Notes under the pieces: model-generated
The model's database searches: none
Told to the model about the DNA's origin: nothing
Seen by the model: only the letters and a program-made list of their open reading frames with translations
Made by a program: the position numbers and the translations under genes
Part shown: in pieces, positions 1-64,000 of the stretch
Layout: every line of letters begins with the position of its first letter
Numbering within the stretch: the stretch's first letter is position 1
Sequence record: ON568341.1
Direction: 5' to 3' (one strand)
Source of the DNA: Escherichia phage UE-S1
DNA length: 64,000 bases

Positions 1-180
1 GTAATTAACACTGAAGAAGAGTTCTTCCAGTACAGTACTGTGTACCCAGAGAGGATTGTTTTCAGTTCAGTGATTTACACTACCCTTAAAAATGAACTAA
101 ATTCCGATAGTGATCATTTCTACTTGGACCTGAATAATATCGATTGTATTATTGAGTACATGGAGAAAAATGGTTTATGA
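1..180 (+). CDS. family-1 paralog, C-terminal fragment (5' end cut by window edge)
   Basis: Frame 1 open from nt 1 to TGA at 178-180; translation ...TEEEFFQYSTVYPE... carries the family-1 motif. Confidence 0.55.
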   Translation, partial: VINTEEEFFQYSTVYPERIVFSSVIYTTLKNELNSDSDHFYLDLNNIDCIIEYMEKNGL

Positions 181-680
181 TTACTACAGAATATGATTAC
201 AATAGTGTCCTTGAATTTGCAGAAAATATATATCGTATTGCAAAGGAGTTCAGAAGTCCTGAGCCGTTTGGTGGTATGTTCGAATACGATGAGTTTAGTT
301 CATCAAAAGGAAGACTTGCATTTACTAATGGTAGAGGTAATCAAATCTACACAGAGTACTTTGATGACAATGACTTTCATCACAAAGCCGAATACATTTC
401 ATATTGCCCTGGGTCTGATTTGAAGATTCATATTGAAAGAGATATAGAAAATGTATTTGTTCCATATACTGATTTAGTCTTCATGTCAGAGGAAATGTAC
501 TTTCAGGAATCATTGATTCATGATACAAAAGTACTTAATACTATATTATTATATGGTACACTACTTAATCATTACAAATACAATCAAAGATTCTTTTTAG
601 ATTTAGTAGTATACCATCAATGTGTGGATTATTTGAATGCAAAATCAGACAACAATTCAGTACATGACCGATGGTTCTGA
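177..680 (+). CDS. family-1 paralog (EExxFQxS-motif protein)
   Basis: 167 aa ORF; ATG overlaps upstream stop (ATGA); C-terminal SEEMYFQESLI motif. Confidence 0.7.
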   Translation: MITTEYDYNSVLEFAENIYRIAKEFRSPEPFGGMFEYDEFSSSKGRLAFTNGRGNQIYTEYFDDNDFHHKAEYISYCPGSDLKIHIERDIENVFVPYTDLVFMSEEMYFQESLIHDTKVLNTILLYGTLLNHYKYNQRFFLDLVVYHQCVDYLNAKSDNNSVHDRWF

Positions 681-999
681 ATACTTTGTTTCAAGATATG
701 TAATAAATCACAACCATTATGTAACCTATATTCCAGAGTACAATCAATTTTATATCCAGATTTATCAACATAATGGAAAGAGAAATGATATATATTCAGA
801 AATAAAAATCCCTGATTATAGTTCTTTATCAGAAGAGGAATTGTTTCAGGAGAGCACTATCAGTACTGAAGATGTGTACGAAATAATGGAGTACCAGAAG
901 GTACTTAAACATTTTCATGAAACAAATGATATACAAATAGATATTGTTAAACCGTGGTGTTACAATACATATGAGGTAAATTATGTTAGAAATGATTAA
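664..999 (+). CDS. family-1 paralog (short member)
   Basis: Track ORF 637..999; in-frame ATG at 664 overlaps upstream stop; SEEELFQESTI motif. Confidence 0.6.
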   Translation: MTDGSEYFVSRYVINHNHYVTYIPEYNQFYIQIYQHNGKRNDIYSEIKIPDYSSLSEEELFQESTISTEDVYEIMEYQKVLKHFHETNDIQIDIVKPWCYNTYEVNYVRND

Positions 1000-1396
1000 A
1001 ATTATGCAACGCTGTCTTATTGACAAATACGGGATATATGGATATCGTTTAAGTGCTCCTATTGACAAAAATAAAACAACCTATGTAAGCTATAATGCTG
1101 TACAAGGGTTTGATATATTCATTAGTACTAATTATCAAATCAAACAAGCTAAAGATGTGTCTATAATGACCCCTGATGAGTTATTTCAGTACAGCTTAGT
1201 TCTTCCTACATGTATCGATTTACAACGTCTAGGAGCGATACAGAAGGTTTTACGCGAACATAAAATACAACCCAATAAAGTTACACACATTCCAGAAACA
1301 ATCTTCAAAACAATAGAAGTAGAAACCCCTGATTATATGTTAAGTGATGATGAATTCTACGAGAAGCACTTCCCTGGTAAAGTTTGGAGAGACTAA
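983..1396 (+). CDS. family-1 paralog
   Basis: 137 aa ORF; TPDELFQYSLV motif. Confidence 0.65.
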   Translation: MLEMIKIMQRCLIDKYGIYGYRLSAPIDKNKTTYVSYNAVQGFDIFISTNYQIKQAKDVSIMTPDELFQYSLVLPTCIDLQRLGAIQKVLREHKIQPNKVTHIPETIFKTIEVETPDYMLSDDEFYEKHFPGKVWRD

Positions 1397-1878
1397 TGAA
1401 CCGAAAGTACAGAGAAACTATGAAGTTCGCTAAGGAGTGTTTAGAGACATTTGATTTCATTTTCGATAACAACGAATCACTAGGTCATTACTTCGTAATT
1501 ACAAAGGAAGAAGATAATAGATACAAGTGTCAAAGATTAGGATACAGTATTGAGTTATCCTTAATGAGTGATGGTTTGATAAACTCCGTCTATGAATCTG
1601 GTAAGACAGATTACATTTCATTTAGATCATGGAGTGATAATATAATGTTCTTGAGTCCTAATGGAAGTAAATATCCATTCATTAATGATTTATCAGAAGA
1701 AAGTTACTTTCAAAACAGTTTAATTTATACAGAAAAAGAACTCAAAATGTTATTCATAATGTCGTACTTTAAAAAGTACTGTAAATTTAAATCATTATCT
1801 TTTGAGATTTCTGCGATGAAAGTATTCATTAAAAATGTAAAAGAATTAAAGAGGGCTTTTAATGTACATAGAAAATGA
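1384..1878 (+). CDS. family-1 paralog
   Basis: 164 aa ORF; SEESYFQNSLI motif; start overlaps upstream stop. Confidence 0.7.
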   Translation: MERLMNRKYRETMKFAKECLETFDFIFDNNESLGHYFVITKEEDNRYKCQRLGYSIELSLMSDGLINSVYESGKTDYISFRSWSDNIMFLSPNGSKYPFINDLSEESYFQNSLIYTEKELKMLFIMSYFKKYCKFKSLSFEISAMKVFIKNVKELKRAFNVHRK

Positions 1879-2404
1879 GAATGTAAAATGCATCACTGAC
1901 ATTTGTATAAAATTAATGAAAATTTTCATTAACCCAAAATACAAGACTCGTTCTTTACGTCATAATATTGATGAGCATTGTACCATTAATATCCTAGGTA
2001 GTATTCTTGATGTAAAATATGATGGTAAACTGTTATTCGGTATAAGAGAAGAGAAAATGGATGATGCATTCTTTTCTTGTAAAGATAAATTTGAACCTTC
2101 TGATTATAAAGTAATTATTCGTGATGATAGCATCTATATTAGTAGTGATTATTCAAATTACTTCGATAAAATATACACTGAAAACGTTGATTACCATTAT
2201 GAAATGCTAGATTTACCAGTAACAGACATTGATATGGAGAGAATCAAATTTTCATTATCAGATAATGAGTACTTAGGTATACAAACATATTATTCACTAC
2301 AAGGAAAGATTCCACCTGCTATGTATATAAGGATTGAGATTGGTAATGTATTCAATGATAAGGTTATATCAATTGCTGATAAAATATTGAGGGTTGAATT
2401 ATGA
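1862..2404 (+). CDS. family-1 paralog (divergent, motif degenerate)
   Basis: 180 aa ORF in the same tandem array and size class; motif position reads SDNEYLGIQTY. Confidence 0.6.
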   Translation: MYIENENVKCITDICIKLMKIFINPKYKTRSLRHNIDEHCTINILGSILDVKYDGKLLFGIREEKMDDAFFSCKDKFEPSDYKVIIRDDSIYISSDYSNYFDKIYTENVDYHYEMLDLPVTDIDMERIKFSLSDNEYLGIQTYYSLQGKIPPAMYIRIEIGNVFNDKVISIADKILRVEL

Positions 2405-2964
2405 ATGGCCATGATTACCAATTCCATAGACTAGAATTTAGACACTGTGTTGCATATGCAAAAACATTAATGTGCATCATTGACACTCTTTCATCCGAAC
2501 AATTTCGTAAGGATAATGATTTATTGCTGAAAAAAGGTCGTATAACATCATCCGATATCGGTATTGAACTATTTGTTGAAATCAGTGTTGATACCGGAGA
2601 CAGTACAAGGGCTGGTTGTATAGGTCATATTGGTACACATTGTTTCACATGGAATCCAAATACAAGTCAAGTTAGAATTGATTATAGAAATTCACGTTGG
2701 GTTGATCTTAGTACTGAATCAGATTTAGAATCAGTTATGTTCCAGCTAAGTTTAATTCACGATCCTAATGAACTTCTTTATATTATTACTTTCAGTTATC
2801 TGTTACAAAACTACGATAGTCCATCAGGGTTTTTCATAGAATCAGATATAGATGAAATTATGGAAGAGATTCCTAGTTTAAAGAATATTCTGGAAAAAAA
2901 AGATTTCTATAATGACTTCAGAGATTTATACGACATGCACTTGGAGTTATTTAAGAATGGATAA
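2401..2964 (+). CDS. family-1 paralog
   Basis: 187 aa ORF; ATGA overlap with upstream; LESVMFQLSLI motif. Confidence 0.7.
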   Translation: MNGHDYQFHRLEFRHCVAYAKTLMCIIDTLSSEQFRKDNDLLLKKGRITSSDIGIELFVEISVDTGDSTRAGCIGHIGTHCFTWNPNTSQVRIDYRNSRWVDLSTESDLESVMFQLSLIHDPNELLYIITFSYLLQNYDSPSGFFIESDIDEIMEEIPSLKNILEKKDFYNDFRDLYDMHLELFKNG

Positions 2965-3475
2965 AGATGATATTCTAATTAGACTAGTTCAAAGTTTGAT
3001 AAAGTTCGCAAATAATGATATCAATACATACAAAGTAGGTGATATTGAATTCAAATCATTTGGTATGTACGGTGATGACGAAACATATTATGCTTCAATG
3101 AAATTTCAAGAATTTCACGAGATGTTAATATCGTTATCATACGAAGATGTTGACCCAAGATGGAGTTCCAGTATTTCACTATCGAGAATGGTAATTCGTA
3201 GTAAGCATCGTTACATTTCGTCAAAGAATACTCCTAACTTGATTAATATTGTGTTGAATGAAAATACAAACCCCCTATCTAAATATGATATCGTACCTTT
3301 AACCGATGAAGCAATTTTTCAATTGAGTACCATTTGTGATGAAGATGTGATATCATGTATGAAAATTTATGAGAAAGTTGGGGGTGATATTCCCATGAAC
3401 TATTACCTAACTATAGATGAAACGTATCTCCAAGATGATGTTCTGGCGTACATTGACAGTGTTTTACCAAAATAA
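2957..3475 (+). CDS. family-1 paralog
   Basis: Track ORF 2912..3475; likely start ATGGATAA at 2957 overlapping upstream stop; TDEAIFQLSTI motif. Confidence 0.65.
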   Translation: MDKDDILIRLVQSLIKFANNDINTYKVGDIEFKSFGMYGDDETYYASMKFQEFHEMLISLSYEDVDPRWSSSISLSRMVIRSKHRYISSKNTPNLINIVLNENTNPLSKYDIVPLTDEAIFQLSTICDEDVISCMKIYEKVGGDIPMNYYLTIDETYLQDDVLAYIDSVLPK

Positions 3476-3497
3476 AGACCCGTTATGGGTCTTTTTG
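3475..3497 (+). terminator. rho-independent terminator candidate
   Basis: Hairpin AGACCCGTTATGGGTCT followed by T-rich run directly after the stop codon. Confidence 0.55.
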
Positions 3498-3551
3498 TGT
3501 TTATGGCTTTACAAGAGCATTCAGGTGTGTTATACTTGATTTCAAATAGAG

Positions 3552-4130
3552 TTGGAGGAATCTATGAGTACTGAATTAATTAAAGAAGTTACCTTACTTC
3601 TGAAGCATTGTTTTAAGTTCATTCCTGATACTGGTTCACGCCAGTACATTAAAGTTAATGAGAAATATAACATCAATATCCTTGTATCTGAAACTGCGAG
3701 CAGCTATGCTAACATTGAGTTGGATTCTGAAGAAAAATATACAGTATTACAAATCATAGCAGATGTACAACGTAAACAAGATTATCGTTCTTCATTTGAC
3801 AACGATTATCTGTGTGTTTGCTCAAACTTCAGTGAGAATAAAATTGTGTATAAGAATTTATACACACATGAAGTGATTGATACATATAATTATAAAATTT
3901 CATCTGATGAATACAATGTGCTAATGTTCAACGCAAACCTTTTGTATGATGCCAGTACTGTACGCTGTTTAGAGTTAGCATATAAAATTCCAAAGATCAT
4001 GGAAAGAAAAGATTTGATTCACTTTAAAACTATTTTAAAATACAGTACAAAAGAATTAGAAGATTTAGTACAGGCTCTTAAGAATTTCATTAATGAACAT
4101 GTACCTGTTAAATTCGAGGATGCACAATGA
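3552..4130 (+). CDS. family-1 paralog (divergent)
   Basis: 192 aa ORF; RBS GGAGG upstream; same size class; degenerate motif EYNVLMFNANLL. Confidence 0.6.
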   Translation: MEESMSTELIKEVTLLLKHCFKFIPDTGSRQYIKVNEKYNINILVSETASSYANIELDSEEKYTVLQIIADVQRKQDYRSSFDNDYLCVCSNFSENKIVYKNLYTHEVIDTYNYKISSDEYNVLMFNANLLYDASTVRCLELAYKIPKIMERKDLIHFKTILKYSTKELEDLVQALKNFINEHVPVKFEDAQ

Positions 4131-4711
4131 ACCATATCAGAACTAAAATTTTGAGACTCATGCATGACATTTCAGAACTTTCAGAGATTCATGACATTAC
4201 AGAAATTGTTGAATTTGATGATTATCGACTGAAAATTGAAAACAAATCCAAACATCGTTTTGGTTCAGTTCAGTTGGATGTATATAAAACTTATGAATTT
4301 TCTAAAAAAATTAAAAGTTCATGGGATACGATTACTATGTACATTCGCACATCCAGAAATCGTGAACGTATTGGTTCTATTTCTTCTAATATGATATTTG
4401 CGAATGCATTACATGAAAAAATGAATAAAATTGTAGAATCTGATTTCAGTAAAGATGATGGTTTTATTGGTTTGGATGTTCCACCAGAATTAGATCAAAG
4501 TGAAGATATTCGAGATGCATTCATTTTCCAGAAATCATTGTTGGACAATTACAAAGAATTCGAGTACTTAATGCTTTGTTACGATACTGCAAAAATTCTT
4601 GATTGTGGTGAACTAGTTATGTACAATGATTTTATCAATTGCAAGACTGATGTTCTGAATACACTACTTCAAAATATAGAATCTGTTAAGGAAAAATATG
4701 AACGCTTATAG
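4127..4711 (+). CDS. family-1 paralog
   Basis: 194 aa; ATGA overlap; DAFIFQKSLL motif. Confidence 0.7.
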   Translation: MNHIRTKILRLMHDISELSEIHDITEIVEFDDYRLKIENKSKHRFGSVQLDVYKTYEFSKKIKSSWDTITMYIRTSRNRERIGSISSNMIFANALHEKMNKIVESDFSKDDGFIGLDVPPELDQSEDIRDAFIFQKSLLDNYKEFEYLMLCYDTAKILDCGELVMYNDFINCKTDVLNTLLQNIESVKEKYERL

Positions 4712-5276
4712 TTATATGACAGAACGTCATCAGATATTATATGATATCAGTGCTAAAATGTTATCAATTGTTAGTAGTACAAAAGAAATTGAAAAACAAT
4801 ACCTCATCCGTGATGTAGCAATTTCATCTAAATGTTGGTCCAATGAATATTACGATCACGGTATTCTTACTATTTCTGGGGCTAGAAATATTTGTATTGT
4901 AAAAAATAAGAAAAAATGCAATGAAGAGTGTGAAATTAGTTCTGATATCCAAATAAAGGATGATGGAAGCTTTTCTCATCATCCATTCCATATTAGTACT
5001 ATTGGTGTTTTATATAATATTAAAGTACTATTCGGTGATGAAGAGTATGTGTTAAAAGCTATCAATCCAGAATCAAGTACAGTTGAAGAAGAACTGTTCC
5101 AGATGAGCACGGTTATACCTGAAGAGGTTCTTAGTACTGTTATTTTTTGTAGTTTAATTTATCATGAATACAAAAAGAACCAGTTCGATTTCCACATGTT
5201 AGGAACGTACATCTTCAATAATTTGAGCGTAGATCGTTTAAAAGCATTAAATTCAGCGATGGATAAGGTTCTATAA
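4698..5276 (+). CDS. family-1 paralog
   Basis: 192 aa; VEEELFQMSTV motif. Confidence 0.7.
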   Translation: MNAYSYMTERHQILYDISAKMLSIVSSTKEIEKQYLIRDVAISSKCWSNEYYDHGILTISGARNICIVKNKKKCNEECEISSDIQIKDDGSFSHHPFHISTIGVLYNIKVLFGDEEYVLKAINPESSTVEEELFQMSTVIPEEVLSTVIFCSLIYHEYKKNQFDFHMLGTYIFNNLSVDRLKALNSAMDKVL

Positions 5277-5704
5277 TGACAAGAGATGATTGTTTGTACA
5301 TATGGGATGTAGTTGAAAATACACTTTCAAATCCAGAAAATTATAAAACACAAAAAAGACAGCGACACAAAACATGGATAGATTTGTTCGTTGAGGACAT
5401 ACATGCAGTGACTATTTGGGATTCACCGAGGGCATCAGCATCTACTCTATTGGACAATGAATGCATTGATTGCATTAATTCCACTTTTCATCTACACGGT
5501 TCTACAATTTTTGGTACATTTCTGGATATTGAAAATAAAGATGATATTGATTCACTTGCGTTACAATATCAAGTACTGTATAATACTAAATTAATTTACG
5601 ATTTAGTACTAGCTTCTTATGTGTATAAATTAATGATGAAATATAATCACATTTCTGTATCAGTTTATACCAAGGATATTCTTTCATTAAGAGACAAAAC
5701 ATGA
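5276..5704 (+). CDS. family-1 paralog (divergent)
   Basis: 142 aa ORF in array; degenerate motif LALQYQVLYN. Confidence 0.55.
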   Translation: MTRDDCLYIWDVVENTLSNPENYKTQKRQRHKTWIDLFVEDIHAVTIWDSPRASASTLLDNECIDCINSTFHLHGSTIFGTFLDIENKDDIDSLALQYQVLYNTKLIYDLVLASYVYKLMMKYNHISVSVYTKDILSLRDKT

Positions 5705-6210
5705 GTTTATTAAATGCACGAGAATTAGTTGAGATGTATGAGATCTTATCTTCATATAAAAATTCCCCAAAAGATGTAATTCTCAACAAAAAGTTCCATG
5801 TCAATGTTGATCATATGAAAAATATAGATATGATTTCTTTAGTGGAAAGTAGTAAATCGGGTCTTGAGCGTGATATCATGCGTTTGATTTATATTACCAA
5901 ACCATCATATACTAATGATAGTTCAATTAGTAATGAGACGTTTTTGTACACTCCTTATACTGATTGTACTTTAGTTTCAGTGTCTAATCAGAAACAAGAT
6001 ACTATCCAATTCATCAATACCAGTACTGATAACATTGAAGAAAATGAATTCCAAAACAATACATTAAGTTCATGTAGTAGTGTTATAACCTTTATGTCAT
6101 ATCTGTGGTCAATAAAATCAAATGCAATTGTATATAGTTCTAATTACACACAAGATAGTATTGTTGAATCATATAAAGCTCTGAAGGAATACTATGAAAA
6201 TAACAAATGA
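5701..6210 (+). CDS. family-1 paralog
   Basis: 169 aa; IEENEFQNNTL motif; ATGA overlap. Confidence 0.65.
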   Translation: MSLLNARELVEMYEILSSYKNSPKDVILNKKFHVNVDHMKNIDMISLVESSKSGLERDIMRLIYITKPSYTNDSSISNETFLYTPYTDCTLVSVSNQKQDTIQFINTSTDNIEENEFQNNTLSSCSSVITFMSYLWSIKSNAIVYSSNYTQDSIVESYKALKEYYENNK

Positions 6211-6775
6211 TTTTTTTAAATGTTTAGTACACCCTATGCTGAGTGTTATGAAAAAATTACAGAATCTACCGGAAGACAACGATTACAAGTTTAATCGTTT
6301 TGATTCAGATGTATTTTGTATTGAAATTGAAATGAATAATAATCGTAATTTGCATTTAAAATTCAAAGAATCGTCAAGTCCGTATTACAACTTTGATATG
6401 AATTTTAAAATAGATACTGACATTGAAGAAAACGTAATATCAAATCATACTAGCAAAAATGGTTTTAAGCATAGAACTACTATGTACAATAATAAAAATA
6501 GTATTATATCTAAATGGTTTCACCAATTCACAAAAATTGGTGAAATTGAATATAGTGATTTTGGTGAAGAGCAATACTTTCAGTTGAGTACAATTCATGA
6601 ACTTCCACCATATGATTATGTTAAAACATGGTTTGATATTCATAATATAATTGATGATGCAATCAAACTTCCATTTGGGGTATCAATATCATATACTGCT
6701 CCTAAAACATTTGTTTTTACTGAAGATATGATTATGAAAAAGATATGGGCAATTATCCCACTTATGATGGATTAA
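6194..6775 (+). CDS. family-1 paralog
   Basis: 193 aa; GEEQYFQLSTI motif. Confidence 0.7.
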   Translation: MKITNDFFKCLVHPMLSVMKKLQNLPEDNDYKFNRFDSDVFCIEIEMNNNRNLHLKFKESSSPYYNFDMNFKIDTDIEENVISNHTSKNGFKHRTTMYNNKNSIISKWFHQFTKIGEIEYSDFGEEQYFQLSTIHELPPYDYVKTWFDIHNIIDDAIKLPFGVSISYTAPKTFVFTEDMIMKKIWAIIPLMMD

Positions 6776-6781
6776 ATTTAT

Positions 6782-6806
6782 ACCAGGGGTTGACTCTGGT
6801 ATTTTT
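6782..6806 (+). terminator. rho-independent terminator candidate
   Basis: Hairpin ACCAGGGGTTGACTCTGGT followed by TTTTT. Confidence 0.45.
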
Positions 6807-6836
6807 GTATGATACATTATCCTAAAGGAGAATTTT

Positions 6837-7388
6837 ATGAACTACAATCATGATCTTTTTACATTATGTGCATCAAAATGTGTTGATGGTTGGGCAGATA
6901 AAATCAATACCATAATTCATCGATATCTCGTCTTTAGTTCCCGTGCACGAAGTGAGGGGGCTATGGATTTCAAATATACACTATCTATTGATGGTGTAAC
7001 TATCCATGCAGACGAAGAACGTCTGAGCATTAATTTGTATGATTCCTGTGTATTTGCTATTCACCAAAAGATGGGGACAGGATGGGGTTGTAATAACATT
7101 AACTCCAAAGCTATCTTTTGGGTTGGTCACCATCAGACAGTACTTGATCCTTCAATTAAATCTAATCTTTTATCCGATAATATGGTTTATGATTTATTGT
7201 ACTCCGAAGAACAACATTTTCAATTAAGTACATTGCATGATCTGGCACAGTACGAGGATTGTTACAAAACATTAGAACTATGCCATTCCCTTGAACTCAA
7301 AGATAAATTGATACAAGTTTACCCTTCATTCTTTCATGAAGAAGTACAATGCACACTAGAACATATTTTATATGGGTACGACAAATGA
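6837..7388 (+). CDS. family-1 paralog
   Basis: 183 aa; RBS AAAGGAG upstream; SEEQHFQLSTL motif. Confidence 0.7.
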   Translation: MNYNHDLFTLCASKCVDGWADKINTIIHRYLVFSSRARSEGAMDFKYTLSIDGVTIHADEERLSINLYDSCVFAIHQKMGTGWGCNNINSKAIFWVGHHQTVLDPSIKSNLLSDNMVYDLLYSEEQHFQLSTLHDLAQYEDCYKTLELCHSLELKDKLIQVYPSFFHEEVQCTLEHILYGYDK

Positions 7389-7987
7389 GAAAAAGTTATC
7401 AAGAAACTATTGACCTAATTAGAGAAGTTATTAAAGTGGCCCCTGGTGCGATAGCATTCAAGAAGTCCCTATATAAAAAGTATGGCTCCATGTCAAATAT
7501 GTGTTGTCAAAAGAAACGTAGTAAATTCACTACGCAGTACTGGCATGATTCTATTATCCTTAGTAATGAACATCAGCGTATTTTAACAATCGAATCAGTA
7601 GATAATCAATATGGTGAAGGAATGATTTGTGTACCTGATTATGATGAAATTAACTTCAACTGCGGTGATTTTGAAACAACATTATTACTTCACGAGGGTT
7701 ATCCAGAAGGTGATGTATTAGCTGAGTACAATCCAAAAACTAAAATTCTCAAAAGAGGAATCCAGTTCACTATTAATAACAAAGATGATGTTGAAGCAGC
7801 ACTAATGCAACTGAGTACAAGTGAACCTATTACTATTAGTGTAGAAGAGTTATGGGGAATTATTTCAGTCCTCAATGAATGCTACAAAGTAAAATCATTG
7901 CGTAATCACACCCTTATATTGCATACTAATATGGCAAATATAAAATGTAAGCACATTCAAGAAATGGCGGTTCCAGATGGACTTTAA
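7385..7987 (+). CDS. family-1 paralog
   Basis: Track ORF 7349..7987; likely ATG at 7385 overlapping upstream stop (ATGA); EAALMQLSTS motif. Confidence 0.65.
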   Translation: MRKSYQETIDLIREVIKVAPGAIAFKKSLYKKYGSMSNMCCQKKRSKFTTQYWHDSIILSNEHQRILTIESVDNQYGEGMICVPDYDEINFNCGDFETTLLLHEGYPEGDVLAEYNPKTKILKRGIQFTINNKDDVEAALMQLSTSEPITISVEELWGIISVLNECYKVKSLRNHTLILHTNMANIKCKHIQEMAVPDGL

Positions 7988-8561
7988 AGAAATTGAAAGT
8001 AAATTAAAGTACTTCAAAGATATCAAACTTCTTTGGGAAAAGTATAAAATTGATTACAAATTCAGTGATGATGAGACAATAAAATCCATTGATATTAATA
8101 TCAAAATCAAGTTCAAGAATAATAATTATGGTGAAGTAAGCTTAAATCATACTGGTGTATCACTCAGGGACTATGATGGTTCAACACTCGCATATTTCGA
8201 CTTCATTCCAGAACCAGGTGAAACACTACTTAGTGAGATAAATTCCTATGATATGGAAATATTCGGCGGGAATCCGTTACTGTTCCGACTGTCTGAAGAG
8301 TGGAGTGAAGAATACTACACTTACAAAGATGGTGTAGTACTTGACATTAATGGAGAAGTTGTGAATGACTTGGAAGAACGTTTGTTCCAAGAATTGTGTG
8401 TTTCAAATACTTCATATGCATACAATCATATCCTTGACATGTTTGATTTATATAGTAAAATAGATGCTGAAATGAATGCACATGGTATTCATTACCTTAC
8501 AATTAACGACTATGCTCAACTCGAAACCGCTGTGAAAGCATTGACTAAAGTACTGAAATAG
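7977..8561 (+). CDS. family-1 paralog
   Basis: 194 aa; LEERLFQELCV motif. Confidence 0.65.
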   Translation: MDFKEIESKLKYFKDIKLLWEKYKIDYKFSDDETIKSIDINIKIKFKNNNYGEVSLNHTGVSLRDYDGSTLAYFDFIPEPGETLLSEINSYDMEIFGGNPLLFRLSEEWSEEYYTYKDGVVLDINGEVVNDLEERLFQELCVSNTSYAYNHILDMFDLYSKIDAEMNAHGIHYLTINDYAQLETAVKALTKVLK

Positions 8562-8570
8562 GAATGAAAT

Positions 8571-8984
8571 ATGAAACTGTATCATGCGAGTACTGTAAAA
8601 ATTGATAACTTTTATATCCCGTATGGTGGTCTTCATATGGGAGGTAAACACAGTGCTTTGGAAGCTGCATTACGCAAGCTGAGAAGCCCACTGAACGTAG
8701 TAGACGCATGTACAGTATACTTGCATACCTTAGAAGTTGATGTTGATAACGTGCTTCTGTGTGAAGATTTAGGCAGTGATGATGAGTGGCGTTCACTTAT
8801 TGAGAATTGCACTGCTCAAGGTTATGATGCTGTTCAGTACAAAAATGATTACGAGCCAGACAATGTTCCTAGCTTTATGATTTGGGATGCATCTAAAGTT
8901 CGCATCATTGAAGTTGATGCTATGCATATGGATGAAGCTGAAATGATTATCGAAGATTTTCTTGATGAATATGAAGGTGTATAA
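8571..8984 (+). CDS. hypothetical protein interrupting the family-1 array
   Basis: 137 aa ORF with RBS; lacks the family motif; N-terminal LYHAS...GLHMGG and acidic C-terminus. Confidence 0.6.
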   Translation: MKLYHASTVKIDNFYIPYGGLHMGGKHSALEAALRKLRSPLNVVDACTVYLHTLEVDVDNVLLCEDLGSDDEWRSLIENCTAQGYDAVQYKNDYEPDNVPSFMIWDASKVRIIEVDAMHMDEAEMIIEDFLDEYEGV

Positions 8985-9520
8985 TGACTGACCCGATGGT
9001 AGCACTGGCACGTACTAAGTTACTATTAAAGATTGGTGAGATTTTTACGGTTCTTCTGTCCAATAATATTGATATTACTGAGCTAGATATTAAGCAACCG
9101 TGGGAAGTGACTATGTTCTCGGCGTTCCACCGATTGTCATATAAAGGTGAAAGTGTTCTTGATTTTAACCCTAAAGCAAAATTCATAGATTATGCTGCGT
9201 TGTACAGAGAGTTGCACCGAAATATTTATTCCGGTTGTATAACCAATAACTTCAAAGAAATTAAAGTTCAAACTGCATCACATGAGTTCAATGATTTACT
9301 CTATCCAGAATTTAATCTAACTGAAGAATTACTTTTTCAGTACTCGTTAATTCTCACAAATCTAGAATCACTCGAGTACTACACAAAGTTAGTAGATATT
9401 TTTATGAATACACGACTTTCAAAAGATATTGTGATATTCTGGTATACAGAGCATGTTACGGAGGAATTGCTTACTGAATTTCTTCTAAATATGACAGCTA
9501 TAAAGGAGAAGTTATGTTAG
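8984..9520 (+). CDS. family-1 paralog
   Basis: 178 aa; TEELLFQYSLI motif; ATGA overlap. Confidence 0.7.
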   Translation: MTDPMVALARTKLLLKIGEIFTVLLSNNIDITELDIKQPWEVTMFSAFHRLSYKGESVLDFNPKAKFIDYAALYRELHRNIYSGCITNNFKEIKVQTASHEFNDLLYPEFNLTEELLFQYSLILTNLESLEYYTKLVDIFMNTRLSKDIVIFWYTEHVTEELLTEFLLNMTAIKEKLC

Positions 9521-9987
9521 ATATTTTAGGAAACATCGATACTGCAAATTATTTTATCCAAGACGCACTGTTTAATACACTACAAAAAGGTTTAGAAGTT
9601 CGTTACAACGTATATCAAGGTGATGGATATTTTGTTGATATTCTAGAAACACGTAAAAATACATTTAATGTTAACATTACGACGTTTGGAAGACAGAACA
9701 TTGCACGAATTTTAGTAAGTAAAGATGAAATAGTACTGAGATACAGTGCTAAGTTTATGTTGACGTACAAGAAAAAAACAGACATGTTCAGTACTAATTT
9801 ATTTGATGAACCATTTGACCTTGTAGATATTGAAGCTACTTTCTTTACTCAAAGTACTATGGTAAAATACACTGATGTTCAATTTTCATCAGACGTTATG
9901 TCTGAAACATTACAAATGATCAAGGTATTATTTTATGCATTTGAGCAATTCAGAGAAGAAAGAAACAAGGTTAACAACCACAGATGA
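9514..9987 (+). CDS. family-1 paralog (divergent)
   Basis: 157 aa; EATFFTQSTMV motif variant. Confidence 0.6.
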   Translation: MLDILGNIDTANYFIQDALFNTLQKGLEVRYNVYQGDGYFVDILETRKNTFNVNITTFGRQNIARILVSKDEIVLRYSAKFMLTYKKKTDMFSTNLFDEPFDLVDIEATFFTQSTMVKYTDVQFSSDVMSETLQMIKVLFYAFEQFREERNKVNNHR

Positions 9988-10348
9988 ACTAATAGAGGCG
10001 ATCACTAAGGAGTCAAAATACCACAAAGGGATTCGTCTATATTTTATAGATCTTGGTTCGATGGAAGGTACATACATTTATGGTTCACAATCATTGTCTT
10101 ATGATGCAATGCCAGATAAACATGTTAAAATCTTTCTAGGTTCAAGTAATAAAACTTTCTTGACAATTAATGATAACAGTGTTATTATGAATTCCCTGGG
10201 TCATGACAAAGTAGAAATTGACCTAAACACATTAGAAGAAATGGATTTTTTTCAATACGAGTGTTTAGGCGTTGACTTACATGGTATCAGTAGTGATATG
10301 ATAAAATCATTAATTAAATATTTCGAAGGTGTTTATAAATGTATCTAA
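9935..10348 (+). CDS. family-1 paralog (short member)
   Basis: 137 aa; LEEMDFFQYECL motif; start uncertain. Confidence 0.55.
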   Translation: MHLSNSEKKETRLTTTDELIEAITKESKYHKGIRLYFIDLGSMEGTYIYGSQSLSYDAMPDKHVKIFLGSSNKTFLTINDNSVIMNSLGHDKVEIDLNTLEEMDFFQYECLGVDLHGISSDMIKSLIKYFEGVYKCI

Positions 10349-10845
10349 CTAAATCGATGAAAAATTCATTAGATAATATAAAGAGTGTAATTAGTGGTGA
10401 GTATATTGCTAGTGTAACACAAACTGCTGACCAGATACAAAGTAGTTCTAGTGATTGTACTGTGATTCTCGGTTTACACAGTCTACGTTTATCAATAGTA
10501 AATAATATTGACAACACTGCTATTGTAATCACACCATGTCATATTCAAAATGAGAATGGTGTATATCTTCATCACATGGGAACAGTATTTTACATTTTCA
10601 ATACAAACAATACACTCGAAACAATTGTCAAAGAATATAATACACTTAACATTGATCCGGGTGAATTATTTCAGATGAGTACGTTGTATTCATGTGATTT
10701 TACAGATACCTCACATATTTTACCATTTTTCTTGGAAATTCTAAAGAAAATGGAAAAATTAAATCGTGAATACAATAAAAAAATGGTTCCAGAAGCTATA
10801 TTAAATATTACTGATGCTATGAAAAAATATAAAGCAGTGCCTTAA
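10339..10845 (+). CDS. family-1 paralog
   Basis: 168 aa; PGELFQMSTL motif. Confidence 0.65.
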   Translation: MYLTKSMKNSLDNIKSVISGEYIASVTQTADQIQSSSSDCTVILGLHSLRLSIVNNIDNTAIVITPCHIQNENGVYLHHMGTVFYIFNTNNTLETIVKEYNTLNIDPGELFQMSTLYSCDFTDTSHILPFFLEILKKMEKLNREYNKKMVPEAILNITDAMKKYKAVP

Positions 10846-10890
10846 TAAAAAAAACGCACATGGAGTGCATATGAAGATCAAGGATAGATC

Positions 10891-11364
10891 ATGGAGATTA
10901 AAACTGTTGAAAATGGGAAAATTGATGACATTTTAGACTTGGACGCATTCAAAGTTCATGATATAATGTTTAATGTGAAGGACATTATTCAATGTCTGTT
11001 TTTATGCAGCAAGACTATGCATGATTTTTTTCACAACCCGAATACTAATGTTTTTATACTTACAATCAGTACTGAAAACTCGTTTATCATGGGTATGCCC
11101 ATGAGTACAAATGAACAGTATATTGATTGTGTTATTCGCAATAATGATTGTATTACCCCACAATCTGAAGTTCGCAAAAAGAAAAACACTTACACAATCA
11201 AAGATGATAAAATCATGATGTGTTGCAGTAAAGGATTTATATTGGACAATTTCATCGTCAAAGATAGTTATCATGACTTTAAAATTTCCGAAAATCAATC
11301 CAATGTAGTTCTTTATGCTAGTGATATCGAAAGTTTAACAGTCAAAGATCCTAGTTTGGAGTAA
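10891..11364 (+). CDS. hypothetical protein
   Basis: 157 aa ORF, no family motif. Confidence 0.55.
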   Translation: MEIKTVENGKIDDILDLDAFKVHDIMFNVKDIIQCLFLCSKTMHDFFHNPNTNVFILTISTENSFIMGMPMSTNEQYIDCVIRNNDCITPQSEVRKKKNTYTIKDDKIMMCCSKGFILDNFIVKDSYHDFKISENQSNVVLYASDIESLTVKDPSLE

Positions 11365-11366
11365 GT

Positions 11367-11498
11367 ATGGCTAAGAAAGTAAACAATTTCGTACAGAAAC
11401 ACATGAATGAGTTTAACAAGCCTCAGACACATGTGGATCGTAAAAAAGAAATGAAAAATGGTAAAGTAAAACACAAGTCGAGATTTATTCTCGACTAA
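11367..11498 (+). CDS. small Lys-rich protein (43 aa), candidate
   Basis: ATG 3 nt after upstream stop; MAKKVNNFVQKH... basic peptide; below ORF-track size cutoff. Confidence 0.3.
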   Translation: MAKKVNNFVQKHMNEFNKPQTHVDRKKEMKNGKVKHKSRFILD

Positions 11499-11527
11499 TT
11501 TTTTGTCTAAATTTTTGAGGATTGTAT

Positions 11528-12376
11528 ATGTTGGACATTTCAGATTTTCTTAATTTTAAAAAGTATTCAGTACTTGAACATATCAACGAATTTCTGAATT
11601 CCCCAACACCATTTGGTATCAGTACATCAGATTCATACGATGGATATAGAATCTTCCCATGCAATGACTTTCAAATTTCTGTCAAAAAAGGTTTTACAAA
11701 AGAAGTTGCAATTCGTGATGTAGTAATGTATAGCGATTCTTCTATTTCTTACTGTCATGATGTGAACAATTTTGAATCTCTTTCAACACCTAATTGTTCA
11801 TACTACAAATCCCATGACACGATGATGTATAAAGAACAACATATCAATGGTGTTTCGTTCTACAAAACTAGCAGTGATAAATCATATACATCTAGAGATG
11901 ATTTTGGAAAATACACATGTACTATGCACACGGATAATGAAAAAACAAATTACACTCATTCATTCGAGTCCAAATTCCAAGAGAGTGAAGTTTCAAATAT
12001 CACTATACAAGAACAGGTTTCAGAAGGCATTGTATATCGTAGTACTGCATTCTTTCGCATGAAAGATGTTGCCACAGGCAGACCAATGATGTACAATATT
12101 GACATATACATGAAAGGTGATATATCAGAAGTAGTGATTAGTACTGGTTATCGTGAAAAATATACAGTTACAATGGAATCACCAGATGCATCGTTAGTTC
12201 ACCTCTTTAACAATTTATATACATTCCAATTCGAACTTAGTTTAGACTACAATGAATATCAAATATTCGATATATTAAAAAGTAATATTATTAATAAGTT
12301 AGAATATTACTACAAGTTAGGTGGTAAGATGTGCATAGTTAATACTATGTTACATAACATAAAAGAAACATTATAA
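11528..12376 (+). CDS. hypothetical protein
   Basis: Track ORF 11522..12376 (TTG); first ATG at 11528 with GAGG RBS. Confidence 0.6.
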   Translation: MLDISDFLNFKKYSVLEHINEFLNSPTPFGISTSDSYDGYRIFPCNDFQISVKKGFTKEVAIRDVVMYSDSSISYCHDVNNFESLSTPNCSYYKSHDTMMYKEQHINGVSFYKTSSDKSYTSRDDFGKYTCTMHTDNEKTNYTHSFESKFQESEVSNITIQEQVSEGIVYRSTAFFRMKDVATGRPMMYNIDIYMKGDISEVVISTGYREKYTVTMESPDASLVHLFNNLYTFQFELSLDYNEYQIFDILKSNIINKLEYYYKLGGKMCIVNTMLHNIKETL

Positions 12377-12392
12377 ATCTGGAGGATTTGGT

Positions 12393-12686
12393 ATGGATAC
12401 TAAATTCAAAATTATTTTTAAAACTAAGCCGTATATTCCACATACAGCAGAACGTTTTATACCACATGATGCAGAGGAAATTATTCATCAAGATGGTACA
12501 AAGTTATATCTAGTGCCATGTTCATATGAACGTGCAGTAGAAATGTTACTCATGAATTCTAAATTATGTACAAACAAGTACATTAGTTACTTATATAATG
12601 AACATATTTTAGATTTTAATGATGAAAATATGTTTATTCTGGCAATTGAAGATTTTAATAATTGGTACAACATTATTAAAATCTGA
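12393..12686 (+). CDS. hypothetical protein
   Basis: 97 aa ORF with GGAGG RBS. Confidence 0.55.
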   Translation: MDTKFKIIFKTKPYIPHTAERFIPHDAEEIIHQDGTKLYLVPCSYERAVEMLLMNSKLCTNKYISYLYNEHILDFNDENMFILAIEDFNNWYNIIKI

Positions 12687-12694
12687 TAAAATAT

Positions 12695-12740
12695 TGTGAA
12701 CATATTAAATCTTTATGATATAATGTTCACATCTTTTTTT
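12695..12740 (+). promoter_or_regulatory. hairpin plus T-run with embedded TGATATAAT extended -10 element
   Basis: TGTGAACAT...ATGTTCACA inverted repeat, TGATATAAT in the loop, T7 run downstream; terminator/promoter composite. Confidence 0.4.
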
Positions 12741-12756
12741 GATAATGGAGATATAG

Positions 12757-13143
12757 ATGAATACAAGTTCAATCCTAAAAGCAATTGGTGGTGTTTTACT
12801 TATTGAAGTGAAAGGTGAACCAAAACTGTGCTGTTTGGAAGATATGAAGAATACAAAACACTTCAGTACTGGTCAGATTTTTAATGCCATTCGTGTTCTA
12901 AATGATAAATCAATCGCTGATTATGGTAAAGTTTGGCCTGTATATCAAAACGCAGATGGTGATATCAGTTCTGACTGGAAAACCATTGAAGCAGTCCGAC
13001 AAAGTTGTGATAGCGACTGGGACTTCATTGTAGAAGTATGTGACCAACTTCAAGAAGATGTACCAGAAATTGTGGAACGAAAGGAAGTTCTGGCAAATCT
13101 AGAAAAGTTCCGTCATGGAACACTACCATATGATACAATCTAA
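12757..13143 (+). CDS. hypothetical protein
   Basis: 128 aa ORF, GGAG RBS. Confidence 0.55.
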   Translation: MNTSSILKAIGGVLLIEVKGEPKLCCLEDMKNTKHFSTGQIFNAIRVLNDKSIADYGKVWPVYQNADGDISSDWKTIEAVRQSCDSDWDFIVEVCDQLQEDVPEIVERKEVLANLEKFRHGTLPYDTI

Positions 13144-13193
13144 TCTACTTATTAAAAAATAGCTAGTTAACATTATATAAAAAGGAATTTAAA

Positions 13194-13499
13194 ATGGAAG
13201 ATAATGGAATGAAATTTGATATGTTTGAGGGTGTACCTGAGTTTGATTTTAACAAACTAGAAAATGGTGAAGAGTCAGAACTCGTTAGTGTTACACTTAA
13301 AGCAGATTCTAAAAAGAAATATTCATCAACGGTACGTTCACGTTCACAAGAAGAATATGAATCTTTCATTGAGAGTATTCATTATGAAACATTATATCAT
13401 AAAGATGGAACTCCATATGAAGTACGTGTAACAGTACTGAAGCCTGAAGTGAATCCAATGGAAAATCTACGTCCTGTTTACTGCTGGGCAAGTCACTAA
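13194..13499 (+). CDS. hypothetical protein
   Basis: 101 aa ORF, AAGGA RBS. Confidence 0.55.
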   Translation: MEDNGMKFDMFEGVPEFDFNKLENGEESELVSVTLKADSKKKYSSTVRSRSQEEYESFIESIHYETLYHKDGTPYEVRVTVLKPEVNPMENLRPVYCWASH

Positions 13500-13507
13500 T
13501 AAACCAA

Positions 13508-13536
13508 TGGACGGGATTTCATATCTCGTCCTTTTT
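13508..13536 (+). terminator. rho-independent terminator candidate
   Basis: Hairpin GGACGGGATTTCATATCTCGTCC followed by TTTTTT. Confidence 0.5.
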
Positions 13537-13550
13537 TATATGGAGATTTT

Positions 13551-14405
13551 ATGAAACTTTATCTAATAGTTGACTATAATAAGGATTATGCTGGTAACTT
13601 CACCGAAGATTCGGATGGATATTGCACATCGACTAATGTCAATGTACGTAGCAGTAGTGCTCATGAACATGAATCTTGTAAAAATCTAAAAGATTTTATC
13701 ACATACCGAGCATTTGAAAAGAACTTCTGCCGCAGTAGATATTCTAAGTTTGAGTACCCATTAATTGATGTTCCTGATGAATTGATGTTCCAGCTAATGT
13801 TAACTGGAGTTCAAGATTATGATTATATTGCTTATAATCACATAACAAAGAAGATTTACATTGGAACATCAGTACACGATACTTCCATGTATGCATCATG
13901 CCCAGATGATCGAATGAAGCATAGAAATTCATACTATAGTGGATCAGTTGGTTCAAATAATTCATCAAATAAAAATTCATTCTTTGAGTACGTGTATGAT
14001 TACCATCACGAGAAAAAAGAACGTGAAGATTACTGTATAGAGATTGATAGTACTAATGGATATGAAGACGTAAAAGAAGCTCTTATGCCATACATTATAG
14101 AAAAATACTACAAAGATTTTCAGTACTGTAGTAATTTTCTAATCAGAAATTCTATTCAAATCGGTCGTCAATCCACTGCATACGCTATGTACTACAGTGA
14201 TTCTCCAGTTGTAGCAGGAAATGAAAGGGGTGATATCCTACCAATTCCACGTGAAGATATGACATTCATTTTTACATCTTTTATTGAGGATGATGAATTG
14301 TACGTTAAAAATAAGCATCGTTTCATGCCAAGTAAAATTGAGATTATTAGAAGCATCAGTGTTGATATATTAACCAATTTTACTGAAAAAACTGAATATA
14401 ACTGA
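13551..14405 (+). CDS. family-1-related protein with C-terminal extension
   Basis: 284 aa; GGAG RBS; VPDELMFQLML motif in N-terminal third. Confidence 0.6.
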   Translation: MKLYLIVDYNKDYAGNFTEDSDGYCTSTNVNVRSSSAHEHESCKNLKDFITYRAFEKNFCRSRYSKFEYPLIDVPDELMFQLMLTGVQDYDYIAYNHITKKIYIGTSVHDTSMYASCPDDRMKHRNSYYSGSVGSNNSSNKNSFFEYVYDYHHEKKEREDYCIEIDSTNGYEDVKEALMPYIIEKYYKDFQYCSNFLIRNSIQIGRQSTAYAMYYSDSPVVAGNERGDILPIPREDMTFIFTSFIEDDELYVKNKHRFMPSKIEIIRSISVDILTNFTEKTEYN

Positions 14406-14422
14406 GACAAAATAGAAGTTAA

Positions 14423-14463
14423 TGATATAATGTGAGGTGACAGTATATACTGTCACCTTTTTT
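14423..14463 (+). promoter_or_regulatory. TGATATAAT element followed by terminator hairpin
   Basis: TGATATAAT at 14423-14431; hairpin GGTGACAGTATATACTGTCACC plus T6. Confidence 0.45.
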
Positions 14464-14469
14464 AATCCT

Positions 14470-15136
14470 GAAAGGTTCCTATAAGGAAATGATTAAAAGC
14501 CTAATCCACTCGAAAATGTAGAGGGTAGATGAGTAGTCCTTTCAGTACGAACAGCAGAAGAAACCCGTCAGATGTGGGCATAGTTTGAACCCCTCACGGC
14601 AATGCGGCTCAGAAGAAACCCGTCAGATGTGGGCATAGTTTGAACCCCTCACGGCAATGCGGCTGTATAAAGAACTCCAATAGGATAAAGAGAGTTCCTC
14701 GATAGACATATAAGGATCGCACCTTACCAATTATCTAAGGGAGATTTCATAAGAAATATGCGGTCGGAATTATACAATATAGTTGCGTCCAAATTTTGTG
14801 AAATCAAATACAAGTACTGGTCATATGGTATTTGTATTATGTGTCGGGATGTTTAAGACCGACGACCGTTGCTACAAGAACCGCGATAGAGAGAAACAGA
14901 GCAACCCGCTTTCGTCTCGTAAGAGAATTCGTGATATGAACTATGTGAAGGCCACCAGCGTCAAACTTTTTTGTTCTTTCCCCTGCGGGGGGATGAAATA
15001 TGCTCAAGCAAACCTCGTCAATATTAATTAAAAGACTTTATAATACTTGTAGAATTGTACATGCACCGCATGGAGAATTCTACTGATGTTGATGTAATCA
15101 ACATCACGTATATTCATTGATGTTTCCATAGGAATA
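14470..15136. other. GC-elevated non-coding island, candidate structured RNA or cis element
   Basis: About 0.7 kb without a credible RBS-led ORF; visibly higher GC than flanks; several short hairpins (CCCCTGCGGGGGG; GATGTTGA..TCAACATC). Confidence 0.3.
14555..14664. repeat. perfect 55-bp direct tandem repeat, 2 copies
   Basis: CAGAAGAAACCCGTCAGATGTGGGCATAGTTTGAACCCCTCACGGCAATGCGGCT at 14555-14609 and again at 14610-14664. Confidence 0.9.
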
Positions 15137-15682
15137 ATGATGGCATTTATTAAAAAAGAAAAAACTATTACTTATAAAACTTTGAATTTTGATGATTGTA
15201 TTAATCAATCACAGGACGAAAATATTTTTACTGGATATGTGGTTATTAAAGAAAAAGGATGCATTTCTTATATAAAGGAATTGCAAAATGGCATTGAAGT
15301 CACTTCAGTTAAATTACTTCCTACACAAAAACCAACAATATCAAAAGCCCAGTACGGTAATTATTTCGAGGAAAGATACAGTAATAATTTAATAAGTGTT
15401 AAAGCTCATATTGTAAAAGGAGAACTAGAAGGAGAATATAGAAAATTCAACCCACAAGGAAAATGTGTTTGGGTTAAATACTACAATTCAGGTGTTGACA
15501 TAACATCTGAAATTATTGAGTTTTTAGGATTGACATGTACACCTGAAACTCTTCATGACTACAAATTTAATACTGAAGAAGAGTTTAATCTGATGATGCG
15601 TTATGGATCACATTTTAAATTTTTATATGAATATAACGTTGACAGTAGTATTTTTGATAAAATAGTACATAATTGTCTATAA
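15137..15682 (+). CDS. hypothetical protein
   Basis: 181 aa ORF. Confidence 0.55.
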   Translation: MMAFIKKEKTITYKTLNFDDCINQSQDENIFTGYVVIKEKGCISYIKELQNGIEVTSVKLLPTQKPTISKAQYGNYFEERYSNNLISVKAHIVKGELEGEYRKFNPQGKCVWVKYYNSGVDITSEIIEFLGLTCTPETLHDYKFNTEEEFNLMMRYGSHFKFLYEYNVDSSIFDKIVHNCL

Positions 15683-15698
15683 CAAAAGGATTTATATA

Positions 15699-16220
15699 AT
15701 GTCGAAGAAGGATACTTCGAATAAACATTCAGTACATTTCAGTACTGGAAAAGATAACTGGACAACCCCAAAAGATTTTTTTGAAGATTTAGATGAGTTA
15801 TGGGGATTTACACTTGATGCTGCTTGTGTAGATGAGACTGCATTGTGTGATAATTTTTTCACTCCAGAAGATGATTCACTGTCACAGGATTGGGGAAATA
15901 ATATAGTTTGGTTGAATCCACCATATAGTGACTTAAAAACATGGTTATCTAAAGCTGTAGATGCATATAATAACGGAGCAACTGTAGTTATTCTTGTACC
16001 CTCAAGAACCGATACAATTGCTTTTCAGGATTATGCTGCTAAAATATGTGATTGTATTTGTTTTATTAAGGGAAGATTGCGATTTGGTATACCAGAAGAA
16101 CCCGATAAGAAAACTGATTCAGCACCATTTCCTTCGTGTCTGATAGTTCTGGATAAGTACTTAACCACTGCTAAAATCAATTGTCTTAAATCTCTCGGAT
16201 TGGTGATGAAGAATTTATGA
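15699..16220 (+). CDS. DNA N6-adenine methyltransferase, phage Dam-like
   Basis: NPPY motif (VWLNPPYS) and N-terminal FTLDAACVD region, as recalled for the phage N6-adenine MTase family. Confidence 0.7.
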   Translation: MSKKDTSNKHSVHFSTGKDNWTTPKDFFEDLDELWGFTLDAACVDETALCDNFFTPEDDSLSQDWGNNIVWLNPPYSDLKTWLSKAVDAYNNGATVVILVPSRTDTIAFQDYAAKICDCICFIKGRLRFGIPEEPDKKTDSAPFPSCLIVLDKYLTTAKINCLKSLGLVMKNL

Positions 16221-16750
16221 AAGAAACATGTATATTATCATTTATGAGATGTAACCCAGTCCACAATGGACATGGTTTAGTTTTTGAAAAGGCCAAAACA
16301 TTACAAGAACAGTACAATGCTGATTTAAAAATTTATCTAAGCACTAGTACTGACAATATAAAAAACCCACTACCACCTGAACTAAAAATGTATTATACAG
16401 AGGGATTCTATCCTTCAGTGCAAGAGAACATCTACACAGAGGACAATCTATTTGATATAATGAGAGAACTGGATGGAAAGTACTTAGATGTTCTCTTCAT
16501 ATGTGGTTCTGACCGTATTGATTCTTTTCAGAAAACCCTTGACACTTACAATGGGAAGTTGTATAATTTTTGTAATATAAAAGTAATTCAAGCAGGTATT
16601 GACCGCCAATCAAGTCGATATAGCTCAACACAAATGCGTAAGTTTGCCAAAAATGAAGATTTTGATAGTTTTCGTGAGTTTTTGCCTGGAAATGACGAGA
16701 ACTTAAAAATTCAATTATTTGAAGATGTTATAAAATACATGAGGAAATAA
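16217..16750 (+). CDS. cytidylyltransferase-fold nucleotidyltransferase, NMNAT-like
   Basis: HxGH motif (NPVHNGH) near N-terminus and SSTQMRK (ISSTxxR-like) near C-terminus; ATGA overlap with upstream. Confidence 0.6.
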   Translation: MKETCILSFMRCNPVHNGHGLVFEKAKTLQEQYNADLKIYLSTSTDNIKNPLPPELKMYYTEGFYPSVQENIYTEDNLFDIMRELDGKYLDVLFICGSDRIDSFQKTLDTYNGKLYNFCNIKVIQAGIDRQSSRYSSTQMRKFAKNEDFDSFREFLPGNDENLKIQLFEDVIKYMRK

Positions 16751-16752
16751 TT

Positions 16753-17046
16753 ATGTCAGTACTGTTCAAAACTAATCCAGTACTTTGGGAACAAAATGAA
16801 CAATCAGGATTTCGTTCCATCCATGTTGAATACAAAGGTAATACAGTAGTTGCAATTATTGCTAACAAAACTCTAGGAAAATGGACCGCACAGGTTGTTC
16901 CTATGGGCTATTCTTATACATCTGATGAGGTTCAATTTTTAGCTGAACTTTATCGTCAAGTTCCTTTTATTATTAATGTGTTAGAAGGCAATGATACATT
17001 ATCACATGAAGATGTGATTGATTTTCTTGGAAACTTACATGTGTGA
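16753..17046 (+). CDS. hypothetical protein
   Basis: 97 aa ORF 2 nt after upstream stop. Confidence 0.5.
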   Translation: MSVLFKTNPVLWEQNEQSGFRSIHVEYKGNTVVAIIANKTLGKWTAQVVPMGYSYTSDEVQFLAELYRQVPFIINVLEGNDTLSHEDVIDFLGNLHV

Positions 17047-17326
17047 TGAAATAAATCTTACAGGATATTTTTTACAAGAATCTATGATTAAATTTAGTGA
17101 ACATTTCCCAGTACTGGATGGTATCGAAATGTGGCATGTCAAACCACTGTTCCACACTTTCAGTAAAGAGCACAAAATGTTATTGACTGAGGCGAGTAAA
17201 TCAAATAACATATGTGAAATCAAAATTGGTGTAAATGTCTATAAAGGGATGGTTATCTTTTTTGACAATAACAGCAACTACTTTTATATTGTTAAGGAGC
17301 ATTACGTTGACAAATACAAATACTAA
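17018..17326 (+). CDS. hypothetical protein
   Basis: 102 aa ORF. Confidence 0.5.
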   Translation: MIFLETYMCDEINLTGYFLQESMIKFSEHFPVLDGIEMWHVKPLFHTFSKEHKMLLTEASKSNNICEIKIGVNVYKGMVIFFDNNSNYFYIVKEHYVDKYKY

Positions 17327-17915
17327 TACATACTTCCGTTATCTTCGCTTAGGTCTTTCCCTGCGACCGATCCGTGGAAAGTGCGATTCACTCGCGGACC
17401 TTGACTATGCATATGCATTACATCATGAAGGTGTACAGTATGTATTGGGTGATTATGGTGAATTTGAAGAAACAAATGACAGTACTGGAATTAATGCTGG
17501 TGTAGATAATCTCAACAACATTGCAAACAGTTCTCGTCATGATATTGTATTACAAATCCAGAACTTTATTGAGCAACACACAGGAAAACGTGTTTGGTGC
17601 TATGTCGGAACTGATGCACAAATGTCTATTTCATTCGGTAATGATGATGGATATGTCGCACAGCTAATTATGGATTTTGAATCTGAAGAGAAGTTTTTAG
17701 AATTTAAAGAGAAAATCATCAAATCACTCGTTGATATGGGTGTCCCCGAAAATAAAATGCCAGAAGTTCAAAATATTGATGAATTTGTTTTGATTCCATC
17801 TGATGAGAAATATGATGCAATGTTTACTGCTCTTGATATTCCTGGAGTTATTGTGGAGTACTTTGATGATGGTGATGATAGTATCTATATAGATCTAGAT
17901 GACGACGATGAATAA
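17235..17915 (+). CDS. hypothetical acidic protein (poly-Asp/Glu C-terminal tail); start uncertain
   Basis: Track ORF; no in-frame ATG between 17238 and about 17620; C-terminus DDGDDSIYIDLDDDDE; GC-rich stretch 17340-17400 inside the 5' part. Confidence 0.45.
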   Translation: MSIKGWLSFLTITATTFILLRSITLTNTNTNTYFRYLRLGLSLRPIRGKCDSLADLDYAYALHHEGVQYVLGDYGEFEETNDSTGINAGVDNLNNIANSSRHDIVLQIQNFIEQHTGKRVWCYVGTDAQMSISFGNDDGYVAQLIMDFESEEKFLEFKEKIIKSLVDMGVPENKMPEVQNIDEFVLIPSDEKYDAMFTALDIPGVIVEYFDDGDDSIYIDLDDDDE

Positions 17916-17920
17916 TATAT

Positions 17921-17948
17921 AGCCCGACATAAGTTCGGGCTATTTTTG
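17921..17948 (+). terminator. rho-independent terminator candidate
   Basis: Hairpin AGCCCGA-CATAAGT-TCGGGCT followed by ATTTTTG. Confidence 0.55.
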
Positions 17949-17959
17949 TAAGGGGATAT

Positions 17960-18235
17960 ATGAATTATAAAGTTCTACAATATACATACAGTGTTTTGTT
18001 TGATTTACATCACAATGGAAGATATCTCAATACAATACGAGAAAACACATTTACTCATATGTTATGGATTGATTACTTAGAAACGATTCGTGCATATTTT
18101 GTTAATACTGAGATAATCATTCGTGGTAAAAAACAGAAGATTCAACATGTTAATAGTTATGGTGGTAAATTAACTCTAACATTTACCGATAATAATACTA
18201 ATGAAATGTGTTGTATCGAGTTGGTGAACATATGA
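17960..18235 (+). CDS. family-2 small paralog
   Basis: 91 aa; N-terminal MNYKVLQYTYSVLFDL pattern shared with downstream ORFs. Confidence 0.6.
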   Translation: MNYKVLQYTYSVLFDLHHNGRYLNTIRENTFTHMLWIDYLETIRAYFVNTEIIIRGKKQKIQHVNSYGGKLTLTFTDNNTNEMCCIELVNI

Positions 18236-18498
18236 ATTATAAAGATTTCCAATTAACATATAAGATTATTCGCAATCTAGCACACAACAATGATAGCCCT
18301 AGTCTAGAAGACACATGCACAGAAATGATCCATACGATTCGTGCAAAGATTGAAGAAAATTTCAGTACTGTTATTATTAATGATGACCATGCAGAATTTT
18401 CTGATATAATCATTAGACGTGATGGTAAAGTTGAGGTTCAGTACTACACTGATTTTGGATTTACAAGTGTACCGTTGGAGATATTCCCTTGGGATTAA
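18232..18498 (+). CDS. family-2 small paralog
   Basis: Track ORF 18208..18498; ATG at 18232 overlaps upstream stop; MNYKDFQLTYKII. Confidence 0.6.
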   Translation: MNYKDFQLTYKIIRNLAHNNDSPSLEDTCTEMIHTIRAKIEENFSTVIINDDHAEFSDIIIRRDGKVEVQYYTDFGFTSVPLEIFPWD

Positions 18499-18800
18499 AT
18501 TTAAATGATATACAATTCACTTATAAGGTACTATATGATTTGTATGATGCATACCTTGTTAGTAACAAAATAGGTTCACATAACCCAACCAAAGAACAAT
18601 CATTTATTGATTTATATATTGAGTACTTAGATTCTATTGAAAACTATCTCAAAAAGAATTACAGTACTTTTATCGATGGAAATGATACATTCGATTTCTA
18701 TGGTGTGCAATCATATGATGGTATAATCCATGTTCAATTTCAGGAAAGAACCGATAGGGAATTTATCGAAATTAAAGTTGTGAAGTTGGTGAATTTATAA
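18489..18800 (+). CDS. family-2 small paralog
   Basis: 103 aa, probable TTG start; LNDIQFTYKVLYDL. Confidence 0.55.
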   Translation: MGLNLNDIQFTYKVLYDLYDAYLVSNKIGSHNPTKEQSFIDLYIEYLDSIENYLKKNYSTFIDGNDTFDFYGVQSYDGIIHVQFQERTDREFIEIKVVKLVNL

Positions 18801-18810
18801 GAGGTTACAT

Positions 18811-19122
18811 ATGTTATTAAATGATATACAATTTACATACAAATTTTTGTATATCCAATTCGCAACGGTTGATGCTGGTCAATATATCTACAGTGAAGTT
18901 TATCGTTCGATATGGATAAAGTTTTTGGATGAATTACATGATTATTACCATGATTTGTGTATAGTTCGTGATAATAAAATATACAAATTCCGCGATATTG
19001 TTAGCCATAGCGGTAAGCTAAGATTGGAATTAAGTACTGATAAGGATGTTGATTGGATTGGTGTAAATTTACTGGAGTTGGAGAATGAAAAACAACTTAA
19101 AGGAAATACAAGTATTTTATAA
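18811..19122 (+). CDS. family-2 small paralog
   Basis: 103 aa; MLLNDIQFTYKFLY. Confidence 0.6.
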   Translation: MLLNDIQFTYKFLYIQFATVDAGQYIYSEVYRSIWIKFLDELHDYYHDLCIVRDNKIYKFRDIVSHSGKLRLELSTDKDVDWIGVNLLELENEKQLKGNTSIL

Positions 19123-19369
19123 ATTCTTATACTTATCATATGTAAAAGATGAGTATTATGAAAGTGTGTATTATTTTTTATGGCAACATTACCGTACTAT
19201 AGTAAGAGATTTATATATAGGAAAATCTATCATATCCAATGGTGAAAAATGTACCTGTACGGATGTAGTTAGTTTTAATGGTTCTTTAACACTGTGTTTC
19301 AGATGCGATAATAATAGTGGGTCATTTTCATTAAACGTATATCAGTTAGAAGGAATAAATTTTGAATAA
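19085..19369 (+). CDS. family-2 small paralog
   Basis: 94 aa; LKEIQVFYKFLYL. Confidence 0.55.
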   Translation: MKNNLKEIQVFYKFLYLSYVKDEYYESVYYFLWQHYRTIVRDLYIGKSIISNGEKCTCTDVVSFNGSLTLCFRCDNNSGSFSLNVYQLEGINFE

Positions 19370-19562
19370 ATGTCCATACTGTAACAGTACTCAATTAGCT
19401 CGTTTCCGTTTAGATTCAGACTGGGCGACTGGTGCTGGTGATTTCTTTCCTATTAATGATGATGCGGAATACACCGAAGAACAACTCAAAGATTTTGATA
19501 AATCATGGCGACCTGACATTGAGTGTATTTATTGCCTTAATTGTGAGCGTGTCCATGACTAA
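19362..19562 (+). CDS. small zinc-ribbon protein
   Basis: 66 aa; CPYCNS ... CIYCLNC paired CxxC motifs. Confidence 0.5.
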   Translation: MNKCPYCNSTQLARFRLDSDWATGAGDFFPINDDAEYTEEQLKDFDKSWRPDIECIYCLNCERVHD

Positions 19563-19818
19563 AGCTGAACTAATAGTTCATACATATAAAATGATATCAA
19601 GTACTGAGTCTTCGTATAGTGAAGATAATCCGGTACTGGATTATTTTGTTGAATTATTGAAAGAGCATTATATTGGTAAATCACTGATTCTCAATAATAT
19701 TAATTTCACGGTAAAGGATGTAGCACCTGGAAAAAACATACTAATAGTATGTGTTACTTCATCTGATAACCCAGTATACCCAATATCAATAATTTTTGAG
19801 ATATTAGGAGATTTATGA
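19555..19818 (+). CDS. family-2 small paralog
   Basis: Track ORF 19432..19818; ATG at 19555 overlaps upstream stop; HYIGKSLIL pattern. Confidence 0.55.
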   Translation: MTKAELIVHTYKMISSTESSYSEDNPVLDYFVELLKEHYIGKSLILNNINFTVKDVAPGKNILIVCVTSSDNPVYPISIIFEILGDL

Positions 19819-20105
19819 ATATCATTTTAATGCAGAAAACATATGCTATATTGGTGAAAGATTATTCCATTACTTTCGATTTACAAGAAAGTGCTCTGCA
19901 TAACCTATACAAAAACGTAACACAAGAATACAGAAATATGTTTTCTGACTTAGTAGTAGGAAGGTATTTCAGAACTAGAAAATACCCAAAACTTCAAATA
20001 GTTGATGTTTCTTTTTATTTCAATGGTCATATTACTATTCATAGTTTAGACCAAGATTCAACAACGTACTTAAACTTTTCATTTGATGAGGTAACATTTT
20101 TATGA
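19815..20105 (+). CDS. family-2 small paralog
   Basis: 96 aa; ATGA overlap. Confidence 0.55.
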   Translation: MNIILMQKTYAILVKDYSITFDLQESALHNLYKNVTQEYRNMFSDLVVGRYFRTRKYPKLQIVDVSFYFNGHITIHSLDQDSTTYLNFSFDEVTFL

Positions 20106-20278
20106 GAACAGTATTTTTTATCTGGAGTCTTTTTTCATTGGCAGTACTGACAGTATGTGGGATTTGTTTCCTTTCATCAATTAATACTTGGTATATCAAT
20201 TTACTATTTCCATTTGTCGGTGTTGGTTTAGGGTTTACTTTGCATAGTGTATGTAAGGATTACAATGAGAACAAATGA
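20102..20278 (+). CDS. small hydrophobic membrane peptide (58 aa), candidate
   Basis: ATGA overlap with upstream stop; MRTVFFIWSLFSLAVLTVCGICFL... two predicted TM segments; below track cutoff. Confidence 0.35.
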   Translation: MRTVFFIWSLFSLAVLTVCGICFLSSINTWYINLLFPFVGVGLGFTLHSVCKDYNENK

Positions 20279-20543
20279 AGTACTTATTGCTGAAACAATG
20301 AAGATGATTTACAATATCACGTCAGCACAGAATATGCCCTATCCAACTAAGTCTTTATTGAGGACTGTGTATCTGGGGATAGTACAGGAGTACTACAAAT
20401 CCAAGCACCTAAGCATTATTAGTGTTTATCGTGATTATGAAAGGATTCGTATTTTATTCTGGAACAAGAATCGAGTACGTTCTGAATGTGACCTAGTGGA
20501 CTTTAAATTAGAGAATCTTTATTGCTATAAACAGGGACAATAG
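20265..20543 (+). CDS. family-2-like small protein
   Basis: Track ORF 20247..20543 (GTG); ATG at 20265 with AAGGA RBS. Confidence 0.5.
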   Translation: MRTNEVLIAETMKMIYNITSAQNMPYPTKSLLRTVYLGIVQEYYKSKHLSIISVYRDYERIRILFWNKNRVRSECDLVDFKLENLYCYKQGQ

Positions 20544-20601
20544 TTTAATTCATGATATAATAATGGGTAAGGAACAATAATTAACACAAGGAGTGTGTGA
20601 A

Positions 20602-21330
20602 ATGCTTGACCGTATCCGTTTCGCTACAGAGATGGCGAATGAATTAAACATGGCAAATTTCCAAATGTTAACATCAGTAATGGCTGAACATGCATGTGCT
20701 TATTCTGTAAGTGGTGTGCAGTGTGGTCAGGAGAATATGTTAGCAGATGTTTATAGTGAAGTGCAAAGTAAGCAATATAGTGTAAAGACATATAAGGATA
20801 AGTTTGTTAGTCTTTATATGAACGAAGATATTGCCGAAGACCGTAAATTCACTGATTTTATTATTGAACGCCGAGTATCAGGTGTATCTAATCCTAATGC
20901 ATCAAGCGAGGAAGTTTTTGCAGAAGTACTGAAAGATATATACGAAAATGAATTAAAAAGTAAGAATCATTACAATGTACGTGAAACTAACACAGTGCTC
21001 TTGGGATATGATGAAGACGAAGAATACTATTATTTTCGTATGACTGAAGTTCCTTTTGAATACAAATCTCCATATACAACTACAGTGAAAGAATTTACTG
21101 AAAAAAGTAAAAACTTCATGAAGCATGAAGGAAATCGTTGTAGTATAAATGGTTATGACGAAAATGGCATTCACATTTATGAATGGGTTCACCCAAATTG
21201 TCAGACATACACTCGTTGCTTGAAAAAACGTTATAATTTAGAAGAGCATGAATCATTCTATTTTAAAGTTAAGAAGCAAGGTTATACTCGCCCCGCCGAT
21301 TCTGAATTGATGGGTATGATATATTTCTAA
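20602..21330 (+). CDS. hypothetical protein
   Basis: Track ORF 20593 (GTG); ATG at 20602 preceded by AAGGAG; 243 aa; TGATATAAT element upstream. Confidence 0.6.
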   Translation: MLDRIRFATEMANELNMANFQMLTSVMAEHACAYSVSGVQCGQENMLADVYSEVQSKQYSVKTYKDKFVSLYMNEDIAEDRKFTDFIIERRVSGVSNPNASSEEVFAEVLKDIYENELKSKNHYNVRETNTVLLGYDEDEEYYYFRMTEVPFEYKSPYTTTVKEFTEKSKNFMKHEGNRCSINGYDENGIHIYEWVHPNCQTYTRCLKKRYNLEEHESFYFKVKKQGYTRPADSELMGMIYF

Positions 21331-21340
21331 GGAAACTTCT

Positions 21341-21622
21341 ATGGATTTTTATCTACACACATGGACATACGAACAATATATTACATTATATCTTGAAATT
21401 ATTAACACAGAACCTAGGTGTGGTTGTTGGTTCGCAGATATCATAAAAGAGTATGCTGACGAGTTCGAGTTTGTGTATCTTGGGTCTGATATATTTGTAA
21501 AAAGTGTAGGTAAAACCGGACGAATCACTGATATAGATTACGACACTGTTAGTGTCAATTTCTATGTTGATTTTCCTGATGCTGGCGTTGATGGTGTATA
21601 TTGTCTTTATGAAATAATTTAA
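21341..21622 (+). CDS. hypothetical protein
   Basis: 93 aa ORF. Confidence 0.5.
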   Translation: MDFYLHTWTYEQYITLYLEIINTEPRCGCWFADIIKEYADEFEFVYLGSDIFVKSVGKTGRITDIDYDTVSVNFYVDFPDAGVDGVYCLYEII

Positions 21623-21630
21623 ATTCTTAG

Positions 21631-21654
21631 GCCAGCGTTTGCTGGTCTTTTTTC
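21631..21654 (+). terminator. rho-independent terminator candidate
   Basis: GCCAGCGTTTGCTGGT hairpin followed by T8. Confidence 0.5.
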
Positions 21655-21666
21655 GCAGGTACAAAG

Positions 21667-21969
21667 ATGTTCAGTATAGATTTAATTAACAGTACTATCA
21701 AAATGTTGGCTGATTTGGTGAGACAATCCAATGGAACTTTATATCCATCAATGTATAAAATGTTTGACCGATACATCAAGGATTGTAACATATCATTATA
21801 TGGACTTGCTGTTGATATAGACGATTACTATGGAATTAATACTTCATATGAAAGAGGAATTTTGATTGGTATTAATATAAAGATGGGATATTATCCTTAT
21901 TACTGTATAGGATTACCAGATAATACTTTTGTAGAATATCCAGCCAGTACTATTAAATTAAGAGGATAA
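21667..21969 (+). CDS. hypothetical protein
   Basis: 100 aa ORF. Confidence 0.5.
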   Translation: MFSIDLINSTIKMLADLVRQSNGTLYPSMYKMFDRYIKDCNISLYGLAVDIDDYYGINTSYERGILIGINIKMGYYPYYCIGLPDNTFVEYPASTIKLRG

Positions 21970-21976
21970 AACTAAA

Positions 21977-22555
21977 ATGAATGTATTAGAATTAAGTACT
22001 AAGCTGATTAGTATGCGTAATGAGTGGTACGATTGGTTTTATAATGGTACTGATATGGATTTTTCAAAATATCCATTTATGGAATCAGGATGTGATGCAA
22101 GATACCGCTGGTTGAGCAAAGATTGTTCTGGTTTACATATTCTAGTTGACGATAGTGGTCAGGGAATTATAAAAGATTTACTTCAAGTTGAACAACTCGT
22201 CCATGATAATTGGTGTGATAACGATCCATACCTTGGAAATATGATTTATGTAAGTGAAGATGATTGCATATTCGTTATCCAGCGTCATGGTAATTCTATG
22301 TTTTATGTAGCAGATAGCAGTACTCCAGAAGGTGCAGCAGCCGATGGACTTATGCCTAAGATTGATATATTGGAATTTGGATTACCTGAGCACTTCCAGA
22401 TTAGTACTTTATACGATATTCCACCACTTGAGTTCTTTGAAGAATTTAAATTGTACTACAATGATCTTCAAAAATTGAGTACTGATCGACGCATTGAAAT
22501 AACTGTTAAGTACATGGACGGAACGAAATTAACTGATACGGGGATAGAATTTTGA
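21977..22555 (+). CDS. family-1 paralog (dispersed copy)
   Basis: 192 aa; LPEHFQISTLY motif. Confidence 0.65.
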   Translation: MNVLELSTKLISMRNEWYDWFYNGTDMDFSKYPFMESGCDARYRWLSKDCSGLHILVDDSGQGIIKDLLQVEQLVHDNWCDNDPYLGNMIYVSEDDCIFVIQRHGNSMFYVADSSTPEGAAADGLMPKIDILEFGLPEHFQISTLYDIPPLEFFEEFKLYYNDLQKLSTDRRIEITVKYMDGTKLTDTGIEF

Positions 22556-23241
22556 TTAAAGATTTAGATAGAATTTTATATGTACTAAGGGGTGTAATTA
22601 CATTACATCCACAAATCAATCGAATTGAAAGTACATTTCAGTTGGAGTCAAGAGAAACTCCATATTCACATATATCAAATGTAGTTGGTTCACTCAGTAC
22701 TGAAGACTCGTCTTACGATATTTGTGTATGTGAAGTACAACCAAGTTCGGATCTTGGATTTGCTATTTTTGATAAAGATCAAAATCTCATTAGTATGTTT
22801 CAGTGCAATAATCCTTTTTGGAAAACATGCCTGTATCCAGAGTGGGCTATGCTTGATCCAACCAAGAGTACCATTAAAGTTTATGACTCTAAAAATGATG
22901 AAGTCGTTATTGATTTGGATGAGTCAATGTCAGAGGAAGAACACTTTCAGCTAATGATGATGCGTGCTATGCCGGAATACAATGCAATGATTAACACTGT
23001 GCAATACATTAAGGATACCATGCCAGCGTTGCGTACACATGAGTTTTGTCATCCGGTATTGTATGAACATCTAGATTTAGACTTCAGTACTATTAAATTT
23101 AAAGATAGTGTTAAAAAATATATTCAAGAGAATGTTAAATTTGATTTTATTAGTACTATGAACAATAATCCAAAAACTAATTTTAGGCATCAGTACAATG
23201 AATCTTTGTCTAATGGACGTGATACCAGTTGGTGGAAATAA
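22552..23241 (+). CDS. family-1 paralog (dispersed copy)
   Basis: 229 aa; SEEEHFQLMMM motif; ATGA overlap. Confidence 0.65.
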   Translation: MIKDLDRILYVLRGVITLHPQINRIESTFQLESRETPYSHISNVVGSLSTEDSSYDICVCEVQPSSDLGFAIFDKDQNLISMFQCNNPFWKTCLYPEWAMLDPTKSTIKVYDSKNDEVVIDLDESMSEEEHFQLMMMRAMPEYNAMINTVQYIKDTMPALRTHEFCHPVLYEHLDLDFSTIKFKDSVKKYIQENVKFDFISTMNNNPKTNFRHQYNESLSNGRDTSWWK

Positions 23242-23242
23242 T

Positions 23243-23506
23243 ATGAATATTCAAGATAGATTACAATTACTGTACACACTTGAACAGGCTGCTTATGATC
23301 TTGTTCGAAAAATCTCAGATGAACTACCTAAAGGAACTAAAGTTCGTGTACGTGAGATGAATTATTTTTCTGGAGTAATTGAAGAACAAGTACTAACAGT
23401 GAATAAAGTAACATACTATGAATCTGAGTTGTCTATTCAGTGTGAATCTGATGATGGATTAATATCATATTATGGAACTGATGTAGATATAGAGGTAATA
23501 AAATGA
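23243..23506 (+). CDS. family-2 small paralog
   Basis: Track ORF 23198..23506; ATG at 23243 just after upstream stop; LPKGTKVRV pattern. Confidence 0.55.
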   Translation: MNIQDRLQLLYTLEQAAYDLVRKISDELPKGTKVRVREMNYFSGVIEEQVLTVNKVTYYESELSIQCESDDGLISYYGTDVDIEVIK

Positions 23507-24645
23507 CCCTTTTGCAAATATATGAAGATTTAATGCACTTATGTAATACAAACGATGCATTCTTTTATGTGGATCATAAAAGTCCTGCTGGTGGCACGTA
23601 TCGTGTATTCAGTTATCGCCTAGCATCATACAATGATTTCATGCAACCAAATGCACTAGAAACCCGTGGCTCTATGTGGGAAATTGATGAAGAAGGTAAT
23701 ATGATTCGTTGTGCTGCTCGTACTATGAAAAAGTTCTTCAATGCTTACGAGAATCCTGCTACAATGTTCCCTGCTAACACCACATGCGATGACATTGCGG
23801 TAGTGATGCCTAAATTAGATGGTTCAGTGATCAGTACTTACCGTGATAATGATGGTGAGATTCGTTGTAAATCACATACTGCATTGTATTCTGACCATGC
23901 GATTAACAGTACTCGACTTATTAACGAAAACCAGAATTTGTATCAGTACATCGACGAAGCTGAACGTTTAGGTTACACAGTTAATATGGAGTATACAAGC
24001 CCAGAGTACCGAATTGTATTACCATATCAGGTAGAACAACTGTTTGTATTGAACGTTCGTCATCGTGTGAGTGGTGAGTTGCTATGTGGTAAAGCACTAC
24101 GTGATAAGTTTCCATGTCTTGCACAGTACAGCACTAACATGACAGGCCAAGATATTCATCACACTTTTCCTGTACGAAATACATTCCGTGAAAGTGTTGA
24201 TGAAGTTCATAAAATGCTTGATATTGAGGGGTTTGTGTGCATCTTAAATAATGGGACAATGTGTAAAATAAAGACTGACTGGTACAGTTCATTACATCTT
24301 ACAAAAGATAGTATTATTATTGATTCTCATTTATATGAAGCTGTATTAAATGGTTCAAGTGATGATTTAAAACAATTGTTCAGTACTGATGAATATGCTA
24401 TGCAAAAGATATTAAGAATGGAACAGTTGGTTTTTTCGTGCTATAATGCATTACAAGATGAAGTAGAAAGCTTCGTCAATGAACACAAGCACTTAGAGCG
24501 AAAGGAATTCGCATTGAAGGTTCAGTCGTGTTTATCTAGTGAACTGAATCGTCAGGGCTTGGCATTTGCAATGTATAATAATAAGAAAGTTGATTATAAA
24601 GATACTCTTATCAAATACATGAAAATTATACTAAAAGATTTTTAG
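23503..24645 (+). CDS. rnlA: RNA ligase 1 (T4 RnlA-like)
   Basis: 380 aa; N-terminal region and KLDG adenylation motif align by eye with recalled T4 Rnl1 (FFY.D..S..G.TYR.FSY..ASY.D...P.ALE.RG.MF). Confidence 0.85.
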   Translation: MTLLQIYEDLMHLCNTNDAFFYVDHKSPAGGTYRVFSYRLASYNDFMQPNALETRGSMWEIDEEGNMIRCAARTMKKFFNAYENPATMFPANTTCDDIAVVMPKLDGSVISTYRDNDGEIRCKSHTALYSDHAINSTRLINENQNLYQYIDEAERLGYTVNMEYTSPEYRIVLPYQVEQLFVLNVRHRVSGELLCGKALRDKFPCLAQYSTNMTGQDIHHTFPVRNTFRESVDEVHKMLDIEGFVCILNNGTMCKIKTDWYSSLHLTKDSIIIDSHLYEAVLNGSSDDLKQLFSTDEYAMQKILRMEQLVFSCYNALQDEVESFVNEHKHLERKEFALKVQSCLSSELNRQGLAFAMYNNKKVDYKDTLIKYMKIILKDF

Positions 24646-24675
24646 TACTAACTAGCCTAAGCACAAGGAGAAGTG

Positions 24676-24930
24676 ATGGCTAAACCTAAGTATAAAAATG
24701 ACGGTTCCCTTTCTCCAACTGAGTTCAGGAAAATACAACAAGAAATCGATGAATTACAGCACAAACGCTCAATGAAAGGTGTGAAGATAAGTAAGAAGAG
24801 AATCGAGAATACTTTCGGATGTAGTAGTACTGAATATAAGAAGAAAAGGAAACCGAAGGGTGTTAAGCCGAGAATACATGATGTAACTCGCTATACATCA
24901 AAACGTGAAAATAAATTTGATCCACTATAA
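24676..24930 (+). CDS. small Lys/Arg-rich protein
   Basis: Track ORF 24673 (GTG); ATG at 24676 after AAGGAG; MAKPKYKND... highly basic. Confidence 0.5.
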   Translation: MAKPKYKNDGSLSPTEFRKIQQEIDELQHKRSMKGVKISKKRIENTFGCSSTEYKKKRKPKGVKPRIHDVTRYTSKRENKFDPL

Positions 24931-24939
24931 GGAGTTCAT

Positions 24940-25170
24940 ATGAAAGTTGAAGTTCAGCATAGTATTGTTCAAGATATGTCTGTAGTTAAATTTCTTTCAT
25001 TAAAAGATTACTTTAGATGTATCAAGTTCCTAGAAGAATCTCATTTAAAATGGACTCCATTAAAGTACAGTTCATCCAAAGACACTGCTAGTATTCGTTG
25101 TGATGAAGCTGTACTCGTAAAAATCTCTAAAAGATTTGGGATAGGTAAAGTGAATGAGCACAGTAAATGA
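24940..25170 (+). CDS. hypothetical small protein
   Basis: 76 aa ORF with GGAG RBS. Confidence 0.5.
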   Translation: MKVEVQHSIVQDMSVVKFLSLKDYFRCIKFLEESHLKWTPLKYSSSKDTASIRCDEAVLVKISKRFGIGKVNEHSK

Positions 25171-25408
25171 ACTAAAATACTACAACAAAATTGCGGATAC
25201 GTTTATTACTCATTTATATGAAGAATTCAGTAGTATCCGCAAGGAATATACAGGTAAATGTATTTTATATAGTTCTTATCTTAGTGGAAGAATTGAACGT
25301 GCTTACATTACTAAAGTGAAGTTTTCTGATGATTATCAATTACTATTTGAATTGGATGATTGTTTAGTCATTGAAGCTGATTTAATAGTAGATGTGCTGA
25401 ACAATTGA
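25154..25408 (+). CDS. family-2 small paralog
   Basis: 84 aa; IRKEYTGKCILY pattern. Confidence 0.55.
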   Translation: MSTVNELKYYNKIADTFITHLYEEFSSIRKEYTGKCILYSSYLSGRIERAYITKVKFSDDYQLLFELDDCLVIEADLIVDVLNN

Positions 25409-25414
25409 GGACAT

Positions 25415-25729
25415 ATGAATAAAGAACTTGCATATAAGGGTATCGAAAAGCTAAAGTTCGTTGAAAAGGAACTAATAGAATCAGTTGAAACAATGGTTGA
25501 AGATTACGTTTTTGATTTTAAGAAAACATTAATTGGATGTAAAGTCAAATGCTGGGATCATACCATTAGAGAATGGTTCAGTGCTATAATTCTTGATGTT
25601 AAAGTATCTCGAACTGGTATTGGTAACTTAGTAAATGGTGAATGCTTTGTATACACTGAATACAATAACGGTACAAGACACCTTTCAAAAGGATGGCACA
25701 ATCTCGAAGATGTAGAATTCATTGAGTAA
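25415..25729 (+). CDS. family-2-like small protein
   Basis: 104 aa; KTLIGCKVKCW pattern. Confidence 0.5.
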   Translation: MNKELAYKGIEKLKFVEKELIESVETMVEDYVFDFKKTLIGCKVKCWDHTIREWFSAIILDVKVSRTGIGNLVNGECFVYTEYNNGTRHLSKGWHNLEDVEFIE

Positions 25730-25741
25730 CAAGGAGTAATA

Positions 25742-26674
25742 ATGCCAACTATCACCTTAACAATTGGGTTGCCTGGGTGTGGTAAAACTACATGGGCAGT
25801 GCAAGAGATTAAAAACGCCAAATCTAAGACTATCAACATCAACCGTGATGATATTCGTGAATCTATGGCGGGGTCACATGATGCTTACAAATTCAACGAT
25901 GCTAATGAGCAGTACGTAACTACTTTACAGTTCAGTGCAGCAAATTTAGCAGCAGAGAATGGTTGGAACATCATCATATCCGATACGAACCTTAAACAAC
26001 ATTTCCGTGATCTCTGGAAAGTATGGGCTAAAGATAATGATTATGATTACAAAGAAAAGAACTTCTATGATGATTTTGTACCTAATGAAGACCGTGGTGC
26101 AGATGTTCATGAATTCTTTAAGATTAAAGAGTTCGTAAAACTTTGTAAGAAATATAACCGCCAGCGTGAGCGTTCAGTACAAGATAATATCATTGATACG
26201 ATGGCAGATACTTACTATTATAGTAAAGCAATGCACATTGGTTACTATGGTAATTCAAGAGAAGCCTCTGTTATCGTTGATATCGACGGAACTCTTGCTC
26301 ATAAATGGGGTCGTAATCCTTACGATGAAAGTACTGTACTACAAGATACACCAGATGAAGAAGTTATTTTGTCTATTATCGCTGAAGCAGTTTTCCATAA
26401 ACGTAAGATTATTGTAATGAGTGGGCGTACTGAAGGGTGTCGTGCAGACACAGAACAGTGGCTTAAGAATTGGGGTGTTCCTTACGATGCATTGTTTATG
26501 CGAGGCATCGATGATAAACGACCCGATGATGTGGTAAAATATGAGTTGTATATGAATAACGTCGTGCATCATTACGATGTTAAAAAAGTATACGATGACA
26601 GATCACAAGTCGTATTCATGTGGCGTAAACTACTTGGATTAAAAGTGATGCAAGTTGCAGAAGGAAATTTCTGA
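25742..26674 (+). CDS. pseT: polynucleotide 5'-kinase / 3'-phosphatase (T4 PseT-like)
   Basis: 310 aa; N-terminal P-loop ITLTIGLPGCGKTTWA; HAD phosphatase motif VDIDGTLA; C-terminal DDR.QVV.MWR as in recalled T4 Pnk. Confidence 0.9.
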   Translation: MPTITLTIGLPGCGKTTWAVQEIKNAKSKTININRDDIRESMAGSHDAYKFNDANEQYVTTLQFSAANLAAENGWNIIISDTNLKQHFRDLWKVWAKDNDYDYKEKNFYDDFVPNEDRGADVHEFFKIKEFVKLCKKYNRQRERSVQDNIIDTMADTYYYSKAMHIGYYGNSREASVIVDIDGTLAHKWGRNPYDESTVLQDTPDEEVILSIIAEAVFHKRKIIVMSGRTEGCRADTEQWLKNWGVPYDALFMRGIDDKRPDDVVKYELYMNNVVHHYDVKKVYDDRSQVVFMWRKLLGLKVMQVAEGNF

Positions 26675-26681
26675 CACAAAA

Positions 26682-26706
26682 GGGATCAATGTATGATCCC
26701 TTTTTC
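26682..26706 (+). terminator. rho-independent terminator
   Basis: GGGATCAATGTATGATCCC hairpin followed by TTTTTC. Confidence 0.6.
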
Positions 26707-26723
26707 TTTTAAGGTATATTATA

Positions 26724-26900
26724 ATGAATGTAAAAACACAGATGTTATTACAAAAAGAATACTTAGAAAATATAGAAATGTTCTATAGATTGTCTTTATA
26801 CGAAAATAAACATAAAAAATATAACTTTTCTAAACAACTAACCACAAGTACTAATGATTATCTATTTTCATCAATGTTTTATGTGAGAGGTTTATTATAA
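26724..26900 (+). CDS. small hypothetical protein (58 aa), candidate
   Basis: ATG-led ORF whose TAA overlaps next ATG (TAATG); below track cutoff. Confidence 0.3.
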   Translation: MNVKTQMLLQKEYLENIEMFYRLSLYENKHKKYNFSKQLTTSTNDYLFSSMFYVRGLL

Positions 26901-27157
26901 TGGATAAATTTCACACAGATATAACACAGATAGGTAATCTTATCAATAGTCTAATTACTGATTTAGAAGAAAAGTACTTAGGTCGAAATGTATACGTTGA
27001 AATGTATGAAACATATGGTGTTATTGATATGATTTATTACAGTGCATTGAAGTGTGAAATACGTTTAACAGTATGTTTGTTTGAAAAAGATACATTCAAC
27101 AGAAGTACTGCAATTCGTCAGGTTGGTGTAGATGACATTGAATTATATGAGGAATAA
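26900..27157 (+). CDS. family-2 small paralog
   Basis: 85 aa; LEEKYLGRNVYV pattern. Confidence 0.55.
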   Translation: MDKFHTDITQIGNLINSLITDLEEKYLGRNVYVEMYETYGVIDMIYYSALKCEIRLTVCLFEKDTFNRSTAIRQVGVDDIELYEE

Positions 27158-27411
27158 TGATGTTTGAACAGGACGTAGAGCTATTCAAAAGACATATTGA
27201 ATATTTGACTGTTTTAGAGAATGATTTAACCACAAAATACAAAGGAATTAGAGTCCAGTGTTGGTATGATGACTGGGATTATAAAAGGGAACTTACTATT
27301 GACCGAATTTATTTCAGTGATGGTGTACTGAATGTACATGGTGTAAATGATTTTGGTCATTCATATACATATTCTAATAATGCTAAATTTAAAAGGATCT
27401 GCAATGAATGA
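27157..27411 (+). CDS. family-2 small paralog
   Basis: 84 aa; LTTKYKGIRVQ pattern. Confidence 0.55.
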   Translation: MMFEQDVELFKRHIEYLTVLENDLTTKYKGIRVQCWYDDWDYKRELTIDRIYFSDGVLNVHGVNDFGHSYTYSNNAKFKRICNE

Positions 27412-27706
27412 ATATTATCATAATTTATTCGATTACATAAAACTAATAGATGATCTTTCTTTTGAATTTCTCAGTACTGAAAAAGTTGATGAACCTCTCT
27501 ATTATGATTGTATTAGTTCACTGTGTTTAGATGAAAAAGAGATATTAGCAAATAACTTACCATCCACGGTCTGTGTAATCAATGGTTCCAAGGCTGTGGT
27601 GTCTGAGGTTAATTTTCATAAATCACTTAATACAATTGTTTACAAGTTCGATAACACTTGGTTTAATCACGTAACTAGTAATATTAAATCTGTGAGATTT
27701 TTATGA
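27404..27706 (+). CDS. hypothetical small protein
   Basis: Track ORF 27347..27706; ATG at 27404 after AAAGGA, overlapping upstream stop. Confidence 0.5.
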   Translation: MNEYYHNLFDYIKLIDDLSFEFLSTEKVDEPLYYDCISSLCLDEKEILANNLPSTVCVINGSKAVVSEVNFHKSLNTIVYKFDNTWFNHVTSNIKSVRFL

Positions 27707-27999
27707 ATATAAAAAAATTATTTGAACAAGTAAATTTATTGTACTTGTGTTCAGACGGCTCAGATAAGGAATATAGTGAAGTTTATTTAGAACTATTTAG
27801 AACTGAAATACATCTAATTCGAAGATACCTAATTGATAACAAAACTGAAGTAAAAGTTAGATACCATAATGGTACTTTAAAGAATGGTATAATTATTGGA
27901 TTGATAGTTACAAGAATGTCCAGTAATATTAAAGTTGCAGTAAGATTAATGACTGATGATGGTGTCTACACAATAGAAGCTAATGAGATTATATATTAA
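27703..27999 (+). CDS. family-2 small paralog
   Basis: 98 aa; ATGA overlap. Confidence 0.55.
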   Translation: MNIKKLFEQVNLLYLCSDGSDKEYSEVYLELFRTEIHLIRRYLIDNKTEVKVRYHNGTLKNGIIIGLIVTRMSSNIKVAVRLMTDDGVYTIEANEIIY

Positions 28000-28305
28000 A
28001 TGGATATACAAACATTCAATAAACTAAAGTACTATGATAATGGTTTTGTATTAATAATTAACGAACTTGATAGTATACCATACGAATATCATAATCAAGT
28101 AATGAATATAGTAAAAAATATATGTGAAGAACTAAAAAGTATATTTAAAAATGAATATGTTTATGATTTAGGTAATAATAGAACAAAACTATACATAAAG
28201 AAATTCTGGGGAACACATTGTGGTTTGATGGTCGATTTGGGTTTAAGTTTAGACAATAATTTCGAATCATGTTCATTATATTTGGACGAAATGAGAATCT
28301 CATGA
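28000..28305 (+). CDS. family-2-like small protein
   Basis: 101 aa ORF immediately after upstream stop. Confidence 0.5.
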   Translation: MDIQTFNKLKYYDNGFVLIINELDSIPYEYHNQVMNIVKNICEELKSIFKNEYVYDLGNNRTKLYIKKFWGTHCGLMVDLGLSLDNNFESCSLYLDEMRIS

Positions 28306-28362
28306 GACATAAGGACATTCGGTGATATAATTTGATTATATCATTAATAAGGAGAGGTTGAA

Positions 28363-28689
28363 GTGAATGGGTCGTTTTTAGAAATACTAGAAAAGACAAC
28401 TGGGATGCTTTCAAGTTCACTAATGCACATTTTCAGTACTAGTAATTTTTACGATTCGCGTGTGTTAGATGTAATTTGTAATAGCTATGTTGAATGTGTG
28501 TCTAATACAATATGTCCATTTAACGCTTATTCAAATGATGGTGTTGAAAAGTTTATTATATCCAAGATTCAATGTGGTTTTGGTGATTGGATAGTTCTAT
28601 GTGAACGTAGTGGTGTGTCTTTATACATCGAAGAAATTGGAAAATTTATATACAAAGGAGTAGAATATGTTAGTCCCAATTATTATTAG
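28363..28689 (+). CDS. hypothetical protein
   Basis: 108 aa; GTG start after AAGGAGAGG; TGATATAAT palindrome upstream. Confidence 0.5.
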   Translation: MNGSFLEILEKTTGMLSSSLMHIFSTSNFYDSRVLDVICNSYVECVSNTICPFNAYSNDGVEKFIISKIQCGFGDWIVLCERSGVSLYIEEIGKFIYKGVEYVSPNYY

Positions 28690-29314
28690 TAGTGCATATG
28701 TCATCGGTATTATTATTTCTGGTATGCTTGCATATAACTATAACAGAAGTATTCTAGGTTATGCAGTACTTGGTGCAGTTCTAAGCCCAGTAATTGCAAT
28801 TGGTGTTCTTATCATCTTAGGTGAGAAAAACACAAAATATTTTATTACTGAAGAACTTGATAAAATCACTCCAGCACCGGAGACGGTTATTCCAGAAGTT
28901 GAAGAAGAAGTAAAAGAAGTTGAAGTTCAAATGCAAGTTAAAGTACATAATACACTCGAAGAAACTGATCCTAAAGTTGTGGTGAATGTAGTTCCTGTCG
29001 TTGAAGATGTAAAACCAAAAGCCCAAAGATCCAAAAAAACCACTAAAACACAGAAAAATACTAAAACTGCAAAAAAATCACGTAACACTAAAGGTAAGAA
29101 TAAAGGGAAATCGACGGATGAACAACAACTAGGTGTTCATAACCATACTGCACAAATTACATCGGCAGCGGCAGCGGGGGCAATCGTAACATCACCAATC
29201 TACAACAATGATGATTACAGTGATTATAGTCGTCACAGTAGTTCCCCTTCTGATTCTTGTTCTTATGATAGTTCTAGCTCTGATTCAAGTTCATCTTCTG
29301 GAAGTTGTGATTAA
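28667..29314 (+). CDS. membrane protein with Lys-rich linker and Ser/Asp low-complexity tail
   Basis: 215 aa; two N-terminal hydrophobic helices; KKTTKTQKNTKTAKKSRNTKGKNKGK; C-terminal SSSDSSSSSGSCD. Confidence 0.6.
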   Translation: MLVPIIISSAYVIGIIISGMLAYNYNRSILGYAVLGAVLSPVIAIGVLIILGEKNTKYFITEELDKITPAPETVIPEVEEEVKEVEVQMQVKVHNTLEETDPKVVVNVVPVVEDVKPKAQRSKKTTKTQKNTKTAKKSRNTKGKNKGKSTDEQQLGVHNHTAQITSAAAAGAIVTSPIYNNDDYSDYSRHSSSPSDSCSYDSSSSDSSSSSGSCD

Positions 29315-29643
29315 TGTCAATGAAACCACTAATTCAACATAATATTTTTTATAGTTCATTATTCAAAATACAAGATGATTTTTATCAGACGTTGAGTAAT
29401 GATCTTATAGGTAAAACTGTACGATATTCAGACCAATACATCAAACGTATGACAAGTCAGTATATTGACCCTGAATACGAATACGACATTGAACACATTA
29501 ATCCCAATACTAGAATGAAAATCATTGAGATATTTAAGAATGGGAGAACTATAGGTGCTGAAATTGAGTACTTGAATTGTGATTGTTACATAGATACTGA
29601 GTTGAGTTTAGATTATCTTGTTTTAGTGGATGATGAGGAATAA
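29314..29643 (+). CDS. family-2 small paralog
   Basis: 109 aa; DLIGKTVRY pattern. Confidence 0.55.
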   Translation: MSMKPLIQHNIFYSSLFKIQDDFYQTLSNDLIGKTVRYSDQYIKRMTSQYIDPEYEYDIEHINPNTRMKIIEIFKNGRTIGAEIEYLNCDCYIDTELSLDYLVLVDDEE

Positions 29644-29645
29644 TT

Positions 29646-29861
29646 ATGATAACATTTTTCGCAATATATGGATTTGTAACATTTGTTACATTTATAACCA
29701 ACTTTTTAGTACTTAATTGGGGTTGTTTTAAAGATGAAATCATGATTGCCATGAATCTCCAAACAGCAGCACTAATGGCTATTATTTGGCCTGTAACGTT
29801 AGTATACCTTTTTATTTCACTTACTCAAGATATTATTAACAAATATAAGAGAAAGAACTAA
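29646..29861 (+). CDS. small membrane protein
   Basis: 71 aa, two hydrophobic segments. Confidence 0.5.
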   Translation: MITFFAIYGFVTFVTFITNFLVLNWGCFKDEIMIAMNLQTAALMAIIWPVTLVYLFISLTQDIINKYKRKN

Positions 29862-30118
29862 TGTTCAAAACCGACTTATCACATTTTCGATATCTTAGGT
29901 CTTTGGCTGATGATTTTATAAATGATCTTAAGCCAAAATATATTGGTCAAGAAGTACGATTAATAAACTCCAGAGGGTATGGAAAGTATATTATAACGGA
30001 TATGTATATTAGTGCTGGTGAGTGGTGTTTTAAAATTAACACTTATCTTAAAGATGGTTCTTTTGCTGGAACACAAGTTACTAAACATACTAATATTATA
30101 TGGTTGGAGCAACAATGA
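29861..30118 (+). CDS. family-2 small paralog
   Basis: 85 aa; LKPKYIGQEVRL pattern. Confidence 0.55.
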   Translation: MFKTDLSHFRYLRSLADDFINDLKPKYIGQEVRLINSRGYGKYIITDMYISAGEWCFKINTYLKDGSFAGTQVTKHTNIIWLEQQ

Positions 30119-30858
30119 AACACTTTTTAGAAGTAACCGTGCCTGATGATAAAGATTTATATATTGTAGGTGATTTGCATGGTAATGGTAAACTATGGGA
30201 TGCTACAGTAAAAGAATTTGGTATTACACACAATGATTATGTTTTCAGTGTAGGTGATGTTATCGACCGTGGAGAACAAAATTCAAAGCTCCTTTTTGAA
30301 TTTTTGTTCGGTGAAAATCGTTACATGATTGCTGGTAATCATGAGATGATGTGTGTTGATTCTGAAACACTTCGAGATTGGTATCATTGTTGGATAAGTA
30401 ATGGTGGTGATAAATTCCTTGATGAAGTTGGAGGGACAGGTATTCAATTCTTTCGTCAGTACTTGAAAGATTTACCTATGATTATCCAAATCAACCATAG
30501 AGGCTTGAAGATCGGGTTAGTTCATGCTGGAGTTCCTTTGGAATATACAACATGGGAACGATTTGTTAATGGGACAAAATCACTTAGTGCTGATATAGTT
30601 GATAAGTGCTTGTGGGATAGGAAAACATTCGATTATTGTAGGACAAATAATACTTATTATGCACCTAAGTTAGATGGAGTGCATTGTGTCTTTAGTGGAC
30701 ATACAGCAGTTACTGAACCACTCATTTATGGCAATCGCATTTGGATTGATAGTCAGTTCTTGACGGGTGACTTAACTCTCGCTACTCCACAAAGTGGTGG
30801 GATGAGATACTTACGTAAAGAAAAAGATGAGTACTCATTCAGTCGTTTCAAAAGGTAA
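30115..30858 (+). CDS. Ser/Thr protein phosphatase, PPP / calcineurin-like metallophosphatase
   Basis: Track ORF 30100; ATG at 30115; GDLHGN, GDVIDRG and GNHE motifs. Confidence 0.8.
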   Translation: MKHFLEVTVPDDKDLYIVGDLHGNGKLWDATVKEFGITHNDYVFSVGDVIDRGEQNSKLLFEFLFGENRYMIAGNHEMMCVDSETLRDWYHCWISNGGDKFLDEVGGTGIQFFRQYLKDLPMIIQINHRGLKIGLVHAGVPLEYTTWERFVNGTKSLSADIVDKCLWDRKTFDYCRTNNTYYAPKLDGVHCVFSGHTAVTEPLIYGNRIWIDSQFLTGDLTLATPQSGGMRYLRKEKDEYSFSRFKR

Positions 30859-30863
30859 TAATT

Positions 30864-31133
30864 ATGCATGATGTAGTTAAAAAATATTTGAATGATAGAT
30901 ATATCATGGAAAAATCTATTAATTCTATCCTAAAAGATCATGATAATCAAATACGTGAGATTCTATCAAATAAACTTATTGGTTGTTCAGTTGAGTTCAA
31001 CTACAAAAAGAATGTAGTGAAGATTGGAGTTATTAAACGTGTAGTTGCTGTTTATGACCAAAATGTATATGTTGAAATTGAATATGATGGTAAATTATCA
31101 CAATTAAGTACTGAAGATTTAACATTTTTATAA
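30864..31133 (+). CDS. family-2 small paralog
   Basis: 89 aa; SNKLIGCSVEF pattern. Confidence 0.55.
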   Translation: MHDVVKKYLNDRYIMEKSINSILKDHDNQIREILSNKLIGCSVEFNYKKNVVKIGVIKRVVAVYDQNVYVEIEYDGKLSQLSTEDLTFL

Positions 31134-31143
31134 GGAAATAGAA

Positions 31144-31371
31144 ATGAAAGTAATTCAAGTTATGGTAGAAAAATACCAAACTGAAGATGGTCGTATTTTT
31201 GATTCAGCTAAACAAGCTGAACATCATGAACGTATTATTTCGGGTACACGTAAAGTGTGTCCTACATGTAATGGAACACAACAAGTGCCGTCAGAAGATT
31301 ACCGCAGCTTTTATGCTTGTCCATACTGTGATGGGAAAGGCTATGTAGAAAAACAAGAGGTATGGAAATGA
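31144..31371 (+). CDS. small zinc-ribbon protein
   Basis: 75 aa; CPTCNG ... CPYCDGKG. Confidence 0.5.
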   Translation: MKVIQVMVEKYQTEDGRIFDSAKQAEHHERIISGTRKVCPTCNGTQQVPSEDYRSFYACPYCDGKGYVEKQEVWK

Positions 31372-31781
31372 AATTGTATTGCTTAACTAATATGTACTGT
31401 CAAGGTGTCCAAGCTGGTATTCAAGCATTTCATGCTGGTGTTAAACTAATCAAAGAATATGAAGGTACTGCTTTCAGTACTATGATTGATGAATGGTATA
31501 ATGAGCACGAAACTATTGTAGTACTAAATGCGGGTGGACATGATAAATTAAATTCTTATTATAAAGACCTTAACAAACAGGGAACAGTTCCGTTTGCCAA
31601 ATTCAATGAAGCTGGATTGAATGATGCTATTACATGTATCGCAGTACTGTGTACATCTGAAATGATTGAAGACATGGCTGTTATGCGTATGAATCTTCCT
31701 GCTGGTGATCAGCTAATGCAAGTGAAATATGGTGCATTGTTTGACACACTTAAAGCAATCAGTACGATGAGGACAATTTGA
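31362..31781 (+). CDS. hypothetical protein
   Basis: 139 aa ORF. Confidence 0.55.
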   Translation: MEMKLYCLTNMYCQGVQAGIQAFHAGVKLIKEYEGTAFSTMIDEWYNEHETIVVLNAGGHDKLNSYYKDLNKQGTVPFAKFNEAGLNDAITCIAVLCTSEMIEDMAVMRMNLPAGDQLMQVKYGALFDTLKAISTMRTI

Positions 31782-32980
31782 TGGATTTTCCAGAGAAGTT
31801 ATTTGTTGCACGTTCCTATGTAAACCACAACCAAGTTGATGGTTTTATCATTGATGCAACCAAATCACACACAAAAGCATTTGAAACAAAGAAAGAAAGA
31901 GCAGAGTATTGGGCAAAGAAGAACAATCTTCCATCGTTGTTTATTGACAACGTTCCAACCACTGGATTTTGTGTAGTTGATAAATTAACAATTCATGCAC
32001 GAGAAACATATTTCACAATCCGTCACCCAGAAGGATTTGAATTTATGATTAGTGCAAAAAACATGAATGATTTAATTATCAATAATGATATCATTAAAGG
32101 TGTTTTTGTAGACCCAATGTTTTTTAACAATAACTTAGAATTGATTAATGGTAAAACAAAAACATTTGCTAAGTTAGTTGAAAAACAAAATAAAAAAGAA
32201 CAACAAAAAGAAACTGTGGCAAGTCTTAAAGTTGGTGATGGTTTCACTTATCTTAAAGAAGATTACTATTACTGCGGTAAAGTACATGCAATTTGTATCA
32301 AGAAAACTAAAGAATTTGCATATCCAGATAAAAGTTCAATATATCATTTAGTTTTTAATAGTACTCGTGGAACTTATGCATTGAATCAACGTTTGGATAA
32401 TTACAATCTGGAACCTCGTGCACTCTTGAATAAGAAGACTACGACAGATGAAGAAATTAAACTTGCTAATGAATTTTGGCAAAGCTATAGAATAAACAGA
32501 CATAACCCATTAGGTGAATCTAACATTCCAGTACTGGTACACAATAAATCATTTAAAGCAAAAGACCTTAAAATTAAATACGAAGAAATAAATGTTGATG
32601 ATCTTATGAACAATGGACGTTTCAACGAAAACGTACCATTCATGACTAAAGATAATGAACAATCTTATCGCGTATTTTTTGGTGTAAGTGATAATACGAC
32701 ACGTAGTTATTATGGACGTAGCGGGGATTATACTATTCATTATATTGATAAATTTGAACGCTTTAGTGCATACCCAGTTCAAATTGATGATAATGGAATT
32801 ATGTCAATGGATGTTGATATTAATGAGCACACATCATTTAGTACATGGAATGGTTATCGTTCTCCATTCTTTCCACCAAATGAACGCAAAACATCAAGTA
32901 CTCGTTACTATCAGGATAAACCATGTCACGTCCAATTATCAATTAGCAATCCACTTTTTATTGGAAAGTATTATCTATAA
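31778..32980 (+). CDS. hypothetical protein
   Basis: 400 aa ORF; ATGA overlap upstream. Confidence 0.6.
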   Translation: MMDFPEKLFVARSYVNHNQVDGFIIDATKSHTKAFETKKERAEYWAKKNNLPSLFIDNVPTTGFCVVDKLTIHARETYFTIRHPEGFEFMISAKNMNDLIINNDIIKGVFVDPMFFNNNLELINGKTKTFAKLVEKQNKKEQQKETVASLKVGDGFTYLKEDYYYCGKVHAICIKKTKEFAYPDKSSIYHLVFNSTRGTYALNQRLDNYNLEPRALLNKKTTTDEEIKLANEFWQSYRINRHNPLGESNIPVLVHNKSFKAKDLKIKYEEINVDDLMNNGRFNENVPFMTKDNEQSYRVFFGVSDNTTRSYYGRSGDYTIHYIDKFERFSAYPVQIDDNGIMSMDVDINEHTSFSTWNGYRSPFFPPNERKTSSTRYYQDKPCHVQLSISNPLFIGKYYL

Positions 32981-32991
32981 AGGAATATACA

Positions 32992-34413
32992 ATGAGCATT
33001 TTAGCAATTCTTGAAAGCATTAAAAATACTAGCAGTACTCTGGGTAAAAAAGCTATCCTTGAACAAAACAAAGATAACCAAACATTACAAAAAGTACTGA
33101 AATATACACTAGACCCTTCAATTGTAAGTGGGTATAAAAAGCTACCACAAGCTGATGATGTCTACCAACATATGACATTAGATGAAGCAATTGATAAGCT
33201 AGAATGCATTTACAAACGTGGTGTAACCGGAAATGCTGGACGTGACTTTATTGCTTCAGTACTGGGTTCTGTATCTGAAGATGATCAGGAAGTTCTACGA
33301 AGAATGCTCACTAAGAACCTTGATTGTGGTATTCAAGAAAAGAACTGCAATGATGTGTTCGGGAAAGGTTTTATCAAAGACGAACCATACATGCGTTGTT
33401 CTTTGATTGACAAAAAGACTGCAAAGAACATTAACTTCAAAGATTATGGTTATGCTATATCAGAAGTGAAAATGGATGGTCAGTACTTGAACCACGTTGT
33501 CATTAATGGTTCATTAACTTCTACATCCCGTAATGGTAAACTATACGACTTCCTGGGTTGTCGTGATGGTGAGATGGCAGGTCTTGCTCACATCATCCAA
33601 AGTAAAGATGAACGTTTTAGTAGTGGTGTAGTCTTTATGGGTGAAGGTGTAGTACTGGACAATGATGGAGAAACCATTCTCCCACGCACTACTGGCAATG
33701 GTATAATTCAGAAAGCTGGAAAAGATAGTATCAGTCAGAATGAAGCAATGCGTACTGTATTTGTTCTATGGGATGTTGTTCCATATGATGCATTTTGTGA
33801 AGGTGTATGGGATGTAAAACGTAAAGAACGTCGCGAGATCTTAGTAGATGCAATTAACGAACTCAGTAGTGATTTTGTTCGTATGGTTGGATTCCGTAAA
33901 GTTCTAAACATCAAAGAAGCATTTGAGTACAATAGTGAACTAATGAACGAAGGTGAAGAGGGTTCAGTACTGAAATGTGAAGATGGTATCTGGAAATCTC
34001 ACACTTCTCCTAAGCAATTGAAAATGAAACTTAAAATGCAATTGGACTTGCGTATTGTTGGTTTCAATGAAGGTGAAGGTAAGCGTAAAGGTAGCCTTGG
34101 TTCTTTACAACTGGAAAGTGCTTGTGGTACATTGAAAGTTAATGTAGGTACTGGAATTAAAGAGAAAGACGCAGAATGGACGTTTAAAACCATTTGGGAA
34201 AGAATGCAAGAACTCATTGGTCAAGTAGTAACCGTGCAGTGCAATGATATAGTGTATGATCAGCGTACTGGCGAACCATCACTATTTTTACCTGTGTTTA
34301 TTGAATTTAGATTTGACAAAAACACTTGTGACGACTATACTCGTATCTTAGAAATTCGTGATAGTGCTGTTGAAGTTTTTAGTAATGCTATCATAAAATC
34401 GTTAACTAACTAA
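32992..34413 (+). CDS. ATP-dependent DNA ligase (T4 gp30-like)
   Basis: 473 aa; N-terminus ILAILESIKNTSSTLGKKAILEQNKDN matches recalled T4 ligase; adenylation motif KMDGQ. Confidence 0.85.
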   Translation: MSILAILESIKNTSSTLGKKAILEQNKDNQTLQKVLKYTLDPSIVSGYKKLPQADDVYQHMTLDEAIDKLECIYKRGVTGNAGRDFIASVLGSVSEDDQEVLRRMLTKNLDCGIQEKNCNDVFGKGFIKDEPYMRCSLIDKKTAKNINFKDYGYAISEVKMDGQYLNHVVINGSLTSTSRNGKLYDFLGCRDGEMAGLAHIIQSKDERFSSGVVFMGEGVVLDNDGETILPRTTGNGIIQKAGKDSISQNEAMRTVFVLWDVVPYDAFCEGVWDVKRKERREILVDAINELSSDFVRMVGFRKVLNIKEAFEYNSELMNEGEEGSVLKCEDGIWKSHTSPKQLKMKLKMQLDLRIVGFNEGEGKRKGSLGSLQLESACGTLKVNVGTGIKEKDAEWTFKTIWERMQELIGQVVTVQCNDIVYDQRTGEPSLFLPVFIEFRFDKNTCDDYTRILEIRDSAVEVFSNAIIKSLTN

Positions 34414-34424
34414 AAAAGAATAAT

Positions 34425-35495
34425 ATGTATACTATTGATGATGAAATAATTAATAATAAATTTATTTCTGATACATACAATGCATATGATATATCTAAAA
34501 TAATTCTCAAGGAAAAGTATCCTCAATTTGATTGGGATACTATTGACCTTGAGAATTTAAAAACTGATGATTATTGTAAAAATGACATTATTGGATATAT
34601 ACAAGATAAAAAAAATATAAAATTGTATGGCATTAAATGTGAAAAATGCTCCCAAAATTACAAACTAAATGGTCTAGGGATATATTTTTCATATAAAGGA
34701 AATTTAGTTAAGGGTAAGTGTCCATGTAATTGTAGTAAGCATAAATTCTACACAAAATATCAAAATATTTTTTTGATTAATGAAAAAGCAAAAACGTTAA
34801 ATTATATTTTTTGTGGTTTTGTTGATGAGTATAAAGGTAAAAATAAAACAAAAATAAAATTATATTGTCCAAATAACAAACATGGTATATGGGATACAAC
34901 ATTAATATATAGTTTTATAGAATCAAACAATGGATGTATTAAATGTGCACATGAATCAGTCGGGTTAAGTAATAGTATAACTTTCGCAGATCATATAAAA
35001 GATTTTTTATCAACTGGTAAGTATAATAAAAATACAAAATTTTGGAAATCTAATAAGATTGACAGTAGAGGATATAATAATTATTGGTTTTGCCAATGTC
35101 CAATATGTAAAACTACAGTTGAGGCATCTACTACAAATCTTAAAAGTGGGAAAGTATCATGTTTATGTAACGGGAACACCCAGCAACAGGGATATATAAA
35201 TTTAGTACTTGACAATGATATACCAATTGCATTAAAATATGGAATAACATCTAATACAGAAGTCAGAGAAAAAACACAAAATCGCAATTCAATCTATGAT
35301 ATTGTAAACTGTGGTGTCTGGGAGTTTGAATCTTCTTTGTTATGTAAATCAGCAGAAGCGGAATGTAAAAGAACTTTCTCACCAGTACTTGAAGCTCGTG
35401 AAATGAAAGATGGATATACTGAAACTACATCACCATTAGATATTGACAAAATCATTGAAATATATGAAAATTGGGGTGGTGTGCGAATAAAATAA
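34425..35495 (+). CDS. Cys-rich zinc-ribbon protein with possible GIY-YIG-like C-terminal domain
   Basis: 356 aa; repeated CxxC / CxC pairs; C-terminal GYINLV...KYGITSN resembles GIY...YIG spacing. Confidence 0.4.
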   Translation: MYTIDDEIINNKFISDTYNAYDISKIILKEKYPQFDWDTIDLENLKTDDYCKNDIIGYIQDKKNIKLYGIKCEKCSQNYKLNGLGIYFSYKGNLVKGKCPCNCSKHKFYTKYQNIFLINEKAKTLNYIFCGFVDEYKGKNKTKIKLYCPNNKHGIWDTTLIYSFIESNNGCIKCAHESVGLSNSITFADHIKDFLSTGKYNKNTKFWKSNKIDSRGYNNYWFCQCPICKTTVEASTTNLKSGKVSCLCNGNTQQQGYINLVLDNDIPIALKYGITSNTEVREKTQNRNSIYDIVNCGVWEFESSLLCKSAEAECKRTFSPVLEAREMKDGYTETTSPLDIDKIIEIYENWGGVRIK

Positions 35496-35507
35496 CCGGA
35501 GGTAATT

Positions 35508-36299
35508 ATGAAATTTGTTGTAACGTCAGACGTACACGGTGGCACTGATTACCTCCATAGTGGTGATTACAGTGATACAGTACTGTTCATTGCTGGAGAC
35601 TTCGATGAAGTTAAACGCAGTCGTTACCGTACTGGTATCGAATCACTATGTAAGCAGTTCAAAAATGTAGTGCTGGTTCCTGGCAATCACGAATACTATG
35701 GTTCTAATATCCACAAAACGCATAAAGTTCTATCTGACATGCAAGATGAGATTCCCAATTTCATCTTTTTGCAAAACAAATTTGTATGGCTGGATGGGGT
35801 ACTTCTTGTTGGTAGTACTCTGTGGACAGACTTCGATAAAGGTAACTCTTTGACTAAGTTTGATGCTCGTCAAAAGATGAATGATTATAAACATATCCGT
35901 CATGGAACAACATCCGAGCCTTGGCGTAAGAAGTTGACACCAGATGATACGGAGTTCATGCATTATAAAGATAAACAATTTATTAAAAATTCTATTGACA
36001 CGGCTCGCTTTATGCATGATAATGATTTCAAGGTAATTGTGATTACACATCACGCACCAAGTTATCAAAGTGTTTCACCAAAATATAAAAATGATTCCCT
36101 GAATGGCTGTTACTGTTCAGATATGGATCAGTACATTGAAGATTTGGGTGCTGATATTTGGATTCATGGTCATGTTCATAGTAGCTTTGACTACCACATT
36201 GGTAAGACACGTATCATTTGTAATCCACGAGGCTATGAATCGTACAGTGGTGCTTGTGAGAATTTTGATTACAATCCTAAATTAGTATTTGAAATTTAA
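35508..36299 (+). CDS. metallophosphoesterase (calcineurin-like)
   Basis: 263 aa; SDVHGG, GDFDE, GNHEYY, HHAP, GHVH motifs. Confidence 0.7.
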   Translation: MKFVVTSDVHGGTDYLHSGDYSDTVLFIAGDFDEVKRSRYRTGIESLCKQFKNVVLVPGNHEYYGSNIHKTHKVLSDMQDEIPNFIFLQNKFVWLDGVLLVGSTLWTDFDKGNSLTKFDARQKMNDYKHIRHGTTSEPWRKKLTPDDTEFMHYKDKQFIKNSIDTARFMHDNDFKVIVITHHAPSYQSVSPKYKNDSLNGCYCSDMDQYIEDLGADIWIHGHVHSSFDYHIGKTRIICNPRGYESYSGACENFDYNPKLVFEI

Positions 36300-36311
36300 T
36301 AAGAGGATATT

Positions 36312-36695
36312 GTGTCATTAATTTATTTTGAACTACCCGAATATACCAATTATCCAAGCCGAGTTATTTGCTCAATATATAGTAATGCATACCATCACTT
36401 GTTAGTGAATAGTAATAAAGCTGTGCATTATTATCGAGATAAAGAACCAATTATATTAAAGAATCGTTATGGATTTAACTCAACTGATCCTGAAGTTAAA
36501 CTCTGTGATTTATCAGGGGAAGTGTTGGTTGTAATGAAATGTGATACTAATCTTTTCCATACATACAAACTTAATCAGTACTTTATGGAAACACTTTCTA
36601 TACGTTCCCATGCTCCGATGATTAAAGTTGATTTGAATTATGTTGATGATAAATTAAAATACGATCTCATAAATTCACTTGTTTATTTGGAGTAA
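36312..36695 (+). CDS. hypothetical protein
   Basis: 127 aa; GTG start after AAGAGGA. Confidence 0.5.
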   Translation: MSLIYFELPEYTNYPSRVICSIYSNAYHHLLVNSNKAVHYYRDKEPIILKNRYGFNSTDPEVKLCDLSGEVLVVMKCDTNLFHTYKLNQYFMETLSIRSHAPMIKVDLNYVDDKLKYDLINSLVYLE

Positions 36696-36696
36696 T

Positions 36697-37101
36697 ATGA
36701 ATATACGTTCAGTACGAATATTTTCATTTGTTGATAAGAATGAAAAACACTCTTATGTGTTTGAAAATGTCAATAAGTTAAATCCTCATACAGCAAAAAT
36801 GATTGAAACAATGAAAATCTTTAGCTGGAAGATAGAAGTGTTCCATCTTAATGACGATTCTGTTTTTATATATGATGATGGATGGTATGACGGTGTGTTT
36901 TATGAGGACATTAGCACAACCTCAGATTACTACTTTCTAGTGAGTAATCCACTTTTCAGTACTAACACGTTGTTTGACATTACCATTTCAAACGCGTATG
37001 AAACAAGTCATGTTGAGTTACTTAAGTTTGATCCCGTATTATTCAATAAAGAAACAGCTTACTGGATGACTGATTTCTTTTCAAATATTCCAGTAAAATA
37101 G
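36697..37101 (+). CDS. hypothetical protein
   Basis: Track ORF 36679 (TTG); ATG at 36697 after GGAG. Confidence 0.5.
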   Translation: MNIRSVRIFSFVDKNEKHSYVFENVNKLNPHTAKMIETMKIFSWKIEVFHLNDDSVFIYDDGWYDGVFYEDISTTSDYYFLVSNPLFSTNTLFDITISNAYETSHVELLKFDPVLFNKETAYWMTDFFSNIPVK

Positions 37102-37102
37102 T

Positions 37103-37131
37103 TTGGACATTTTAAATCTTAGTGATATAAT
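37103..37131 (+). promoter_or_regulatory. sigma70-like promoter candidate
   Basis: TTGGAC, 17-nt spacer, TATAAT with TG extension (TGATATAAT); 35 nt upstream of the ClpP-like gene. Confidence 0.45.
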
Positions 37132-37165
37132 ACTCACAACAACGAAATAATAGAGGAAATTAATA

Positions 37166-37861
37166 ATGGTTGAACAATTCAATTTTGGTGGTTATGCTAA
37201 TGGTGAAGTAAGTAACATTTCTATTCCGTATGTAGTTGAAAAAGTTAATGGTTCAGAGCGTACATATGATCTAGCATCTCGTATGATGCAAGACCGTATC
37301 ATTTTCCTTGATACTGATTTCAATGACCAGATGGCACATATCATCAAACAACAATTGGTGTGGTTAGACTCACAAGGTGATTCCCCTATTACATTCTATA
37401 TTAGTTCACCAGGTGGTTCAGTACATGCAGGTTTGGGCATCGCTGATATTGCTAAATCTTGTGTATCACCAATCCGTACTGTAGTAATGGGTTATGCAGC
37501 ATCAATGGGGTGTTATACACAATCTGTTATTGGGACTAAAGGCTTCCGTTTGGGTGGTAAACGTTCCTACTTCATGTGTCACCAAGTAAGTTCTGGTACG
37601 AAAGGTCTAATTACTGACCAGAAAATTTCACTTAAACATTCTGATGAACTGAACACGTTGCTGACGAAAGAAATCGCTGAAGCTGTTGGTGTTTCTCATG
37701 AACAACTACTGAAAGATGCAGACCGTGATTTGTGGTTGAATGCTGAAGAAGCACTCGAATATGGTGAAAAAGGATTTATCGATGGTATTATCCTTGGACC
37801 ACGCAACGAGAAAGGTCAATACCTAGTCAAGCGTCGTGGTGGTGTTGAAGAGTGGGTGTGA
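37166..37861 (+). CDS. ClpP-like serine peptidase
   Basis: 231 aa; SSPGGSV, catalytic-Ser box GYAASMG, His box MCHQ, Asp region DADRDLW..AEEALEYG. Confidence 0.85.
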   Translation: MVEQFNFGGYANGEVSNISIPYVVEKVNGSERTYDLASRMMQDRIIFLDTDFNDQMAHIIKQQLVWLDSQGDSPITFYISSPGGSVHAGLGIADIAKSCVSPIRTVVMGYAASMGCYTQSVIGTKGFRLGGKRSYFMCHQVSSGTKGLITDQKISLKHSDELNTLLTKEIAEAVGVSHEQLLKDADRDLWLNAEEALEYGEKGFIDGIILGPRNEKGQYLVKRRGGVEEWV

Positions 37862-37916
37862 TTTAGTGATGATTACACTTTATACCCACATTGTGTGGTA
37901 TTTCTAAGGAGCAAAA

Positions 37917-38213
37917 ATGACAAAAACTTTAGTTCGTAATAATTCAGCACAAGAGGCTGATGTTCTTGAAGATTCAGAATTCATCACTGTTGCCCTGGAA
38001 CAAATTAGTACTCAAGCATTGGCACTAAAAGATACTACACAGTCAGAAGACCTATTGGTAGGGATGGCTAATATCCTTGAACTAATGCAGGAAGTTCTAG
38101 TAAAGAACAATATTACACCAATTGATGCAGTACAATATGCTGCAAATCTACGAGCAGAATTCGGTTCATTCTGTGATAAGAAATATATCAGTACTGAAGA
38201 GGAAAAAGAATAA
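37917..38213 (+). CDS. hypothetical protein
   Basis: 98 aa; GGAG RBS. Confidence 0.55.
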   Translation: MTKTLVRNNSAQEADVLEDSEFITVALEQISTQALALKDTTQSEDLLVGMANILELMQEVLVKNNITPIDAVQYAANLRAEFGSFCDKKYISTEEEKE

Positions 38214-38214
38214 T

Positions 38215-38661
38215 ATGTCTAATGCACAACACAAAGAAGGTTATGACGCGTTTAAAAACAAAGTAGTTTTTAACAATGAACAGCTAAAATCACAGCACCC
38301 ACTATTCCGTCAAGGTTATCGTGCTGCACAAGCTGAAGCTATGAAGAAAAACAACGTAACATTCCCAACAACTCTGTATGATATTCCTAAACGTCCATCA
38401 GTGTTTAAAGCAGAATGGACTGACATTATGGCAGCAACTAAACGTCCTCGTTTTGCTAAACTTCACACTGATGAAGGTCGCTGGATGTTGATGGGTATTA
38501 TGAAAGCAGTCGAAAATCAATCACATAAGATTACTCGATATAAAGATGTTATTGCTATGGTTGATAAAGCATTTGATCTTGTTCTACAATATGGTTATGA
38601 CGAAGGTGTTCTAACTATTGCTGATTGTGAGCAATATCAGTACACCCCATATCAAAAATAA
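38215..38661 (+). CDS. hypothetical protein
   Basis: Track ORF 38122..38661; in-frame ATG near 38215 immediately after upstream stop. Confidence 0.55.
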   Translation: MSNAQHKEGYDAFKNKVVFNNEQLKSQHPLFRQGYRAAQAEAMKKNNVTFPTTLYDIPKRPSVFKAEWTDIMAATKRPRFAKLHTDEGRWMLMGIMKAVENQSHKITRYKDVIAMVDKAFDLVLQYGYDEGVLTIADCEQYQYTPYQK

Positions 38662-38670
38662 TATAACAAA

Positions 38671-38700
38671 TAGGAATCCTAGTATGGGATTCCTATTTTT
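38671..38700 (+). terminator. rho-independent terminator
   Basis: TAGGAATCC-TAGTATG-GGATTCCTA hairpin followed by TTTTT. Confidence 0.6.
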
Positions 38701-38765
38701 ATTACTGCACGTCATCTTTTGATATAAATTTGAATACATTGTTGTTTATAATCTAGAGGGACATA

Positions 38766-39290
38766 ATGAAATACACACACCTAAGTATAGATGATACTAA
38801 TATCTGGTTAGATAACATAATCAAGACATTAGAATTAATTAAACTTACATTACAGAAATCAATTGATATTGAAACTAATATTAAACACGAAATATTAAAT
38901 TATTATCACAGAAACAAATATTGTACGTTTTTCTCTAAATTAATTTATGGATTATATGATAGTGAAGATATTTGTATCGGTTACAGTACTGGTATTTGCT
39001 TTACAATTAATGGTTTTATGAATGATTTAAATTTCCGTCTTTCAGAAGAACAGCAAAAGTTTCGTATATTTTGTGAGAATATTATCGATAAAGATGAAAT
39101 ATCATTTGTTATTGAATTAAATAGAACATGGTCTACATATGCAGATAAACCATTTGAAATTAATGAAACAGATGTGTTAAACTATATTCGAGTCATGAAA
39201 ATTCATGATTTGTGTAAAAATGCATTGTTAAGTATTGGAGCTTATAATGAAACATACGACTTGGTTGAAGATAGCAGAAGTAGTTGCTGA
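38766..39290 (+). CDS. hypothetical protein
   Basis: 174 aa; GAGGG RBS. Confidence 0.55.
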   Translation: MKYTHLSIDDTNIWLDNIIKTLELIKLTLQKSIDIETNIKHEILNYYHRNKYCTFFSKLIYGLYDSEDICIGYSTGICFTINGFMNDLNFRLSEEQQKFRIFCENIIDKDEISFVIELNRTWSTYADKPFEINETDVLNYIRVMKIHDLCKNALLSIGAYNETYDLVEDSRSSC

Positions 39291-39726
39291 GGAAAGTAAA
39301 TGTATTTCACAAAAAGTTGGTTGTGTTATTGTTAAAAATAATCGAGTATTGAGTACTGGATATAACGGTACACCATCAAAGCAACCTAACTGTTGTGATG
39401 TTAATAAACATCTCGTAAACAATGGTCAATTTCAAAATTGGATTGATGAAGATGCAAAACACTTACATCACGAGTGGAGCAACATTCATGAGATTCATGC
39501 GGAAATGAATGCATTACTATATAGTTCACCACTAGAACGTCAGGGTGCAACACTTTACACCACACTTCAACCGTGCTATACTTGTTCTAAGTTAATCGCT
39601 GGTAGTGGTATTTCTCGTGTAATTTACGAAAAATCTTATCCTCGCACTCCACCAGAAGCTATTAAAGTACTGGAAGATGCTGGGATTATTGTTAATTGCA
39701 TTTATGATAAGGGTCTTGATAAATGA
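39247..39726 (+). CDS. cd: dCMP deaminase (T4 Cd-like)
   Basis: Track ORF 39235; ATG at 39247; ESKC.S.KVG.VI.KN.R..STGYNG, HAE and PCxxC zinc motifs align with recalled T4 Cd. Confidence 0.9.
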   Translation: MKHTTWLKIAEVVAEESKCISQKVGCVIVKNNRVLSTGYNGTPSKQPNCCDVNKHLVNNGQFQNWIDEDAKHLHHEWSNIHEIHAEMNALLYSSPLERQGATLYTTLQPCYTCSKLIAGSGISRVIYEKSYPRTPPEAIKVLEDAGIIVNCIYDKGLDK

Positions 39727-39980
39727 CAGTAATGGTGATTATTGGTTTTTTAGTAATATTGTTATTCATTTTTATTTTATCAATGGTTGTCATTGATGAA
39801 CCTAATAGTTCTGTTAGAAATTATGAAGTTCGTTTTTCGGCACAAAACAATAAGTACTATATTGTAAACTGTGTGCATCGTAGTGAGAAAAAGGTAACTG
39901 GTAGGTTTGGATTTACAATTTATTATAAAGATCGAGTAGAAGCTGATATGATTTGTCAGAAACTTAATACAGTAGAATAA
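39723..39980 (+). CDS. small membrane protein
   Basis: 85 aa; N-terminal TM helix; ATGA overlap. Confidence 0.5.
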   Translation: MTVMVIIGFLVILLFIFILSMVVIDEPNSSVRNYEVRFSAQNNKYYIVNCVHRSEKKVTGRFGFTIYYKDRVEADMICQKLNTVE

Positions 39981-39985
39981 AAAAA

Positions 39986-40007
39986 GGAGCCACATGGCTC
40001 CTTTTTT
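39986..40007. terminator. bidirectional rho-independent terminator
   Basis: A-run, GGAGCCACATGGCTCC hairpin, T-run; lies between convergent + operon and the - strand gene. Confidence 0.65.
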
Positions 40008-40281
40008 ATGTTTTTACGTAATATGTATAGACAATTATGTAGTTTGATTTTGCGAATCATATACATAGTACAAAAACCTTCAACACTTGCTTCTTCATCT
40101 TTCAATTTAATGAAGAACGTATCATCTCTTAGATTATTAAAATATATAGTTTACAGAAAATAACTTCTCACTATTAATTTTAGCACCTGTAATTTCGATA
40201 CCATCAATAGAAAAAGGTTAATGCAATTATACTTCACGAAGGAAAGTGCATGAAAATTATCATGCACTATATTATTAAAAT

Positions 40282-42183
40282 TTACGCACTGATTGTTACA
40301 GTTGCAGTATCTGTTTTATTACCATCAGCAGTAGCCACTGTAATGACTACAGAACCTTCTTCTAGAGCAGTTACTAATCCCTCATCACTAATAGATACTT
40401 TAGTAGGTTCATCTGCACTATAAGTTACTGATTTGTTAGTTGCGTTAGATGGAAGAACTTCTGGAACTAGTTGAACTGTTTTAGTACCTGATAGTGAAAG
40501 TTCAGTAGTTTTAGGTGTTAAACTAACACTGGATACAGGAACTGGAATATTAACAGTAATAACACCTTGACCTGTTTTACCACTTCCATCAGCAGCAGTT
40601 GCGATAATGTTTGCAGTACCATTAGTTAGTGCAGTTACAATACCAGTACTAGCATCAACTTTTGCTACAGCAGGTTCACTAGAAGACCATGTTACAGATT
40701 TATTAGTTGCGTTAGATGGAAGAACTTCAGCAGCCATTGCTTGAGTTGCTTTAACAGCAGTCAATGTTTTAGTTGCTGGAGTAACATTAATAGATGCTAC
40801 AGGAACTGGAATATTAACAGTTACCACGCAAACTTTAGTAAATCCACCATCAGATGTGGTTGCTGTAATATTTGCAGTACCGTTTGCAACAGCAGTGATT
40901 AACCCAGTTGGACTTACCGTTGCGACACCCTCAGCAGAAGTAGTGTATGAAATATCTTTACGACGAGCGTTATCTGGAATAACAGATGCAGTTAATTGTT
41001 GAGTAGCACCTACCGAAGTTAGGGTTGCGGTCAACGGAGTCATATTAATACCAGTTACTGGGATCGTTACATCAATCACTGATTCAGCAGTTTTAGCACC
41101 ATCATCAGTGGTAACAGTAATAGTTGTAGTACCGTTATCAACCGAAGTTACTAGACCAGTATTACTAACTTTTGCTACGTCTGGATATGAAGAAACATAT
41201 GAAACTGCTTTATTGGATGCAGTTGCAGGAGCAACGGTTGTTTCTAATTGTTTAGTATCACCTAATGTTGAGAATGTATAAGTACTAGGAGTCATAGTGA
41301 CACCAGATACCGGTGTTTTCACAGTGATAGTAGTAGTATCAGTTTTAGCACCATCTTCGGTTGTTGCTGTAATCACCACTGTACCGTTAGCAACACCAGT
41401 TACTAGACCAGAAGTAGGGTTAACGGTTGCTACATCAGGTGTTGCTGAAGACCATGTAACGTTTTTATTAGTTGCATCATCAGGAGATACTGTAGCCGTT
41501 AATTGTTGAGTACCGCCAACGTTAATTGTTGCAGTTTTAGGAGAAACAATAACACCACTAACTGGAGTTGTTACGGTAAATGCACAAACATCGGTGAAAC
41601 CACCATCATGAGTAGTAACTGTTACATTTGCATTACCATTAGCACGGGCAATTGCTAAACCAGTTTCAGCATCAACTTCAACTATTGTTGGAGCAGAGGA
41701 ACTATAACTTACTGTTTTATCATTTGCATAATCTGGATCAATTGTAGCTGATAGCTGTTGTGTACTACCAACTTTAAGTGCTACAACTTTAGGTGAAATA
41801 ATAACACCATCAACTGGAGTAGTATAATCACGTTTAACCACACGACCATTGTTCAATTTAATAATACGACCCATATAAAGAGTAGTATATCCCTTACTAA
41901 TCCCATCATCTACATAAATCATGAATGAATTGTCTTGAACCATATTAATTGCGTCTACTGGTTTAACGGAATTTGGAATGTCGATACCACGGGTATCATA
42001 CCAACACATGGAAACTTTGTAATAGATATCACCATTATCATTTATGAGATCATAAACGTTACTGGAACGTTGACGGTTAATATATAAAGTTTCGGTTAAC
42101 ACCTTACCATCGATTTTAGCGACAGAAACTTTAATACCACCAATACCAAATGGCAATTTACCTTCACTAGATATTGCTTTCAT
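40282..42183 (-). CDS. Ig-like (Big_2) repeat protein, putative virion decoration or adhesin
   Basis: 633 aa on minus strand; about 120 aa N-terminal domain followed by about six tandem repeats (VSPKTATINVGGTQQLTATVSPDDATNK..W.S....VATV); TATAAATA motif upstream. Confidence 0.65.
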   Translation of the reverse strand: MKAISSEGKLPFGIGGIKVSVAKIDGKVLTETLYINRQRSSNVYDLINDNGDIYYKVSMCWYDTRGIDIPNSVKPVDAINMVQDNSFMIYVDDGISKGYTTLYMGRIIKLNNGRVVKRDYTTPVDGVIISPKVVALKVGSTQQLSATIDPDYANDKTVSYSSSAPTIVEVDAETGLAIARANGNANVTVTTHDGGFTDVCAFTVTTPVSGVIVSPKTATINVGGTQQLTATVSPDDATNKNVTWSSATPDVATVNPTSGLVTGVANGTVVITATTEDGAKTDTTTITVKTPVSGVTMTPSTYTFSTLGDTKQLETTVAPATASNKAVSYVSSYPDVAKVSNTGLVTSVDNGTTTITVTTDDGAKTAESVIDVTIPVTGINMTPLTATLTSVGATQQLTASVIPDNARRKDISYTTSAEGVATVSPTGLITAVANGTANITATTSDGGFTKVCVVTVNIPVPVASINVTPATKTLTAVKATQAMAAEVLPSNATNKSVTWSSSEPAVAKVDASTGIVTALTNGTANIIATAADGSGKTGQGVITVNIPVPVSSVSLTPKTTELSLSGTKTVQLVPEVLPSNATNKSVTYSADEPTKVSISDEGLVTALEEGSVVITVATADGNKTDTATVTISA

Positions 42184-42219
42184 ATACTTTCCTTTATAAA
42201 TTGTATTGTATTGTTATAT

Positions 42220-42227
42220 TATTTATA
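42220..42227 (-). promoter_or_regulatory. T4-type late promoter motif TATAAATA (minus strand)
   Basis: Reverse complement reads TATAAATA about 40 nt upstream of the minus-strand ATG at 42183. Confidence 0.45.
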
Positions 42228-42493
42228 TTATAACAAAATTATTTTAGTATTAAAAAAGGAGTTCTAATGCTCCTTTAAAATATAAAGGAACATACTGTGT
42301 AAATCTGGTTTGGTCAGGTTAATCTTTCAGAGAGAAGGAAGTAGTGAATGACATTTTATCATTAAAATCATCTCCTTATCTTTAAAATGGAATTGTAAAC
42401 TGCCTCTTAATATGATACCATAGTTCAAATGGTAAATCAATGAACTTAACAAAAAAAACTTGATACTACAGTCATAATTGTTCAGTTTTGTGC

Positions 42494-42522
42494 TTGACAT
42501 AATTAATCAATTATTGTACTAT
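42494..42522 (+). promoter_or_regulatory. sigma70-like promoter candidate
   Basis: TTGACA, 17-nt spacer, TACTAT; 36 nt upstream of the 42558 start. Confidence 0.45.
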
Positions 42523-42557
42523 TAATAATGTTCCTTAACTCAAATCCGAGGTAATTA

Positions 42558-43163
42558 ATGAAACGATTATTGAAAGAGATTATACAAACCGTTGTTATAA
42601 TTGCTGCATTAAACTTTCCTGCGGCGGCAGAAGTTTCAAAAAAAGCATCTGTTTTTCTATTAAATGATCATGTTGGGTCAATTGATGGTGAACTAAATGA
42701 TAAAACTGTACAAGATGTGGAGCAGTTGTGGAAAGAAAAAAAATTTAAAATTTTAACAATTACATCACCTGGTGGTGATTTTGATGCTGGTATTAAAATG
42801 GGAAATTTTGTTAGAGACAATGGTATAAATTTAATTGTTTCTAGATATTGCAATTCAGCATGTACTGTGGTATTCTTTAGTGTGCCCCCTGAAAAGCGAT
42901 ATATGACAAATCAATCAGTACTGGGATTACATAACATTTCGATCAAAAGTAACGTTAGAGATAGGGATAATACCTTTGTATCTGTTAGACAATTATCAAC
43001 ATTTACTGAAGAAATGGCAACAAAAGTAGGATTTTTATTTACACTATATTCAGCTAATGGAATTCCACCTAGCGTTCTATATAGAGTTAGTCGTGCACGT
43101 GGTGAAGATGTTGTTATCTTAACAAAAAAAGACCTAATTCATTACGGTTCGGTAAATCCATAA
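42558..43163 (+). CDS. secreted ClpP-fold (S14/S49-like) protein with N-terminal signal peptide
   Basis: 201 aa; hydrophobic N-terminus ending AAAE; TSPGGDFDAG resembles ClpP NSPGG box; RYCNSACTV at the Ser-box position. Confidence 0.45.
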   Translation: MKRLLKEIIQTVVIIAALNFPAAAEVSKKASVFLLNDHVGSIDGELNDKTVQDVEQLWKEKKFKILTITSPGGDFDAGIKMGNFVRDNGINLIVSRYCNSACTVVFFSVPPEKRYMTNQSVLGLHNISIKSNVRDRDNTFVSVRQLSTFTEEMATKVGFLFTLYSANGIPPSVLYRVSRARGEDVVILTKKDLIHYGSVNP

Positions 43164-43231
43164 AAATAATTATAATAACAGGATGATTATGTTGTTCTTC
43201 CTTTGTTATTAACTATATCGGAAATATAACT

Positions 43232-43492
43232 ATGACAAACATCCAGAATTTGACGTCTATTATTTTTTATGCTACAGTGGTGATGTATACTATTGTACTT
43301 ATTTTAACAGTTTTTATTTACAAAGATTACAAAAAAGGCTTTATTAATAGCTCAACAATGAAGTTCAATTCTAAATTTGAAGCAATTATATTTTATGTTT
43401 TGACAACATCATATTTGTTGTGTATAATGTTATTAGGGTCATTGATTTATATTTTATATACAACATTATTTGCAATTGGAGCTATTTTATGA
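43232..43492 (+). CDS. small membrane protein
   Basis: 86 aa, three hydrophobic segments. Confidence 0.5.
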   Translation: MTNIQNLTSIIFYATVVMYTIVLILTVFIYKDYKKGFINSSTMKFNSKFEAIIFYVLTTSYLLCIMLLGSLIYILYTTLFAIGAIL

Positions 43493-44085
43493 CATGTATT
43501 ATTGCACACACTGATGGTGTAACTTCATTTATTGCAGGGGACAAGATGGGGAGTGATGGTTTTACGAAATCAATCCAAACAGAGCCTAAAGTGTTTGAGA
43601 AAGAATTTGTAAAGATTAGTGGTGATGACGGCTTGACTCGTACAAAAGATGTTATGACAATTGGATTCACTACATCATTTCGTATGGGTCAACTGCTAAC
43701 TTATAATTTAAATTTACCAGACCAAAATTCAAATGAGACGTTTCTACAGTATTTAGTACTGAAAGTTATTCCTATTATTCGTCAAATGTTTAAAGACGAA
43801 TGGGGTGCACGTGATACAACACAAGATGTTGGTGGTGGTCAATTTATTATTTTGCACAATCATAAGATTTATGAAATTCAGGAAGATTTTTCAGTTCTCC
43901 AGGCAAAATCAAGAGTTGCATCAGTTGGTAGTGGTACATATCATGCAATTGCAGCGATGCAAGCATACATTGATCTTGAGAAAGAAACTAACGTACAACT
44001 ACATGAACGTATCAAATCCATTTTCAAAATTGTCAGTGATAATGTGTCGAGTGTAAGCGAAGAGTTTGATGTATTAAAATATTAA
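43489..44085 (+). CDS. HslV-like Ntn-hydrolase peptidase (proteasome beta-type)
   Basis: Track ORF 43420; ATG at 43489 overlaps upstream stop; N-terminus MTCIIAHTDGVTSFIAGDKMGSDG matches HslV MTTIVSV..G...IAGDGQ; SVGSGTYHAIAA matches GSGG.YALAAA. Confidence 0.6.
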   Translation: MTCIIAHTDGVTSFIAGDKMGSDGFTKSIQTEPKVFEKEFVKISGDDGLTRTKDVMTIGFTTSFRMGQLLTYNLNLPDQNSNETFLQYLVLKVIPIIRQMFKDEWGARDTTQDVGGGQFIILHNHKIYEIQEDFSVLQAKSRVASVGSGTYHAIAAMQAYIDLEKETNVQLHERIKSIFKIVSDNVSSVSEEFDVLKY

Positions 44086-44100
44086 AATTATAAGAGAGAA

Positions 44101-44295
44101 ATGATGGCATACACAATTTATGAATGGATTTTGAGTTTTATTATAGTATTTTTTATGGTTGTAATTTACAATAATGCTACATGCTTATATAGAGATTTAA
44201 AATCCAATGGTTATCATGCAAACAATAATTTAATGTATGCCTATCATATTGGAATCATTCTATTATTATCAATATATTTAATTGGTTTTATATAA
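44101..44295 (+). CDS. small membrane protein
   Basis: 64 aa, two hydrophobic segments. Confidence 0.5.
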   Translation: MMAYTIYEWILSFIIVFFMVVIYNNATCLYRDLKSNGYHANNNLMYAYHIGIILLLSIYLIGFI

Positions 44296-44304
44296 GGATT
44301 GCGT

Positions 44305-45057
44305 ATGATATCAGAAAAATTTATAAGTAATGAAGGAAACAAGAGATTACTTATCATCTCAGGAGCAGGTCTTTCCGTTGAAAGTGGGATGGAGCCATTT
44401 CGATTTGATGATGGCTTATGGGATACATTTAAAATTAATGACGTATGTAATATTGCAAATTTAGATACAAAATATCATGTTGTTCATTCGTTTTATAACA
44501 CACTGCGTGTTAAACTGGGTCAATGTGAACCAAATGCAATGCATTATTTTATCAAATCCTTAGAGGATCAATATGGTGATTGTTTCCTTCATATGACCTC
44601 CAACATGGATGATCTTTATACACGTATTGGTGGTAAAGAACTCAAACTTCATGGTAATTTGTGTGAAGTGATAGAAAATTATAGTATTAATGGTGATGAT
44701 TATAACATTGTTAACTGTGGTTATGAGCCATATATACCAAAACATGATGTTTTTGCTAAACCAAATGTAGTGATGATTGGTGAATATCACCGTTACGTTG
44801 ATGGTGTTCGTTTGCCAATATACGAAGAAAGAAATAATGTTTTAAAAACACTTACCGAAAACGATACTGTGATTGTTATTGGAAGTAGCGATACAGTGCT
44901 TGTGTGGTCCAGATTAGCTGCGGCATTGCCCTGTTATAGCGTTAATGTTAACATTCGCAAAAATGATAATGATTTTCTGTTCAATGAAAAAATTATCAAA
45001 CCAGCTACCAAAGCAATACATCAATTAGAGACTATAATTAAGGAACGTATGAAATGA
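44305..45057 (+). CDS. Sir2-family NAD-dependent deacylase / ADP-ribosyltransferase
   Basis: Track ORF 44299 (TTG); ATG at 44305; ISGAGLSVESGMEPFR (GAGIS..SGIP.FR), TSNMDDL (TQNID.L), KLHGNL, VIGSS motifs. Confidence 0.75.
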   Translation: MISEKFISNEGNKRLLIISGAGLSVESGMEPFRFDDGLWDTFKINDVCNIANLDTKYHVVHSFYNTLRVKLGQCEPNAMHYFIKSLEDQYGDCFLHMTSNMDDLYTRIGGKELKLHGNLCEVIENYSINGDDYNIVNCGYEPYIPKHDVFAKPNVVMIGEYHRYVDGVRLPIYEERNNVLKTLTENDTVIVIGSSDTVLVWSRLAAALPCYSVNVNIRKNDNDFLFNEKIIKPATKAIHQLETIIKERMK

Positions 45058-45605
45058 GTGTTAAAGAAGTTCCTTTTGGTGAATATGGTTCACGTGCCAA
45101 TTTTGTATTTTGCTATTTCTTTGCAAGAAAATGTAACCCTTACGAAAATTACGAATTGAATGATATACCAGAAGTAAATTTAGTATTACTCCAATTACGA
45201 TGGGATGGCCTTCTAGGGGGATGTGGTGGGACAGTTGAAAGTACTGATATCTCACTAGAAGATGCGTTACGTCGTGAAATTCAAGAAGAGATGGATTACA
45301 ATATTTTTGTTTCCCATCTTCGACCACTTAAAACTTTTGAAATTTATCCAGGTGCAAACAGTCATAGTTTTAGCTATGAAGTAACCTATGATGAGTTGAA
45401 ACACATTAGAGATGGATACACTAATGCTAAACATGCGAGTGCTGAAGTGGCTGGTGTAAATTTATGTCATATTTCTCGTTATTCTAAGGGACAAAATCGA
45501 GAAGCGGGATATAATAATCTTATGACTCAGAACTTCATTGGTACAGCAAAACAAGAATTGGAGTATCTGGTTCAAAAAGAAAACTTACTAATTAGTTATC
45601 TATAG
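45054..45605 (+). CDS. Nudix hydrolase
   Basis: 183 aa; ATGA overlap with Sir2 gene; Nudix box GGCGGTVESTDISLEDALRREIQEEMDY. Confidence 0.7.
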   Translation: MSVKEVPFGEYGSRANFVFCYFFARKCNPYENYELNDIPEVNLVLLQLRWDGLLGGCGGTVESTDISLEDALRREIQEEMDYNIFVSHLRPLKTFEIYPGANSHSFSYEVTYDELKHIRDGYTNAKHASAEVAGVNLCHISRYSKGQNREAGYNNLMTQNFIGTAKQELEYLVQKENLLISYL

Positions 45606-45614
45606 GAGTTTAAC

Positions 45615-45935
45615 ATGTCTTACTCAATGTTTTTGGATGATATCCGTGATGCAAATCTATATTATCCAAACCAAGATATGGTGGTATGTCGTGACTTTAA
45701 AAGTGCATGTGAATATGTTATTGAAAATGGAATTCCAGCATTTGTATCATTTGACCATGACTTGGGTGATGTGAGCGAAGACGAAAAGACTGGATATTCT
45801 TTTGCTAAGTTTCTTATTGATTATATGTTTGATAATAATATTAAAGAACCGTTTGAGTACTTTGTTCACAGTAGTAATCCTGTTGGTAAAATTAATATTG
45901 AAACATACTTAAACAATGGGTTTAACGCATTATGA
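45615..45935 (+). CDS. hypothetical protein
   Basis: 106 aa; FLDD.R ... VSFDHDLGD pattern, function unknown. Confidence 0.55.
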   Translation: MSYSMFLDDIRDANLYYPNQDMVVCRDFKSACEYVIENGIPAFVSFDHDLGDVSEDEKTGYSFAKFLIDYMFDNNIKEPFEYFVHSSNPVGKINIETYLNNGFNAL

Positions 45936-46234
45936 TTCAAACACACATCAAAAGTCTTATTTGTACTATTCTGTTGGGCACGGGAGTGTTTTTGTTCGGA
46001 CAATATCACGAGAATACTAAGCGTACCAACATTCACTACAATACCGCAGAAGTTGTTAGTTTAGGGCAATGTAGTGAGTCAAAATGTTCGTTTATGTACA
46101 AAACCAGCAATGGTGAAGTACGTAATGGACTATCAAGAGAACCAGTTTCAATTGGTCAACTTGTTTACCAGGAGTGCTGGGAAGAAAAGGTTCGAGGTTC
46201 CCGTTGCTATGTTGAATACGAACCAAATATGTAA
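45932..46234 (+). CDS. hypothetical protein with N-terminal hydrophobic segment
   Basis: 100 aa; ATGA overlap. Confidence 0.5.
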   Translation: MIQTHIKSLICTILLGTGVFLFGQYHENTKRTNIHYNTAEVVSLGQCSESKCSFMYKTSNGEVRNGLSREPVSIGQLVYQECWEEKVRGSRCYVEYEPNM

Positions 46235-46294
46235 TAATCCGAGTCAATAACATTAGTCGAGTACAAGGATGTACTCATAACTCAAGGATGTTTT

Positions 46295-47734
46295 ATGAAA
46301 AAATATACAATTGACACAAACGTACTTCTATCTGACCCTAATGCATCTATTGCGTTTGATGGTGCTGCAATCATTCTACCATTTACTGTTCTAGAAGAAT
46401 TGGATTCAATTAAGAGTCGTAGTGTGGATGTTTCACGAGATGCTCGCGTTGCTATTCGTAACATTGAAGCAATTATTGCAAATGCATCTCATGATGAAAT
46501 TAGTAGTTCTGGTGTTAATATTGCTGATGTTCATACCAATATGAATCCTGACAGCAAATTGTTTGTTATTACAAACGAAGAAGCTGAAGCACTAATTCGT
46601 ACTAAAGGTTCAAACGACAAAGTTCAAACCCTTCTCAAAAGCACTGTACCTGATGATAAAATTATTCTGGTAGCTTTAGCAACCGAATCAGTACTGGTAA
46701 CTCGTGATATCAACATGCGTATCAAAGCACTAAGTTATGGTGTCGAGGTACAAGACTATCGTCATGATATTGTTATTGGTGATAGTGATTTGATTCACAT
46801 TGGTCAACATCATATGGAAATTAATTTTTGGGATGTATATAGCAATTTAACAAATACAAATATTAAAACTGAACAAATCGGTCGTCGATTGTATCATTAC
46901 ATCCCTAAAAGCTTGATTGAGCATTTGCTTCCACAAAATCTATGTATTGGTGATTATCTATATGATGATGCTGATGTATTATTTGTATACGAAGGTCAAT
47001 CAGCCATTGAGGAAGATGATGGTACACTAACACCAGAAGATATTTTGGTATTCCAAGATATTGGTCAATCAGTAGCGTTGCGTACTAAAGTATGGGATAT
47101 TAAAGCAAAGAATATTCAGCAAGCACTTGCCATCAACAGTATTCTCGATCCTGATGTACATCTAACAGTACTACTAGGTTCGGCTGGAACTGGCAAAACA
47201 TTAGTGACGATTGCTACTGCACTAGAGTTAGTACTGGAAAAACGCAAATATGACCGTGTTGTGTTCTCAAAACCACAAGATTCACAATGGGCTGAAATTG
47301 GTTTCTTACCAGGTTCCGAAATGGAAAAAATGCTACCACATTGTGGCCCTGCACTGGATGCATTAGAATTTTTACACAAAGATGATGCCTCACCACAAGG
47401 TAGTATCGAAGAGATTCTTAAACGTAACGTGATGCAATTTAAAGCACTAAACTTTGTGCGTGGACGCTCATTCACTAATACGATTCTTGTAGTTGATGAA
47501 TTCCAAAACATTACACCTGCACAAGCAAAAACTATCTTGACACGAGCAGGATTAAACTGTAAAGTAGTGATTATGGGAAACTTAGCACAGATTGATAGCA
47601 AATTTATCAGTCCAGTAAACAGTGGTTTGACATATGTAACTGAAAAATTCAAAGATTGGAGTGGTTGCCGTATCATTGAATTAGAAGGTGTTGTTCGTTC
47701 ACCACTTGCTGAATTTGCTGAAGAAAATATGTAA
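46295..47734 (+). CDS. phoH: PIN-domain / PhoH-like ATPase
   Basis: 479 aa; N-terminal PIN-like region (IDTNVLL...LEELD); P-loop GSAGTGKT; Walker B VVDEFQN. Confidence 0.85.
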   Translation: MKKYTIDTNVLLSDPNASIAFDGAAIILPFTVLEELDSIKSRSVDVSRDARVAIRNIEAIIANASHDEISSSGVNIADVHTNMNPDSKLFVITNEEAEALIRTKGSNDKVQTLLKSTVPDDKIILVALATESVLVTRDINMRIKALSYGVEVQDYRHDIVIGDSDLIHIGQHHMEINFWDVYSNLTNTNIKTEQIGRRLYHYIPKSLIEHLLPQNLCIGDYLYDDADVLFVYEGQSAIEEDDGTLTPEDILVFQDIGQSVALRTKVWDIKAKNIQQALAINSILDPDVHLTVLLGSAGTGKTLVTIATALELVLEKRKYDRVVFSKPQDSQWAEIGFLPGSEMEKMLPHCGPALDALEFLHKDDASPQGSIEEILKRNVMQFKALNFVRGRSFTNTILVVDEFQNITPAQAKTILTRAGLNCKVVIMGNLAQIDSKFISPVNSGLTYVTEKFKDWSGCRIIELEGVVRSPLAEFAEENM

Positions 47735-47739
47735 TATAG

Positions 47740-47771
47740 TATGGGACGTACTGTCCCATACATGATATAAT
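47740..47771 (+). promoter_or_regulatory. hairpin plus TGATATAAT extended -10 element
   Basis: TATGGGACGTACTGTCCCATA hairpin directly followed by TGATATAAT; upstream of the 47803 gene. Confidence 0.4.
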
Positions 47772-47802
47772 GTTGATATCATAATACAAAAGGAGATATA
47801 AA

Positions 47803-47991
47803 ATGGCTAAACAACCTAAGAAAAAAGAACCAGTAGCTAAAGTTAAAAAAGAAAAAGTTATTCAATCCAAAGAACAACGTCTGTACGAACAACGTAAGAG
47901 TGAAACACTATCTGGACTACAAGCTCTACGTAAACAAGGTATTCTAACTCGTGCACAATATCGTGAACTAGTATCTATGAAAGGCTTTTGA
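47803..47991 (+). CDS. small Lys-rich protein
   Basis: 62 aa; AAGGAG RBS; MAKQPKKKEPVAKVKKEK... Confidence 0.55.
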   Translation: MAKQPKKKEPVAKVKKEKVIQSKEQRLYEQRKSETLSGLQALRKQGILTRAQYRELVSMKGF

Positions 47992-48084
47992 TTCATTTGA
48001 AGCAATATTATGGAGTTCTTAATAAATACTTTTATAAGAATAATAATACTTTTTATTAAATTAAAAAGAACTCCATGTGTTATT

Positions 48085-48112
48085 TCAGTTTTTTATCCCT
48101 GTCAATTGGCAG
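48085..48112 (+). terminator. rho-independent terminator
   Basis: ATCCCTG-TCAATTGG-CAGGGAT hairpin followed by TTTTTT. Confidence 0.6.
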
Positions 48113-48217
48113 GGATTTTTTCTATCTCTATCTTGACAAAAGGTTTAAAACATGAGAACATACATTAAAGGTAGAATGACATTCCATTAGGTTATTTTTA
48201 ACTTAAAGGAGATATAT

Positions 48218-48775
48218 ATGTTTTTTGACCAAACATTTACGTTGTATCACGATTCTGGTAAAGTTGAGATTATTGATAATCTGCTACTGTACATTTCTGA
48301 GCATGAAGGGATAGACCGTTTTCATAGTAAGATGAAATTCGATTTAGCTGAATTCAACAAAAAGAATCGTGAAACTTTTTGGAAGAACCGATTCTATTAT
48401 GAAATGTTCCCAGAAAGGTTTGTTGGTTATTATCTTTGTACTGAGAAAGGTTTATTAGTATCTCCAGATTTACTTATGGGTGAATACATGGTTCTCTATA
48501 ATGAGTACTGGAAAAATAAACGCAACGCTCGTGACATTGAATGGAGACACAAGCGTTCTTATATGTACAAACACAACCACTCCCGATACAAACGTCCTAA
48601 AACTCAACAAGAGCGTCGTATGGCGTGTGCGGTACTGAAGGATGAGGGAGAACCTGATATACGTGGAAGACGTAAGATGCGTTCACTACCATCGTATTGG
48701 GACGATACCAGAACAAGACACAGTACTGGCTGGAAATACAGTACTAAGCGTAAAAAACAATACAAAGGGAGCTAA
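48218..48775 (+). CDS. hypothetical protein with basic C-terminus
   Basis: 185 aa; GGAG RBS. Confidence 0.55.
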   Translation: MFFDQTFTLYHDSGKVEIIDNLLLYISEHEGIDRFHSKMKFDLAEFNKKNRETFWKNRFYYEMFPERFVGYYLCTEKGLLVSPDLLMGEYMVLYNEYWKNKRNARDIEWRHKRSYMYKHNHSRYKRPKTQQERRMACAVLKDEGEPDIRGRRKMRSLPSYWDDTRTRHSTGWKYSTKRKKQYKGS

Positions 48776-48790
48776 TGCTCCCTATTTTAT
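48767..48790 (+). terminator. terminator candidate overlapping stop codon
   Basis: GGGAGCTAATGCTCCC hairpin followed by TATTTTAT. Confidence 0.45.
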
Positions 48791-48802
48791 AGGTTAAACT
48801 TT

Positions 48803-49972
48803 ATGAGCAAAATTAATGTTGATGTAGTTATTGGTTATATTGAAATTGAACCGTGTAGTATTGATACAATGATTGACACTCTTAATAAGTATCGTTTAGA
48901 GTACAGGGGACATATTAGTATTTCGCCCGACGGTGGTTACGGTGGATTCCATGGATACAATGTAATTTGGACCAGAGAAGAAACTGACGAAGAATATAAT
49001 ACACGAATTGAAGCTGAATCTAAAAGACGTGAAGAAATTGATCGTCAAGAAATGAAACACTTAATGAACAAGAAAATCATTAAGTTCCGAAGAGAAAGAA
49101 AAACTTCTAACATACATCAAGGATTACATGTAATGAAAAATGTAACTCAAGAAAAGATTCTGTACCTTGCAAAGTACAATGGTGGTTTCAATATCATTAG
49201 CCGTGAGTATCGTGGTAATTTGGCTAAGTTGATTGACAGCTTGTTAGAATTCGATTTCATTAAATGGGAAACTAATGAACTTTGGTATGAATATGCTGGT
49301 CAGAAATGGGAAAGTGATTATGATAATGCAACACATACCTATACTATCACCAAAGCAGGTGAAGTTCGTCTATTGATTTATCGTCTAGCATATGCTTATA
49401 AGAATCATAAAGATACTGATAAGCACCAACGTAGGATTGATGAATTACAGCAAGCACTTCAACAATATGATTTAGATATTAATAATTTCAAAGATTGTTG
49501 TTCTAAGAATGAACTTAAAGCAATTAATGATTTCAATAGTAAGACCACAAATGTTGAATTAACTGATTCTGTTGACTTAGAACTTTCACCATACAATACC
49601 AATCCTACTTGGGGAAGAACTCTTACTAATATCAATGATATTGATTTCAGCCAACCAGCACTGAATAATATGTTCCAAATGAGTTCAATGCTGGGTGCTA
49701 AAGGTTTTGATGCGTCAAGAACTGATGATTATGTTCTTCGTAAAATAAATGAAGAACTTGGTGAAATGACACTTGAAATGAACATCCGTGATGGGTTATC
49801 ATATAAAGAAGCAGGTAAAGATGGTGTCAAAGGTGAAGCTGTAGATCTTTGCATTTGTGCACTTGACATGTTCGCTTTGCAATGCGATAATATGAGTCCA
49901 GAAGAGATGGAACGTGAGTTCCTTACTTACATGAATGTTAAACTAGCCAAATGGCGTAAATCAATTCAATAG
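48803..49972 (+). CDS. protein with C-terminal MazG-like NTP pyrophosphohydrolase domain
   Basis: 389 aa; C-terminal EELGEMTLE ... EAVDLCICALDM resembles MazG EE.GE...E..DLL motifs. Confidence 0.5.
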   Translation: MSKINVDVVIGYIEIEPCSIDTMIDTLNKYRLEYRGHISISPDGGYGGFHGYNVIWTREETDEEYNTRIEAESKRREEIDRQEMKHLMNKKIIKFRRERKTSNIHQGLHVMKNVTQEKILYLAKYNGGFNIISREYRGNLAKLIDSLLEFDFIKWETNELWYEYAGQKWESDYDNATHTYTITKAGEVRLLIYRLAYAYKNHKDTDKHQRRIDELQQALQQYDLDINNFKDCCSKNELKAINDFNSKTTNVELTDSVDLELSPYNTNPTWGRTLTNINDIDFSQPALNNMFQMSSMLGAKGFDASRTDDYVLRKINEELGEMTLEMNIRDGLSYKEAGKDGVKGEAVDLCICALDMFALQCDNMSPEEMEREFLTYMNVKLAKWRKSIQ

Positions 49973-49980
49973 GTTTTTTA

Positions 49981-50952
49981 ATGAAAACTAAAATTATTTC
50001 TGAACAAAAAATCGGCAATACTACAGTACTGAATATTGAAGTTCAAGATCTTAGTAATGTTCGTTCTCTTACTGTTTGTACTCAGAGAGATGATTTGACT
50101 GATTTTTATAACTCCGAATACATGTCAGAAGAACATTGGGATATGGGATGGTTAGACGGTAGTAGTTATATCAGTTCTCGTTATAGTTTTGGTTCTCATG
50201 AAAATATTGAACAAGTAAAAAATGAGTATATTAAACTCAGTGATACTATTGAAATGAAAGAAGAAGATTGTGTAGAACTTTTCATTTTTGAATTCGATGC
50301 AGGAAATGGTAATTCATTACTAGTAAGTAATATTGAAGAACATTTAATGTATCATGATATTGAAGATGTAGATTTTAAAAGTATTAAAAATGTTGTTCAT
50401 ATGGTTGGTGGTAGTATTACTGATGATTCAGATATCGGTCATAATATTTCACTGTGCTTAATTTCTCATCCAAAAACTCGTGGTTTTAAAGTTCCACAAG
50501 ATGAAACTTACGTGTTTGAAACTGCTGATGAAGGAATTTATCCTTGGAATGATTATGTAGAATACTATGGTCATTTCTGTTCTGATATAAAAGAACTGAA
50601 AAAAGGCGAACGATATTTTGATATGTTCCGTGCAGCACAGCGTTTAGTACTGAATAATACTGAACTATTTCCTGATCGCGGTGAAGAAAATATGATTGAT
50701 ATTATCTTCAAGAACTATGATTATGTGCAGAACATTCCTGATAATGTACATTTGGAATATGTTCACGGTTCTTCAAACAAATTCTATAATATTGAATTGA
50801 ATGTTTCAGTGTGTGAAGTAATCATTGAGTACGGTGCTATTGGTAAAACCAGTACTACCGATGGTGAAGAATTCGAAACTATTGAAGAAGCACGTAAGTT
50901 CTTCGAGAAGAAAGTAATTTCCAAAATTAAAAGTGGTTATATCCCAAAATGA
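49981..50952 (+). CDS. protein with C-terminal WGR-like domain
   Basis: 323 aa; C-terminus NKFYNIEL...EYGAIGK...EEFETIEEARKFFEKKVISKIKSGY resembles WGR domain. Confidence 0.45.
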   Translation: MKTKIISEQKIGNTTVLNIEVQDLSNVRSLTVCTQRDDLTDFYNSEYMSEEHWDMGWLDGSSYISSRYSFGSHENIEQVKNEYIKLSDTIEMKEEDCVELFIFEFDAGNGNSLLVSNIEEHLMYHDIEDVDFKSIKNVVHMVGGSITDDSDIGHNISLCLISHPKTRGFKVPQDETYVFETADEGIYPWNDYVEYYGHFCSDIKELKKGERYFDMFRAAQRLVLNNTELFPDRGEENMIDIIFKNYDYVQNIPDNVHLEYVHGSSNKFYNIELNVSVCEVIIEYGAIGKTSTTDGEEFETIEEARKFFEKKVISKIKSGYIPK

Positions 50953-50962
50953 GAAAAATATC

Positions 50963-51196
50963 ATGAAAAATATATTCATTACATTAACAATATTTGTATC
51001 CATTATTCTCTGTGGTTGTGCTCCTAAAGTTGATGAGATGGATGCTGAAATCATCCGTCAAGGTTTAACAAAACTAAATCACCAAGGAACACTATACGCA
51101 TGTCATACTATGCGTCATGGGCAAGATCTTAATCTCATGTGCAGGAAGATTGTGAACCGCAAACGTCTTAATACTATTCCGAAGGATGCACAATGA
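50963..51196 (+). CDS. small secreted or lipoprotein-like protein
   Basis: Track ORF 50933; ATG at 50963; MKNIFITLTIFVSIILCGC signal-like N-terminus. Confidence 0.45.
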   Translation: MKNIFITLTIFVSIILCGCAPKVDEMDAEIIRQGLTKLNHQGTLYACHTMRHGQDLNLMCRKIVNRKRLNTIPKDAQ

Positions 51197-51363
51197 AAGA
51201 AGTAATTGGCTACAAATGCAAAAATTGTGGCAAAGATATGGGTAAGCATTCAGTACAAGGTATGGCTTGTCCAAATCCAGGACGTGGTAATTTCAGAGGG
51301 TTCAGTACTGAAAAGTTTTATGAACCTGATTATTCAAAACCAGTAATGGGTTATAAATTATGA
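51193..51363 (+). CDS. small zinc-ribbon protein (56 aa), candidate
   Basis: ATGA overlaps on both ends; MKEVIGYKCKNCGK...CPNPG; below track cutoff. Confidence 0.35.
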   Translation: MKEVIGYKCKNCGKDMGKHSVQGMACPNPGRGNFRGFSTEKFYEPDYSKPVMGYKL

Positions 51364-51719
51364 GTGATTATGTGGCATTTCTTCATCGCTTTGGTGAAGC
51401 TAAAGAAAAACATATTATTCGTATGCCCGTATATGGTGAAAAAGACTGGTACAAAAGCACTATCAGTGTTGGTGCATTTCGTGACCGTGAAGCTGAATTC
51501 TTTCTGGGTAAGCAGCATGAACGAGAAGTACTTTGCTCACTTTGGCGTTTAGATGAGTGGGATAGTGAAAATTCCAGAACGGCTGAATCAATGATGGCTA
51601 TTGTTGGTATTGCGAACTATCAGCACCCATATAATCTATTACCTACATTTGAACATGCTTCTTTGTTTGACTTTTACAAAGCTGTAGGGTATGATTATAA
51701 AAAGAAACGTTACGTTTAA
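51360..51719 (+). CDS. hypothetical protein
   Basis: 119 aa ORF. Confidence 0.55.
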   Translation: MSDYVAFLHRFGEAKEKHIIRMPVYGEKDWYKSTISVGAFRDREAEFFLGKQHEREVLCSLWRLDEWDSENSRTAESMMAIVGIANYQHPYNLLPTFEHASLFDFYKAVGYDYKKKRYV

Positions 51720-51752
51720 CATCAGTAATGTTCTTTTAAATTGGAGATTATT

Positions 51753-52367
51753 ATGACTACATCGGAAAAGTACTGGTGGATTTTGGGTCATCCTAAATTC
51801 ATAAACAAAGATATGGTTCCAGCTAGGATTGAGATAGAACCCCATGATGTGTGTCCAATGACAAATCGAATTGAAGATTTCAAAGCATTAAATACAAAGA
51901 CTCAATTTTGGGTAGAATTTCTTTCACCAATGTATATTGAGCAAGACGATGAATGGGTACAAGCACATGATTACCAATTAGATTGTGGTGGTGATACGTA
52001 TGAAGAGGCCATTGATGAATTATACAAAAATGTGCTAAAAACATATGGTGATTATACCCAACAAGAAGCTGACGATAAATTTAATAAGACCCATGCATTC
52101 AAATCTACTCAATCAATTTTTAATCCCACTAAAACTGTTTGGGAGGAACGACATAGTTGGAGTTCATGTGTAATCGATGAAGAAACCAAAGAAACAATTA
52201 TCGATGACATAAAAAATGTAAAAAATACAATAGAAGCCTTGCGTGAATTCATAAAGTCTTGTACAATAGAACAACAGAAAGAGGCAAAGATACATTTGGA
52301 GAGTGAAGAATGTAAACTTTGGGTTCTAGAGAAATCGATTGAAAAGGGTATAGACTTAGACATATGA
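51753..52367 (+). CDS. hypothetical protein
   Basis: Track ORF 51741 (TTG); ATG at 51753 after GGAG. Confidence 0.55.
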   Translation: MTTSEKYWWILGHPKFINKDMVPARIEIEPHDVCPMTNRIEDFKALNTKTQFWVEFLSPMYIEQDDEWVQAHDYQLDCGGDTYEEAIDELYKNVLKTYGDYTQQEADDKFNKTHAFKSTQSIFNPTKTVWEERHSWSSCVIDEETKETIIDDIKNVKNTIEALREFIKSCTIEQQKEAKIHLESEECKLWVLEKSIEKGIDLDI

Positions 52368-52732
52368 ATAGTAAATTGGCGAAACTAATCGAAGATTTAC
52401 GCCAGATGCCGCCTATTGAACAAGTAGGAAATTACAAACGGTATCGTGTTATTGCTCGTGCACTTGATAAAAAAGGTCGAGTACTGGCAACTCGTACCAA
52501 TTCTTATACACAGACTCACCCAGTACAGAAGGGTTTCGCCATTCGTGCTGGGCGACCGCAAGGTGAGTTTCTTCATGCTGAAATTTCATGCTTACTGGCT
52601 GCTCGTGCTGATGTTCATACTTTACTGATTGCACGGATAAGTAAAGATGGAATTCCTGTTCCAGCCAAGCCTTGTGAGATTTGTACGTTGGCAATTATGG
52701 AATATGGGGTCAAAGAAATTATTCACACATGA
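52364..52732 (+). CDS. cytidine/deoxycytidylate deaminase-fold zinc protein
   Basis: 122 aa; HAE ... PCEIC zinc-binding motifs of the CDA fold. Confidence 0.6.
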   Translation: MNSKLAKLIEDLRQMPPIEQVGNYKRYRVIARALDKKGRVLATRTNSYTQTHPVQKGFAIRAGRPQGEFLHAEISCLLAARADVHTLLIARISKDGIPVPAKPCEICTLAIMEYGVKEIIHT

Positions 52733-52956
52733 AAAAAATTGAACGCTACAAAAACCATACAGTTGTGGCTGAAGATGATATATTTTATTATTATATTTTC
52801 AGACCCACACACTGTTTACAAATAACGACATTTGATAATGATAATAATTTCAAAGATGTCAACTTCCATATAACAGATTTAGCTAAATATTCCAGTACTG
52901 AACACTTTAGTAATCTAGTATTTGTGTACTGTATACCAAACCCAAATAATAAGTAG
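52729..52956 (+). CDS. hypothetical small protein
   Basis: Track ORF 52681; ATG at 52729 overlapping upstream stop. Confidence 0.45.
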   Translation: MKKIERYKNHTVVAEDDIFYYYIFRPTHCLQITTFDNDNNFKDVNFHITDLAKYSSTEHFSNLVFVYCIPNPNNK

Positions 52957-52965
52957 GAGATTCAA

Positions 52966-53325
52966 ATGGCTAAAACAATTTCTTTAAAAAATGAAAAGGT
53001 AGGACAACGAAAAGATGGTTTCTATGGTTTTTCTTGGACTACATTATTTTTTGGACCTTTCCCTGCATTGTTCCGTGGTGACTTTATTACGTTCATCGGT
53101 GCATTTGTAATTTACTTTATCCTAAACGCAGTGTCTTTTTGGATTGTAGGTTCTATTGCCATGATCGTATGGGCATTTCTTTATAATAAGTACTACACAG
53201 TGAATCTCATCAAGAATGGGTATAAATTCAATGGTACACATGAAGAAAATGCTGAAGCTGCAATGGCTTTGCAAATTGATTTGAATAAAAACAACACAGT
53301 TGATAAAAATAAAGATCCTGAATAA
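52966..53325 (+). CDS. membrane protein
   Basis: 119 aa; AGGAG RBS; two or three hydrophobic helices. Confidence 0.55.
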   Translation: MAKTISLKNEKVGQRKDGFYGFSWTTLFFGPFPALFRGDFITFIGAFVIYFILNAVSFWIVGSIAMIVWAFLYNKYYTVNLIKNGYKFNGTHEENAEAAMALQIDLNKNNTVDKNKDPE

Positions 53326-53544
53326 ATGGAAAAATACGATATAATTTACGATTATTATGGTAAGGCTTATATGAAGTGTGGGCGTTATGTTGAACTATCT
53401 AATAGAGATTCAATAGATCCTCACACTATTATAACAATTCACAACTCTTACTATAAAAAAGTTACAATAGCTAATTTTGCAACATACGTAAATAATCCTT
53501 TATTTCCTTACATTATTCAGTACTACTGTCGAGTTATAAAATAA
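53326..53544 (+). CDS. hypothetical small protein
   Basis: 72 aa ORF directly after upstream stop. Confidence 0.45.
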   Translation: MEKYDIIYDYYGKAYMKCGRYVELSNRDSIDPHTIITIHNSYYKKVTIANFATYVNNPLFPYIIQYYCRVIK

Positions 53545-53555
53545 GGTAAAAAGAC

Positions 53556-53966
53556 ATGTTAGCCGATGATTTTATGTCTCTAAGTACCAAAATATTTGAT
53601 ATATTAGGAGATGAAATCGATTTTCATCTAAATGATGCAACTATACCGTTAGAAGATGGTGGTTATTTTTTCGCAATTGGTTATAAGTACAATGTTGATT
53701 TTTCAATTCCGATTCCTGATGGAAGTGATTACACATCATCAACATATTTTGAATTTCAGTTCAGAGGACACAAAGAGCGTTTACTAACGTACAGACGTAA
53801 AGGTAATTTCAGTAGACCAGAGATTATATTAATGGATATTGAAAAACGCATAGAAATTGCAAAGAATAATCCATTCTTCAGTTCTTATGCATTAAACCAA
53901 CTTATTGAACTATTTGATGGCTATCCAGACAGAATACGAGGGTCGTTACGTATAAATGCAGAATGA
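53556..53966 (+). CDS. hypothetical protein
   Basis: 136 aa ORF. Confidence 0.5.
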   Translation: MLADDFMSLSTKIFDILGDEIDFHLNDATIPLEDGGYFFAIGYKYNVDFSIPIPDGSDYTSSTYFEFQFRGHKERLLTYRRKGNFSRPEIILMDIEKRIEIAKNNPFFSSYALNQLIELFDGYPDRIRGSLRINAE

Positions 53967-54141
53967 AATCTTCAAAAAAGAATACGATGGTGAAAGTCTC
54001 TATGATATTCAAAGAGACGTACATGAAGCCTTCGATTCAAGATTTAACCCATTAGCTGAACAAATCCCACAAGATGAATTTGGTTTTCAGGAAGGCACTT
54101 TCACAGTGACTATTACATGGAGTCCAGATGAGACTAGCTAA
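53956..54141 (+). CDS. hypothetical small protein
   Basis: 61 aa ORF. Confidence 0.4.
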   Translation: MQNEIFKKEYDGESLYDIQRDVHEAFDSRFNPLAEQIPQDEFGFQEGTFTVTITWSPDETS

Positions 54142-54245
54142 ACTTGTCATAGGGTGTAGTGCAATTGCTGCATATATGATTTTTTCACCTCCAACCAATG
54201 TATTACTGCTAATTTGGGCGGTTGTTATATTAGCAGTACTTTAAA

Positions 54246-54267
54246 AGCACCTTAGTGGTGCTTTTTA
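54246..54267 (+). terminator. rho-independent terminator
   Basis: AGCACC-TTAGT-GGTGCT hairpin followed by TTTTT. Confidence 0.6.
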
Positions 54268-54404
54268 TATTTGTGCAAATAAAAACCAATGTGACTTTTC
54301 CTTGATATATATCAAGAGAAATAGCCTGTTCTGACGCTATAATATTGTCTGGTGATATTAAATATCTTCACCCCCAGATGATTTCAAAATACAAGGAATG
54401 TACA

Positions 54405-56210
54405 ATGCAGCTAGATAAATTATATAATGACGTAACGAATTTCCTAAATCAGAGTAATACAGATCTCACAAATGAAAATGCGAACAAAGATGCGAAGTGC
54501 GTCAATACACACAGGGATTTACTTGCAGGTATCCTATCTAAACATTATTCACAAGATGTTATCCCAAATGAACTAATGCAGTGGCATAATGATGGTTATG
54601 GACATATTCATGATTTAGACTACTATATCAGTCCATTAACCAACTGTTGCTTAGTCAACTACCCAGATATGCTAAAAAATGGATTTACTATTGGCTGTGC
54701 TAAAATTGAAGAACCAAAAAGTTTTAGTGTTGCATGTACAGTACTAACACAGATTGTACAAGCTGTAGCTAGTTCACAATACGGAGGTCAATCGTTGGCT
54801 CACATTGATGTCGGGTTGGAACCTTACGTTAAAAAGTCATGGGATAAACTATTAGAAAAACAAAAGAAATATAATCTAAGTGATGAATACATTGAAGAAG
54901 AATTACGAAAAGAAGTATACGATGGATGTCAAACATTACTTTATCAAACTAATTCAATGATTAGTACTAATGGTCAAGCTGCATTTATTTCTCTTAGTTT
55001 AGGTTTGAATACTTCCAAATTTGGTAAATTAATCACCGAACAGTACTTAAAAGTTCATGAGAATGGTTTAGGTAAAGATAAGATTACTCCAGTGTTTCCT
55101 AAAGTGATTTTCTTTTTACAAGATGGTATAAACATGAATACCAATGATTGTAATTATGACCTTAAACAGTTAGCTATGCGTTGTGCATCAAAACGAATCT
55201 ACCCAGACTTTGTTTCAGTTCCATTAAATCACAAAGTGACGGGAAGTAGTGGCACTGCTGTAACACCGATGGGCTGTCGTTCATTCTTAGGAAAATGGGA
55301 AGATTCAAATGGAAATGAACAATATAACGGTCGCTTCAATTTAGGTGTAGTTTCTATCAATTTACCACTAATTGCTCTTGAAAGTGCTACAGATGGAGAG
55401 TTTTTTGATAAGATAGATGAGCATATGAATATTGCATATCGTGCTCAGATGAACCGCGTAGAGCGTTTAAAAGGTACAAAAGCGAAACAGAATCCAATTT
55501 TGTTTATGGAAGGTGCATTAGCACGTTTAGATGCAGAAGAGACTATTGACAAGCTATTTTACAATGGTTATGCTAGTATTAGTATTGGTTATGTTGGACT
55601 TGTTGAATGTTCGGAAATCCTCACTGGTTCTATCAGTAAGGAGTTTTGTATGTCAGTACTGAATTATATGAAAGTAAAATGCGATGAGTTTAAAAAAGAA
55701 AGTAATATTGCTTTTAGTTTATATGGAACTCCAGCAGAGTCACTTTGTTATAAATTTGCACGTTGCATTGAAGCAAAGTATCCGTCTGTTCTAAAACGTA
55801 ATTATATTACAAATTCATTCCATCAACCAGTATGGGTTGAAAGTTCTGCTTTTGAAAAGTGGGATTATGAGGAAAACTTTGCTTATCTAAGCAATGGTGG
55901 TAATATTAGCTATGTCGAAACACCAAACTTAACAAACAACATTCAAGCACTTGAAACATTAATCAATTATGCCTATAAAAAAATTCCATATTTTGGAATA
56001 AACCAGCCTATAGATCATTGTCATAAATGTAATTTTGAAGGTGAATTCAGCGTCGATAAAAACGGTTTCCACTGTCCAGTTTGTAATAATAGAGATGAAA
56101 AATCTATGTCAGTTATTCGAAGAGTTAGCGGATATCTTAGTGCACCAAATAGTCGCCCATTCAATAAAGGAAAGCAAGATGAAGTGATTCAGAGAATTCG
56201 CCATTTATAA
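54405..56210 (+). CDS. nrdD: anaerobic ribonucleoside-triphosphate reductase NrdD (class III RNR)
   Basis: Track ORF 54345 (TTG); ATG at 54405 after AAGGA; long collinear match to recalled T4 NrdD (NENANKD, NCCLV, VASSQYGGQ); C-terminal Zn ribbon CHKC..CPVC and glycyl-radical motif RRVSGYL. Confidence 0.9.
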   Translation: MQLDKLYNDVTNFLNQSNTDLTNENANKDAKCVNTHRDLLAGILSKHYSQDVIPNELMQWHNDGYGHIHDLDYYISPLTNCCLVNYPDMLKNGFTIGCAKIEEPKSFSVACTVLTQIVQAVASSQYGGQSLAHIDVGLEPYVKKSWDKLLEKQKKYNLSDEYIEEELRKEVYDGCQTLLYQTNSMISTNGQAAFISLSLGLNTSKFGKLITEQYLKVHENGLGKDKITPVFPKVIFFLQDGINMNTNDCNYDLKQLAMRCASKRIYPDFVSVPLNHKVTGSSGTAVTPMGCRSFLGKWEDSNGNEQYNGRFNLGVVSINLPLIALESATDGEFFDKIDEHMNIAYRAQMNRVERLKGTKAKQNPILFMEGALARLDAEETIDKLFYNGYASISIGYVGLVECSEILTGSISKEFCMSVLNYMKVKCDEFKKESNIAFSLYGTPAESLCYKFARCIEAKYPSVLKRNYITNSFHQPVWVESSAFEKWDYEENFAYLSNGGNISYVETPNLTNNIQALETLINYAYKKIPYFGINQPIDHCHKCNFEGEFSVDKNGFHCPVCNNRDEKSMSVIRRVSGYLSAPNSRPFNKGKQDEVIQRIRHL

Positions 56211-56384
56211 TATAGTATAACATGATTACCTCGATTTAACATAAATATTTAAAATTAAATCGAGTAAACTAATTATGAAATGAAAAATGAACAAAGAATC
56301 TAATTTTTTGTTCATTTGTTTATGAAATATCGTTTGATGATAGAATATTAAAAAAAACACTGAAATAAAATTAAGGAGAAATAT

Positions 56385-56744
56385 ATGTTAGAAGCTAAAC
56401 AGGTAATGTCAGGTGAACATCGTGGAACTATTTTTCTAAAAGAAGATGATGTTGTAAAAATTGTAGTATCTAAAACTTTTTCCGAAGATGATGAAGTACT
56501 ATTGAGTACTTTTGATGGTGAGGTTCTACGTGATGTACAGATCAAACATGAACCAGTAATTGAAGGTGGTCAGCATTTAAATGTAAATGTCTTATCTAAA
56601 GAACAACTCATTGATGCACAAAATAATCCAGAAAAATATCCGCAACTTACCATTCGTGTCAGTGGTTATGCTGTTCGTTTCAATTCACTAACAAAAGAAC
56701 AACAAGATGATGTAATTTCTCGTACCTTTACAAAGGAAATTTGA
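56385..56744 (+). CDS. grcA: GrcA/YfiD-like autonomous glycyl-radical cofactor (T4 Y06I-like)
   Basis: 119 aa; AAGGAG RBS; C-terminus [10 protein letters not shown]...[32 protein letters not shown] nearly identical in pattern to recalled E. coli GrcA. Confidence 0.85.
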
Positions 56745-57070
56745 TGGATTTAAAGCCAATTGTGGTTAACAAATACAAAGAACCGTATGATGTGTACATT
56801 GGTCGTGGGTCTAAATGGGGTAACCCATTTACCCATATCAATGATAAACAGACGAAAGCCGAGTTCATTGTTGCTACAAGGGAAGAATCAATCGAAAAGT
56901 TCAGAGAATACATAATTGAACGTATTTCTAATGGCGAAGTTAAAATTGATGATTTACTTGAATTAGCAGGGAAACGTCTTGGTTGTTTCTGTAAACCAAA
57001 ATCATGTCATGGTGATGTTCTCGTTGAAATAGTGAGTGCAATACTAGATGAATTACCAGACGATAATTAA
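56744..57070 (+). CDS. DUF4326-like protein
   Basis: Track ORF 56741; ATG overlaps upstream stop; KWGNPF ... CFCKP..CHGDVL pattern. Confidence 0.5.
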   Translation: MDLKPIVVNKYKEPYDVYIGRGSKWGNPFTHINDKQTKAEFIVATREESIEKFREYIIERISNGEVKIDDLLELAGKRLGCFCKPKSCHGDVLVEIVSAILDELPDDN

Positions 57071-57518
57071 AGATGACCTTATTAATGGTGAGGGGGTGAG
57101 ATGTTCCCTCTTTGTTAGTGGGTGCAGTCATGGGTGTCCTGGATGCTTTAACGAAGTTGCATGGGATTACCGAAGTGGACAAGAGTTCAGTACTGAAACA
57201 ATTGATATAATTTTAGCTGAACTCAGTAAACCGTACATTAGTGGGTTATCACTACTTGGTGGAGATCCACTAATGAAAAAGAACATCGAAACAATTTTAG
57301 AACTATGTAAAATTGTAAAAGATACTTATCCAAATAAAACTATTTGGTGCTGGAGTGGGTATACTTTACAAGAGATTATGGTCAATCATGCCTCTCCAAT
57401 ACTGGAGTACATAGATGTATTGGTTGATGGTAAATTCATAGAAGCAGAAAAGAATTTAAAATTACCTTTTCGTGGTTCTAACAACCAACGAATTTTATAT
57501 AAAAATAAAGATTTTTAG
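57048..57518 (+). CDS. nrdG: anaerobic RNR activating enzyme NrdG (radical SAM)
   Basis: 156 aa; CSHGCPGCFN cluster motif; collinear with recalled T4 NrdG (MNY...NG.G.R..LFV.GC.H.C.GC.N). Confidence 0.9.
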   Translation: MNYQTIIKDDLINGEGVRCSLFVSGCSHGCPGCFNEVAWDYRSGQEFSTETIDIILAELSKPYISGLSLLGGDPLMKKNIETILELCKIVKDTYPNKTIWCWSGYTLQEIMVNHASPILEYIDVLVDGKFIEAEKNLKLPFRGSNNQRILYKNKDF

Positions 57519-57523
57519 TACAA

Positions 57524-57546
57524 AAGCACCCGTCGGGTGCTTTTTT
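57524..57546 (+). terminator. rho-independent terminator
   Basis: GCACCC-GTC-GGGTGC hairpin followed by TTTTTT. Confidence 0.65.
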
Positions 57547-57554
57547 GTTATGTA

Positions 57555-57562
57555 TATAAATA
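57555..57562 (+). promoter_or_regulatory. T4-type late promoter motif TATAAATA
   Basis: Exact TATAAATA about 30 nt upstream of the 57594 start. Confidence 0.5.
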
Positions 57563-57593
57563 CATTAACTAATATCTAATTTATAAGGGATAT

Positions 57594-60293
57594 ATGATGT
57601 CAAAGAAAATATATGGTGGATTAGATGTCACACATAATGTGACAGTTAATGGAAAAAGAACAATACAAGGTATTAACAAACAAGTGTTTGACGAAAATGG
57701 TAATATGGTGTTGGATACATATTCAAAAAATGAAATGAATGATATCATTGGTATGTTACCAATTTCACATTATGGTTCCATGAACTATCTACCTGCTGGG
57801 GTCGGTGGGGATTTCAATGGTGCATCAGAAAATCAGGCATATCGCAGGAATAAGGTATTATTGGAAAATGATGGAACACTCGTTCTTTTGCGTAGTGGTA
57901 CAAACGGTAGTGTTGAAGGTTTATATTATTCTTATTTGTCTAATGCATTAGCAGTTACTGATATGAGTCGTACAATTAACACAAGTCGTCAATACAAACC
58001 AGGATTCTTCGGTCCAAATCGTGTTGCACTTGGTTTATTTAACACTGATCAAAATATTATAATGGGGAGATATAAAGATATTTCAAACAACACAATTGGT
58101 ACATTCATTTCTATTACTAATGGTACACTTAATGATACATTACACACAGGTTTTTTTGTAAATCAAACTGATATATCACCTGAAGGTGGTGTTGAATATG
58201 CTATGATGGCAGAAGACGGTTCAATATATGTTTTTAATGTAATTAATGAAAATAATAAATTTGAAATAGCCATTGTTAAAGTTGTATTTAATGTGGATAA
58301 TGGTTCTTACACAGCAACCCGCATCACAGGGTGGACTACAAAAACATTTTATAATACTACTTATTCTGGGCAAAATAATATTGTGATAACTAATGCAATG
58401 ACGTCAACTAATATTGCGGATAAGCCTTATGTATTTGTTCCTCCGAATTTGTATGGTATGGGGATTTATATGACATCTATTGATTTATATGTTGCACAAC
58501 AACCAGGAACACAAAATTTTCGTTTCAGGATGAATGGTGACGCTTATTTCGCCATGCCAACATATAGTTCGCGTCCACAACACAATTATAGTTTCACGTT
58601 CGATATGAACTCAAAGCAATGTACATTAGATGCAGGTAACGATATTGGCTCCTTCCAAGCACCGTTGGTTATAACAAATACAGGTTCTGACTTAGTTGCA
58701 TCTGGTAATGTGTTGAATTTAGACCCACTATATGACCACAATGGATATAGAAACATTTATAGTTCATATTTTTATTTAAATTCTGGTGACGTGTTTTGTA
58801 CTGCATGTCCAAACTTAGCAGAGCCACTCGCTATGCAAAAAGCAAAGTTTCCTGTGCAAATAGTATATAACATGTTAAATGTTCGTGCTGTTATATCATC
58901 AAACTTCATAGGTGGTATCGTCCGACCATCATTTGGTTCAGCGGTTGGTTCATATATTAATGGCGTTGAACTACTTCCAGATAACAGTACTAAACAATAT
59001 TCACGAGCATCTGGTTCAGGTGGTTTTAGTCCGTCATATGCAGTTCATAAAAGTACTCCGAATTTTACATTTCAATCGTTATCATTGGGAACAATTCAAG
59101 GTTATGAACCCACCACTGAGCGTAAAAATGTAAGTGAAAATAACAACAATAGAATTTTCATTAGTACTGTGTCTGGGTCAACAGTTACAACTAATGGTGG
59201 TATTTTTATGGTCGGACAACGTTATTCACAATCACTGTCTTTTGATAAAAACTTAAATGGTACAGGTAGTATTAGTGTTTCGCAATCAGTTCTTGATGGG
59301 TTCAGAGACTCTGAATATGCTAAAGTTTTAAGTGATTGGAATTTATCTCCGCAAGCGGGTAAAGATATGACATTGTTTGTACCGCAACAAGCGGATATTC
59401 CAGCATTTGTCATGCTCAGTACAATAACTAATGATTTTAAAAACTACATTAGAATTGCTGAAGTTAATGTAAACACCAGAGTAGGTGAAATCAAATCGAT
59501 AACATTCAAGCGTTTAGTTCTTGAAAATAGATATGGTGATAGTTTCACACCGAATGTTGGCGGTTATATTGCACCATCATCTGTTGGTTTAACAATTTAT
59601 GATGGTGGTTCTTTTTATTTCATTGGCGGTTCAGATCCATTAACACATCCAACAATTGGTAATACAGCAACACACATATTTCGTGCATACGTAAACAAAT
59701 CATCTGCACAATTTGAGAGTTTTATTATTGATGGTATCCATGCGTACTATAATCAAGGCCGTCAATTCACTGCATTACCTGATATTGGATTTGGATATTT
59801 TGATACAATAGACTATGATAACAAAATGATTTTCCGCAAATGTGGAACTACTATTGAAGAATATAATAACTGGAAAGAACAAGGTAATCCAATCAACGTT
59901 GTTTCACAAGATGTTGCACAAGGATTTGTTGTTTATTTTACAGAAGAAACTCCAGTTATTCTTTCTGGTAAATCATTTACCTTACCAGTGTCAAATATTG
60001 ATTTAAGAACAATAAAGCCAAACCCAGCCAATACAACATTTCATGTATATGTTAAGTTAAAACAAGGATTAGTAACTTATCATATAACTACCGATGTTAT
60101 TTCAGAAACTGGGACAATTGCATATAATATATTGTGGATAGGAACAATTAGAACTAACGATATTCAAATTGTATCAATTGATATACAAAAACGTTCACGA
60201 TTGGATATTTTTGGTGCTTCACTTGAAGCGGCAGGGGTTTCGTTCCCAGTCAGCTACGGTCTACCATCACAAACAGGAACCATAAACTGGTAA
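57594..60293 (+). CDS. tail fibre-like protein A (paralog of 60911..63643)
   Basis: 899 aa; late-promoter motif upstream; Ser/Thr/Asn/Gly-rich; N-terminal, internal (VSQDVAQGF.VYFT) and C-terminal modules shared with the two downstream ORFs. Confidence 0.55.
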   Translation: MMSKKIYGGLDVTHNVTVNGKRTIQGINKQVFDENGNMVLDTYSKNEMNDIIGMLPISHYGSMNYLPAGVGGDFNGASENQAYRRNKVLLENDGTLVLLRSGTNGSVEGLYYSYLSNALAVTDMSRTINTSRQYKPGFFGPNRVALGLFNTDQNIIMGRYKDISNNTIGTFISITNGTLNDTLHTGFFVNQTDISPEGGVEYAMMAEDGSIYVFNVINENNKFEIAIVKVVFNVDNGSYTATRITGWTTKTFYNTTYSGQNNIVITNAMTSTNIADKPYVFVPPNLYGMGIYMTSIDLYVAQQPGTQNFRFRMNGDAYFAMPTYSSRPQHNYSFTFDMNSKQCTLDAGNDIGSFQAPLVITNTGSDLVASGNVLNLDPLYDHNGYRNIYSSYFYLNSGDVFCTACPNLAEPLAMQKAKFPVQIVYNMLNVRAVISSNFIGGIVRPSFGSAVGSYINGVELLPDNSTKQYSRASGSGGFSPSYAVHKSTPNFTFQSLSLGTIQGYEPTTERKNVSENNNNRIFISTVSGSTVTTNGGIFMVGQRYSQSLSFDKNLNGTGSISVSQSVLDGFRDSEYAKVLSDWNLSPQAGKDMTLFVPQQADIPAFVMLSTITNDFKNYIRIAEVNVNTRVGEIKSITFKRLVLENRYGDSFTPNVGGYIAPSSVGLTIYDGGSFYFIGGSDPLTHPTIGNTATHIFRAYVNKSSAQFESFIIDGIHAYYNQGRQFTALPDIGFGYFDTIDYDNKMIFRKCGTTIEEYNNWKEQGNPINVVSQDVAQGFVVYFTEETPVILSGKSFTLPVSNIDLRTIKPNPANTTFHVYVKLKQGLVTYHITTDVISETGTIAYNILWIGTIRTNDIQIVSIDIQKRSRLDIFGASLEAAGVSFPVSYGLPSQTGTINW

Positions 60294-60304
60294 AGGATTA
60301 TACA

Positions 60305-60892
60305 ATGGCATATAAAATAAGAGCAGATCTTAAAGCAATGGAACAGGTTACAGTACAAGGTAAAAGAACTGGACTTGGTGTGTTAGGTAATAATATGACG
60401 TATTATCCAACAAATTCAGATGGGGAATGTACTTTCCCATCTATTACAAAAGATGATATTGATTTTATTGTAAATGGTTTTCCCATTACACAATATGGTG
60501 AATTATATGATAATGAAAATCTAAATATTACATCATCTGGTAACAAACTTACATTTAATAGAGAGATACCATCATTTATTGGTGGTTATCTATACAAGTT
60601 TCCGGCAGTTTCTGTTTTTGCATCACCAGTTACATCGGGAACACAGACTCAATATGTATATGCAACATTGGTTCTAGGTGAACCAATTTATAAAGTATCT
60701 CCGATACAAATGCAAGAATCTGAAATTATAATGTTTATTGGTACTATTATTGTTGGAACAAGTGGTATTACAAATATAAACATCGATAAGGTGTCAAGAT
60801 TTAGTACGTTTAGACCTAACGTTACACAAAAAGGTTCGTCATTCCCAGTTAGTTCTGGAAAACCATCCGAAACCGGTTCGATTAGTTGGTAA
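60305..60892 (+). CDS. short tail fibre-like protein B (shares C-terminal module)
   Basis: 195 aa; C-terminus KVSRFSTFRPNVTQKGSSFPVSSGKPSETGSISW parallels the C-termini of both flanking large ORFs. Confidence 0.5.
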   Translation: MAYKIRADLKAMEQVTVQGKRTGLGVLGNNMTYYPTNSDGECTFPSITKDDIDFIVNGFPITQYGELYDNENLNITSSGNKLTFNREIPSFIGGYLYKFPAVSVFASPVTSGTQTQYVYATLVLGEPIYKVSPIQMQESEIIMFIGTIIVGTSGITNINIDKVSRFSTFRPNVTQKGSSFPVSSGKPSETGSISW

Positions 60893-60910
60893 ATTAAGGA
60901 AAAGAAAAAA

Positions 60911-63643
60911 ATGTCATCAAAACGAATTATAGGAAGTGCTGAGATCCTTGGAAACTTAGCGATTGGTGGAAAATATGCAATGCGTACATTTAACGGAACT
61001 TCCCCCGATGCAAACACTGGAATAGTTAATTATCCAATATATAATAGGTCGGAAGTACAACGTATTTTAGACATGCTACCAATATCACGTATAGGAGAAA
61101 TGGATTATCTTCCATTAAACGTGAATGGCTCATATGAAGGGGCAACATCAAATTCAGATATATATCGCGTTCAACCGACTATCATTGAAGATGATGGAAC
61201 TGGTGTGGTATTACGTGCAGGTACTAATGGTAGTGAAAAAGGTTTCTATTATTCTTTCATACGAGATTTAAGAAATGTTTCTTCTTTAACTCAAGATATG
61301 GTCATTTCAACCACAAGTAAATATAAACCATCCATTCTCAGTGCTGGGGAAAGTGTTACTAGATTTATTGGTTCTAATGGGTATGAGCTTTTAGTTTCAT
61401 ATACATCGAACTTAAATTATATTTTTACGTTAACAAATGGTACATTCAATGAAACATCCCATATCCATGCTAAATTGGTTGGTACACAATTTAATACGGA
61501 TAAACCATTATATGCACATATAGTTGGGGCAAATATATTCATTTGGTGTAAAGATACAACAGTAACTAATGGTGGCATGGCATATACATTATACACCGTA
61601 TCAAAAAGTGATGTGATTAATGGCACGATGACATCTTTTGCTAAAGTTACAGGATTTTCTGGACAAACAGTTAGAAATACAAGCTATAGTTCATCAAACA
61701 ACATTCGTGTATTTGATAGTTATTTTTCCACAAATTCTGACTCGGACTCTCTATTTGTTATTAACAGTCCCGTGAATAGTGTAGAGTATATTGATTATAA
61801 TGACTATAATATCCAAGCGAATGCCAGTTCTGATAACTCTAGAATACGAGTTACTTTATATATAACACCACGTTTCAGTACACCATTGATTGTATCTCCT
61901 GTATTCGCAACAGGTATAAGTTTTGTTTATACTATTAGCTCAAAATCTATGTCATTGGACGGTAGTGCCAGAGCACCAGTTACAGTATCGTATACTAATA
62001 ATAAGTTTGTGGTTTCTAACCAGTTTGAAATTTCAATGAGTAATTTTACTGGTTCAAAGAACAGTTTATCTTCATTAGGTGATTGTGGCTCAATATGTCA
62101 AACAACAGATGGTCTAGTTTTCACTTCAAAATCCAGATGGGTTTCTGATGAGACATATGGCTTACAACTATATAAAGTTCAAGGTACACCATACGATAGT
62201 TGGGTTGCTAGTTCCCGTAAAGCAAGTGATTTAATAAACGTAAATGTTAAACCAACATACGGTTCGGCTGTAGGTGAAAACTTACTTGGTGTTAGATTCA
62301 TTGATACCAGAAAGATACTTCTTGCATGTTCAAGTACTAGCAATGGTGTAACTTATGGTTATGATAGTACTGTGTATTCTCAAATTGGGGAAAATCCAAC
62401 ACATACATATAATAGTGTTACTACTGGAAAATCTATAGAAGGGTTTGCACCTGAATCAGAACGTAAATATCTAGGTAATAGTTATGATTACAGTGCTATG
62501 ATTTCGTTAATCGCAGAAGACGGTACAGTAAGGTCTTATGGTTCATCATTTATTGAAGGAATTACCAAAGATGCAACTGGGTTACTAGATCCAGTTACAA
62601 TGACATTCTCTGGAAAATATACAATATCTGATGCTACTTTAATGGAGTTAAAACAATCTATCATTACTAGCTCTAAAATTTCTGGTACTAGTACTTCTAG
62701 AATATGCTTTTATTATGTACCTGACACTACATTCTCAAGATCTATGGCAGTCGTTTGTACATACAGCCCAACTAATAACCAAGGGTATGCTATTTTTGCT
62801 GAAGTTGATGTTGTACTTAGTGGTTCTGAAATCACAAGTGCATCAGTATATTCAACTAGATACGAAGTTGAAGATAATGTTTCTGGTATACAAAGCAATG
62901 CAATATTAAAGCGTTGCACGGGAATGACAGTTGCGAAATACACAGGGTTCAATTATCTTGGAATTGATACAATTCACCAGTTCACTGTACCTGGCGATGT
63001 TCATCAAAAAATGATGATAGCTAAAGTTAAAAATGGAGATATTAGTAGTAATCGTTATTTCACAACTTATCATGTTAATGCTAATAATAGCTTTGCTTTC
63101 CAACATGGTGCAATTCCCAATGTTGGGTTTGGGTATTATAACTTCAACATTTCAGATTTACAGACAAAAGCAGTTTTTTCTGTATTTGGTACAACTGAAG
63201 CACAAATGGATGGTTTGATTGCGGGGACTGGAGCAGTGCTGAATAATTATGTCATTGTGTCACAGGACGTTGCACAGGGTTTTAACGTATACTTCACTCG
63301 TGATGTACCAGTGTTTTTGGGTGGAATGTTTGACAGACTACCAGTTCAAAGTATAGATTTGAAAACTATTAAAACTAATCCTGCTAACAGTACTTTTTAT
63401 ATTTACATTCAAATGGATCGCAACACTGGAAAAGCGGCATACGTTATTAGTACTACCCTTCTCGATGAGACATTGACAAATGTTTATATTGGTAATATCA
63501 TCACTGGAAGTACAAGTATCACGTCGATTGATACTGAAAAGGTAACTCGCTTCTTGACCTACCGACCTAGTACCACAAAACGTGGGTCCGCAATACCTGC
63601 CAGTACTGGTGTACCATCTGGGCCTGGCTCCCGTTGGAAATAA
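60911..63643 (+). CDS. tail fibre-like protein C (paralog of 57594..60293)
   Basis: 910 aa; N-terminal MLPIS..G.M.YLP and internal VSQDVAQGFNVYFT..P..L......P.QSIDLKTIK.NPAN.TF segments shared with protein A. Confidence 0.55.
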   Translation: MSSKRIIGSAEILGNLAIGGKYAMRTFNGTSPDANTGIVNYPIYNRSEVQRILDMLPISRIGEMDYLPLNVNGSYEGATSNSDIYRVQPTIIEDDGTGVVLRAGTNGSEKGFYYSFIRDLRNVSSLTQDMVISTTSKYKPSILSAGESVTRFIGSNGYELLVSYTSNLNYIFTLTNGTFNETSHIHAKLVGTQFNTDKPLYAHIVGANIFIWCKDTTVTNGGMAYTLYTVSKSDVINGTMTSFAKVTGFSGQTVRNTSYSSSNNIRVFDSYFSTNSDSDSLFVINSPVNSVEYIDYNDYNIQANASSDNSRIRVTLYITPRFSTPLIVSPVFATGISFVYTISSKSMSLDGSARAPVTVSYTNNKFVVSNQFEISMSNFTGSKNSLSSLGDCGSICQTTDGLVFTSKSRWVSDETYGLQLYKVQGTPYDSWVASSRKASDLINVNVKPTYGSAVGENLLGVRFIDTRKILLACSSTSNGVTYGYDSTVYSQIGENPTHTYNSVTTGKSIEGFAPESERKYLGNSYDYSAMISLIAEDGTVRSYGSSFIEGITKDATGLLDPVTMTFSGKYTISDATLMELKQSIITSSKISGTSTSRICFYYVPDTTFSRSMAVVCTYSPTNNQGYAIFAEVDVVLSGSEITSASVYSTRYEVEDNVSGIQSNAILKRCTGMTVAKYTGFNYLGIDTIHQFTVPGDVHQKMMIAKVKNGDISSNRYFTTYHVNANNSFAFQHGAIPNVGFGYYNFNISDLQTKAVFSVFGTTEAQMDGLIAGTGAVLNNYVIVSQDVAQGFNVYFTRDVPVFLGGMFDRLPVQSIDLKTIKTNPANSTFYIYIQMDRNTGKAAYVISTTLLDETLTNVYIGNIITGSTSITSIDTEKVTRFLTYRPSTTKRGSAIPASTGVPSGPGSRWK

Positions 63644-63659
63644 TTTTAAAGCTCGTCTA

Positions 63660-63688
63660 TTGACGGGCTTTTCTTTTGTGTGTATAAT
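63660..63688 (+). promoter_or_regulatory. sigma70-like promoter candidate overlapping terminator hairpin
   Basis: TTGACG, 17-nt spacer, TATAAT; preceded by GCTCGTC..GACGGGC hairpin with T-run; 24 nt upstream of the AGGAGG-led ATG at 63712. Confidence 0.5.
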
Positions 63689-63711
63689 ACAAAGAAATAT
63701 AGGAGGAAATT

Positions 63712-64000
63712 ATGGTCAAATCATTACTACCACCACCAAAACGACATAAAATCAAAGAAATGAAAGAACAACGCACATTAAAGATGTACAACAACTTAGT
63801 TAAGTTACTTTGCAAAAGCCCATCACTCAAAGAAGTATTCACAACAGATGATGATCGTAATGCACTTATTGAGATGAAATATATGCTCAGTAAAATGTCC
63901 TTTTACAAATTTGTCAAAGAATACTCAACTGAACCATTCAGTCCTCGTTGGCGAGTCAAACCAAGAGAGTATTTTTTCGGTGGTTCATATACTGATATCA
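63712..64000 (+). CDS. hypothetical protein, 3'-truncated by window edge
   Basis: ATG at 63712 after AGGAGG; open to the end of the window (MVKSLLPPPKRHKIKEMKEQ...). Confidence 0.55.
   Translation, partial: MVKSLLPPPKRHKIKEMKEQRTLKMYNNLVKLLCKSPSLKEVFTTDDDRNALIEMKYMLSKMSFYKFVKEYSTEPFSPRWRVKPREYFFGGSYTDI

Follow-up and report, generated by a model that had tools for sequence, protein, structure and literature searches.

The 64-kb stretch of DNA analyzed here (64,000 nucleotides of record ON568341.1, hereafter the window) comes from Escherichia phage UE-S1, an Asteriusvirus-type (Rak2-like) jumbo coliphage, and holds one isolated gene on the strand opposite to an operon for nucleotide metabolism and proteases. 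This locus raises two questions, namely, what the gene is for and how it came to lie where it does. We interpret its product, an Ig-domain protein, as a surface (decoration) protein that is made late in infection and belongs to the virion of this Rak2-like, Asteriusvirus-type jumbo myovirus, a reading to which we assign a probability of roughly 0.68. As a phage structural accessory protein it is of an ordinary kind; the gene locus is unusually fast changing.

An N-terminal module followed by six Ig-like units

The ORF list of the window gave a 633-aa reading frame with its ATG at position 42183 and its stop codon within the range that ends at 40282 (Table 1). The sequence features named in the preliminary description were all found, at the positions given there or very close to them. 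The start codon is backed by an AAGGA Shine-Dalgarno sequence, and the N terminus MKAI..GKLPF is kept in phages A4, ph0011, and 121Q. The protein has a mass of 64.8 kDa and a pI of 4.8, and neither a signal peptide nor a transmembrane segment was predicted from its sequence. Among the 101 ORFs with 90 or more codons, seven others (91 to 215 aa) lie on the minus strand, and each of them overlaps plus-strand ORFs, in agreement with the preliminary description of a lone minus-strand gene. In annotated relatives, only the Ig-protein locus lies on the opposite strand. The neighbors are nonstructural genes (dCMP deaminase, ClpP-like and HslV-like proteases, Sir2, and Nudix). A tRNA scan of the 64-kb window found no tRNA, and no further copies of the N-terminal module or of Big_2 were found elsewhere in the window.

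Table 1. Features of the Ig-protein locus and its flanks (positions in the window)
Feature	Position	Strand	Basis or remark
Bidirectional intrinsic terminator	39980..40007		12-bp stem with 5 GC pairs, A-run and T-run; hairpin scan
Pseudogene of a 124-aa stand-alone N-terminal-module paralogue (A4_463 type)	40008..40244	-	tblastn and DNA alignment
Hairpin	40245..40268		14 nt 3' of the stop codon; kept in A4 between A4_464 and A4_463
CDS, putative virion Ig-domain protein	40282..42183	-	ORF call, Pfam Big_2 x6, PHROG 215, orthologues in A4 and ph0011
Big_2 unit 6, aa 547-633	40285..40545	-	
Big_2 unit 5, aa 459-546	40546..40809	-	
Big_2 unit 4, aa 375-458	40810..41061	-	
Big_2 unit 3, aa 291-374	41062..41313	-	
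Big_2 unit 2, aa 207-290	41314..41565	-	
Big_2 unit 1, aa 123-206	41566..41817	-	Pfam, unit alignment; all-beta in prediction
N-terminal module, aa 1-122	41818..42183	-	Putative virion anchor; predicted all-beta with one helix
Shine-Dalgarno AAGGA	42190..42194	-	6 nt 5' of the ATG; read from sequence
TATAAATA, putative T4-type late-promoter -10 motif	42227..42220	-	36 nt 5' of the ATG; rarity, and position kept in orthologues
Terminator-like hairpin AAAGGAG-N8-CTCCTTT, then T run	42252..42276	-	Just 5' of the late promoter; read from sequence
Decayed upstream paralogue stub	42289..42557	-	5' region, 11-codon ORF, fragment similar to A4_465

Pfam recognized six stretches of Big_2 (PF02368) with an E-value of 6.5e-92 and a score of 302 bits versus a cutoff of 22.8, in units that are 84 to 88 aa long, and a PHROG profile search matched the protein to family 215, "structural protein with Ig domain." The first 122 residues form a separate module that belongs to no Pfam or NCBIfam family. 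An AF2 model of residues 1 to 290 reached a pLDDT of 91.8, with 8 or 9 beta strands and zero helices per Big_2 unit and with means of 82 to 98 over the 10-residue blocks of unit 1. The earlier proposal of an Ig-like repeat protein with a distinct N-terminal domain was thus supported by both Pfam and the model.

Sequence matches in the PDB were obtained to Big_2 domains of virion proteins, namely, the "Hoc-like protein ORF90" (7x30; E = 1e-7), the decoration proteins 9kmh and 9kzj, the T5 tail tube protein pb6 (E of about 6e-6) and the major capsid protein 6qvk (E of about 3e-3). Judging from these matches to solved Big_2 domains, the units very likely adopt an Ig-like beta-sandwich fold. For the N-terminal module, neither a sequence match nor a fold match was found in the PDB despite a confidently predicted fold; its BFVD fold matches were the CBB and fHe-Yen9 homologues, with TM scores of 0.63 to 0.84. 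A recent tandem amplification as the origin of the six units was rejected, since they are merely 53 to 65% identical to one another at the nucleotide level. An intimin/invasin adhesin was rejected as well: the NCBIfam model intimin_all scored 31 bits versus a cutoff of 1400 bits and matched one Ig unit rather than its full length with outer membrane beta-barrel and C-type lectin tip, and neither a signal peptide nor a membrane domain is present in the UE-S1 protein.

The late-promoter motif

T4-type late promoters depend on a gp55-type sigma factor, and transcription starts about 6 to 8 nt downstream of them, late in infection. A motif of this type, TATAAATA, is present 5' of the Ig gene on its own strand, as the preliminary description had stated. 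In the 64 kb, TATAAATA occurs in 2 copies versus 13.6 ± 3.5 expected from shuffles, and the 7-mer ATAAATA is depleted 8-fold (6 observed versus 47.4 ± 7.3 expected). The motif has thus been purged from the window rather than being common in it, so that its placement 5' of the gene by chance is very unlikely. The sole other copy lies before gene 57594 in the same layout of promoter and leader, and the two genes have the leader AATTTATAA(A/G)GG...TATATG in common.

The position of the motif is also conserved, since (T)ATAAATA was found about 30 to 40 nt 5' of the orthologues in ph0011, A4, JNE01, BF, GAP32, CBB, and fHe-Yen9-04, which represent four genera. For the short forms 121Q gp471 and phAPEC6 gp347, no TATAAATA was found within 110 nt upstream. 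In the relative CBB, the promoter of the orthologue (Porf_112) is among the late promoters predicted by the authors, who also reported a gp55-like sigma factor (PMC5259590). Taken together, these sequence features indicate that a T4-type late promoter very probably drives the Ig gene. A sigma-70 promoter was considered and rejected, since the number of sites in the promoter scan did not exceed that for shuffled sequence, and no site was well placed.

Variation and history of the locus

With the N-terminal module as query, an exhaustive HMMER search yielded 57 representatives, and a word-indexed search two fragments only. In 54 of the 57 representatives, the module lies at the N terminus or at most 10 residues from it; one match is N-terminally cut, and two are weak and internal. 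By tblastn, the module was found in 54 phage records, all of them jumbo genomes of 310 to 383 kb except for the 47-kb Klebsiella phage phiKp_21. An IMG/VR scan with the full protein retrieved only unrelated phages sharing Big_2. The Ig-like part behind the module may be absent or may exceed a thousand residues by far, and its domains are of the Big_2, Invasin_D3/Big_1, or HYDIN-like type. Two things vary across phages, namely, how many Ig domains the protein has (0, 1, 2, 6, 7, or 9) and how many paralogues the locus contains. In five other phage genera, including Alcyoneusvirus, Mimasvirus, and Eneladusvirus, orthologues lie on the opposite strand beside the dCMP deaminase gene, usually with a small ORF in between.

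The true orthologues are A4 gp464 (722 aa) and ph0011 WAE77065 (890 aa), both annotated "hypothetical protein," which have the same promoter, leader, and hairpin as UE-S1 and an N-terminal module with 92 to 98% amino acid identity. They differ in carrying seven (A4) and nine (ph0011) Big_2 units versus six in UE-S1, through indels of whole units of 83, 86, and 88 aa that keep the phase of the unit period and lie at most a few residues off the unit boundaries; UE-S1 units 1 to 4 are 64 to 79% identical to A4 units at the amino acid level. Outside the genus, sequence identity to the UE-S1 protein is low. RaK2 gp496, CBB_112, GAP32_111, and Serratia phage BF gp105 carry a homologous module (29 to 33% identity by tblastn, E-values of 1e-9 to 1e-4, also matched by HMMER) that is followed by Big_2 as in UE-S1, and their genes occupy the same opposite-strand site by a small membrane-protein ORF and the dCMP deaminase gene, with ATAAATA about 35 to 40 nt upstream. 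These proteins, however, have only one or two Big_2 units (212 to 303 aa).

The 125-aa proteins phAPEC6 gp347, 121Q gp471, and the PBECO4 "virion structural protein" are homologues of the module (36 to 38% identity, E of about 1e-18) encoded at the same locus and on the same strand as the UE-S1 gene, but without an Ig array. They belong to another sublineage of the module, which elsewhere bears Invasin_D3/Big_1 arrays, and the 122 aa of 121Q gp471 show 65% identity to the N terminus of a 538-aa Invasin_D3/Big_1 protein. In gp347 and gp471, nature has thus provided truncated forms that stop at the linker. Since the majority of Asteriusviruses thrive in the absence of the array, it is dispensable in the laboratory and of conditional benefit at best.

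This distribution bears on the possibility that the protein is the primary receptor-binding or host range protein, that is, a tail-fiber-like adhesin that sets which strains are infected. Array length and sequence do differ between phages from different E. coli hosts, and some PHROG matches are labeled "tail fiber protein; host specificity." Nevertheless, we consider this function unlikely, given that the array is deleted in most Asteriusviruses, which still infect E. coli, and that dedicated tail fiber proteins are encoded elsewhere (phAPEC6 gp248, gp256, and gp314). In addition, the PHROG and "tail" labels align to the Big_2 units only, and the protein has no trimeric fiber, beta-helix, depolymerase, or tip domain and no adjoining chaperone gene.

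The preliminary description had also suggested, on the basis of a GC content and codon usage unlike those of the neighbors, that the gene was acquired as a cassette. The compositional shift itself was observed: GC content is 0.379 versus a mean of 0.326 (z = 1.5, with six genes higher), GC2 is 0.50 (z = 4.1), GC3 is 0.148 and lies below that of the neighbors (z = -2.4), and the optimal-codon fraction, calculated with an Ikemura-type list of optimal E. coli codons, exceeds that of every other gene among the 84 compared (z = 5.5 after control for amino acid composition). The higher GC content results, however, from codon position 2 in a protein rich in Thr, Val, Ala, Ser, and Gly, and a shift to host-optimal codons marks a highly expressed gene rather than a foreign one.

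In favor of a recently acquired foreign cassette (moron), lying outside the ancestral jumbo-phage gene set, is the finding that Ig-coding DNA was matched in only 2 of 38 related records (A4 and ph0011), the others matching the flanks only. Likewise, the central units R1 to R4 are only 69 to 76% identical to A4 at the nucleotide level, versus 93% for the module and 93 to 95% at both ends, suggesting recombinational exchange. Yet a gene with the module and Big_2 lies in the same place and orientation by the dCMP deaminase gene in RaK2, CBB, GAP32, BF, fHe-Yen9-04, and JNE01, thus in an ancestral position, and the repeats are old, as seen from the DNA identity between units. A phylogeny of the module and Big_2 that is congruent with the backbone, and the lack of a higher-identity donor outside the Rak2-like phages, are both largely the case.

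The flanks of the gene point in the same direction. The bidirectional terminator that had been described as bounding the gene exists as a GC-cored hairpin, which the minus-strand locus has in common with the plus-strand operon converging on it and which is kept after A4_463 in the DNA alignment with phage A4. It does not directly adjoin the gene, however, since a gap of 274 nt, with a second hairpin and a pseudogene, lies between it and the stop codon. Terminator activity of the second hairpin is uncertain, as no clean minus-strand T-run follows it. The pseudogene is the counterpart of a 124-aa paralogue that is intact downstream in A4 and matches A4_463 with 83% identity over aa 82 to 122 and 62% over aa 12 to 37 (tblastn); according to the DNA alignment with A4, its ATG region is gone, its frame is shifted by indels, and about 130 nt are missing from its interior. 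On the other side, the terminator-like hairpin closes a decayed upstream paralogue. This hairpin, which was read from the sequence and lies under the hairpin scan threshold of 3 GC pairs, is kept in A4 with an altered stem (AAGGAGTC..GACTCCTTTTTT). Within the upstream stub, the fragment similar to A4_465 is 68% identical over 25 aa at 42363..42289 (tblastn), and alignment with A4 showed that about 430 nt are deleted relative to the A4_466/465 pseudogene; A4_466 itself matches residues 1 to 53, the N terminus of the intact 1,095-aa P0021.

Decayed paralogues on both sides of the gene thus indicate loss and decay at an old locus and not an insertion, and truncation remnants in phages with only the short form, such as 121Q gp472, give the same polarity. 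Taken together, we regard foreign acquisition as improbable; what stands of the cassette idea is that the locus is highly variable and its central units mosaic relative to A4.

Virion evidence, proposed function, and comparison with known systems

Homologues of the protein have been found in virions. RaK2 ORF496, GAP32_111, and CBB_112 were detected there by mass spectrometry (CBB_112 with 4 peptides and 24% coverage), and so was the stand-alone module phAPEC6 gp347, with 8 peptides. At 75.2%, the coverage of gp347 was the top value among 62 virion proteins, compared with 74.9% for the major capsid protein and 68.0% for the tail sheath, sequence coverage being a crude proxy for copy number, above all for a 14-kDa protein. 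For the relatives, the outcome that would have spoken against the preliminary description, namely, a protein missing from virions and lacking an Ig-like fold, was thus not observed. By analogy with these virion proteomes, the UE-S1 Ig protein is very probably a virion surface protein.

The same data make it very improbable that the protein acts in or on the infected cell, for example, in superinfection exclusion or cell-cell adhesion, and reaches virions as a contaminant. Such a role would agree with a locus among nonstructural genes and with virion proteomes that also list apparently nonstructural proteins, such as PhoH, an ssDNA-binding protein, and thymidylate synthase. However, detection was made in four independent virion proteomes of four phages, with top coverage in phAPEC6, the late-promoter motif is common with structural genes, and the protein contains no signal peptide or membrane segment that could carry the Ig array to the cell surface. 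Least credible of all is a tail tube or "major tail protein," as orthologues are named in RefSeq and several GenBank records (RaK2, K64-1, GAP32, and CBB) and as strong matches to the "major tail protein" PHROG families 341, 41, 3575, 885, and 853 would suggest, since these matches span only the C-terminal Ig part of the profiles (e.g., 63-148/154, 155-244/245, and 377-460/461, each recurring six times along the protein), no tube domain was matched, the N-terminal module has no tail-tube fold match in the PDB, and in these phages, which are myoviruses, the sheath and tail proteins have been identified separately. The RefSeq name of the orthologues is therefore misleading and is corrected by the present finding.

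If the protein is a late decoration protein, as we favor, the TATAAATA promoter, read with a gp55-like sigma factor, would lead to strong expression of the Ig gene late in infection. The 122-aa module would then dock the protein onto the assembled particle, for which we slightly favor the capsid surface, the tail or collar being possible sites as well. That the module is conserved, N-terminal, followed by variable arrays, and in virions even when the protein is truncated suggests that it is probably the virion anchor. The six Big_2 domains with their short Pro/Val linkers could form a flexible rod of about 20 to 25 nm, assuming about 4 nm per Ig domain, and this rod may touch surfaces rich in carbohydrate (for example, the host envelope or mucus) weakly and at several points at once. 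Such contacts might increase the rate of host encounter, as proposed for phage Ig-like domains generally and for T4 Hoc. The display part evolves fast, in that entire domains are gained or lost, sequences recombine, and one Ig family is exchanged for another; the anchor is conserved.

Capsid maps of phAPEC6 and 121Q contain decoration densities without an assigned protein, including a second-layer protein with 1,620 copies and a fiber-anchoring protein at the hexamer center. The module is a concrete candidate for the unassigned surface proteins in these cryo-EM maps. The Ig array, on the other hand, is not the hair of phAPEC6, since this phage has capsid and tail "hairs" but only the array-less 125-aa form. 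Phage phiKp24, with a T=27 capsid and no separate decoration protein, is uninformative as to a homologous decoration protein.

More speculatively, and with the odds against it, the module could be a new virion-docking domain of jumbo phages, with a fold unlike solved structures, that serves as a high-copy decoration or fiber-anchoring protein of the T=28 Asteriusvirus capsid, with a "plug-and-display" hot spot at its locus. If so, Ig arrays would be attached, swapped, lengthened, shortened, or deleted on a constant anchor, giving proteins with no Ig unit at one extreme and with nearly 1,900 aa at the other and one to four genes per locus, and such changes would tune the reach and stickiness of the capsid surface. 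As a compact conserved anchor that tolerates this whole range, from no Ig unit to nearly 1,900 aa, the module could be used to display proteins on jumbo coliphages for therapy. Help in sticking to host or mucosal surfaces is the presumed role of Ig-like decoration proteins, which are also used as display platforms, as is T4 Hoc.

T4 Hoc is a dispensable late decoration protein made of a virion-binding module and a projecting Ig-like array, with one copy at the center of each capsid hexamer. Weak adhesion to surfaces and mucus has been attributed to Hoc (Fokine et al. 2011; Fraser et al. 2006, cited in PMC5259590; Barr et al. 2013). In outline (an anchor plus an Ig array), Hoc and the UE-S1 protein are alike, the latter being known from its sequence, and the resemblance to Hoc noted in the preliminary description stands as a functional analogy. 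It does not extend to homology: the N-terminal module is not an Ig domain and has no fold or sequence match in the PDB, and no match to a Hoc family was found for the 633-aa protein in Pfam, PHROGs, or NCBIfam, so that it shows no counterpart of the capsid-binding domain of T4 or RB49 Hoc. Moreover, the order is reversed in Hoc, in which the Ig domains are N-terminal and the capsid binder is C-terminal, and Hoc has three Ig domains versus six Big_2 domains in UE-S1. The Pfam family Big_2 is also found in lambda gpV, in the T5 tail tube protein pb6, in the phi29 capsid protein gp8, and in bacterial intimin/invasin. In the three phage proteins, however, it is a single C-terminal add-on to a capsid or tube protein, and in intimin/invasin it is part of an outer membrane adhesin, whereas the UE-S1 protein carries a six-unit Big_2 array on a dedicated small anchor.

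A free-standing minus-strand gene and its probable late promoter

The Ig gene encodes a 633-aa protein, referred to here as the window protein. Of the 101 ORFs in the 64-kb window that reach 90 aa, seven besides the Ig gene lie on the minus strand, and all seven overlap plus-strand ORFs. The Ig gene is thus alone in the window in standing free on that strand, in line with the lone minus-strand gene of the preliminary description. The bidirectional terminator and the layout of an N-terminal domain plus about six Ig-like repeats claimed there were likewise recovered: the former is a GC-cored hairpin, and domain search returned six Big_2 stretches (Pfam; E=6.5e-92, 302 bits; cut-off, 22.8 bits), beginning at aa 123, 207, 291, 375, 459, and 547, with aa 1 to 122 forming a separate domain, the N-terminal module.

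Plus-strand neighbors encode DNA ligase, a ClpP-like protease, a "virion structural protein," and dCMP deaminase, together with an 85-aa ORF (corresponding to CBB_111 of phage CBB, a putative membrane protein by annotation), a second ClpP-like protease, an HslV-like peptidase, and Sir2, Nudix, and PhoH proteins. The PhoH-like gene contains an antisense ORF that is probably spurious; the PhoH-like orthologue in phAPEC6, gp341c, was found in virions with 30.9% coverage. On either side of the Ig gene, the DNA shows about 92% identity to that of Asteriusvirus jumbo coliphages (about 350 kb; G17, phAPEC6, PBECO4, and 121Q), placing the phage among the Rak2-like giant myoviruses. A public short-read (Logan) assembly contained P0001 (176 aa, on a 911-bp contig) and P0002, with a fragment 100% identical to aa 1 to 123 of the window protein, indicating that a public sequencing run contains this phage or one almost identical to it.

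Coordinates of features at and around the Ig gene
Feature	Position	Strand	Remark
ATAAATA sites	9223, 19526, 42220	-	
ATAAATA sites	48022, 56241, 57556	+	
ClpP-like "head maturation protease" gene	37166-37861	+	brackets Ig locus
Symmetric GC-cored hairpin	39980-40007	both	bidirectional; A-run and T-run
Pseudogene of 124-aa stand-alone N-terminal module	40008-40244	-	intact counterpart, A4_463
Hairpin downstream of Ig gene stop	40245-40268		
Ig gene CDS	42183 (ATG) to 40282 (stop)	-	633 aa
Shine-Dalgarno AAGGA	42190-42194	-	
TATAAATA, late-promoter motif	42227..42220	-	36 nt before ATG
Stub of third, long paralogue	42289-42557	-	upstream of promoter
Second ClpP/crotonase-like gene	42558-43163	+	brackets Ig locus
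HslV-like peptidase gene	43420-44085	+	brackets Ig locus; Sir2-like and Nudix genes follow
PhoH-like gene	46295-47734	+	
Antisense ORF in PhoH-like gene	47116-47763	-	215 aa
ATAAATA-containing hairpin	48010-48075	+	upstream of gene 48218
Promoter and leader, second site	57480-57596	+	
Second TATAAATA copy	57555-57562	+	31 nt before gene at 57594
PHROG 3573 paralogues	57594-60293, 60305-60892, 60911-63643	+	899, 195, and 910 aa

The T4-type late-promoter motif TATAAATA occurs twice in the 64 kb versus 13.6 ± 3.5 expected (about 7-fold depletion), and its core, ATAAATA, occurs 6 times versus 47.4 ± 7.3 (about 8-fold). TATAAATA is no frequent chance word here: a functional signal would be expected to show such purging, and the rarity points to selection across the genome against spurious late promoters. 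Of the six ATAAATA sites, four are intergenic, but only two are suitably located ahead of a start codon; one intergenic copy lies in the loop of a long hairpin (GGAGTTCT...AGAACTCC). Both TATAAATA sites share one layout, namely, a terminator hairpin, TTGTTAT-N-TATAAATA, about 20 nt, and AATTTATAAGGG..TATATG. At the second site, directly 3' of its hairpin, promoter and leader are nearly identical in architecture to those of the Ig gene; the three PHROG 3573 paralogues there are probably late genes and perhaps structural ones.

The late motif also stands about 30 to 40 nt upstream of the orthologues in ph0011, A4, JNE01, BF, GAP32, CBB, and fHe-Yen9-04, within diverged DNA. For CBB, an ATAAATA motif was derived from upstream regions of structural genes, Porf_112, the promoter of the Ig-gene orthologue, was among the listed promoters, and a gp55-like sigma factor was noted (PMC5259590). 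T4-style late expression of the Ig gene is a well-supported prediction, and the late promoter proposed earlier is borne out at the sequence level by the placement of TATAAATA, its depletion elsewhere, and its retained position in orthologues.

Composition, ancestry, and turnover of the locus

Deviating GC content and codon usage had been taken to suggest acquisition as a cassette. The composition does differ from that of the neighbors, but in the wrong direction for a foreign origin. Total GC is unremarkable (0.379 versus a neighbor mean of 0.326; z=1.5), the excess sitting in codon position 2 (0.50; z=4.1) of a gene whose product is high in Thr, Val, Ala, Ser, and Gly, and GC3 (0.148) is below that of 82 of the 83 neighboring genes. 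The frequency of optimal codons (Fop), based on an Ikemura-type E. coli optimal-codon list, was the highest of 84 genes (0.579 versus 0.487 ± 0.017 expected at fixed amino acid content), as is typical of high expression.

A gene combining the N-terminal module with Big_2 adjoins dCMP deaminase on the opposite strand, usually with a small ORF between, in RaK2 (gp496, 212 aa), CBB (CBB_112, 218 aa), GAP32 (303 aa), Serratia phage BF (301 aa), and Yersinia phage fHe-Yen9-04 (two tandem copies). The JNE01 orthologue (302 aa) also lies on the opposite strand, with the same protease, Sir2, and Nudix neighbors; no deaminase-sized gene is beside it in the annotated stretch. Judged by gene order, the gene already occupied this position in the ancestor of the Rak2-like group as a whole, and this shared synteny settles the cassette question against acquisition.

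The locus itself has decayed and been reshaped. The 274 nt between the stop codon and the shared terminator, which is the terminator 3' of A4_463 in phage A4, hold a hairpin and a pseudogene that, compared with A4_463, has lost its ATG region and about 130 nt and carries frameshifting indels. The upstream paralogue, a stub here, survives as a longer wreck in A4 (A4_466 and A4_465) and intact as the 1095-aa P0021 in GCA_012813795.2 (357,761-bp contig). In that related jumbo-phage genome, four consecutive opposite-strand genes (8001-17745 of locus L021; 1095, 839, 541, and 733 aa) encode Ig-like repeat proteins, of which only the first has the N-terminal module. Most Asteriusviruses retain only a 125-aa protein (121Q gp471, phAPEC6 gp347) and a 43-aa fragment (gp472). 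Since gp471 matches the N terminus of a 538-aa Invasin_D3/Big_1 protein along its entire length (65% identity) and ends at the linker, it represents a truncated long form.

The three true orthologues harbor 6 (window), 7 (A4 gp464), and 9 (ph0011) Big_2 units; indels of 83, 86, and 88 aa, which respect the phase of the repeat period, account for the differences. Between the window and A4, DNA identity is 93 to 95% in the N-terminal module and units 5 and 6 and only 69 to 76% in units 1 to 4, indicating a recombination mosaic. Recent amplification of the six units is ruled out by their mutual nucleotide identity of only 53 to 65%. This rapid turnover in Ig-domain and paralogue number is of modest wider interest.

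The N-terminal module and virion incorporation

The N-terminal module matched no Pfam or NCBIfam family and, among PHROGs, only 33171 and 10468, both "virion structural protein." When 1.84 billion representatives were searched exhaustively with HMMER, 57 proteins of 102 to 1859 aa were obtained, with the module at or within 10 residues of the N terminus in 54; about half carry Big_2, and Invasin_D3/Big_1 or HYDIN-like Ig domains are present in others. For sequenced phages, 54 records contain the module, 53 of them jumbo genomes of 310 to 383 kb and one a 47-kb Klebsiella phage record. Its confident AF2 model (pLDDT 91.3, pTM 0.84) shows beta strands in small barrels plus one helix and, in BFVD, matched only its own family and proteins of Agrobacterium jumbo phage Atu_ph07 and uncultured phages. 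The Big_2 units within an AF2 model of aa 1 to 290 (pLDDT 91.8) are predicted to be all-beta; among solved structures, sequence relatives of the Big_2 part include Big_2 domains from a "Hoc-like protein," from capsid decoration proteins, from the T5 tail tube protein, and from a major capsid protein (6qvk). The window protein lacks a signal peptide and membrane segments.

Relatives are found in virions. CBB_112 was detected in CBB particles (4 peptides, 24% coverage), and the comparison table of the CBB paper lists CBB_112, GAP32_111, and RaK2 ORF496 as mass spectrometry positive, i.e., in three of three phages. The array-less phAPEC6 gp347 (14.1 kDa) was covered to 75.2% by 8 unique peptides, the highest coverage among 62 virion proteins, ahead of the major head protein (74.9%) and tail sheath (68.0%) (PMC7247149). 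As gp347 is a natural truncation to the N-terminal module alone, its incorporation offers the strongest current evidence for virion binding through the module. Cryo-electron microscopy of phAPEC6 and 121Q left unassigned a second-layer protein equal to the capsid protein in copy number, a fiber-anchoring protein at each hexamer center, and collar and tail decorations. As a putative jumbo-phage-specific anchor and a candidate to account for unassigned densities of the capsid, the module is of modest wider interest. Since phAPEC6 bears "hairs" and has no Ig array at the locus, the array is not that phage's hair.

The reading of the product as a late, Ig-repeat, virion decoration protein is thus largely right. 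Following late transcription from TATAAATA, for which sequence support is strong, codon optimization and a good Shine-Dalgarno sequence would allow efficient translation; the N-terminal module would dock the protein onto the assembled particle, as truncated forms in virions suggest, and the six Ig domains, given their size, would project about 20 to 25 nm. By analogy with phage Ig-like domains in general and T4 Hoc, the array may mediate weak multivalent adhesion to carbohydrate-rich surfaces.

Relation to named virion proteins

Orthologues are called "major tail protein" in the RefSeq and GenBank records NC_019526 (RaK2), NC_027399 (K64-1), NC_019401 (GAP32), and KU574722 (CBB) and "putative major capsid protein" in one Erwinia phage record. 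The PHROG matches behind the tail labels cover the Ig parts only, and we regard that name as an annotation artifact arising from Big_2 domains common to siphovirus tail-tube proteins; tail and capsid names alike are misleading, being based only on shared Big_2 domains. The proposed resemblance to T4 Hoc holds for the way of working but not for membership, as the anchors would lie at opposite ends of the two proteins and no solved structure resembles the N-terminal module in sequence or fold. The window protein belongs instead to the Rak2-like virion Ig protein family of RaK2 gp496, CBB_112, and GAP32_111.

Follow-up and report, generated by a model that had tools for sequence, protein, structure and literature searches.

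A conserved five-gene block headed by a zinc-less sirtuin and a NUDT16-like Nudix hydrolase in a jumbo coliphage, and its possible part in NAD-dependent RNA repair

Do the overlapping Sir2 and Nudix genes of Escherichia phage UE-S1 serve one pathway, and on which molecule would that pathway act? The question arises from a 64,000-nucleotide stretch of this genome (ON568341.1; hereafter, the window), which is DNA of a 121Q/PBECO4-like (Asteriusvirus) jumbo coliphage. A preliminary description of the stretch had proposed that the two genes are translationally coupled and form an NAD/ADP-ribose module, possibly relevant to NAD-based host defences.

The gene pair and its enzyme families

Both open reading frames were found on the plus strand, the Sir2 gene at 44305..45057 (250 aa), with AAGGA ahead of its ATG, and the Nudix gene at 45054..45605 (183 aa), with an ATG that overlaps the Sir2 stop as ATGA. 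The overlap behind the proposed translational coupling therefore exists, but in itself it is nothing special, since this 4-nt type was found at 17 of the 107 same-strand gene junctions of the window. It was seen only in the 121Q-like lineage, the relatives having gaps of 2-12 nt or an intervening 123-aa ORF, and the orthologues in deposited relatives carry the labels “Sir2” and “nudix hydrolase.” A candidate sigma-70 promoter (43400..43428, plus strand; 12/12 consensus) lies upstream of an HslV-like gene and the block described below. Two perfect sigma-70 matches were observed in the window against 0.04 expected; conservation of the one at 43400 does not extend to 121Q, so the operon boundaries are candidates. 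The first terminator-like hairpin 3' of the block (48095..48116, plus strand) has a 9-bp stem with 5 GC pairs and a T-run, and matches the consensus. BLASTP between the ORFs at the window's left end did not reveal a family of paralogues.

The Sir2 motifs quoted in the preliminary description were all present (GAGLSVESGMEPFR at residues 20-33, TSNMDDL at 98-104 and LHGNL at 115-119), and the protein matched Pfam SIR2 (PF02146, E = 7e-20) and PHROG 2162 (E = 2.5e-78). The second protein matched Pfam Nudt16-like (PF22327) with E = 1e-18 and 68.3 bits against a cutoff of 27, the NUDIX family above its cutoff (E = 1e-6) and PHROG 9999 (E = 5e-90). As sequence assignments, both are far above chance.

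Homology and structure searches placed the first protein, a zinc-less class III/CobB-like sirtuin, with CobB and SIRT5. The best solved relative was E. coli CobB (E ~1e-21), with 30% identity overall and ~45% in the N-terminal half. The AF2 model (pLDDT 88) retrieved CobB, Sir2Af1 and SIRT5 as top Foldseek matches (TM 0.77-0.85), with all of the top 50 being deacylase sirtuins. The Sir2 claim had been made to depend on the catalytic residues, and the alignment of 27 homologues revealed invariant G20, G22, S27, G28, N100, D102, H116, G117, G159 and E160, among which N100, D102 and H116 align with the catalytic Asn, Asp and His (H147) of CobB. The NAD-binding loop GAGxSxxSG was conserved, and an FR pair was present, varying in 2 of 12 aligned homologues. 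A search for cellular orthologues in 185,579 species genomes returned only CobB-like proteins with ≤40% identity and offered no useful gene context from cells. Deposited genomes label the phage gene cobB or deacylase.

Across the 27 homologues, representing the whole phage clade, there was no conserved Cys at or near the positions of the four-Cys zinc module (CobB C155/C174/C176/C177), and C120 and C138 of the phage sirtuin are not constant among relatives. The FGE-equivalent motif is followed by an inserted 11-residue hairpin; this insertion and the loss of the zinc ribbon together suggest a remodelled substrate cleft. The class III YxxR pair is incomplete, with the Tyr kept (Y64 = CobB Y92), CobB R95 replaced by L67, and R68 next along. 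The hydrophobic positions of the acyl-lysine pocket are mostly retained (Y64, M101, V155 and IGE), and the pI is acidic (5.6 in the window, 4.6 in phage BF). Judging from sequence and modelled fold, the sirtuin resembles protein deacylases and not defence NADases.

The Nudix protein proved to be NUDT16-like: its top PDB sequence matches, at E ~3e-12, were human NUDT16 and Xenopus X29, aligned along almost all of the domain. Its Nudix box is spaced as in NUDT16, and the residues G58, G59, V61, E62, R74, E75, E78 and E79 were invariant in 13 sequences. Residues R50, E76, E79/E80 and E136 of NUDT16 correspond to R49, E75, E78/E79 and E131, again invariant, and the equivalents of I164 and S166 are also kept. 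At the position of the base-reading Gln170 there is an invariant Glu, and the substrate-mouth residues F57 and F61 are replaced by Gly and Thr. The HMMER alignment leaves out the N-terminus, the region of the purine-stacking His24 of NUDT16.

A conserved five-gene block and its neighbours

The Sir2-Nudix pair opens a five-gene module that is conserved in giant phages of enterobacteria. The order Sir2, NUDT16-like Nudix, cREC, small membrane protein and PIN-PhoH was found in 15/15 full-length Rak2-like jumbo loci, with the membrane protein at the same position in every one of them and PIN-PhoH always fifth. In the window, all three further genes are on the plus strand. The cyclic-phosphate-processing receiver-like (cREC) protein, of a family defined in PMC7824862, is encoded at 45615..45935 (106 aa; Pfam cREC_REC, PF20274, E = 1.5e-22). 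The membrane protein gene follows at 45932..46234 (100 aa; PHROG 14661 “membrane protein,” E = 1.2e-42), with an ATGA overlap with cREC, and the PhoH2-type PIN + PhoH protein is encoded at 46295..47734 (479 aa; Pfam PIN_4 E = 4e-20, PhoH E = 1.6e-42). Virions of phAPEC6, a close relative, have been found to contain a 53-kDa PhoH-like protein (PMC7247149).

The adjacency of Sir2 and Nudix and the block order persisted down to 42% Sir2 identity, with the upstream genes varying. Nudix and cREC, separate genes in the window, form one fused ORF in 9 related jumbo-phage loci. In viral contigs the Nudix subfamily was found only adjoining this sirtuin (14/14 loci), while the sirtuin clade also occurs at loci without Nudix, a distribution that fits a product-clearing accessory. 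The persistent adjacency, this strict co-occurrence and the invariant catalytic residues support the functional linkage claimed for the NAD/ADP-ribose pair, but the unit comprises five genes rather than two. Since every jumbo locus comes from a single phage clade, some of the shared gene order may reflect inheritance and not selection. The V5-like phages are an independent lineage with a sirtuin ~34% identical, and there the order was Rnl1, cREC, a kinase without phosphatase domain, a small ORF and Sir2 (loci L022-L024; L020 has these genes too).

For cREC, residues D8, D9, R11, F46, D47, H48, D49, N88 and G91 were invariant across 58 homologues. Its AF2 model (pLDDT 96.8) had response-regulator receivers as nearest solved folds, weakly, and no histidine-kinase partner was present in the block neighbourhood. 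The surroundings of cREC in three unrelated contigs gave no useful hint; a bacterial copy adjoins a metallophosphoesterase.

Upstream of the block, NadM (NMNAT-Nudix) and NadV (NAMPT) were found within 6 kb in 15/16 jumbo loci, and an Acb1-family 2H gene (PF23474, E = 3.6e-15) just before Sir2 in 14/16. The link to NadM and NadV is absent from what Iyer et al. (2022) describe in the section dealing with this neighbourhood. None of the three genes was found within the window: tblastn with the Acb1-family 2H protein of phage BF returned nothing in the window or in 59 kb of 121Q, and no Asteriusvirus was among the best 60 NadV matches. We examined the gene at 48218-48775 as a candidate for the missing 2H gene and rejected it, as its very basic protein has no HxT/S pair.

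The preliminary description had also pointed to an NMNAT-like gene at 16217-16750. Its HxGH and SSTxxR motifs are present and PHROGs labels it “cytidyltransferase,” but the protein had no Pfam match, and NCBIfam nadD scored only E = 0.0034 over 16 residues. It is not orthologous to the NadM of related phages (BLASTP against phage BF NadM, E = 0.043, motif only), and the gene lies 28 kb from the Sir2-Nudix pair. We have rejected it as part of the module, the similarity seen in Pfam, NCBIfam, PDB sequence and BLASTP searches being at the level of the HxGH motif. As for the suggested relevance to defence, an NAD/counter-defence setting is reasonable for the wider clade, given that in most relatives the block lies directly downstream of NadM, NadV and the Acb1-family 2H gene. 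The window lacks all three and has a deacylase-like sirtuin.

Possible reactions and substrates of the block

We tentatively propose, at a confidence short of even, that the sirtuin, Nudix and cREC proteins act in NAD-dependent removal of RNA 2'-phosphate, followed by disposal of the product. Gene order, gene fusion and conservation of catalytic residues were seen directly; what each enzyme does chemically, and on which substrate, we infer. The sirtuin would be an active NAD+ consumer, moving ADP-ribose onto an oxygen nucleophile with release of nicotinamide. The resulting ADP-ribose-containing product would be dismantled by Nudix, through pyrophosphate cleavage yielding AMP, and by cREC, which may open or remove a phosphate or cyclic phosphate. 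An RNA 2'-phosphate, remaining after end-healing of nuclease-cut RNA, would be the likeliest substrate. In a Tpt1/KptA role, the sirtuin would convert it to 2'-OH RNA and ADP-ribose 1''-2'' cyclic phosphate, the latter being degraded by cREC and Nudix. That the zinc-less phage sirtuin would be the first nucleic-acid-acting sirtuin, a Tpt1/KptA analogue, with the NUDT16-like Nudix and cREC dedicated to ADP-ribose cyclic phosphate disposal, is a more specific claim that we regard as doubtful.

In favour of NAD-dependent RNA repair we have counted the invariant sirtuin N100/D102/H116 with the NAD loop, the Nudix metal and phosphate ligands, the acidic site of cREC, the five-gene order, the 9 Nudix-cREC fusions, the V5-like Rnl1/cREC/kinase/Sir2 linkage and the remodelled cleft. 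The sirtuin and Tpt1 reactions both open with O-attack on C1'' of NAD, after which the 2''-OH forms a 1'',2''-cyclic species (for Tpt1, PMC8883491). NAD-dependent RNA 2'-phosphate removal was predicted from gene context by Iyer et al. (Viruses 2022, PMC9503650, section 3.7.3), and in that section this sole published prediction for the neighbourhood concerns RNA repair, not defence evasion.

Several observations speak against this reading. The nearest relatives in sequence and fold are protein deacylases, with the acyl-lysine pocket mostly kept, and the acidic pI is unlike that of typical RNA-end enzymes. To our knowledge, no sirtuin acts on RNA, and our literature search found no experiments on phage sirtuins, cREC or phage NUDT16-like Nudix proteins. 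On the plus strand, the window also holds a T4 Rnl1-like RNA ligase (23503..24645; Pfam RNA_lig_T4_1 E = 8.7e-15, T4_Rnl1_C E = 1.2e-16) and a T4 Pnkp-like polynucleotide kinase-phosphatase (25742..26674; Pfam AAA_33 E = 4e-13, HAD_PNKP E = 1.2e-43). The two make up a complete T4-type set, and that pathway should leave no 2'-phosphate. We take both enzymes as context; should the RNA-repair reading hold, the ligase might be a partner of the block. Finally, the NAD salvage and Acb1-family 2H neighbours in relatives point equally to counter-defence.

That last possibility, in which the block is a counter-defence module in an anti-defence island, we consider rather unlikely. Immune signals derived from ADP-ribose, or the products of NADases, would be destroyed by Nudix and cREC, perhaps with help from the sirtuin, alongside NAD+ reconstitution by NadV and NadM and an Acb1-type cyclic-nucleotide phosphodiesterase. 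The frequent upstream genes of the relatives agree with this, and NadV/NMNAT-type salvage (NARP2) is described in PMC13464706 as countering NAD-depleting immunity. Phage Nudix-cREC fusions have been proposed to degrade cyclic ADPr derivatives (Iyer et al., PMC9503650, section 3.4.5), and the Gly/Thr replacements at NUDT16 F57/F61 would admit bulkier ADPr conjugates. However, the window keeps the block in the absence of NadV, NadM and Acb1, so the block works without them, and a NAD-consuming sirtuin would be an odd partner of NAD-sparing genes. Scanning Sir2, Nudix and cREC with PADLOC gave no meaningful match, nor did the block proteins match anti-defence families.

If the sirtuin were instead a protein lysine deacylase, a phage CobB resetting host or phage protein acylation, Nudix and cREC would clear the by-product, whether O-acyl-ADP-ribose or ADP-ribose, so that AMP and ribose phosphate re-enter the nucleotide pool. 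CobB, Sir2Af1 and SIRT5 being the best sequence and structure matches (TM up to 0.85) agrees with such a role, as do the invariant His required by deacylation chemistry, the conservative counterparts of CobB Y92, I131, V187 and the FGE motif, and the cobB/deacylase labels in deposited genomes. Sirtuins make OAADPr (PMC8883491), and NUDT16 cleaves the pyrophosphate of ADP-ribose (PMC6459841, PMC8883491). We nonetheless judge it unlikely: the zinc module is missing clade-wide, the FGE loop, which binds the peptide, carries the insertion, Leu stands in for the succinyl-binding Arg of CobB (R95), and neither the phosphoesterase-like cREC fused to Nudix nor the recurrent RNA ligase and kinase linkage in V5-like phages is explained. 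A case could also be made for no shared pathway at all, with Nudix either decapping RNA 5' ends or serving as a house-cleaning enzyme for (d)IDP/(d)ITP, and its place beside Sir2 as inherited synteny in one clade. NUDT16 and X29 are RNA decapping enzymes and IDP hydrolases according to their PDB names and PMC4485890, distant Nudt16-like proteins occur as fusions with Ham1/ITPase or HD domains, the RNA-type enzyme PIN-PhoH is among the next genes, and the 4-nt overlap is common in the genome. The strict co-occurrence of the Nudix subfamily with the sirtuin, an adjacency that survives reshuffling of the upstream genes, the fusion of Nudix to cREC and the independent linkage of cREC to this sirtuin clade in V5-like phages make this quite improbable.

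Relation to known systems

The neighbourhood and its genes are already known, being published and annotated in dozens of deposited genomes, and as a discovery the locus is ordinary. What we add is the zinc-less character of the sirtuin clade, the specifically NUDT16-like nature of the Nudix protein, and the NadM/NadV/Acb1-family link in most relatives, lost in the lineage of the window. Should the module act as predicted, it would represent a new reaction class for sirtuins and a first function for cREC, and giant phages now considered for therapy would have an NAD-dependent route to RNA repair or counter-defence.

The phage sirtuin shares the Sir2 superfamily and a predicted NAD+ consumption with ThsA, DSR1/2 and Sir2-HerA. 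It differs from them in having no PADLOC match, deacylases as fold neighbours and no sensor or partner domains, and in being phage-encoded. NARP2 (NadV + NMNAT), immediately upstream of the block in 15/16 related jumbo loci and absent in the window, makes NAD+, which the sirtuin is predicted to consume. NARP3 is unrelated to the Sir2-Nudix pair. T4 Pnkp-Rnl1 tRNA repair, a pathway with no NAD+ requirement, has orthologue-type genes in the window 18-21 kb from the block, and the Rnl1 and kinase genes that flank cREC beside the sirtuin in V5-like phages recall it.

With E. coli CobB, SIRT5 and Sir2Af1 the sirtuin shares the fold, the NAD loop, the catalytic Asn/Asp/His and an FGE-type motif; unlike CobB, it has no zinc Cys, carries the 11-residue insertion after the FGE-equivalent and has Leu in place of R95. 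The Nudix protein is homologous to NUDT16/X29 over nearly the whole domain, with the same Nudix box spacing and the R50/E76/E79/80/E136/I164/S166 equivalents; unlike NUDT16, it is encoded by a phage, has Glu at Q170 and Gly/Thr at F57/F61, and is fused to cREC in relatives. The reaction proposed for the sirtuin is that of Tpt1/KptA, NAD+-dependent RNA 2'-phosphate removal yielding ADP-ribose 1''-2'' cyclic phosphate. The folds are unrelated (ART vs. Rossmann sirtuin), and the matching activity of the sirtuin is a prediction. KptA itself is linked to Nudix, 2H and RNA ligase genes in other viruses, according to Iyer et al. (PMC9503650). Among the closest counterparts is the jumbo-phage sirtuin neighbourhood of section 3.7.3 in the same work (prototype, Serratia phage BF). 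As presented there, it differs from the window by a linked 2H phosphoesterase and by the joining of Nudix and cREC, which are separate in the window, and contains the same sirtuin clade, Nudix, cREC and PIN protein in the same order.

The Sir2-Nudix pair as part of a five-gene block

The Sir2 gene (44305-45057, + strand, 250 aa; Pfam SIR2 E = 7e-20, PHROG 2162) is followed by a Nudix gene (45054-45605, +, 183 aa; Pfam Nudt16-like E = 1e-18, NUDIX 1e-6, PHROG 9999) whose ATG overlaps the Sir2 stop codon as ATGA, in agreement with the preliminary description of the pair (44305-45605). Since the same 4-nt overlap is found at 17/107 same-strand junctions of the window, it is by itself little informative. 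The unit turned out to be larger than the two genes initially proposed, comprising also the genes of a cREC domain protein (45615-45935, +; Pfam PF20274, E = 1.5e-22), of a 100-aa membrane protein overlapping the cREC gene by ATGA (45932-46234, +) and, as the last of five, of a PIN-PhoH protein (46295-47734, +).

The region is ~92% identical at the DNA level to the jumbo phages of the Escherichia 121Q/PBECO4 group (Asteriusvirus), and DNA similarity was recognisable in 69 phage records, including Klebsiella RaK2 and K64-1, Serratia BF, Yersinia fHe-Yen9-04, Cronobacter GAP32 and Pectobacterium CBB. Both genes are annotated in those records as "Sir2 (NAD-dependent deacetylase)" and "nudix hydrolase", the 121Q counterparts being gp476 and gp477. 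The feature is real and conserved, and it is not new, as it is annotated in deposited records and interpreted in the literature (PMC9503650).

We have fetched 25 viral contigs encoding sirtuin relatives and searched their ORFs with the proteins of the window. Contigs above 100 kb were taken as jumbo, giving 15 full-length loci plus L017, a sixteenth locus whose contig ends just after Sir2. The five genes occurred in identical order in 15/15 full-length jumbo loci, down to 42-46% sirtuin identity, and in nine of these Nudix and cREC formed a single ORF of ~300 aa with a short linker. In a pattern search of viral contigs, the Nudix family was found only in these same phages, with the sirtuin alongside in 14/14, and the sirtuin clade occurred without Nudix in some phages of 106-153 kb. 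The ATGA coupling of Sir2 and Nudix is confined to the 121Q lineage, the two genes being elsewhere separated by short gaps or by an extra ORF. The latter, an acidic ORF of 123 aa (6750-7121 of jumbo locus L005; also in L007, L008 and L009, all of one sub-lineage), overlaps the Sir2 stop by ATGA.

The PIN-PhoH counterpart of phAPEC6, a 92%-identical relative, is gp341c, a 53-kDa PhoH-like protein that mass spectrometry revealed in purified virions (PMC7247149), so that PIN-PhoH may be injected together with the DNA; neither Sir2 nor Nudix is named in that virion paper. Downstream of the block, a 185-aa protein (48218-48775, +), very basic in its C-terminal half (pI 9.7), is kept at variable distance in nearly all jumbo loci examined. 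A 389-aa ORF (48803-49972, +) matches at its C-terminus a MazG-like pyrophosphatase PHROG (E = 2.6e-15) and corresponds to two shorter genes in 121Q; MazG-like genes accompany the sirtuin also in V5-like phages. The 323-aa protein at 49981-50952 (+) has a WGR domain at its C-terminus (Pfam E = 1e-10) and no PHROG match; it is present in some close relatives only, and 121Q has no annotation of it at the equivalent position.

Residues conserved in the sirtuin, Nudix and cREC proteins

The closest solved sequence relative of the sirtuin is E. coli CobB (E~1e-21; 30% identity overall, ~45% in the N-terminal half), followed by archaeal Sir2Af and SIRT5. Its AlphaFold model (pLDDT 88) returned the same deacylase sirtuins in Foldseek (TM 0.77-0.85), with no defence-type Sir2 in the top 50, and no PADLOC model matched the protein. 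Close cellular orthologues were not found, the best bacterial matches being CobB-like with ≤40% identity. The sirtuin motifs quoted in the preliminary description are present, and the NAD-binding loop (G20, G22, S27) and catalytic residues (N100, D102, H116) are invariant in 27 homologues. The CobB zinc cysteines have no conserved counterparts among these homologues, and the entire phage clade is thus devoid of the zinc ribbon. The FGE-equivalent motif is immediately followed by an inserted hairpin of 11 residues, the succinyl-binding R95 of CobB is replaced by Leu, and CobB Y92, I131 and V187 have conservative equivalents. The sirtuins are acidic (pI 5.6 in the window, 4.6 in phage BF).

The homology of the Nudix protein to human NUDT16 and Xenopus X29 covers almost the entire domain (E~3e-12). 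Residues were mapped with a HMMER alignment and the published NUDT16-ADP-ribose complex (PMC6459841). The phosphate-binding Arg (NUDT16 R50, here R49) and the metal ligands (E76, E79/80 and E136, here E75, E78/79 and E131) do not vary within the phage family; I164 and S166 are matched like for like, and the Q170 position holds an invariant Glu. F57 and F61, the two Phe that narrow the substrate "mouth" of NUDT16 (PMC6459841), are replaced by Gly and Thr. NUDT16 cleaves the ADP-ribose pyrophosphate on conjugates (PMC8883491), and IDP hydrolysis and RNA decapping, metabolite caps included, are also reported (PMC4485890, PMC7337524). With these several activities, homology alone cannot give the specificity. 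An exhaustive profile search gave 473 cluster representatives, the multi-domain members of which include fusions of Nudix with cREC, Ham1/ITPase, HD and cytidylyltransferase-like domains; the wider family therefore covers both ADP-ribose/NAD and house-cleaning contexts.

The cREC domain was defined in PMC7824862, and a literature search found no experimental paper on it. D8, D9, R11, F46, D47, H48, D49, N88 and G91 are invariant in 58 diverse homologues. The model, of very high confidence (pLDDT 96.8), shows only a weak resemblance to response-regulator receiver domains, and solved structures of close relatives are lacking.

Genomic contexts of the sirtuin clade

The 6 kb upstream of Sir2 hold NadM, an NMN adenylyltransferase-Nudix fusion, and NadV, a nicotinamide phosphoribosyltransferase, in 15/16 jumbo loci, the exception being 121Q. 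A 2H phosphoesterase matching the Pfam Acb1 (anti-CBASS) family (E = 3.6e-15) lies upstream in 14/16, immediately 5' of Sir2 or with only a small zinc-binding protein between. The block thus forms, in most relatives, the distal portion of an NAD+/nucleotide-signal island. This NadM-NadV-2H stretch (1821-5754 of jumbo locus L010, with equivalents in L005-L019) is absent from 42000-44300 of the window; none of the three genes was found in the window or in the 121Q sequence compared, and the best 60 NadV matches included no Asteriusvirus. The place of the three genes is taken by ClpP-like and HslV-like peptidase genes, and only the Sir2-to-PhoH core of the island survives in the window lineage. 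The preliminary interpretation is partly right: "NAD/ADP-ribose module" is a fair description, a theme supported by the clade-wide link to NAD salvage, but the window phage itself has no salvage genes. The NMNAT-like gene proposed as a partner (16217-16750) was rejected, as it lies 28 kb away and shows no family support past its HxGH and SSTxxR motifs.

In V5-like phages (L022-L024), the order is Rnl1-type RNA ligase, cREC, P-loop kinase without phosphatase domain, small ORF and Sir2, followed by an ATP-dependent DNA ligase and, at a greater distance, by a MazG-like gene; L020 holds the same genes. Their sirtuin belongs to the same zinc-less clade (~34% identity). With these loci, a second phage lineage shows cREC and the sirtuin clade linked to enzymes that heal and seal RNA ends. 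In the window, genes of a T4-type Rnl1 (23503-24645) and of a complete Pnkp (25742-26674) lie 18-21 kb upstream of the block, and tRNA genes are absent.

Two perfect 12/12 sigma-70 consensus promoters (TTGACA-17-TATAAT) were found in the window, at 16539-16567 and 43400-43428 (+), for a chance expectation of 0.04; 121Q conserves only the former. A 356-aa ORF (34425-35495, +) with CapR homology domains and a PHROG "endonuclease" match lies between DNA ligase and metallophosphoesterase genes; 121Q has no gene there, and the ORF may be a mobile endonuclease insertion. The 633-aa protein at 40282-42183 (-) carries about seven tandem Ig-like repeats, an array much expanded relative to the "Ig domain" structural gene gp471 (378 bp) found at the equivalent place in 121Q.

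Predicted chemistry and the published neighbourhood

NAD+ consumption by the sirtuin and joint action of Nudix and cREC on an ADP-ribose-containing product are predictions that we consider well supported, on the strength of the gene order, the Nudix-cREC fusion, a co-occurrence that runs one way only and active sites that are intact. It is very unlikely that the functions are unrelated and held together by inherited synteny. As to the acceptor, an RNA 2'-phosphate is a tentative candidate. It best accounts for cREC, for the association with RNA ligase and kinase genes in V5-like phages, for the probably remodelled substrate cleft without zinc and for the chemical similarity of the sirtuin and Tpt1 reactions. 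Against it count the acidic proteins, a full Pnkp, which would be expected to leave no 2'-phosphate, and the deacylase-like pocket. A protein deacylase with clearance of its by-product is unlikely. Counter-defence against ADP-ribose-based immunity, as part of the NAD/Acb1 island, we consider rather doubtful.

An RNA 2'-phosphate acceptor is also what Iyer, Burroughs, Anantharaman and Aravind proposed for the jumbo-phage neighbourhood (prototype Serratia phage BF; PMC9503650, section 3.7.3), composed of sirtuin, 2H, Nudix, cREC and PIN, with Nudix-cREC fused in some. The sirtuin would take off RNA 2'-phosphates in a KptA/Tpt1-like manner, with the remaining enzymes resolving cyclic phosphates or breaking down ADP-ribose cyclic phosphate (PMC9503650). 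The block is biologically interesting and this interpretation is a prediction, for which a literature search found no experimental follow-up. The V5-like arrangement reproduces the second neighbourhood type of the same authors. Their account of the neighbourhood names the 2H gene beside the block and not Acb1, NadV or NadM (PMC9503650), so the NadM/NadV/Acb1 context goes beyond that published description.

Follow-up and report, generated by a model that had tools for sequence, protein, structure and literature searches.

What a MazG-like and a WGR-like protein encoded side by side do in a phage is not obvious. Large phages often carry MazG-like genes, but we know of almost none with a known substrate, and WGR domains are, to our knowledge, recognised mainly as PARP DNA-break sensors, their bacterial and phage roles being essentially unexplored. 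We addressed the question in a 64,000-nt stretch (the window) of Escherichia phage UE-S1 (ON568341.1), which is from an Asteriusvirus-like jumbo phage. An earlier note had read positions 48803-50952 as two adjacent proteins, each with a large unassignable N-terminal region, and had suggested that they could modulate host signalling. Its observation was confirmed in part, and its interpretation is partly supported.

Gene layout

Three co-oriented, closely spaced genes, not two, occupy 48803-50952 on the plus strand. Adjacent MazG-like and WGR-like products do exist, but the 389-aa ORF at 48803-49972, formerly taken as the first protein, is gene A and gene B joined by a single extra A. Gene A (48803..49133) encodes 109 aa in relatives and matches phrog_25568 over residues 1-95 (E = 1.3e-43). 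It is a separate CDS in UB, 121Q, fEgEco12, slurp01 and eight contigs. Gene B (49133..49972; 279 aa) has its native start at ATG 49133, as indicated by protein P0001, gene calls in eight-contig series L011-L018 and the sequence context: an AAGGA Shine-Dalgarno lies 9 nt upstream, and the start overlaps the gene A stop as TAATG. P0001 (279 aa), present in 20 contigs, is 100% identical to the gene B product. The WGR gene (49981..50952; 323 aa) starts 8 nt past the gene B stop. A consensus scan placed a weak terminator-like hairpin (7-bp stem, 5 GC pairs) at 48766..48783 on the plus strand, just 5′ of gene A, and a gene A-gene B-WGR transcription unit may possibly start there. Terminator-like sites numbered eight in the scanned region against 3.1 expected; the promoter scan found 46 against 42 expected, no excess over chance.

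Domains of gene B

In the structure predictions, which were of monomers, residues 1-92 (49133..49408, plus strand) form an alpha/beta, winged-helix-like domain similar to PadR/MarR. According to the model secondary structure, residues 96-139 form a helical linker, followed by a segment of low confidence and variable length (140-161), the two being placed at 49418..49615 (plus strand); residues 140-161 had pLDDT <50 in the model and fell in indel-rich columns of the family alignment.

Residues 176-279 (49658..49969, plus strand) constitute a MazG-like domain with the four-helix core of the all-alpha NTP pyrophosphohydrolase superfamily, a fold common to MazG, HisE, DCTPP1 and dimeric dUTPases. 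The superfamily binds metal through acidic residues spaced as EExxE ... ExxD on two neighbouring helices, a motif reportedly described by Moroz and colleagues in 2005. Gene B carries an EELGE...E motif (E207/E208/E211/E215; 49751-49765) and a GEAVDL motif (E235/D238/D245; 49832-49849), both on the plus strand, together with K270 and W274. E207-E208-x-x-E211 and E235-x-x-D238 align to EELGE and EEIGD of YpjD, and all of the superfamily's Mg2+-holding acidic residues are present (EExxE, 23 residues, ExxD).

The MazG-like C-terminal region claimed earlier was upheld by this motif, by a match to PHROG 1247 (E = 2.6e-15) and by the second-iteration profile A4, which reached YpjD (E = 1.7e-4) and 5ie9 (E = 1.1e-3) in a 177,635-sequence database; the latter links were seen only with a profile limited to the C-domain and enriched in remote homologues. 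A first-pass full-length gene B profile found nothing relevant among PDB sequences. Of the two domains for which searches had been proposed, WGR was found in Pfam, and MazG was linked through PHROG 1247 and profile A4. No MazG-type Pfam family was found for the ORF at E ≤ 0.1 or for the isolated domain at E ≤ 1, no NCBIfam MazG family for the ORF, and no MazG-type Pfam family at E ≤ 1 for the KVP40, PTm5 and phiN3 homologues. We dropped a transitive proof of membership through Pfam, because neither the 138 clade members, with zero matches to Pfam MazG models, nor the GenBank "MazG-like" phage proteins, whose names derive from PHROG 1247, match a MazG model. As gene B falls below the curated MazG models, we call it a MazG-like superfamily member, not MazG. 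Its clade, which Pfam does not detect, numbers at least 1,382 cluster representatives.

Gene B belongs to the same sequence clade as the PHROG 1247 "MazG-like pyrophosphatases" (KVP40.0035, nt-1, PAU gp295 of a Sphingomonas phage, phiN3 gp317 of a Sinorhizobium phage) and the "nucleoside triphosphate pyrophosphohydrolase" of Tenacibaculum phages PTm1/PTm5. They share 35-46% identity with it (tblastn), matches to PHROG 1247 and phrog_15672, and the EExxE...ExxD...K..W pattern, and like it do not match the Pfam MazG model. In contrast to gene B, which has ~165 extra N-terminal residues and a WGR partner gene, they stand alone at 93-106 aa. No characterised substrate was found for clade members in the sources searched. 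The four-helix core and in-register metal-binding motifs are shared with Bacillus subtilis YpjD (2gta), 5ie9, integron iMazG (2q73/2q5z), Sulfolobus solfataricus SSO3215 (1vmg), mouse DCTPP1/RS21-C6 (2a3q) and HisE (1yvw). However, identity to these solved proteins is only 12-19% in structural alignments, and gene B differs from them in a longer loop between the motif helices (SYKEAGKDG) and in its fusion to a DNA-binding-type domain. The substrate specificity of these proteins is no guide to that of gene B. Atd1, compared by description only, is a phage enzyme of the MazG superfamily that acts as a (p)ppGpp pyrophosphatase and weakens abortive infection by TIR-NADases (Ho et al., bioRxiv 10.1101/2022.06.09.495361). 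Such counter-defence, tied to NAD-depleting immunity, fits the alarmone idea of the earlier note. Unlike gene B, Atd1 is described with twin catalytic motifs and without a nucleic-acid-binding partner.

The WGR protein

The WGR-like segment proposed at the end of 49981-50952 is a WGR domain (residues 256-322; 50746..50946, plus strand) by PF05406 (42.0 bits against a cut-off of 22, E = 1e-10), and the WGR fold, a beta-sheet packed on a C-terminal helix, is present. PBECO4, UB, slurp01 and fEgEco12 carry the annotation "WGR domain-containing protein". The architecture is shared by 28 homologues, all of which match PF05406 (28/28). Comparable frameshifts break the WGR gene in TH47 and contig L016. 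The Trp-Gly-Arg signature itself is absent from the domain, which reads E-Y-G-A-I-G-K at 50827-50847 (family consensus EYGG/AVGK); relative to W-G-R-x-G, the Gly is retained, W is replaced by Y, and R by A or G. The preceding ~250 residues (49981..50730, plus strand), beta-rich and helical, are confidently folded without a match to a solved fold. They contain conserved FDAGNG (50293-50310), LLVSN, GGSITDDSDIG (50407-50439) and HPKTRGFKVP (50467-50496), all on the plus strand.

WGR domains are nucleic-acid (end)-binding modules, and that of PARP recognises 5′ ends at breaks. In MolR-like transcription factors, a WGR domain is combined with a MolR-type C-terminal region (DUF4132). Neither a PARP-type ADP-ribosyltransferase catalytic domain adjoining the WGR nor a second Pfam family such as the MolR-type DUF4132 was found in the phage protein, in which the WGR is C-terminal. 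It differs from PARP-1/2/3, Bacteroides fragilis Q64V53 (2ra8) and MolR-type proteins in lacking the ADP-ribosyltransferase domain, zinc fingers and DUF4132, in its YGA(I/V)G rather than WGRxG signature, and in the ~250 residues without a recognisable fold match before the WGR. PADLOC assigned neither ORF to a defence-system family; its sole match was a weak one to WGR_XIII (E = 0.054).

Association and genomic setting

In distant phage contigs, we found single proteins that combine the same MazG-like domain with the WGR protein, in either order (P0117/P0119; P0114). These fusions are a new finding of this analysis. In all, three fusion architectures, in independent contigs, join this MazG-like clade to the WGR protein. 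Judged from individual contig look-ups, 9 of 10 lineages have the WGR gene no more than ~1 kb downstream of gene B, and it nearly always follows directly, with stop and start codons overlapping or almost abutting. An IMG/VR scan for WGR-protein loci gave pattern matches and zero confirmed relatives. Because related phages fuse the WGR protein to the same MazG-like domain, the two probably work together. More broadly, phages repeatedly combine the MazG-like domain with the WGR protein, a winged helix, NADAR or NUDIX. PBECO4/121Q-type phages have a decayed gene B allele, short and without catalytic residues, and 121Q has no WGR gene; the module is therefore accessory.

The three genes lie 1 kb downstream of a plus-strand block of Sir2 (44299-45057; Pfam E = 7e-20), Nudt16-like NUDIX (45054-45605; E = 1e-18), cREC (cREC_REC; 45615-45935; E = 1.5e-22), a 100-aa ORF and PIN-PhoH (PIN_4+PhoH; 46295-47734; E = 4e-20/1.6e-42). 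The 1 kb between PhoH and gene A contains two small genes and a pair of terminator-like hairpins. The same block stands upstream of gene B or MazG::WGR fusions in seven other loci (L006, L008, L010, L019, L020, L021 and L027), and the fusions sit directly after Sir2-x-PIN/PhoH. Proximity to the block is conserved and the fusions abut PhoH, but all cases come from one related phage clade.

Sirtuin-centred phage neighbourhoods have been predicted to serve NAD+-dependent RNA repair (Iyer et al. 2022, PMC9503650, section 3.7.3). Type 1, Sir2-2H-Nudix-cREC-PIN, occurs in jumbo phages and Serratia phage BF. Its linked Sir2, Nudix, cREC and PIN recur in the window (44299-47734). Gene B and the WGR protein, which may be functional parts of this system, do not appear among its listed components; in BF, the published prototype, a gene B homologue lies 3 kb downstream of PhoH. 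A 2H/Acb1 gene, present in relatives, was not detected in the window, and the NAD-salvage genes NAMPT and NMNAT, found in L020 and BF, were absent from the 12 kb upstream. Type 2, Sir2-tRNA ligase-cREC-kinase-MazG, belongs to rV5-like phages, in one of which the protein beside Sir2 has the EExxE...ExxD pattern. This rV5-type MazG did not match the gene B clade by HMM, and hhalign put the motifs in register at a non-significant E = 0.16.

Joint or independent functions

On balance, we favour, with modest confidence, a reading of the MazG-like enzyme and the WGR protein as an accessory module in which catalysis is directed to nucleic acid. The gene boundaries, the frameshift, the folds, the conserved motifs, the fusions and the linkage are shown directly; that gene B is catalytically active, that nucleic acid is bound, that the two proteins cooperate physically and what they do for the phage are inferred from these. 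The MazG-like catalytic domain would be delivered to, or regulated at, nucleic acid by interchangeable binding modules: in the window phage a winged helix would serve in cis and the WGR protein in trans, and in other phages the WGR protein would do so in cis. For an accessory module within a Sir2, NUDIX, cREC, PIN-PhoH jumbo-phage block, the most likely role would be in a host conflict centred on nucleotides and NAD or in the processing of nucleic-acid ends; bulk dNTP house-cleaning is less likely.

It is possible, though we think it rather unlikely, that the two proteins act independently and are neighbours by inherited synteny, gene B being a pool-editing MazG-type enzyme (dNTP house-cleaning or Atd1-like (p)ppGpp hydrolysis) and its neighbour a MolR-like DNA-binding transcription factor. 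Iyer et al. (2021) suggested the latter role for QAY00573.1, a WGR protein from a jumbo phage; PMC7824862, which has WGR as a transcription factor and MazG-like enzymes degrading unmodified NTPs, and the Atd1 preprint point the same way. Most phages carrying gene B do so without WGR (117 vs 17 records), WGR persists beside the decayed gene B of PBECO4-type phages, L026 breaks the linkage, and dCMP deaminase and NrdD, genes of nucleotide metabolism, lie downstream in the window. Independence would, however, leave unexplained the three fusion architectures in both orders and the near-constant adjacency of the two genes, and it is not evident why an enzyme that edits pools should need a winged-helix domain.

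A more specific version of the joint reading is speculative and, in our judgement, improbable: that the MazG-like domain and WGR protein are an undescribed modular pyrophosphohydrolase directed to nucleic-acid ends, the missing step of the jumbo-phage Sir2-NUDIX-cREC-PIN/PhoH system. The WGR module or winged helix would recognise an end or a lesion in nucleic acid, in the manner of PARP WGR at breaks, and the MazG-like domain would then take pyrophosphate off a polymer-linked or locally made nucleotide. For example, 5′-triphosphate ends might become ligatable 5′-monophosphates, or an NAD/ADP-ribose-derived or base-modified nucleotide might be destroyed. We know of no all-alpha NTP pyrophosphohydrolase that acts on nucleic-acid ends or is targeted by a WGR domain.

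Enzyme or regulator

All-alpha NTP pyrophosphohydrolases are Mg2+-dependent and convert (d)NTP to (d)NMP + PPi. As gene B retains every Mg2+-holding acidic residue, it is most likely an active pyrophosphohydrolase, predicted to split the alpha-beta phosphate linkage of a substrate of the nucleoside-triphosphate type. That it is instead mainly a transcription factor of the winged-helix kind, with a MazG-like domain for nucleotide sensing or dimerisation, seems to us quite unlikely. The PadR/MarR-like domain would suit a regulator, as would the short alleles kept as ORFs in PBECO4/121Q without catalytic residues; besides, MazG-like domains are obligate oligomers, their active site being formed by a homo-dimer or tetramer. 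But the metal-binding residues are invariant in samples of 82 and 56 members of a very large family, most of whose proteins are ~100 aa long and stand alone, a pattern expected of an enzyme, and within gene B it is the MazG-like part that is conserved and the winged-helix part that varies.

The extra base

Base-level alignment to TH47 and L011-L018 showed that the AAAA run at 49073..49076 (plus strand) has one additional A versus all relatives. Thirteen relatives have AAA at this site and two separate genes, and in 8 of the 13 the gene B product is 100% identical to that of the window. Deleting one A gives back the gene A C-terminus ...NKKSLSSEEKEKLLTYIKDYM followed by its stop; with the extra A, gene A is frameshifted and so reads on into gene B, exchanging its conserved last 18 residues. 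Among sequencing errors, indels in homopolymer runs occur most often. Judging from the alignment, the extra A is a sequencing or assembly error or a strain-specific, recent mutation, and gene B can still be expected to start from its own ATG. A genuine three-part protein, possibly made by programmed slippage, is very improbable: the ORF is open along its entire length and the shift site is A-rich, but the relatives' two genes, the replaced gene A terminus, the error-prone homopolymer and the similar WGR-gene frameshifts all argue against it. Programmed frameshifting as the source of the 389-aa ORF was rejected since the relatives lack the extra base.

Implications

The gene model of the locus is corrected, in that one base joins two genes. 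With their decayed allele, the reference phages PBECO4 and 121Q are unsuitable for work on the enzyme. The repeated joining of the MazG-like domain to WGR and other modules turns the locus into a testable hypothesis, that a nucleotide pyrophosphatase may work on or next to nucleic acid in the jumbo-phage NAD/RNA-repair block.

The long open reading frame is two genes

The earlier note had described two adjacent ORFs, 48803-49972 (389 aa) with a MazG-like C-terminus and 49981-50952 (323 aa) with a WGR-like one, and both were present. Its domain calls stood, but its gene model was wrong in one respect: the 389-aa ORF comprises gene A (109 aa, 48803-49133) and gene B (279 aa, 49133-49972; a winged-helix-like domain, a linker and a MazG-like C-domain). 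Annotations of this stretch in phages UB, 121Q, fEgEco12 and slurp01 give a 109-aa gene, a TAATG overlap and then a 215-218-aa gene. PHROG profiles split the ORF (phrog_25568, residues 1-95; phrog_15672, residues 104-389), and in tblastn its residues 1-91 and 87-389 fell in separate frames in every relative. Base-level alignment revealed one responsible base difference, AAGAAAATC in the window vs AAGAAATC in phage TH47 and eight metagenome contigs. In these contigs the gene B product was 100% identical to that of the window and gene A 98-99% identical, and the two were called as separate genes in all eight. The 279-aa protein, identical to residues 111-389 of the window ORF, was recorded in 20 contigs. 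Deleting one A from the window sequence restored the conserved C-terminus of gene A, and gene B still has an ATG of its own (49133), preceded by an AAGGA ribosome-binding site. Considering the two-gene calls in relatives, the single base difference and the restored C-terminus, we attribute the 389-aa ORF to a homopolymer indel that arose in sequencing or by very recent mutation. A functional 389-aa fusion, as the window reads, is hardly tenable.

The WGR gene was broken by comparable frameshifts in the TH47 record MT446416 (labelled 'UNVERIFIED'; locus L004, about 5500) and in contig L016 (4148-4214). Together with the extra A of the window, this suggests that homopolymer sequencing errors are common in assemblies of this phage group. 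More distant relatives had two tandem gene A paralogues directly upstream of gene B (loci L006 7346-7992, L008 5537-6194 and L023 5298-5947), 28-39% identical to gene A of the window.

The MazG-like domain of gene B

The MazG-type motif reported by the earlier note is real (EELGE 49751-49765, GEAVDL 49832-49849). Several independent lines converged on a MazG-like C-domain. PHROG 1247, 'MazG-like pyrophosphatase', matched it (E=2.6e-15), whereas Pfam and NCBIfam MazG models gave zero matches to gene B, its homologues and the phage proteins named 'MazG-like' in GenBank. The names of these deposited proteins trace to PHROG 1247; tblastn from gene B found such genes in KVP40, nt-1, PAU and phiN3. 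In Foldseek, the top two among 350,542 PDB chains were integron MazG, but with weak E-values. A C-domain profile enriched with remote homologues of ~100 aa matched YpjD (E=1.7e-4) and the nucleotide pyrophosphohydrolase 5ie9 (1.1e-3), followed by iMazG, SSO3215 and HisE; EELGE of gene B aligned with EELGE of YpjD, and GEAVD with EEIGD. As the MazG models miss it and the GenBank names derive from PHROG 1247, we assign the C-domain to the all-alpha NTP pyrophosphohydrolase superfamily and not to MazG proper.

An exhaustive HMMER search gave 1,382 cluster representatives of the clade, the group within PHROG 1247 that contains this domain (508 at E<=1e-10). Its members were mostly stand-alone proteins of ~100 aa, some in tandem. 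Residues E208, E211, E215, E235, D238, D245 (gene B numbering) and K270 showed no variation in two samples, of 82 and 56 members. Among gene B homologues, the C-domain was 54-82% identical even when the N-terminal half was swapped for a different one. From the invariant residues and this conservation, the pattern appears to be that of an enzyme.

Some metagenomic clade members carried NADAR (P0246 and one further protein) or NUDIX (P0164 and P0226), and single members carried DUF1937 and DUF4170. The stand-alone member gp317 of Sinorhizobium phage phiN3 (L030 256-825) lies directly upstream of a gene for a PnuC-like nicotinamide mononucleotide transporter. The NADAR and NUDIX partners and the PnuC-like neighbour, although small in number, hint at NAD, ADP-ribose or nucleotide processing.

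Linkage and fusion with the WGR protein

The WGR-like C-terminus of the 323-aa protein was borne out by Pfam (42 bits vs a threshold of 22, residues 256-322), and GenBank already names it 'WGR domain-containing protein' in PBECO4, UB, slurp01 and fEgEco12. In nine of the ten non-redundant lineages with separate genes, down to 38-40% protein identity (e.g. Erwinia phage Hallingskeid, L008, L010, L024 and L025), gene B is followed within ~1 kb by the WGR gene; L026 was the one lineage breaking the adjacency. In Hallingskeid, the order is gene A, gene B, a 65-aa gene and the WGR gene, with overlapping stops and starts. However, adjacency by itself might simply reflect inheritance, since the loci all come from a single broad group of related jumbo phages. 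Gene B occurred in 117 phage records vs 17 for the WGR protein, and 121Q, L006, Serratia phage BF and RaK2/K64-1-type phages had gene B without it.

Gene B of the PBECO4/UB/121Q type is a 215-218-aa allele that has lost the EELGE helix and carries ISVQ in place of EAVD (UB, L001 6128-6984; 121Q, L002 4133-4780; L003 4132-4898; L005 2128-2979). Over the first ~105 residues it shares 88% identity with gene B of the window. Downstream of it, UB, fEgEco12 and slurp01, but not 121Q, retain 38-72 residues of the window-type C-terminus as an out-of-frame remnant (89-97% identical). The arrangement resembles a recombination scar, and the enzyme looks decayed; such phages are probably without an active enzyme at this locus. 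The WGR gene was kept in most phages carrying the short allele.

The case for a link between gene B and the WGR protein rests on fusions. Among clade members longer than a single domain, Pfam revealed WGR in two, P0117 (424 aa) and P0119 (421 aa), with the MazG-like domain N-terminal and WGR C-terminal; against the phage WGR-protein profile, their WGR domains had hhalign probabilities of 97.4% and 95.5%. In P0114 (442 aa) the order was reversed: residues 40-316 aligned with almost the entire WGR protein, including the GGxxxDDxD motif (columns 51-317, probability 91.2%, E=9.8e-7), and the MazG-like domain followed at 338-436. The ORFs were continuous, P0252, a cluster mate of P0119, was found on 12 contigs, and read-through of one gene order cannot give both orders, all of which argues against an artefact. 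All three fusions sit directly after Sir2, a small gene and PIN-PhoH in phage contigs, and these contigs share downstream dCMP deaminase/AAA_28/NrdD synteny. One locus also had an upstream NAMPT and an NMNAT-NUDIX gene.

Genomic neighbourhood

The AT-rich window (31-36% GC) carries almost all of its genes on the + strand. Forty phage records matched region 48000-52400, and the best matches were all ~350-kb Asteriusvirus jumbo coliphages (TH47, UB, PBECO4, slurp01 and 121Q; 90-94% identity). The + strand row at 32992-37861 includes genes for an ATP-dependent DNA ligase (32992-34413), a CapR-domain protein (34425-35495), a calcineurin-like phosphoesterase (35508-36299) and a ClpP-family protease (37166-37861). 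The sole large - strand gene encodes a six-fold Big_2 Ig-like protein (40282-42183).

About 1 kb upstream of gene A, Pfam identified Sir2, a Nudt16-like NUDIX, cREC (cyclic-phosphate processing receiver) and PIN-PhoH in a row (44299-47734). This block corresponds to the 'type 1' sirtuin-centred neighbourhood of Iyer et al. 2022 (PMC9503650, section 3.7.3), who took Serratia phage BF as its prototype and predicted that it repairs RNA in an NAD+-dependent manner; BF has a gene B homologue at the same relative position. The Sir2 ORF was listed from TTG 44299 (252 aa) and relatives annotate 250 aa; translation probably begins two codons later, at an ATG (MISEKF...). An Acb1/2H gene lies just upstream of Sir2 in L006 and L010, and the window ORF upstream of Sir2 (43420-44085) had zero Pfam hits.

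A MazG-superfamily protein forms part of the 'type 2' neighbourhood described for rV5-like phages (Iyer et al. 2022, PMC9503650). In the rV5-like Escherichia phage AlexBoehm, a 237-aa hypothetical protein directly after Sir2 (L031 7310-8023) has EEEFNEVLEE...KEACDL, typical of the superfamily, and is probably that protein. Pfam and PDB sequence searches gave it zero matches, and no significant link to the gene B clade was found.

Two terminator-like hairpins, GC-rich with T-rich tracts after them (48095-48116 and 48766-48783), flank a 185-aa gene (48218-48775, phrog_12793); in the scanned region, eight such sites were observed vs 3.1 expected. As both lie between PhoH and gene A, gene A, gene B and the WGR gene may form their own transcription unit.

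Discussion

The WGR annotation is public, the literature mentions MazG-like enzymes of jumbo phages, and PHROGs already covers the clade. Our literature searches found no mention of the winged-helix-MazG-like architecture, of MazG-like::WGR fusions (in both orders) with their fixed place behind Sir2-PIN/PhoH, or of a decayed gene B locus in reference phages.

The gene boundaries are clear, two folds are confident, the catalytic signature is intact, and the MazG-like domain and the WGR protein are both fused and linked. It is possible, if somewhat unlikely, that the two proteins have independent functions, gene B in pool editing or in Atd1-like alarmone hydrolysis (the earlier note had suggested changes in nucleotide or alarmone pools that could modulate host signalling), and the WGR protein as a transcription factor; the many phages with gene B without the WGR gene sit with this reading, and the fusions stand on the other side. 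That gene B, with its winged-helix-like domain and enzyme-like conservation, is purely regulatory seems improbable. We slightly favour a predicted active, Mg2+-dependent pyrophosphohydrolase whose catalytic domain would be recruited to nucleic acid through exchangeable binding modules: the winged helix acting in cis, and the WGR protein acting either in trans or in cis. A WGR-targeted enzyme acting on nucleic-acid 5′ ends or an NAD-derived nucleotide is rather doubtful. For the phage, the targeted pyrophosphohydrolase may play a part in a conflict centred on nucleotides or NAD, or else process ends.
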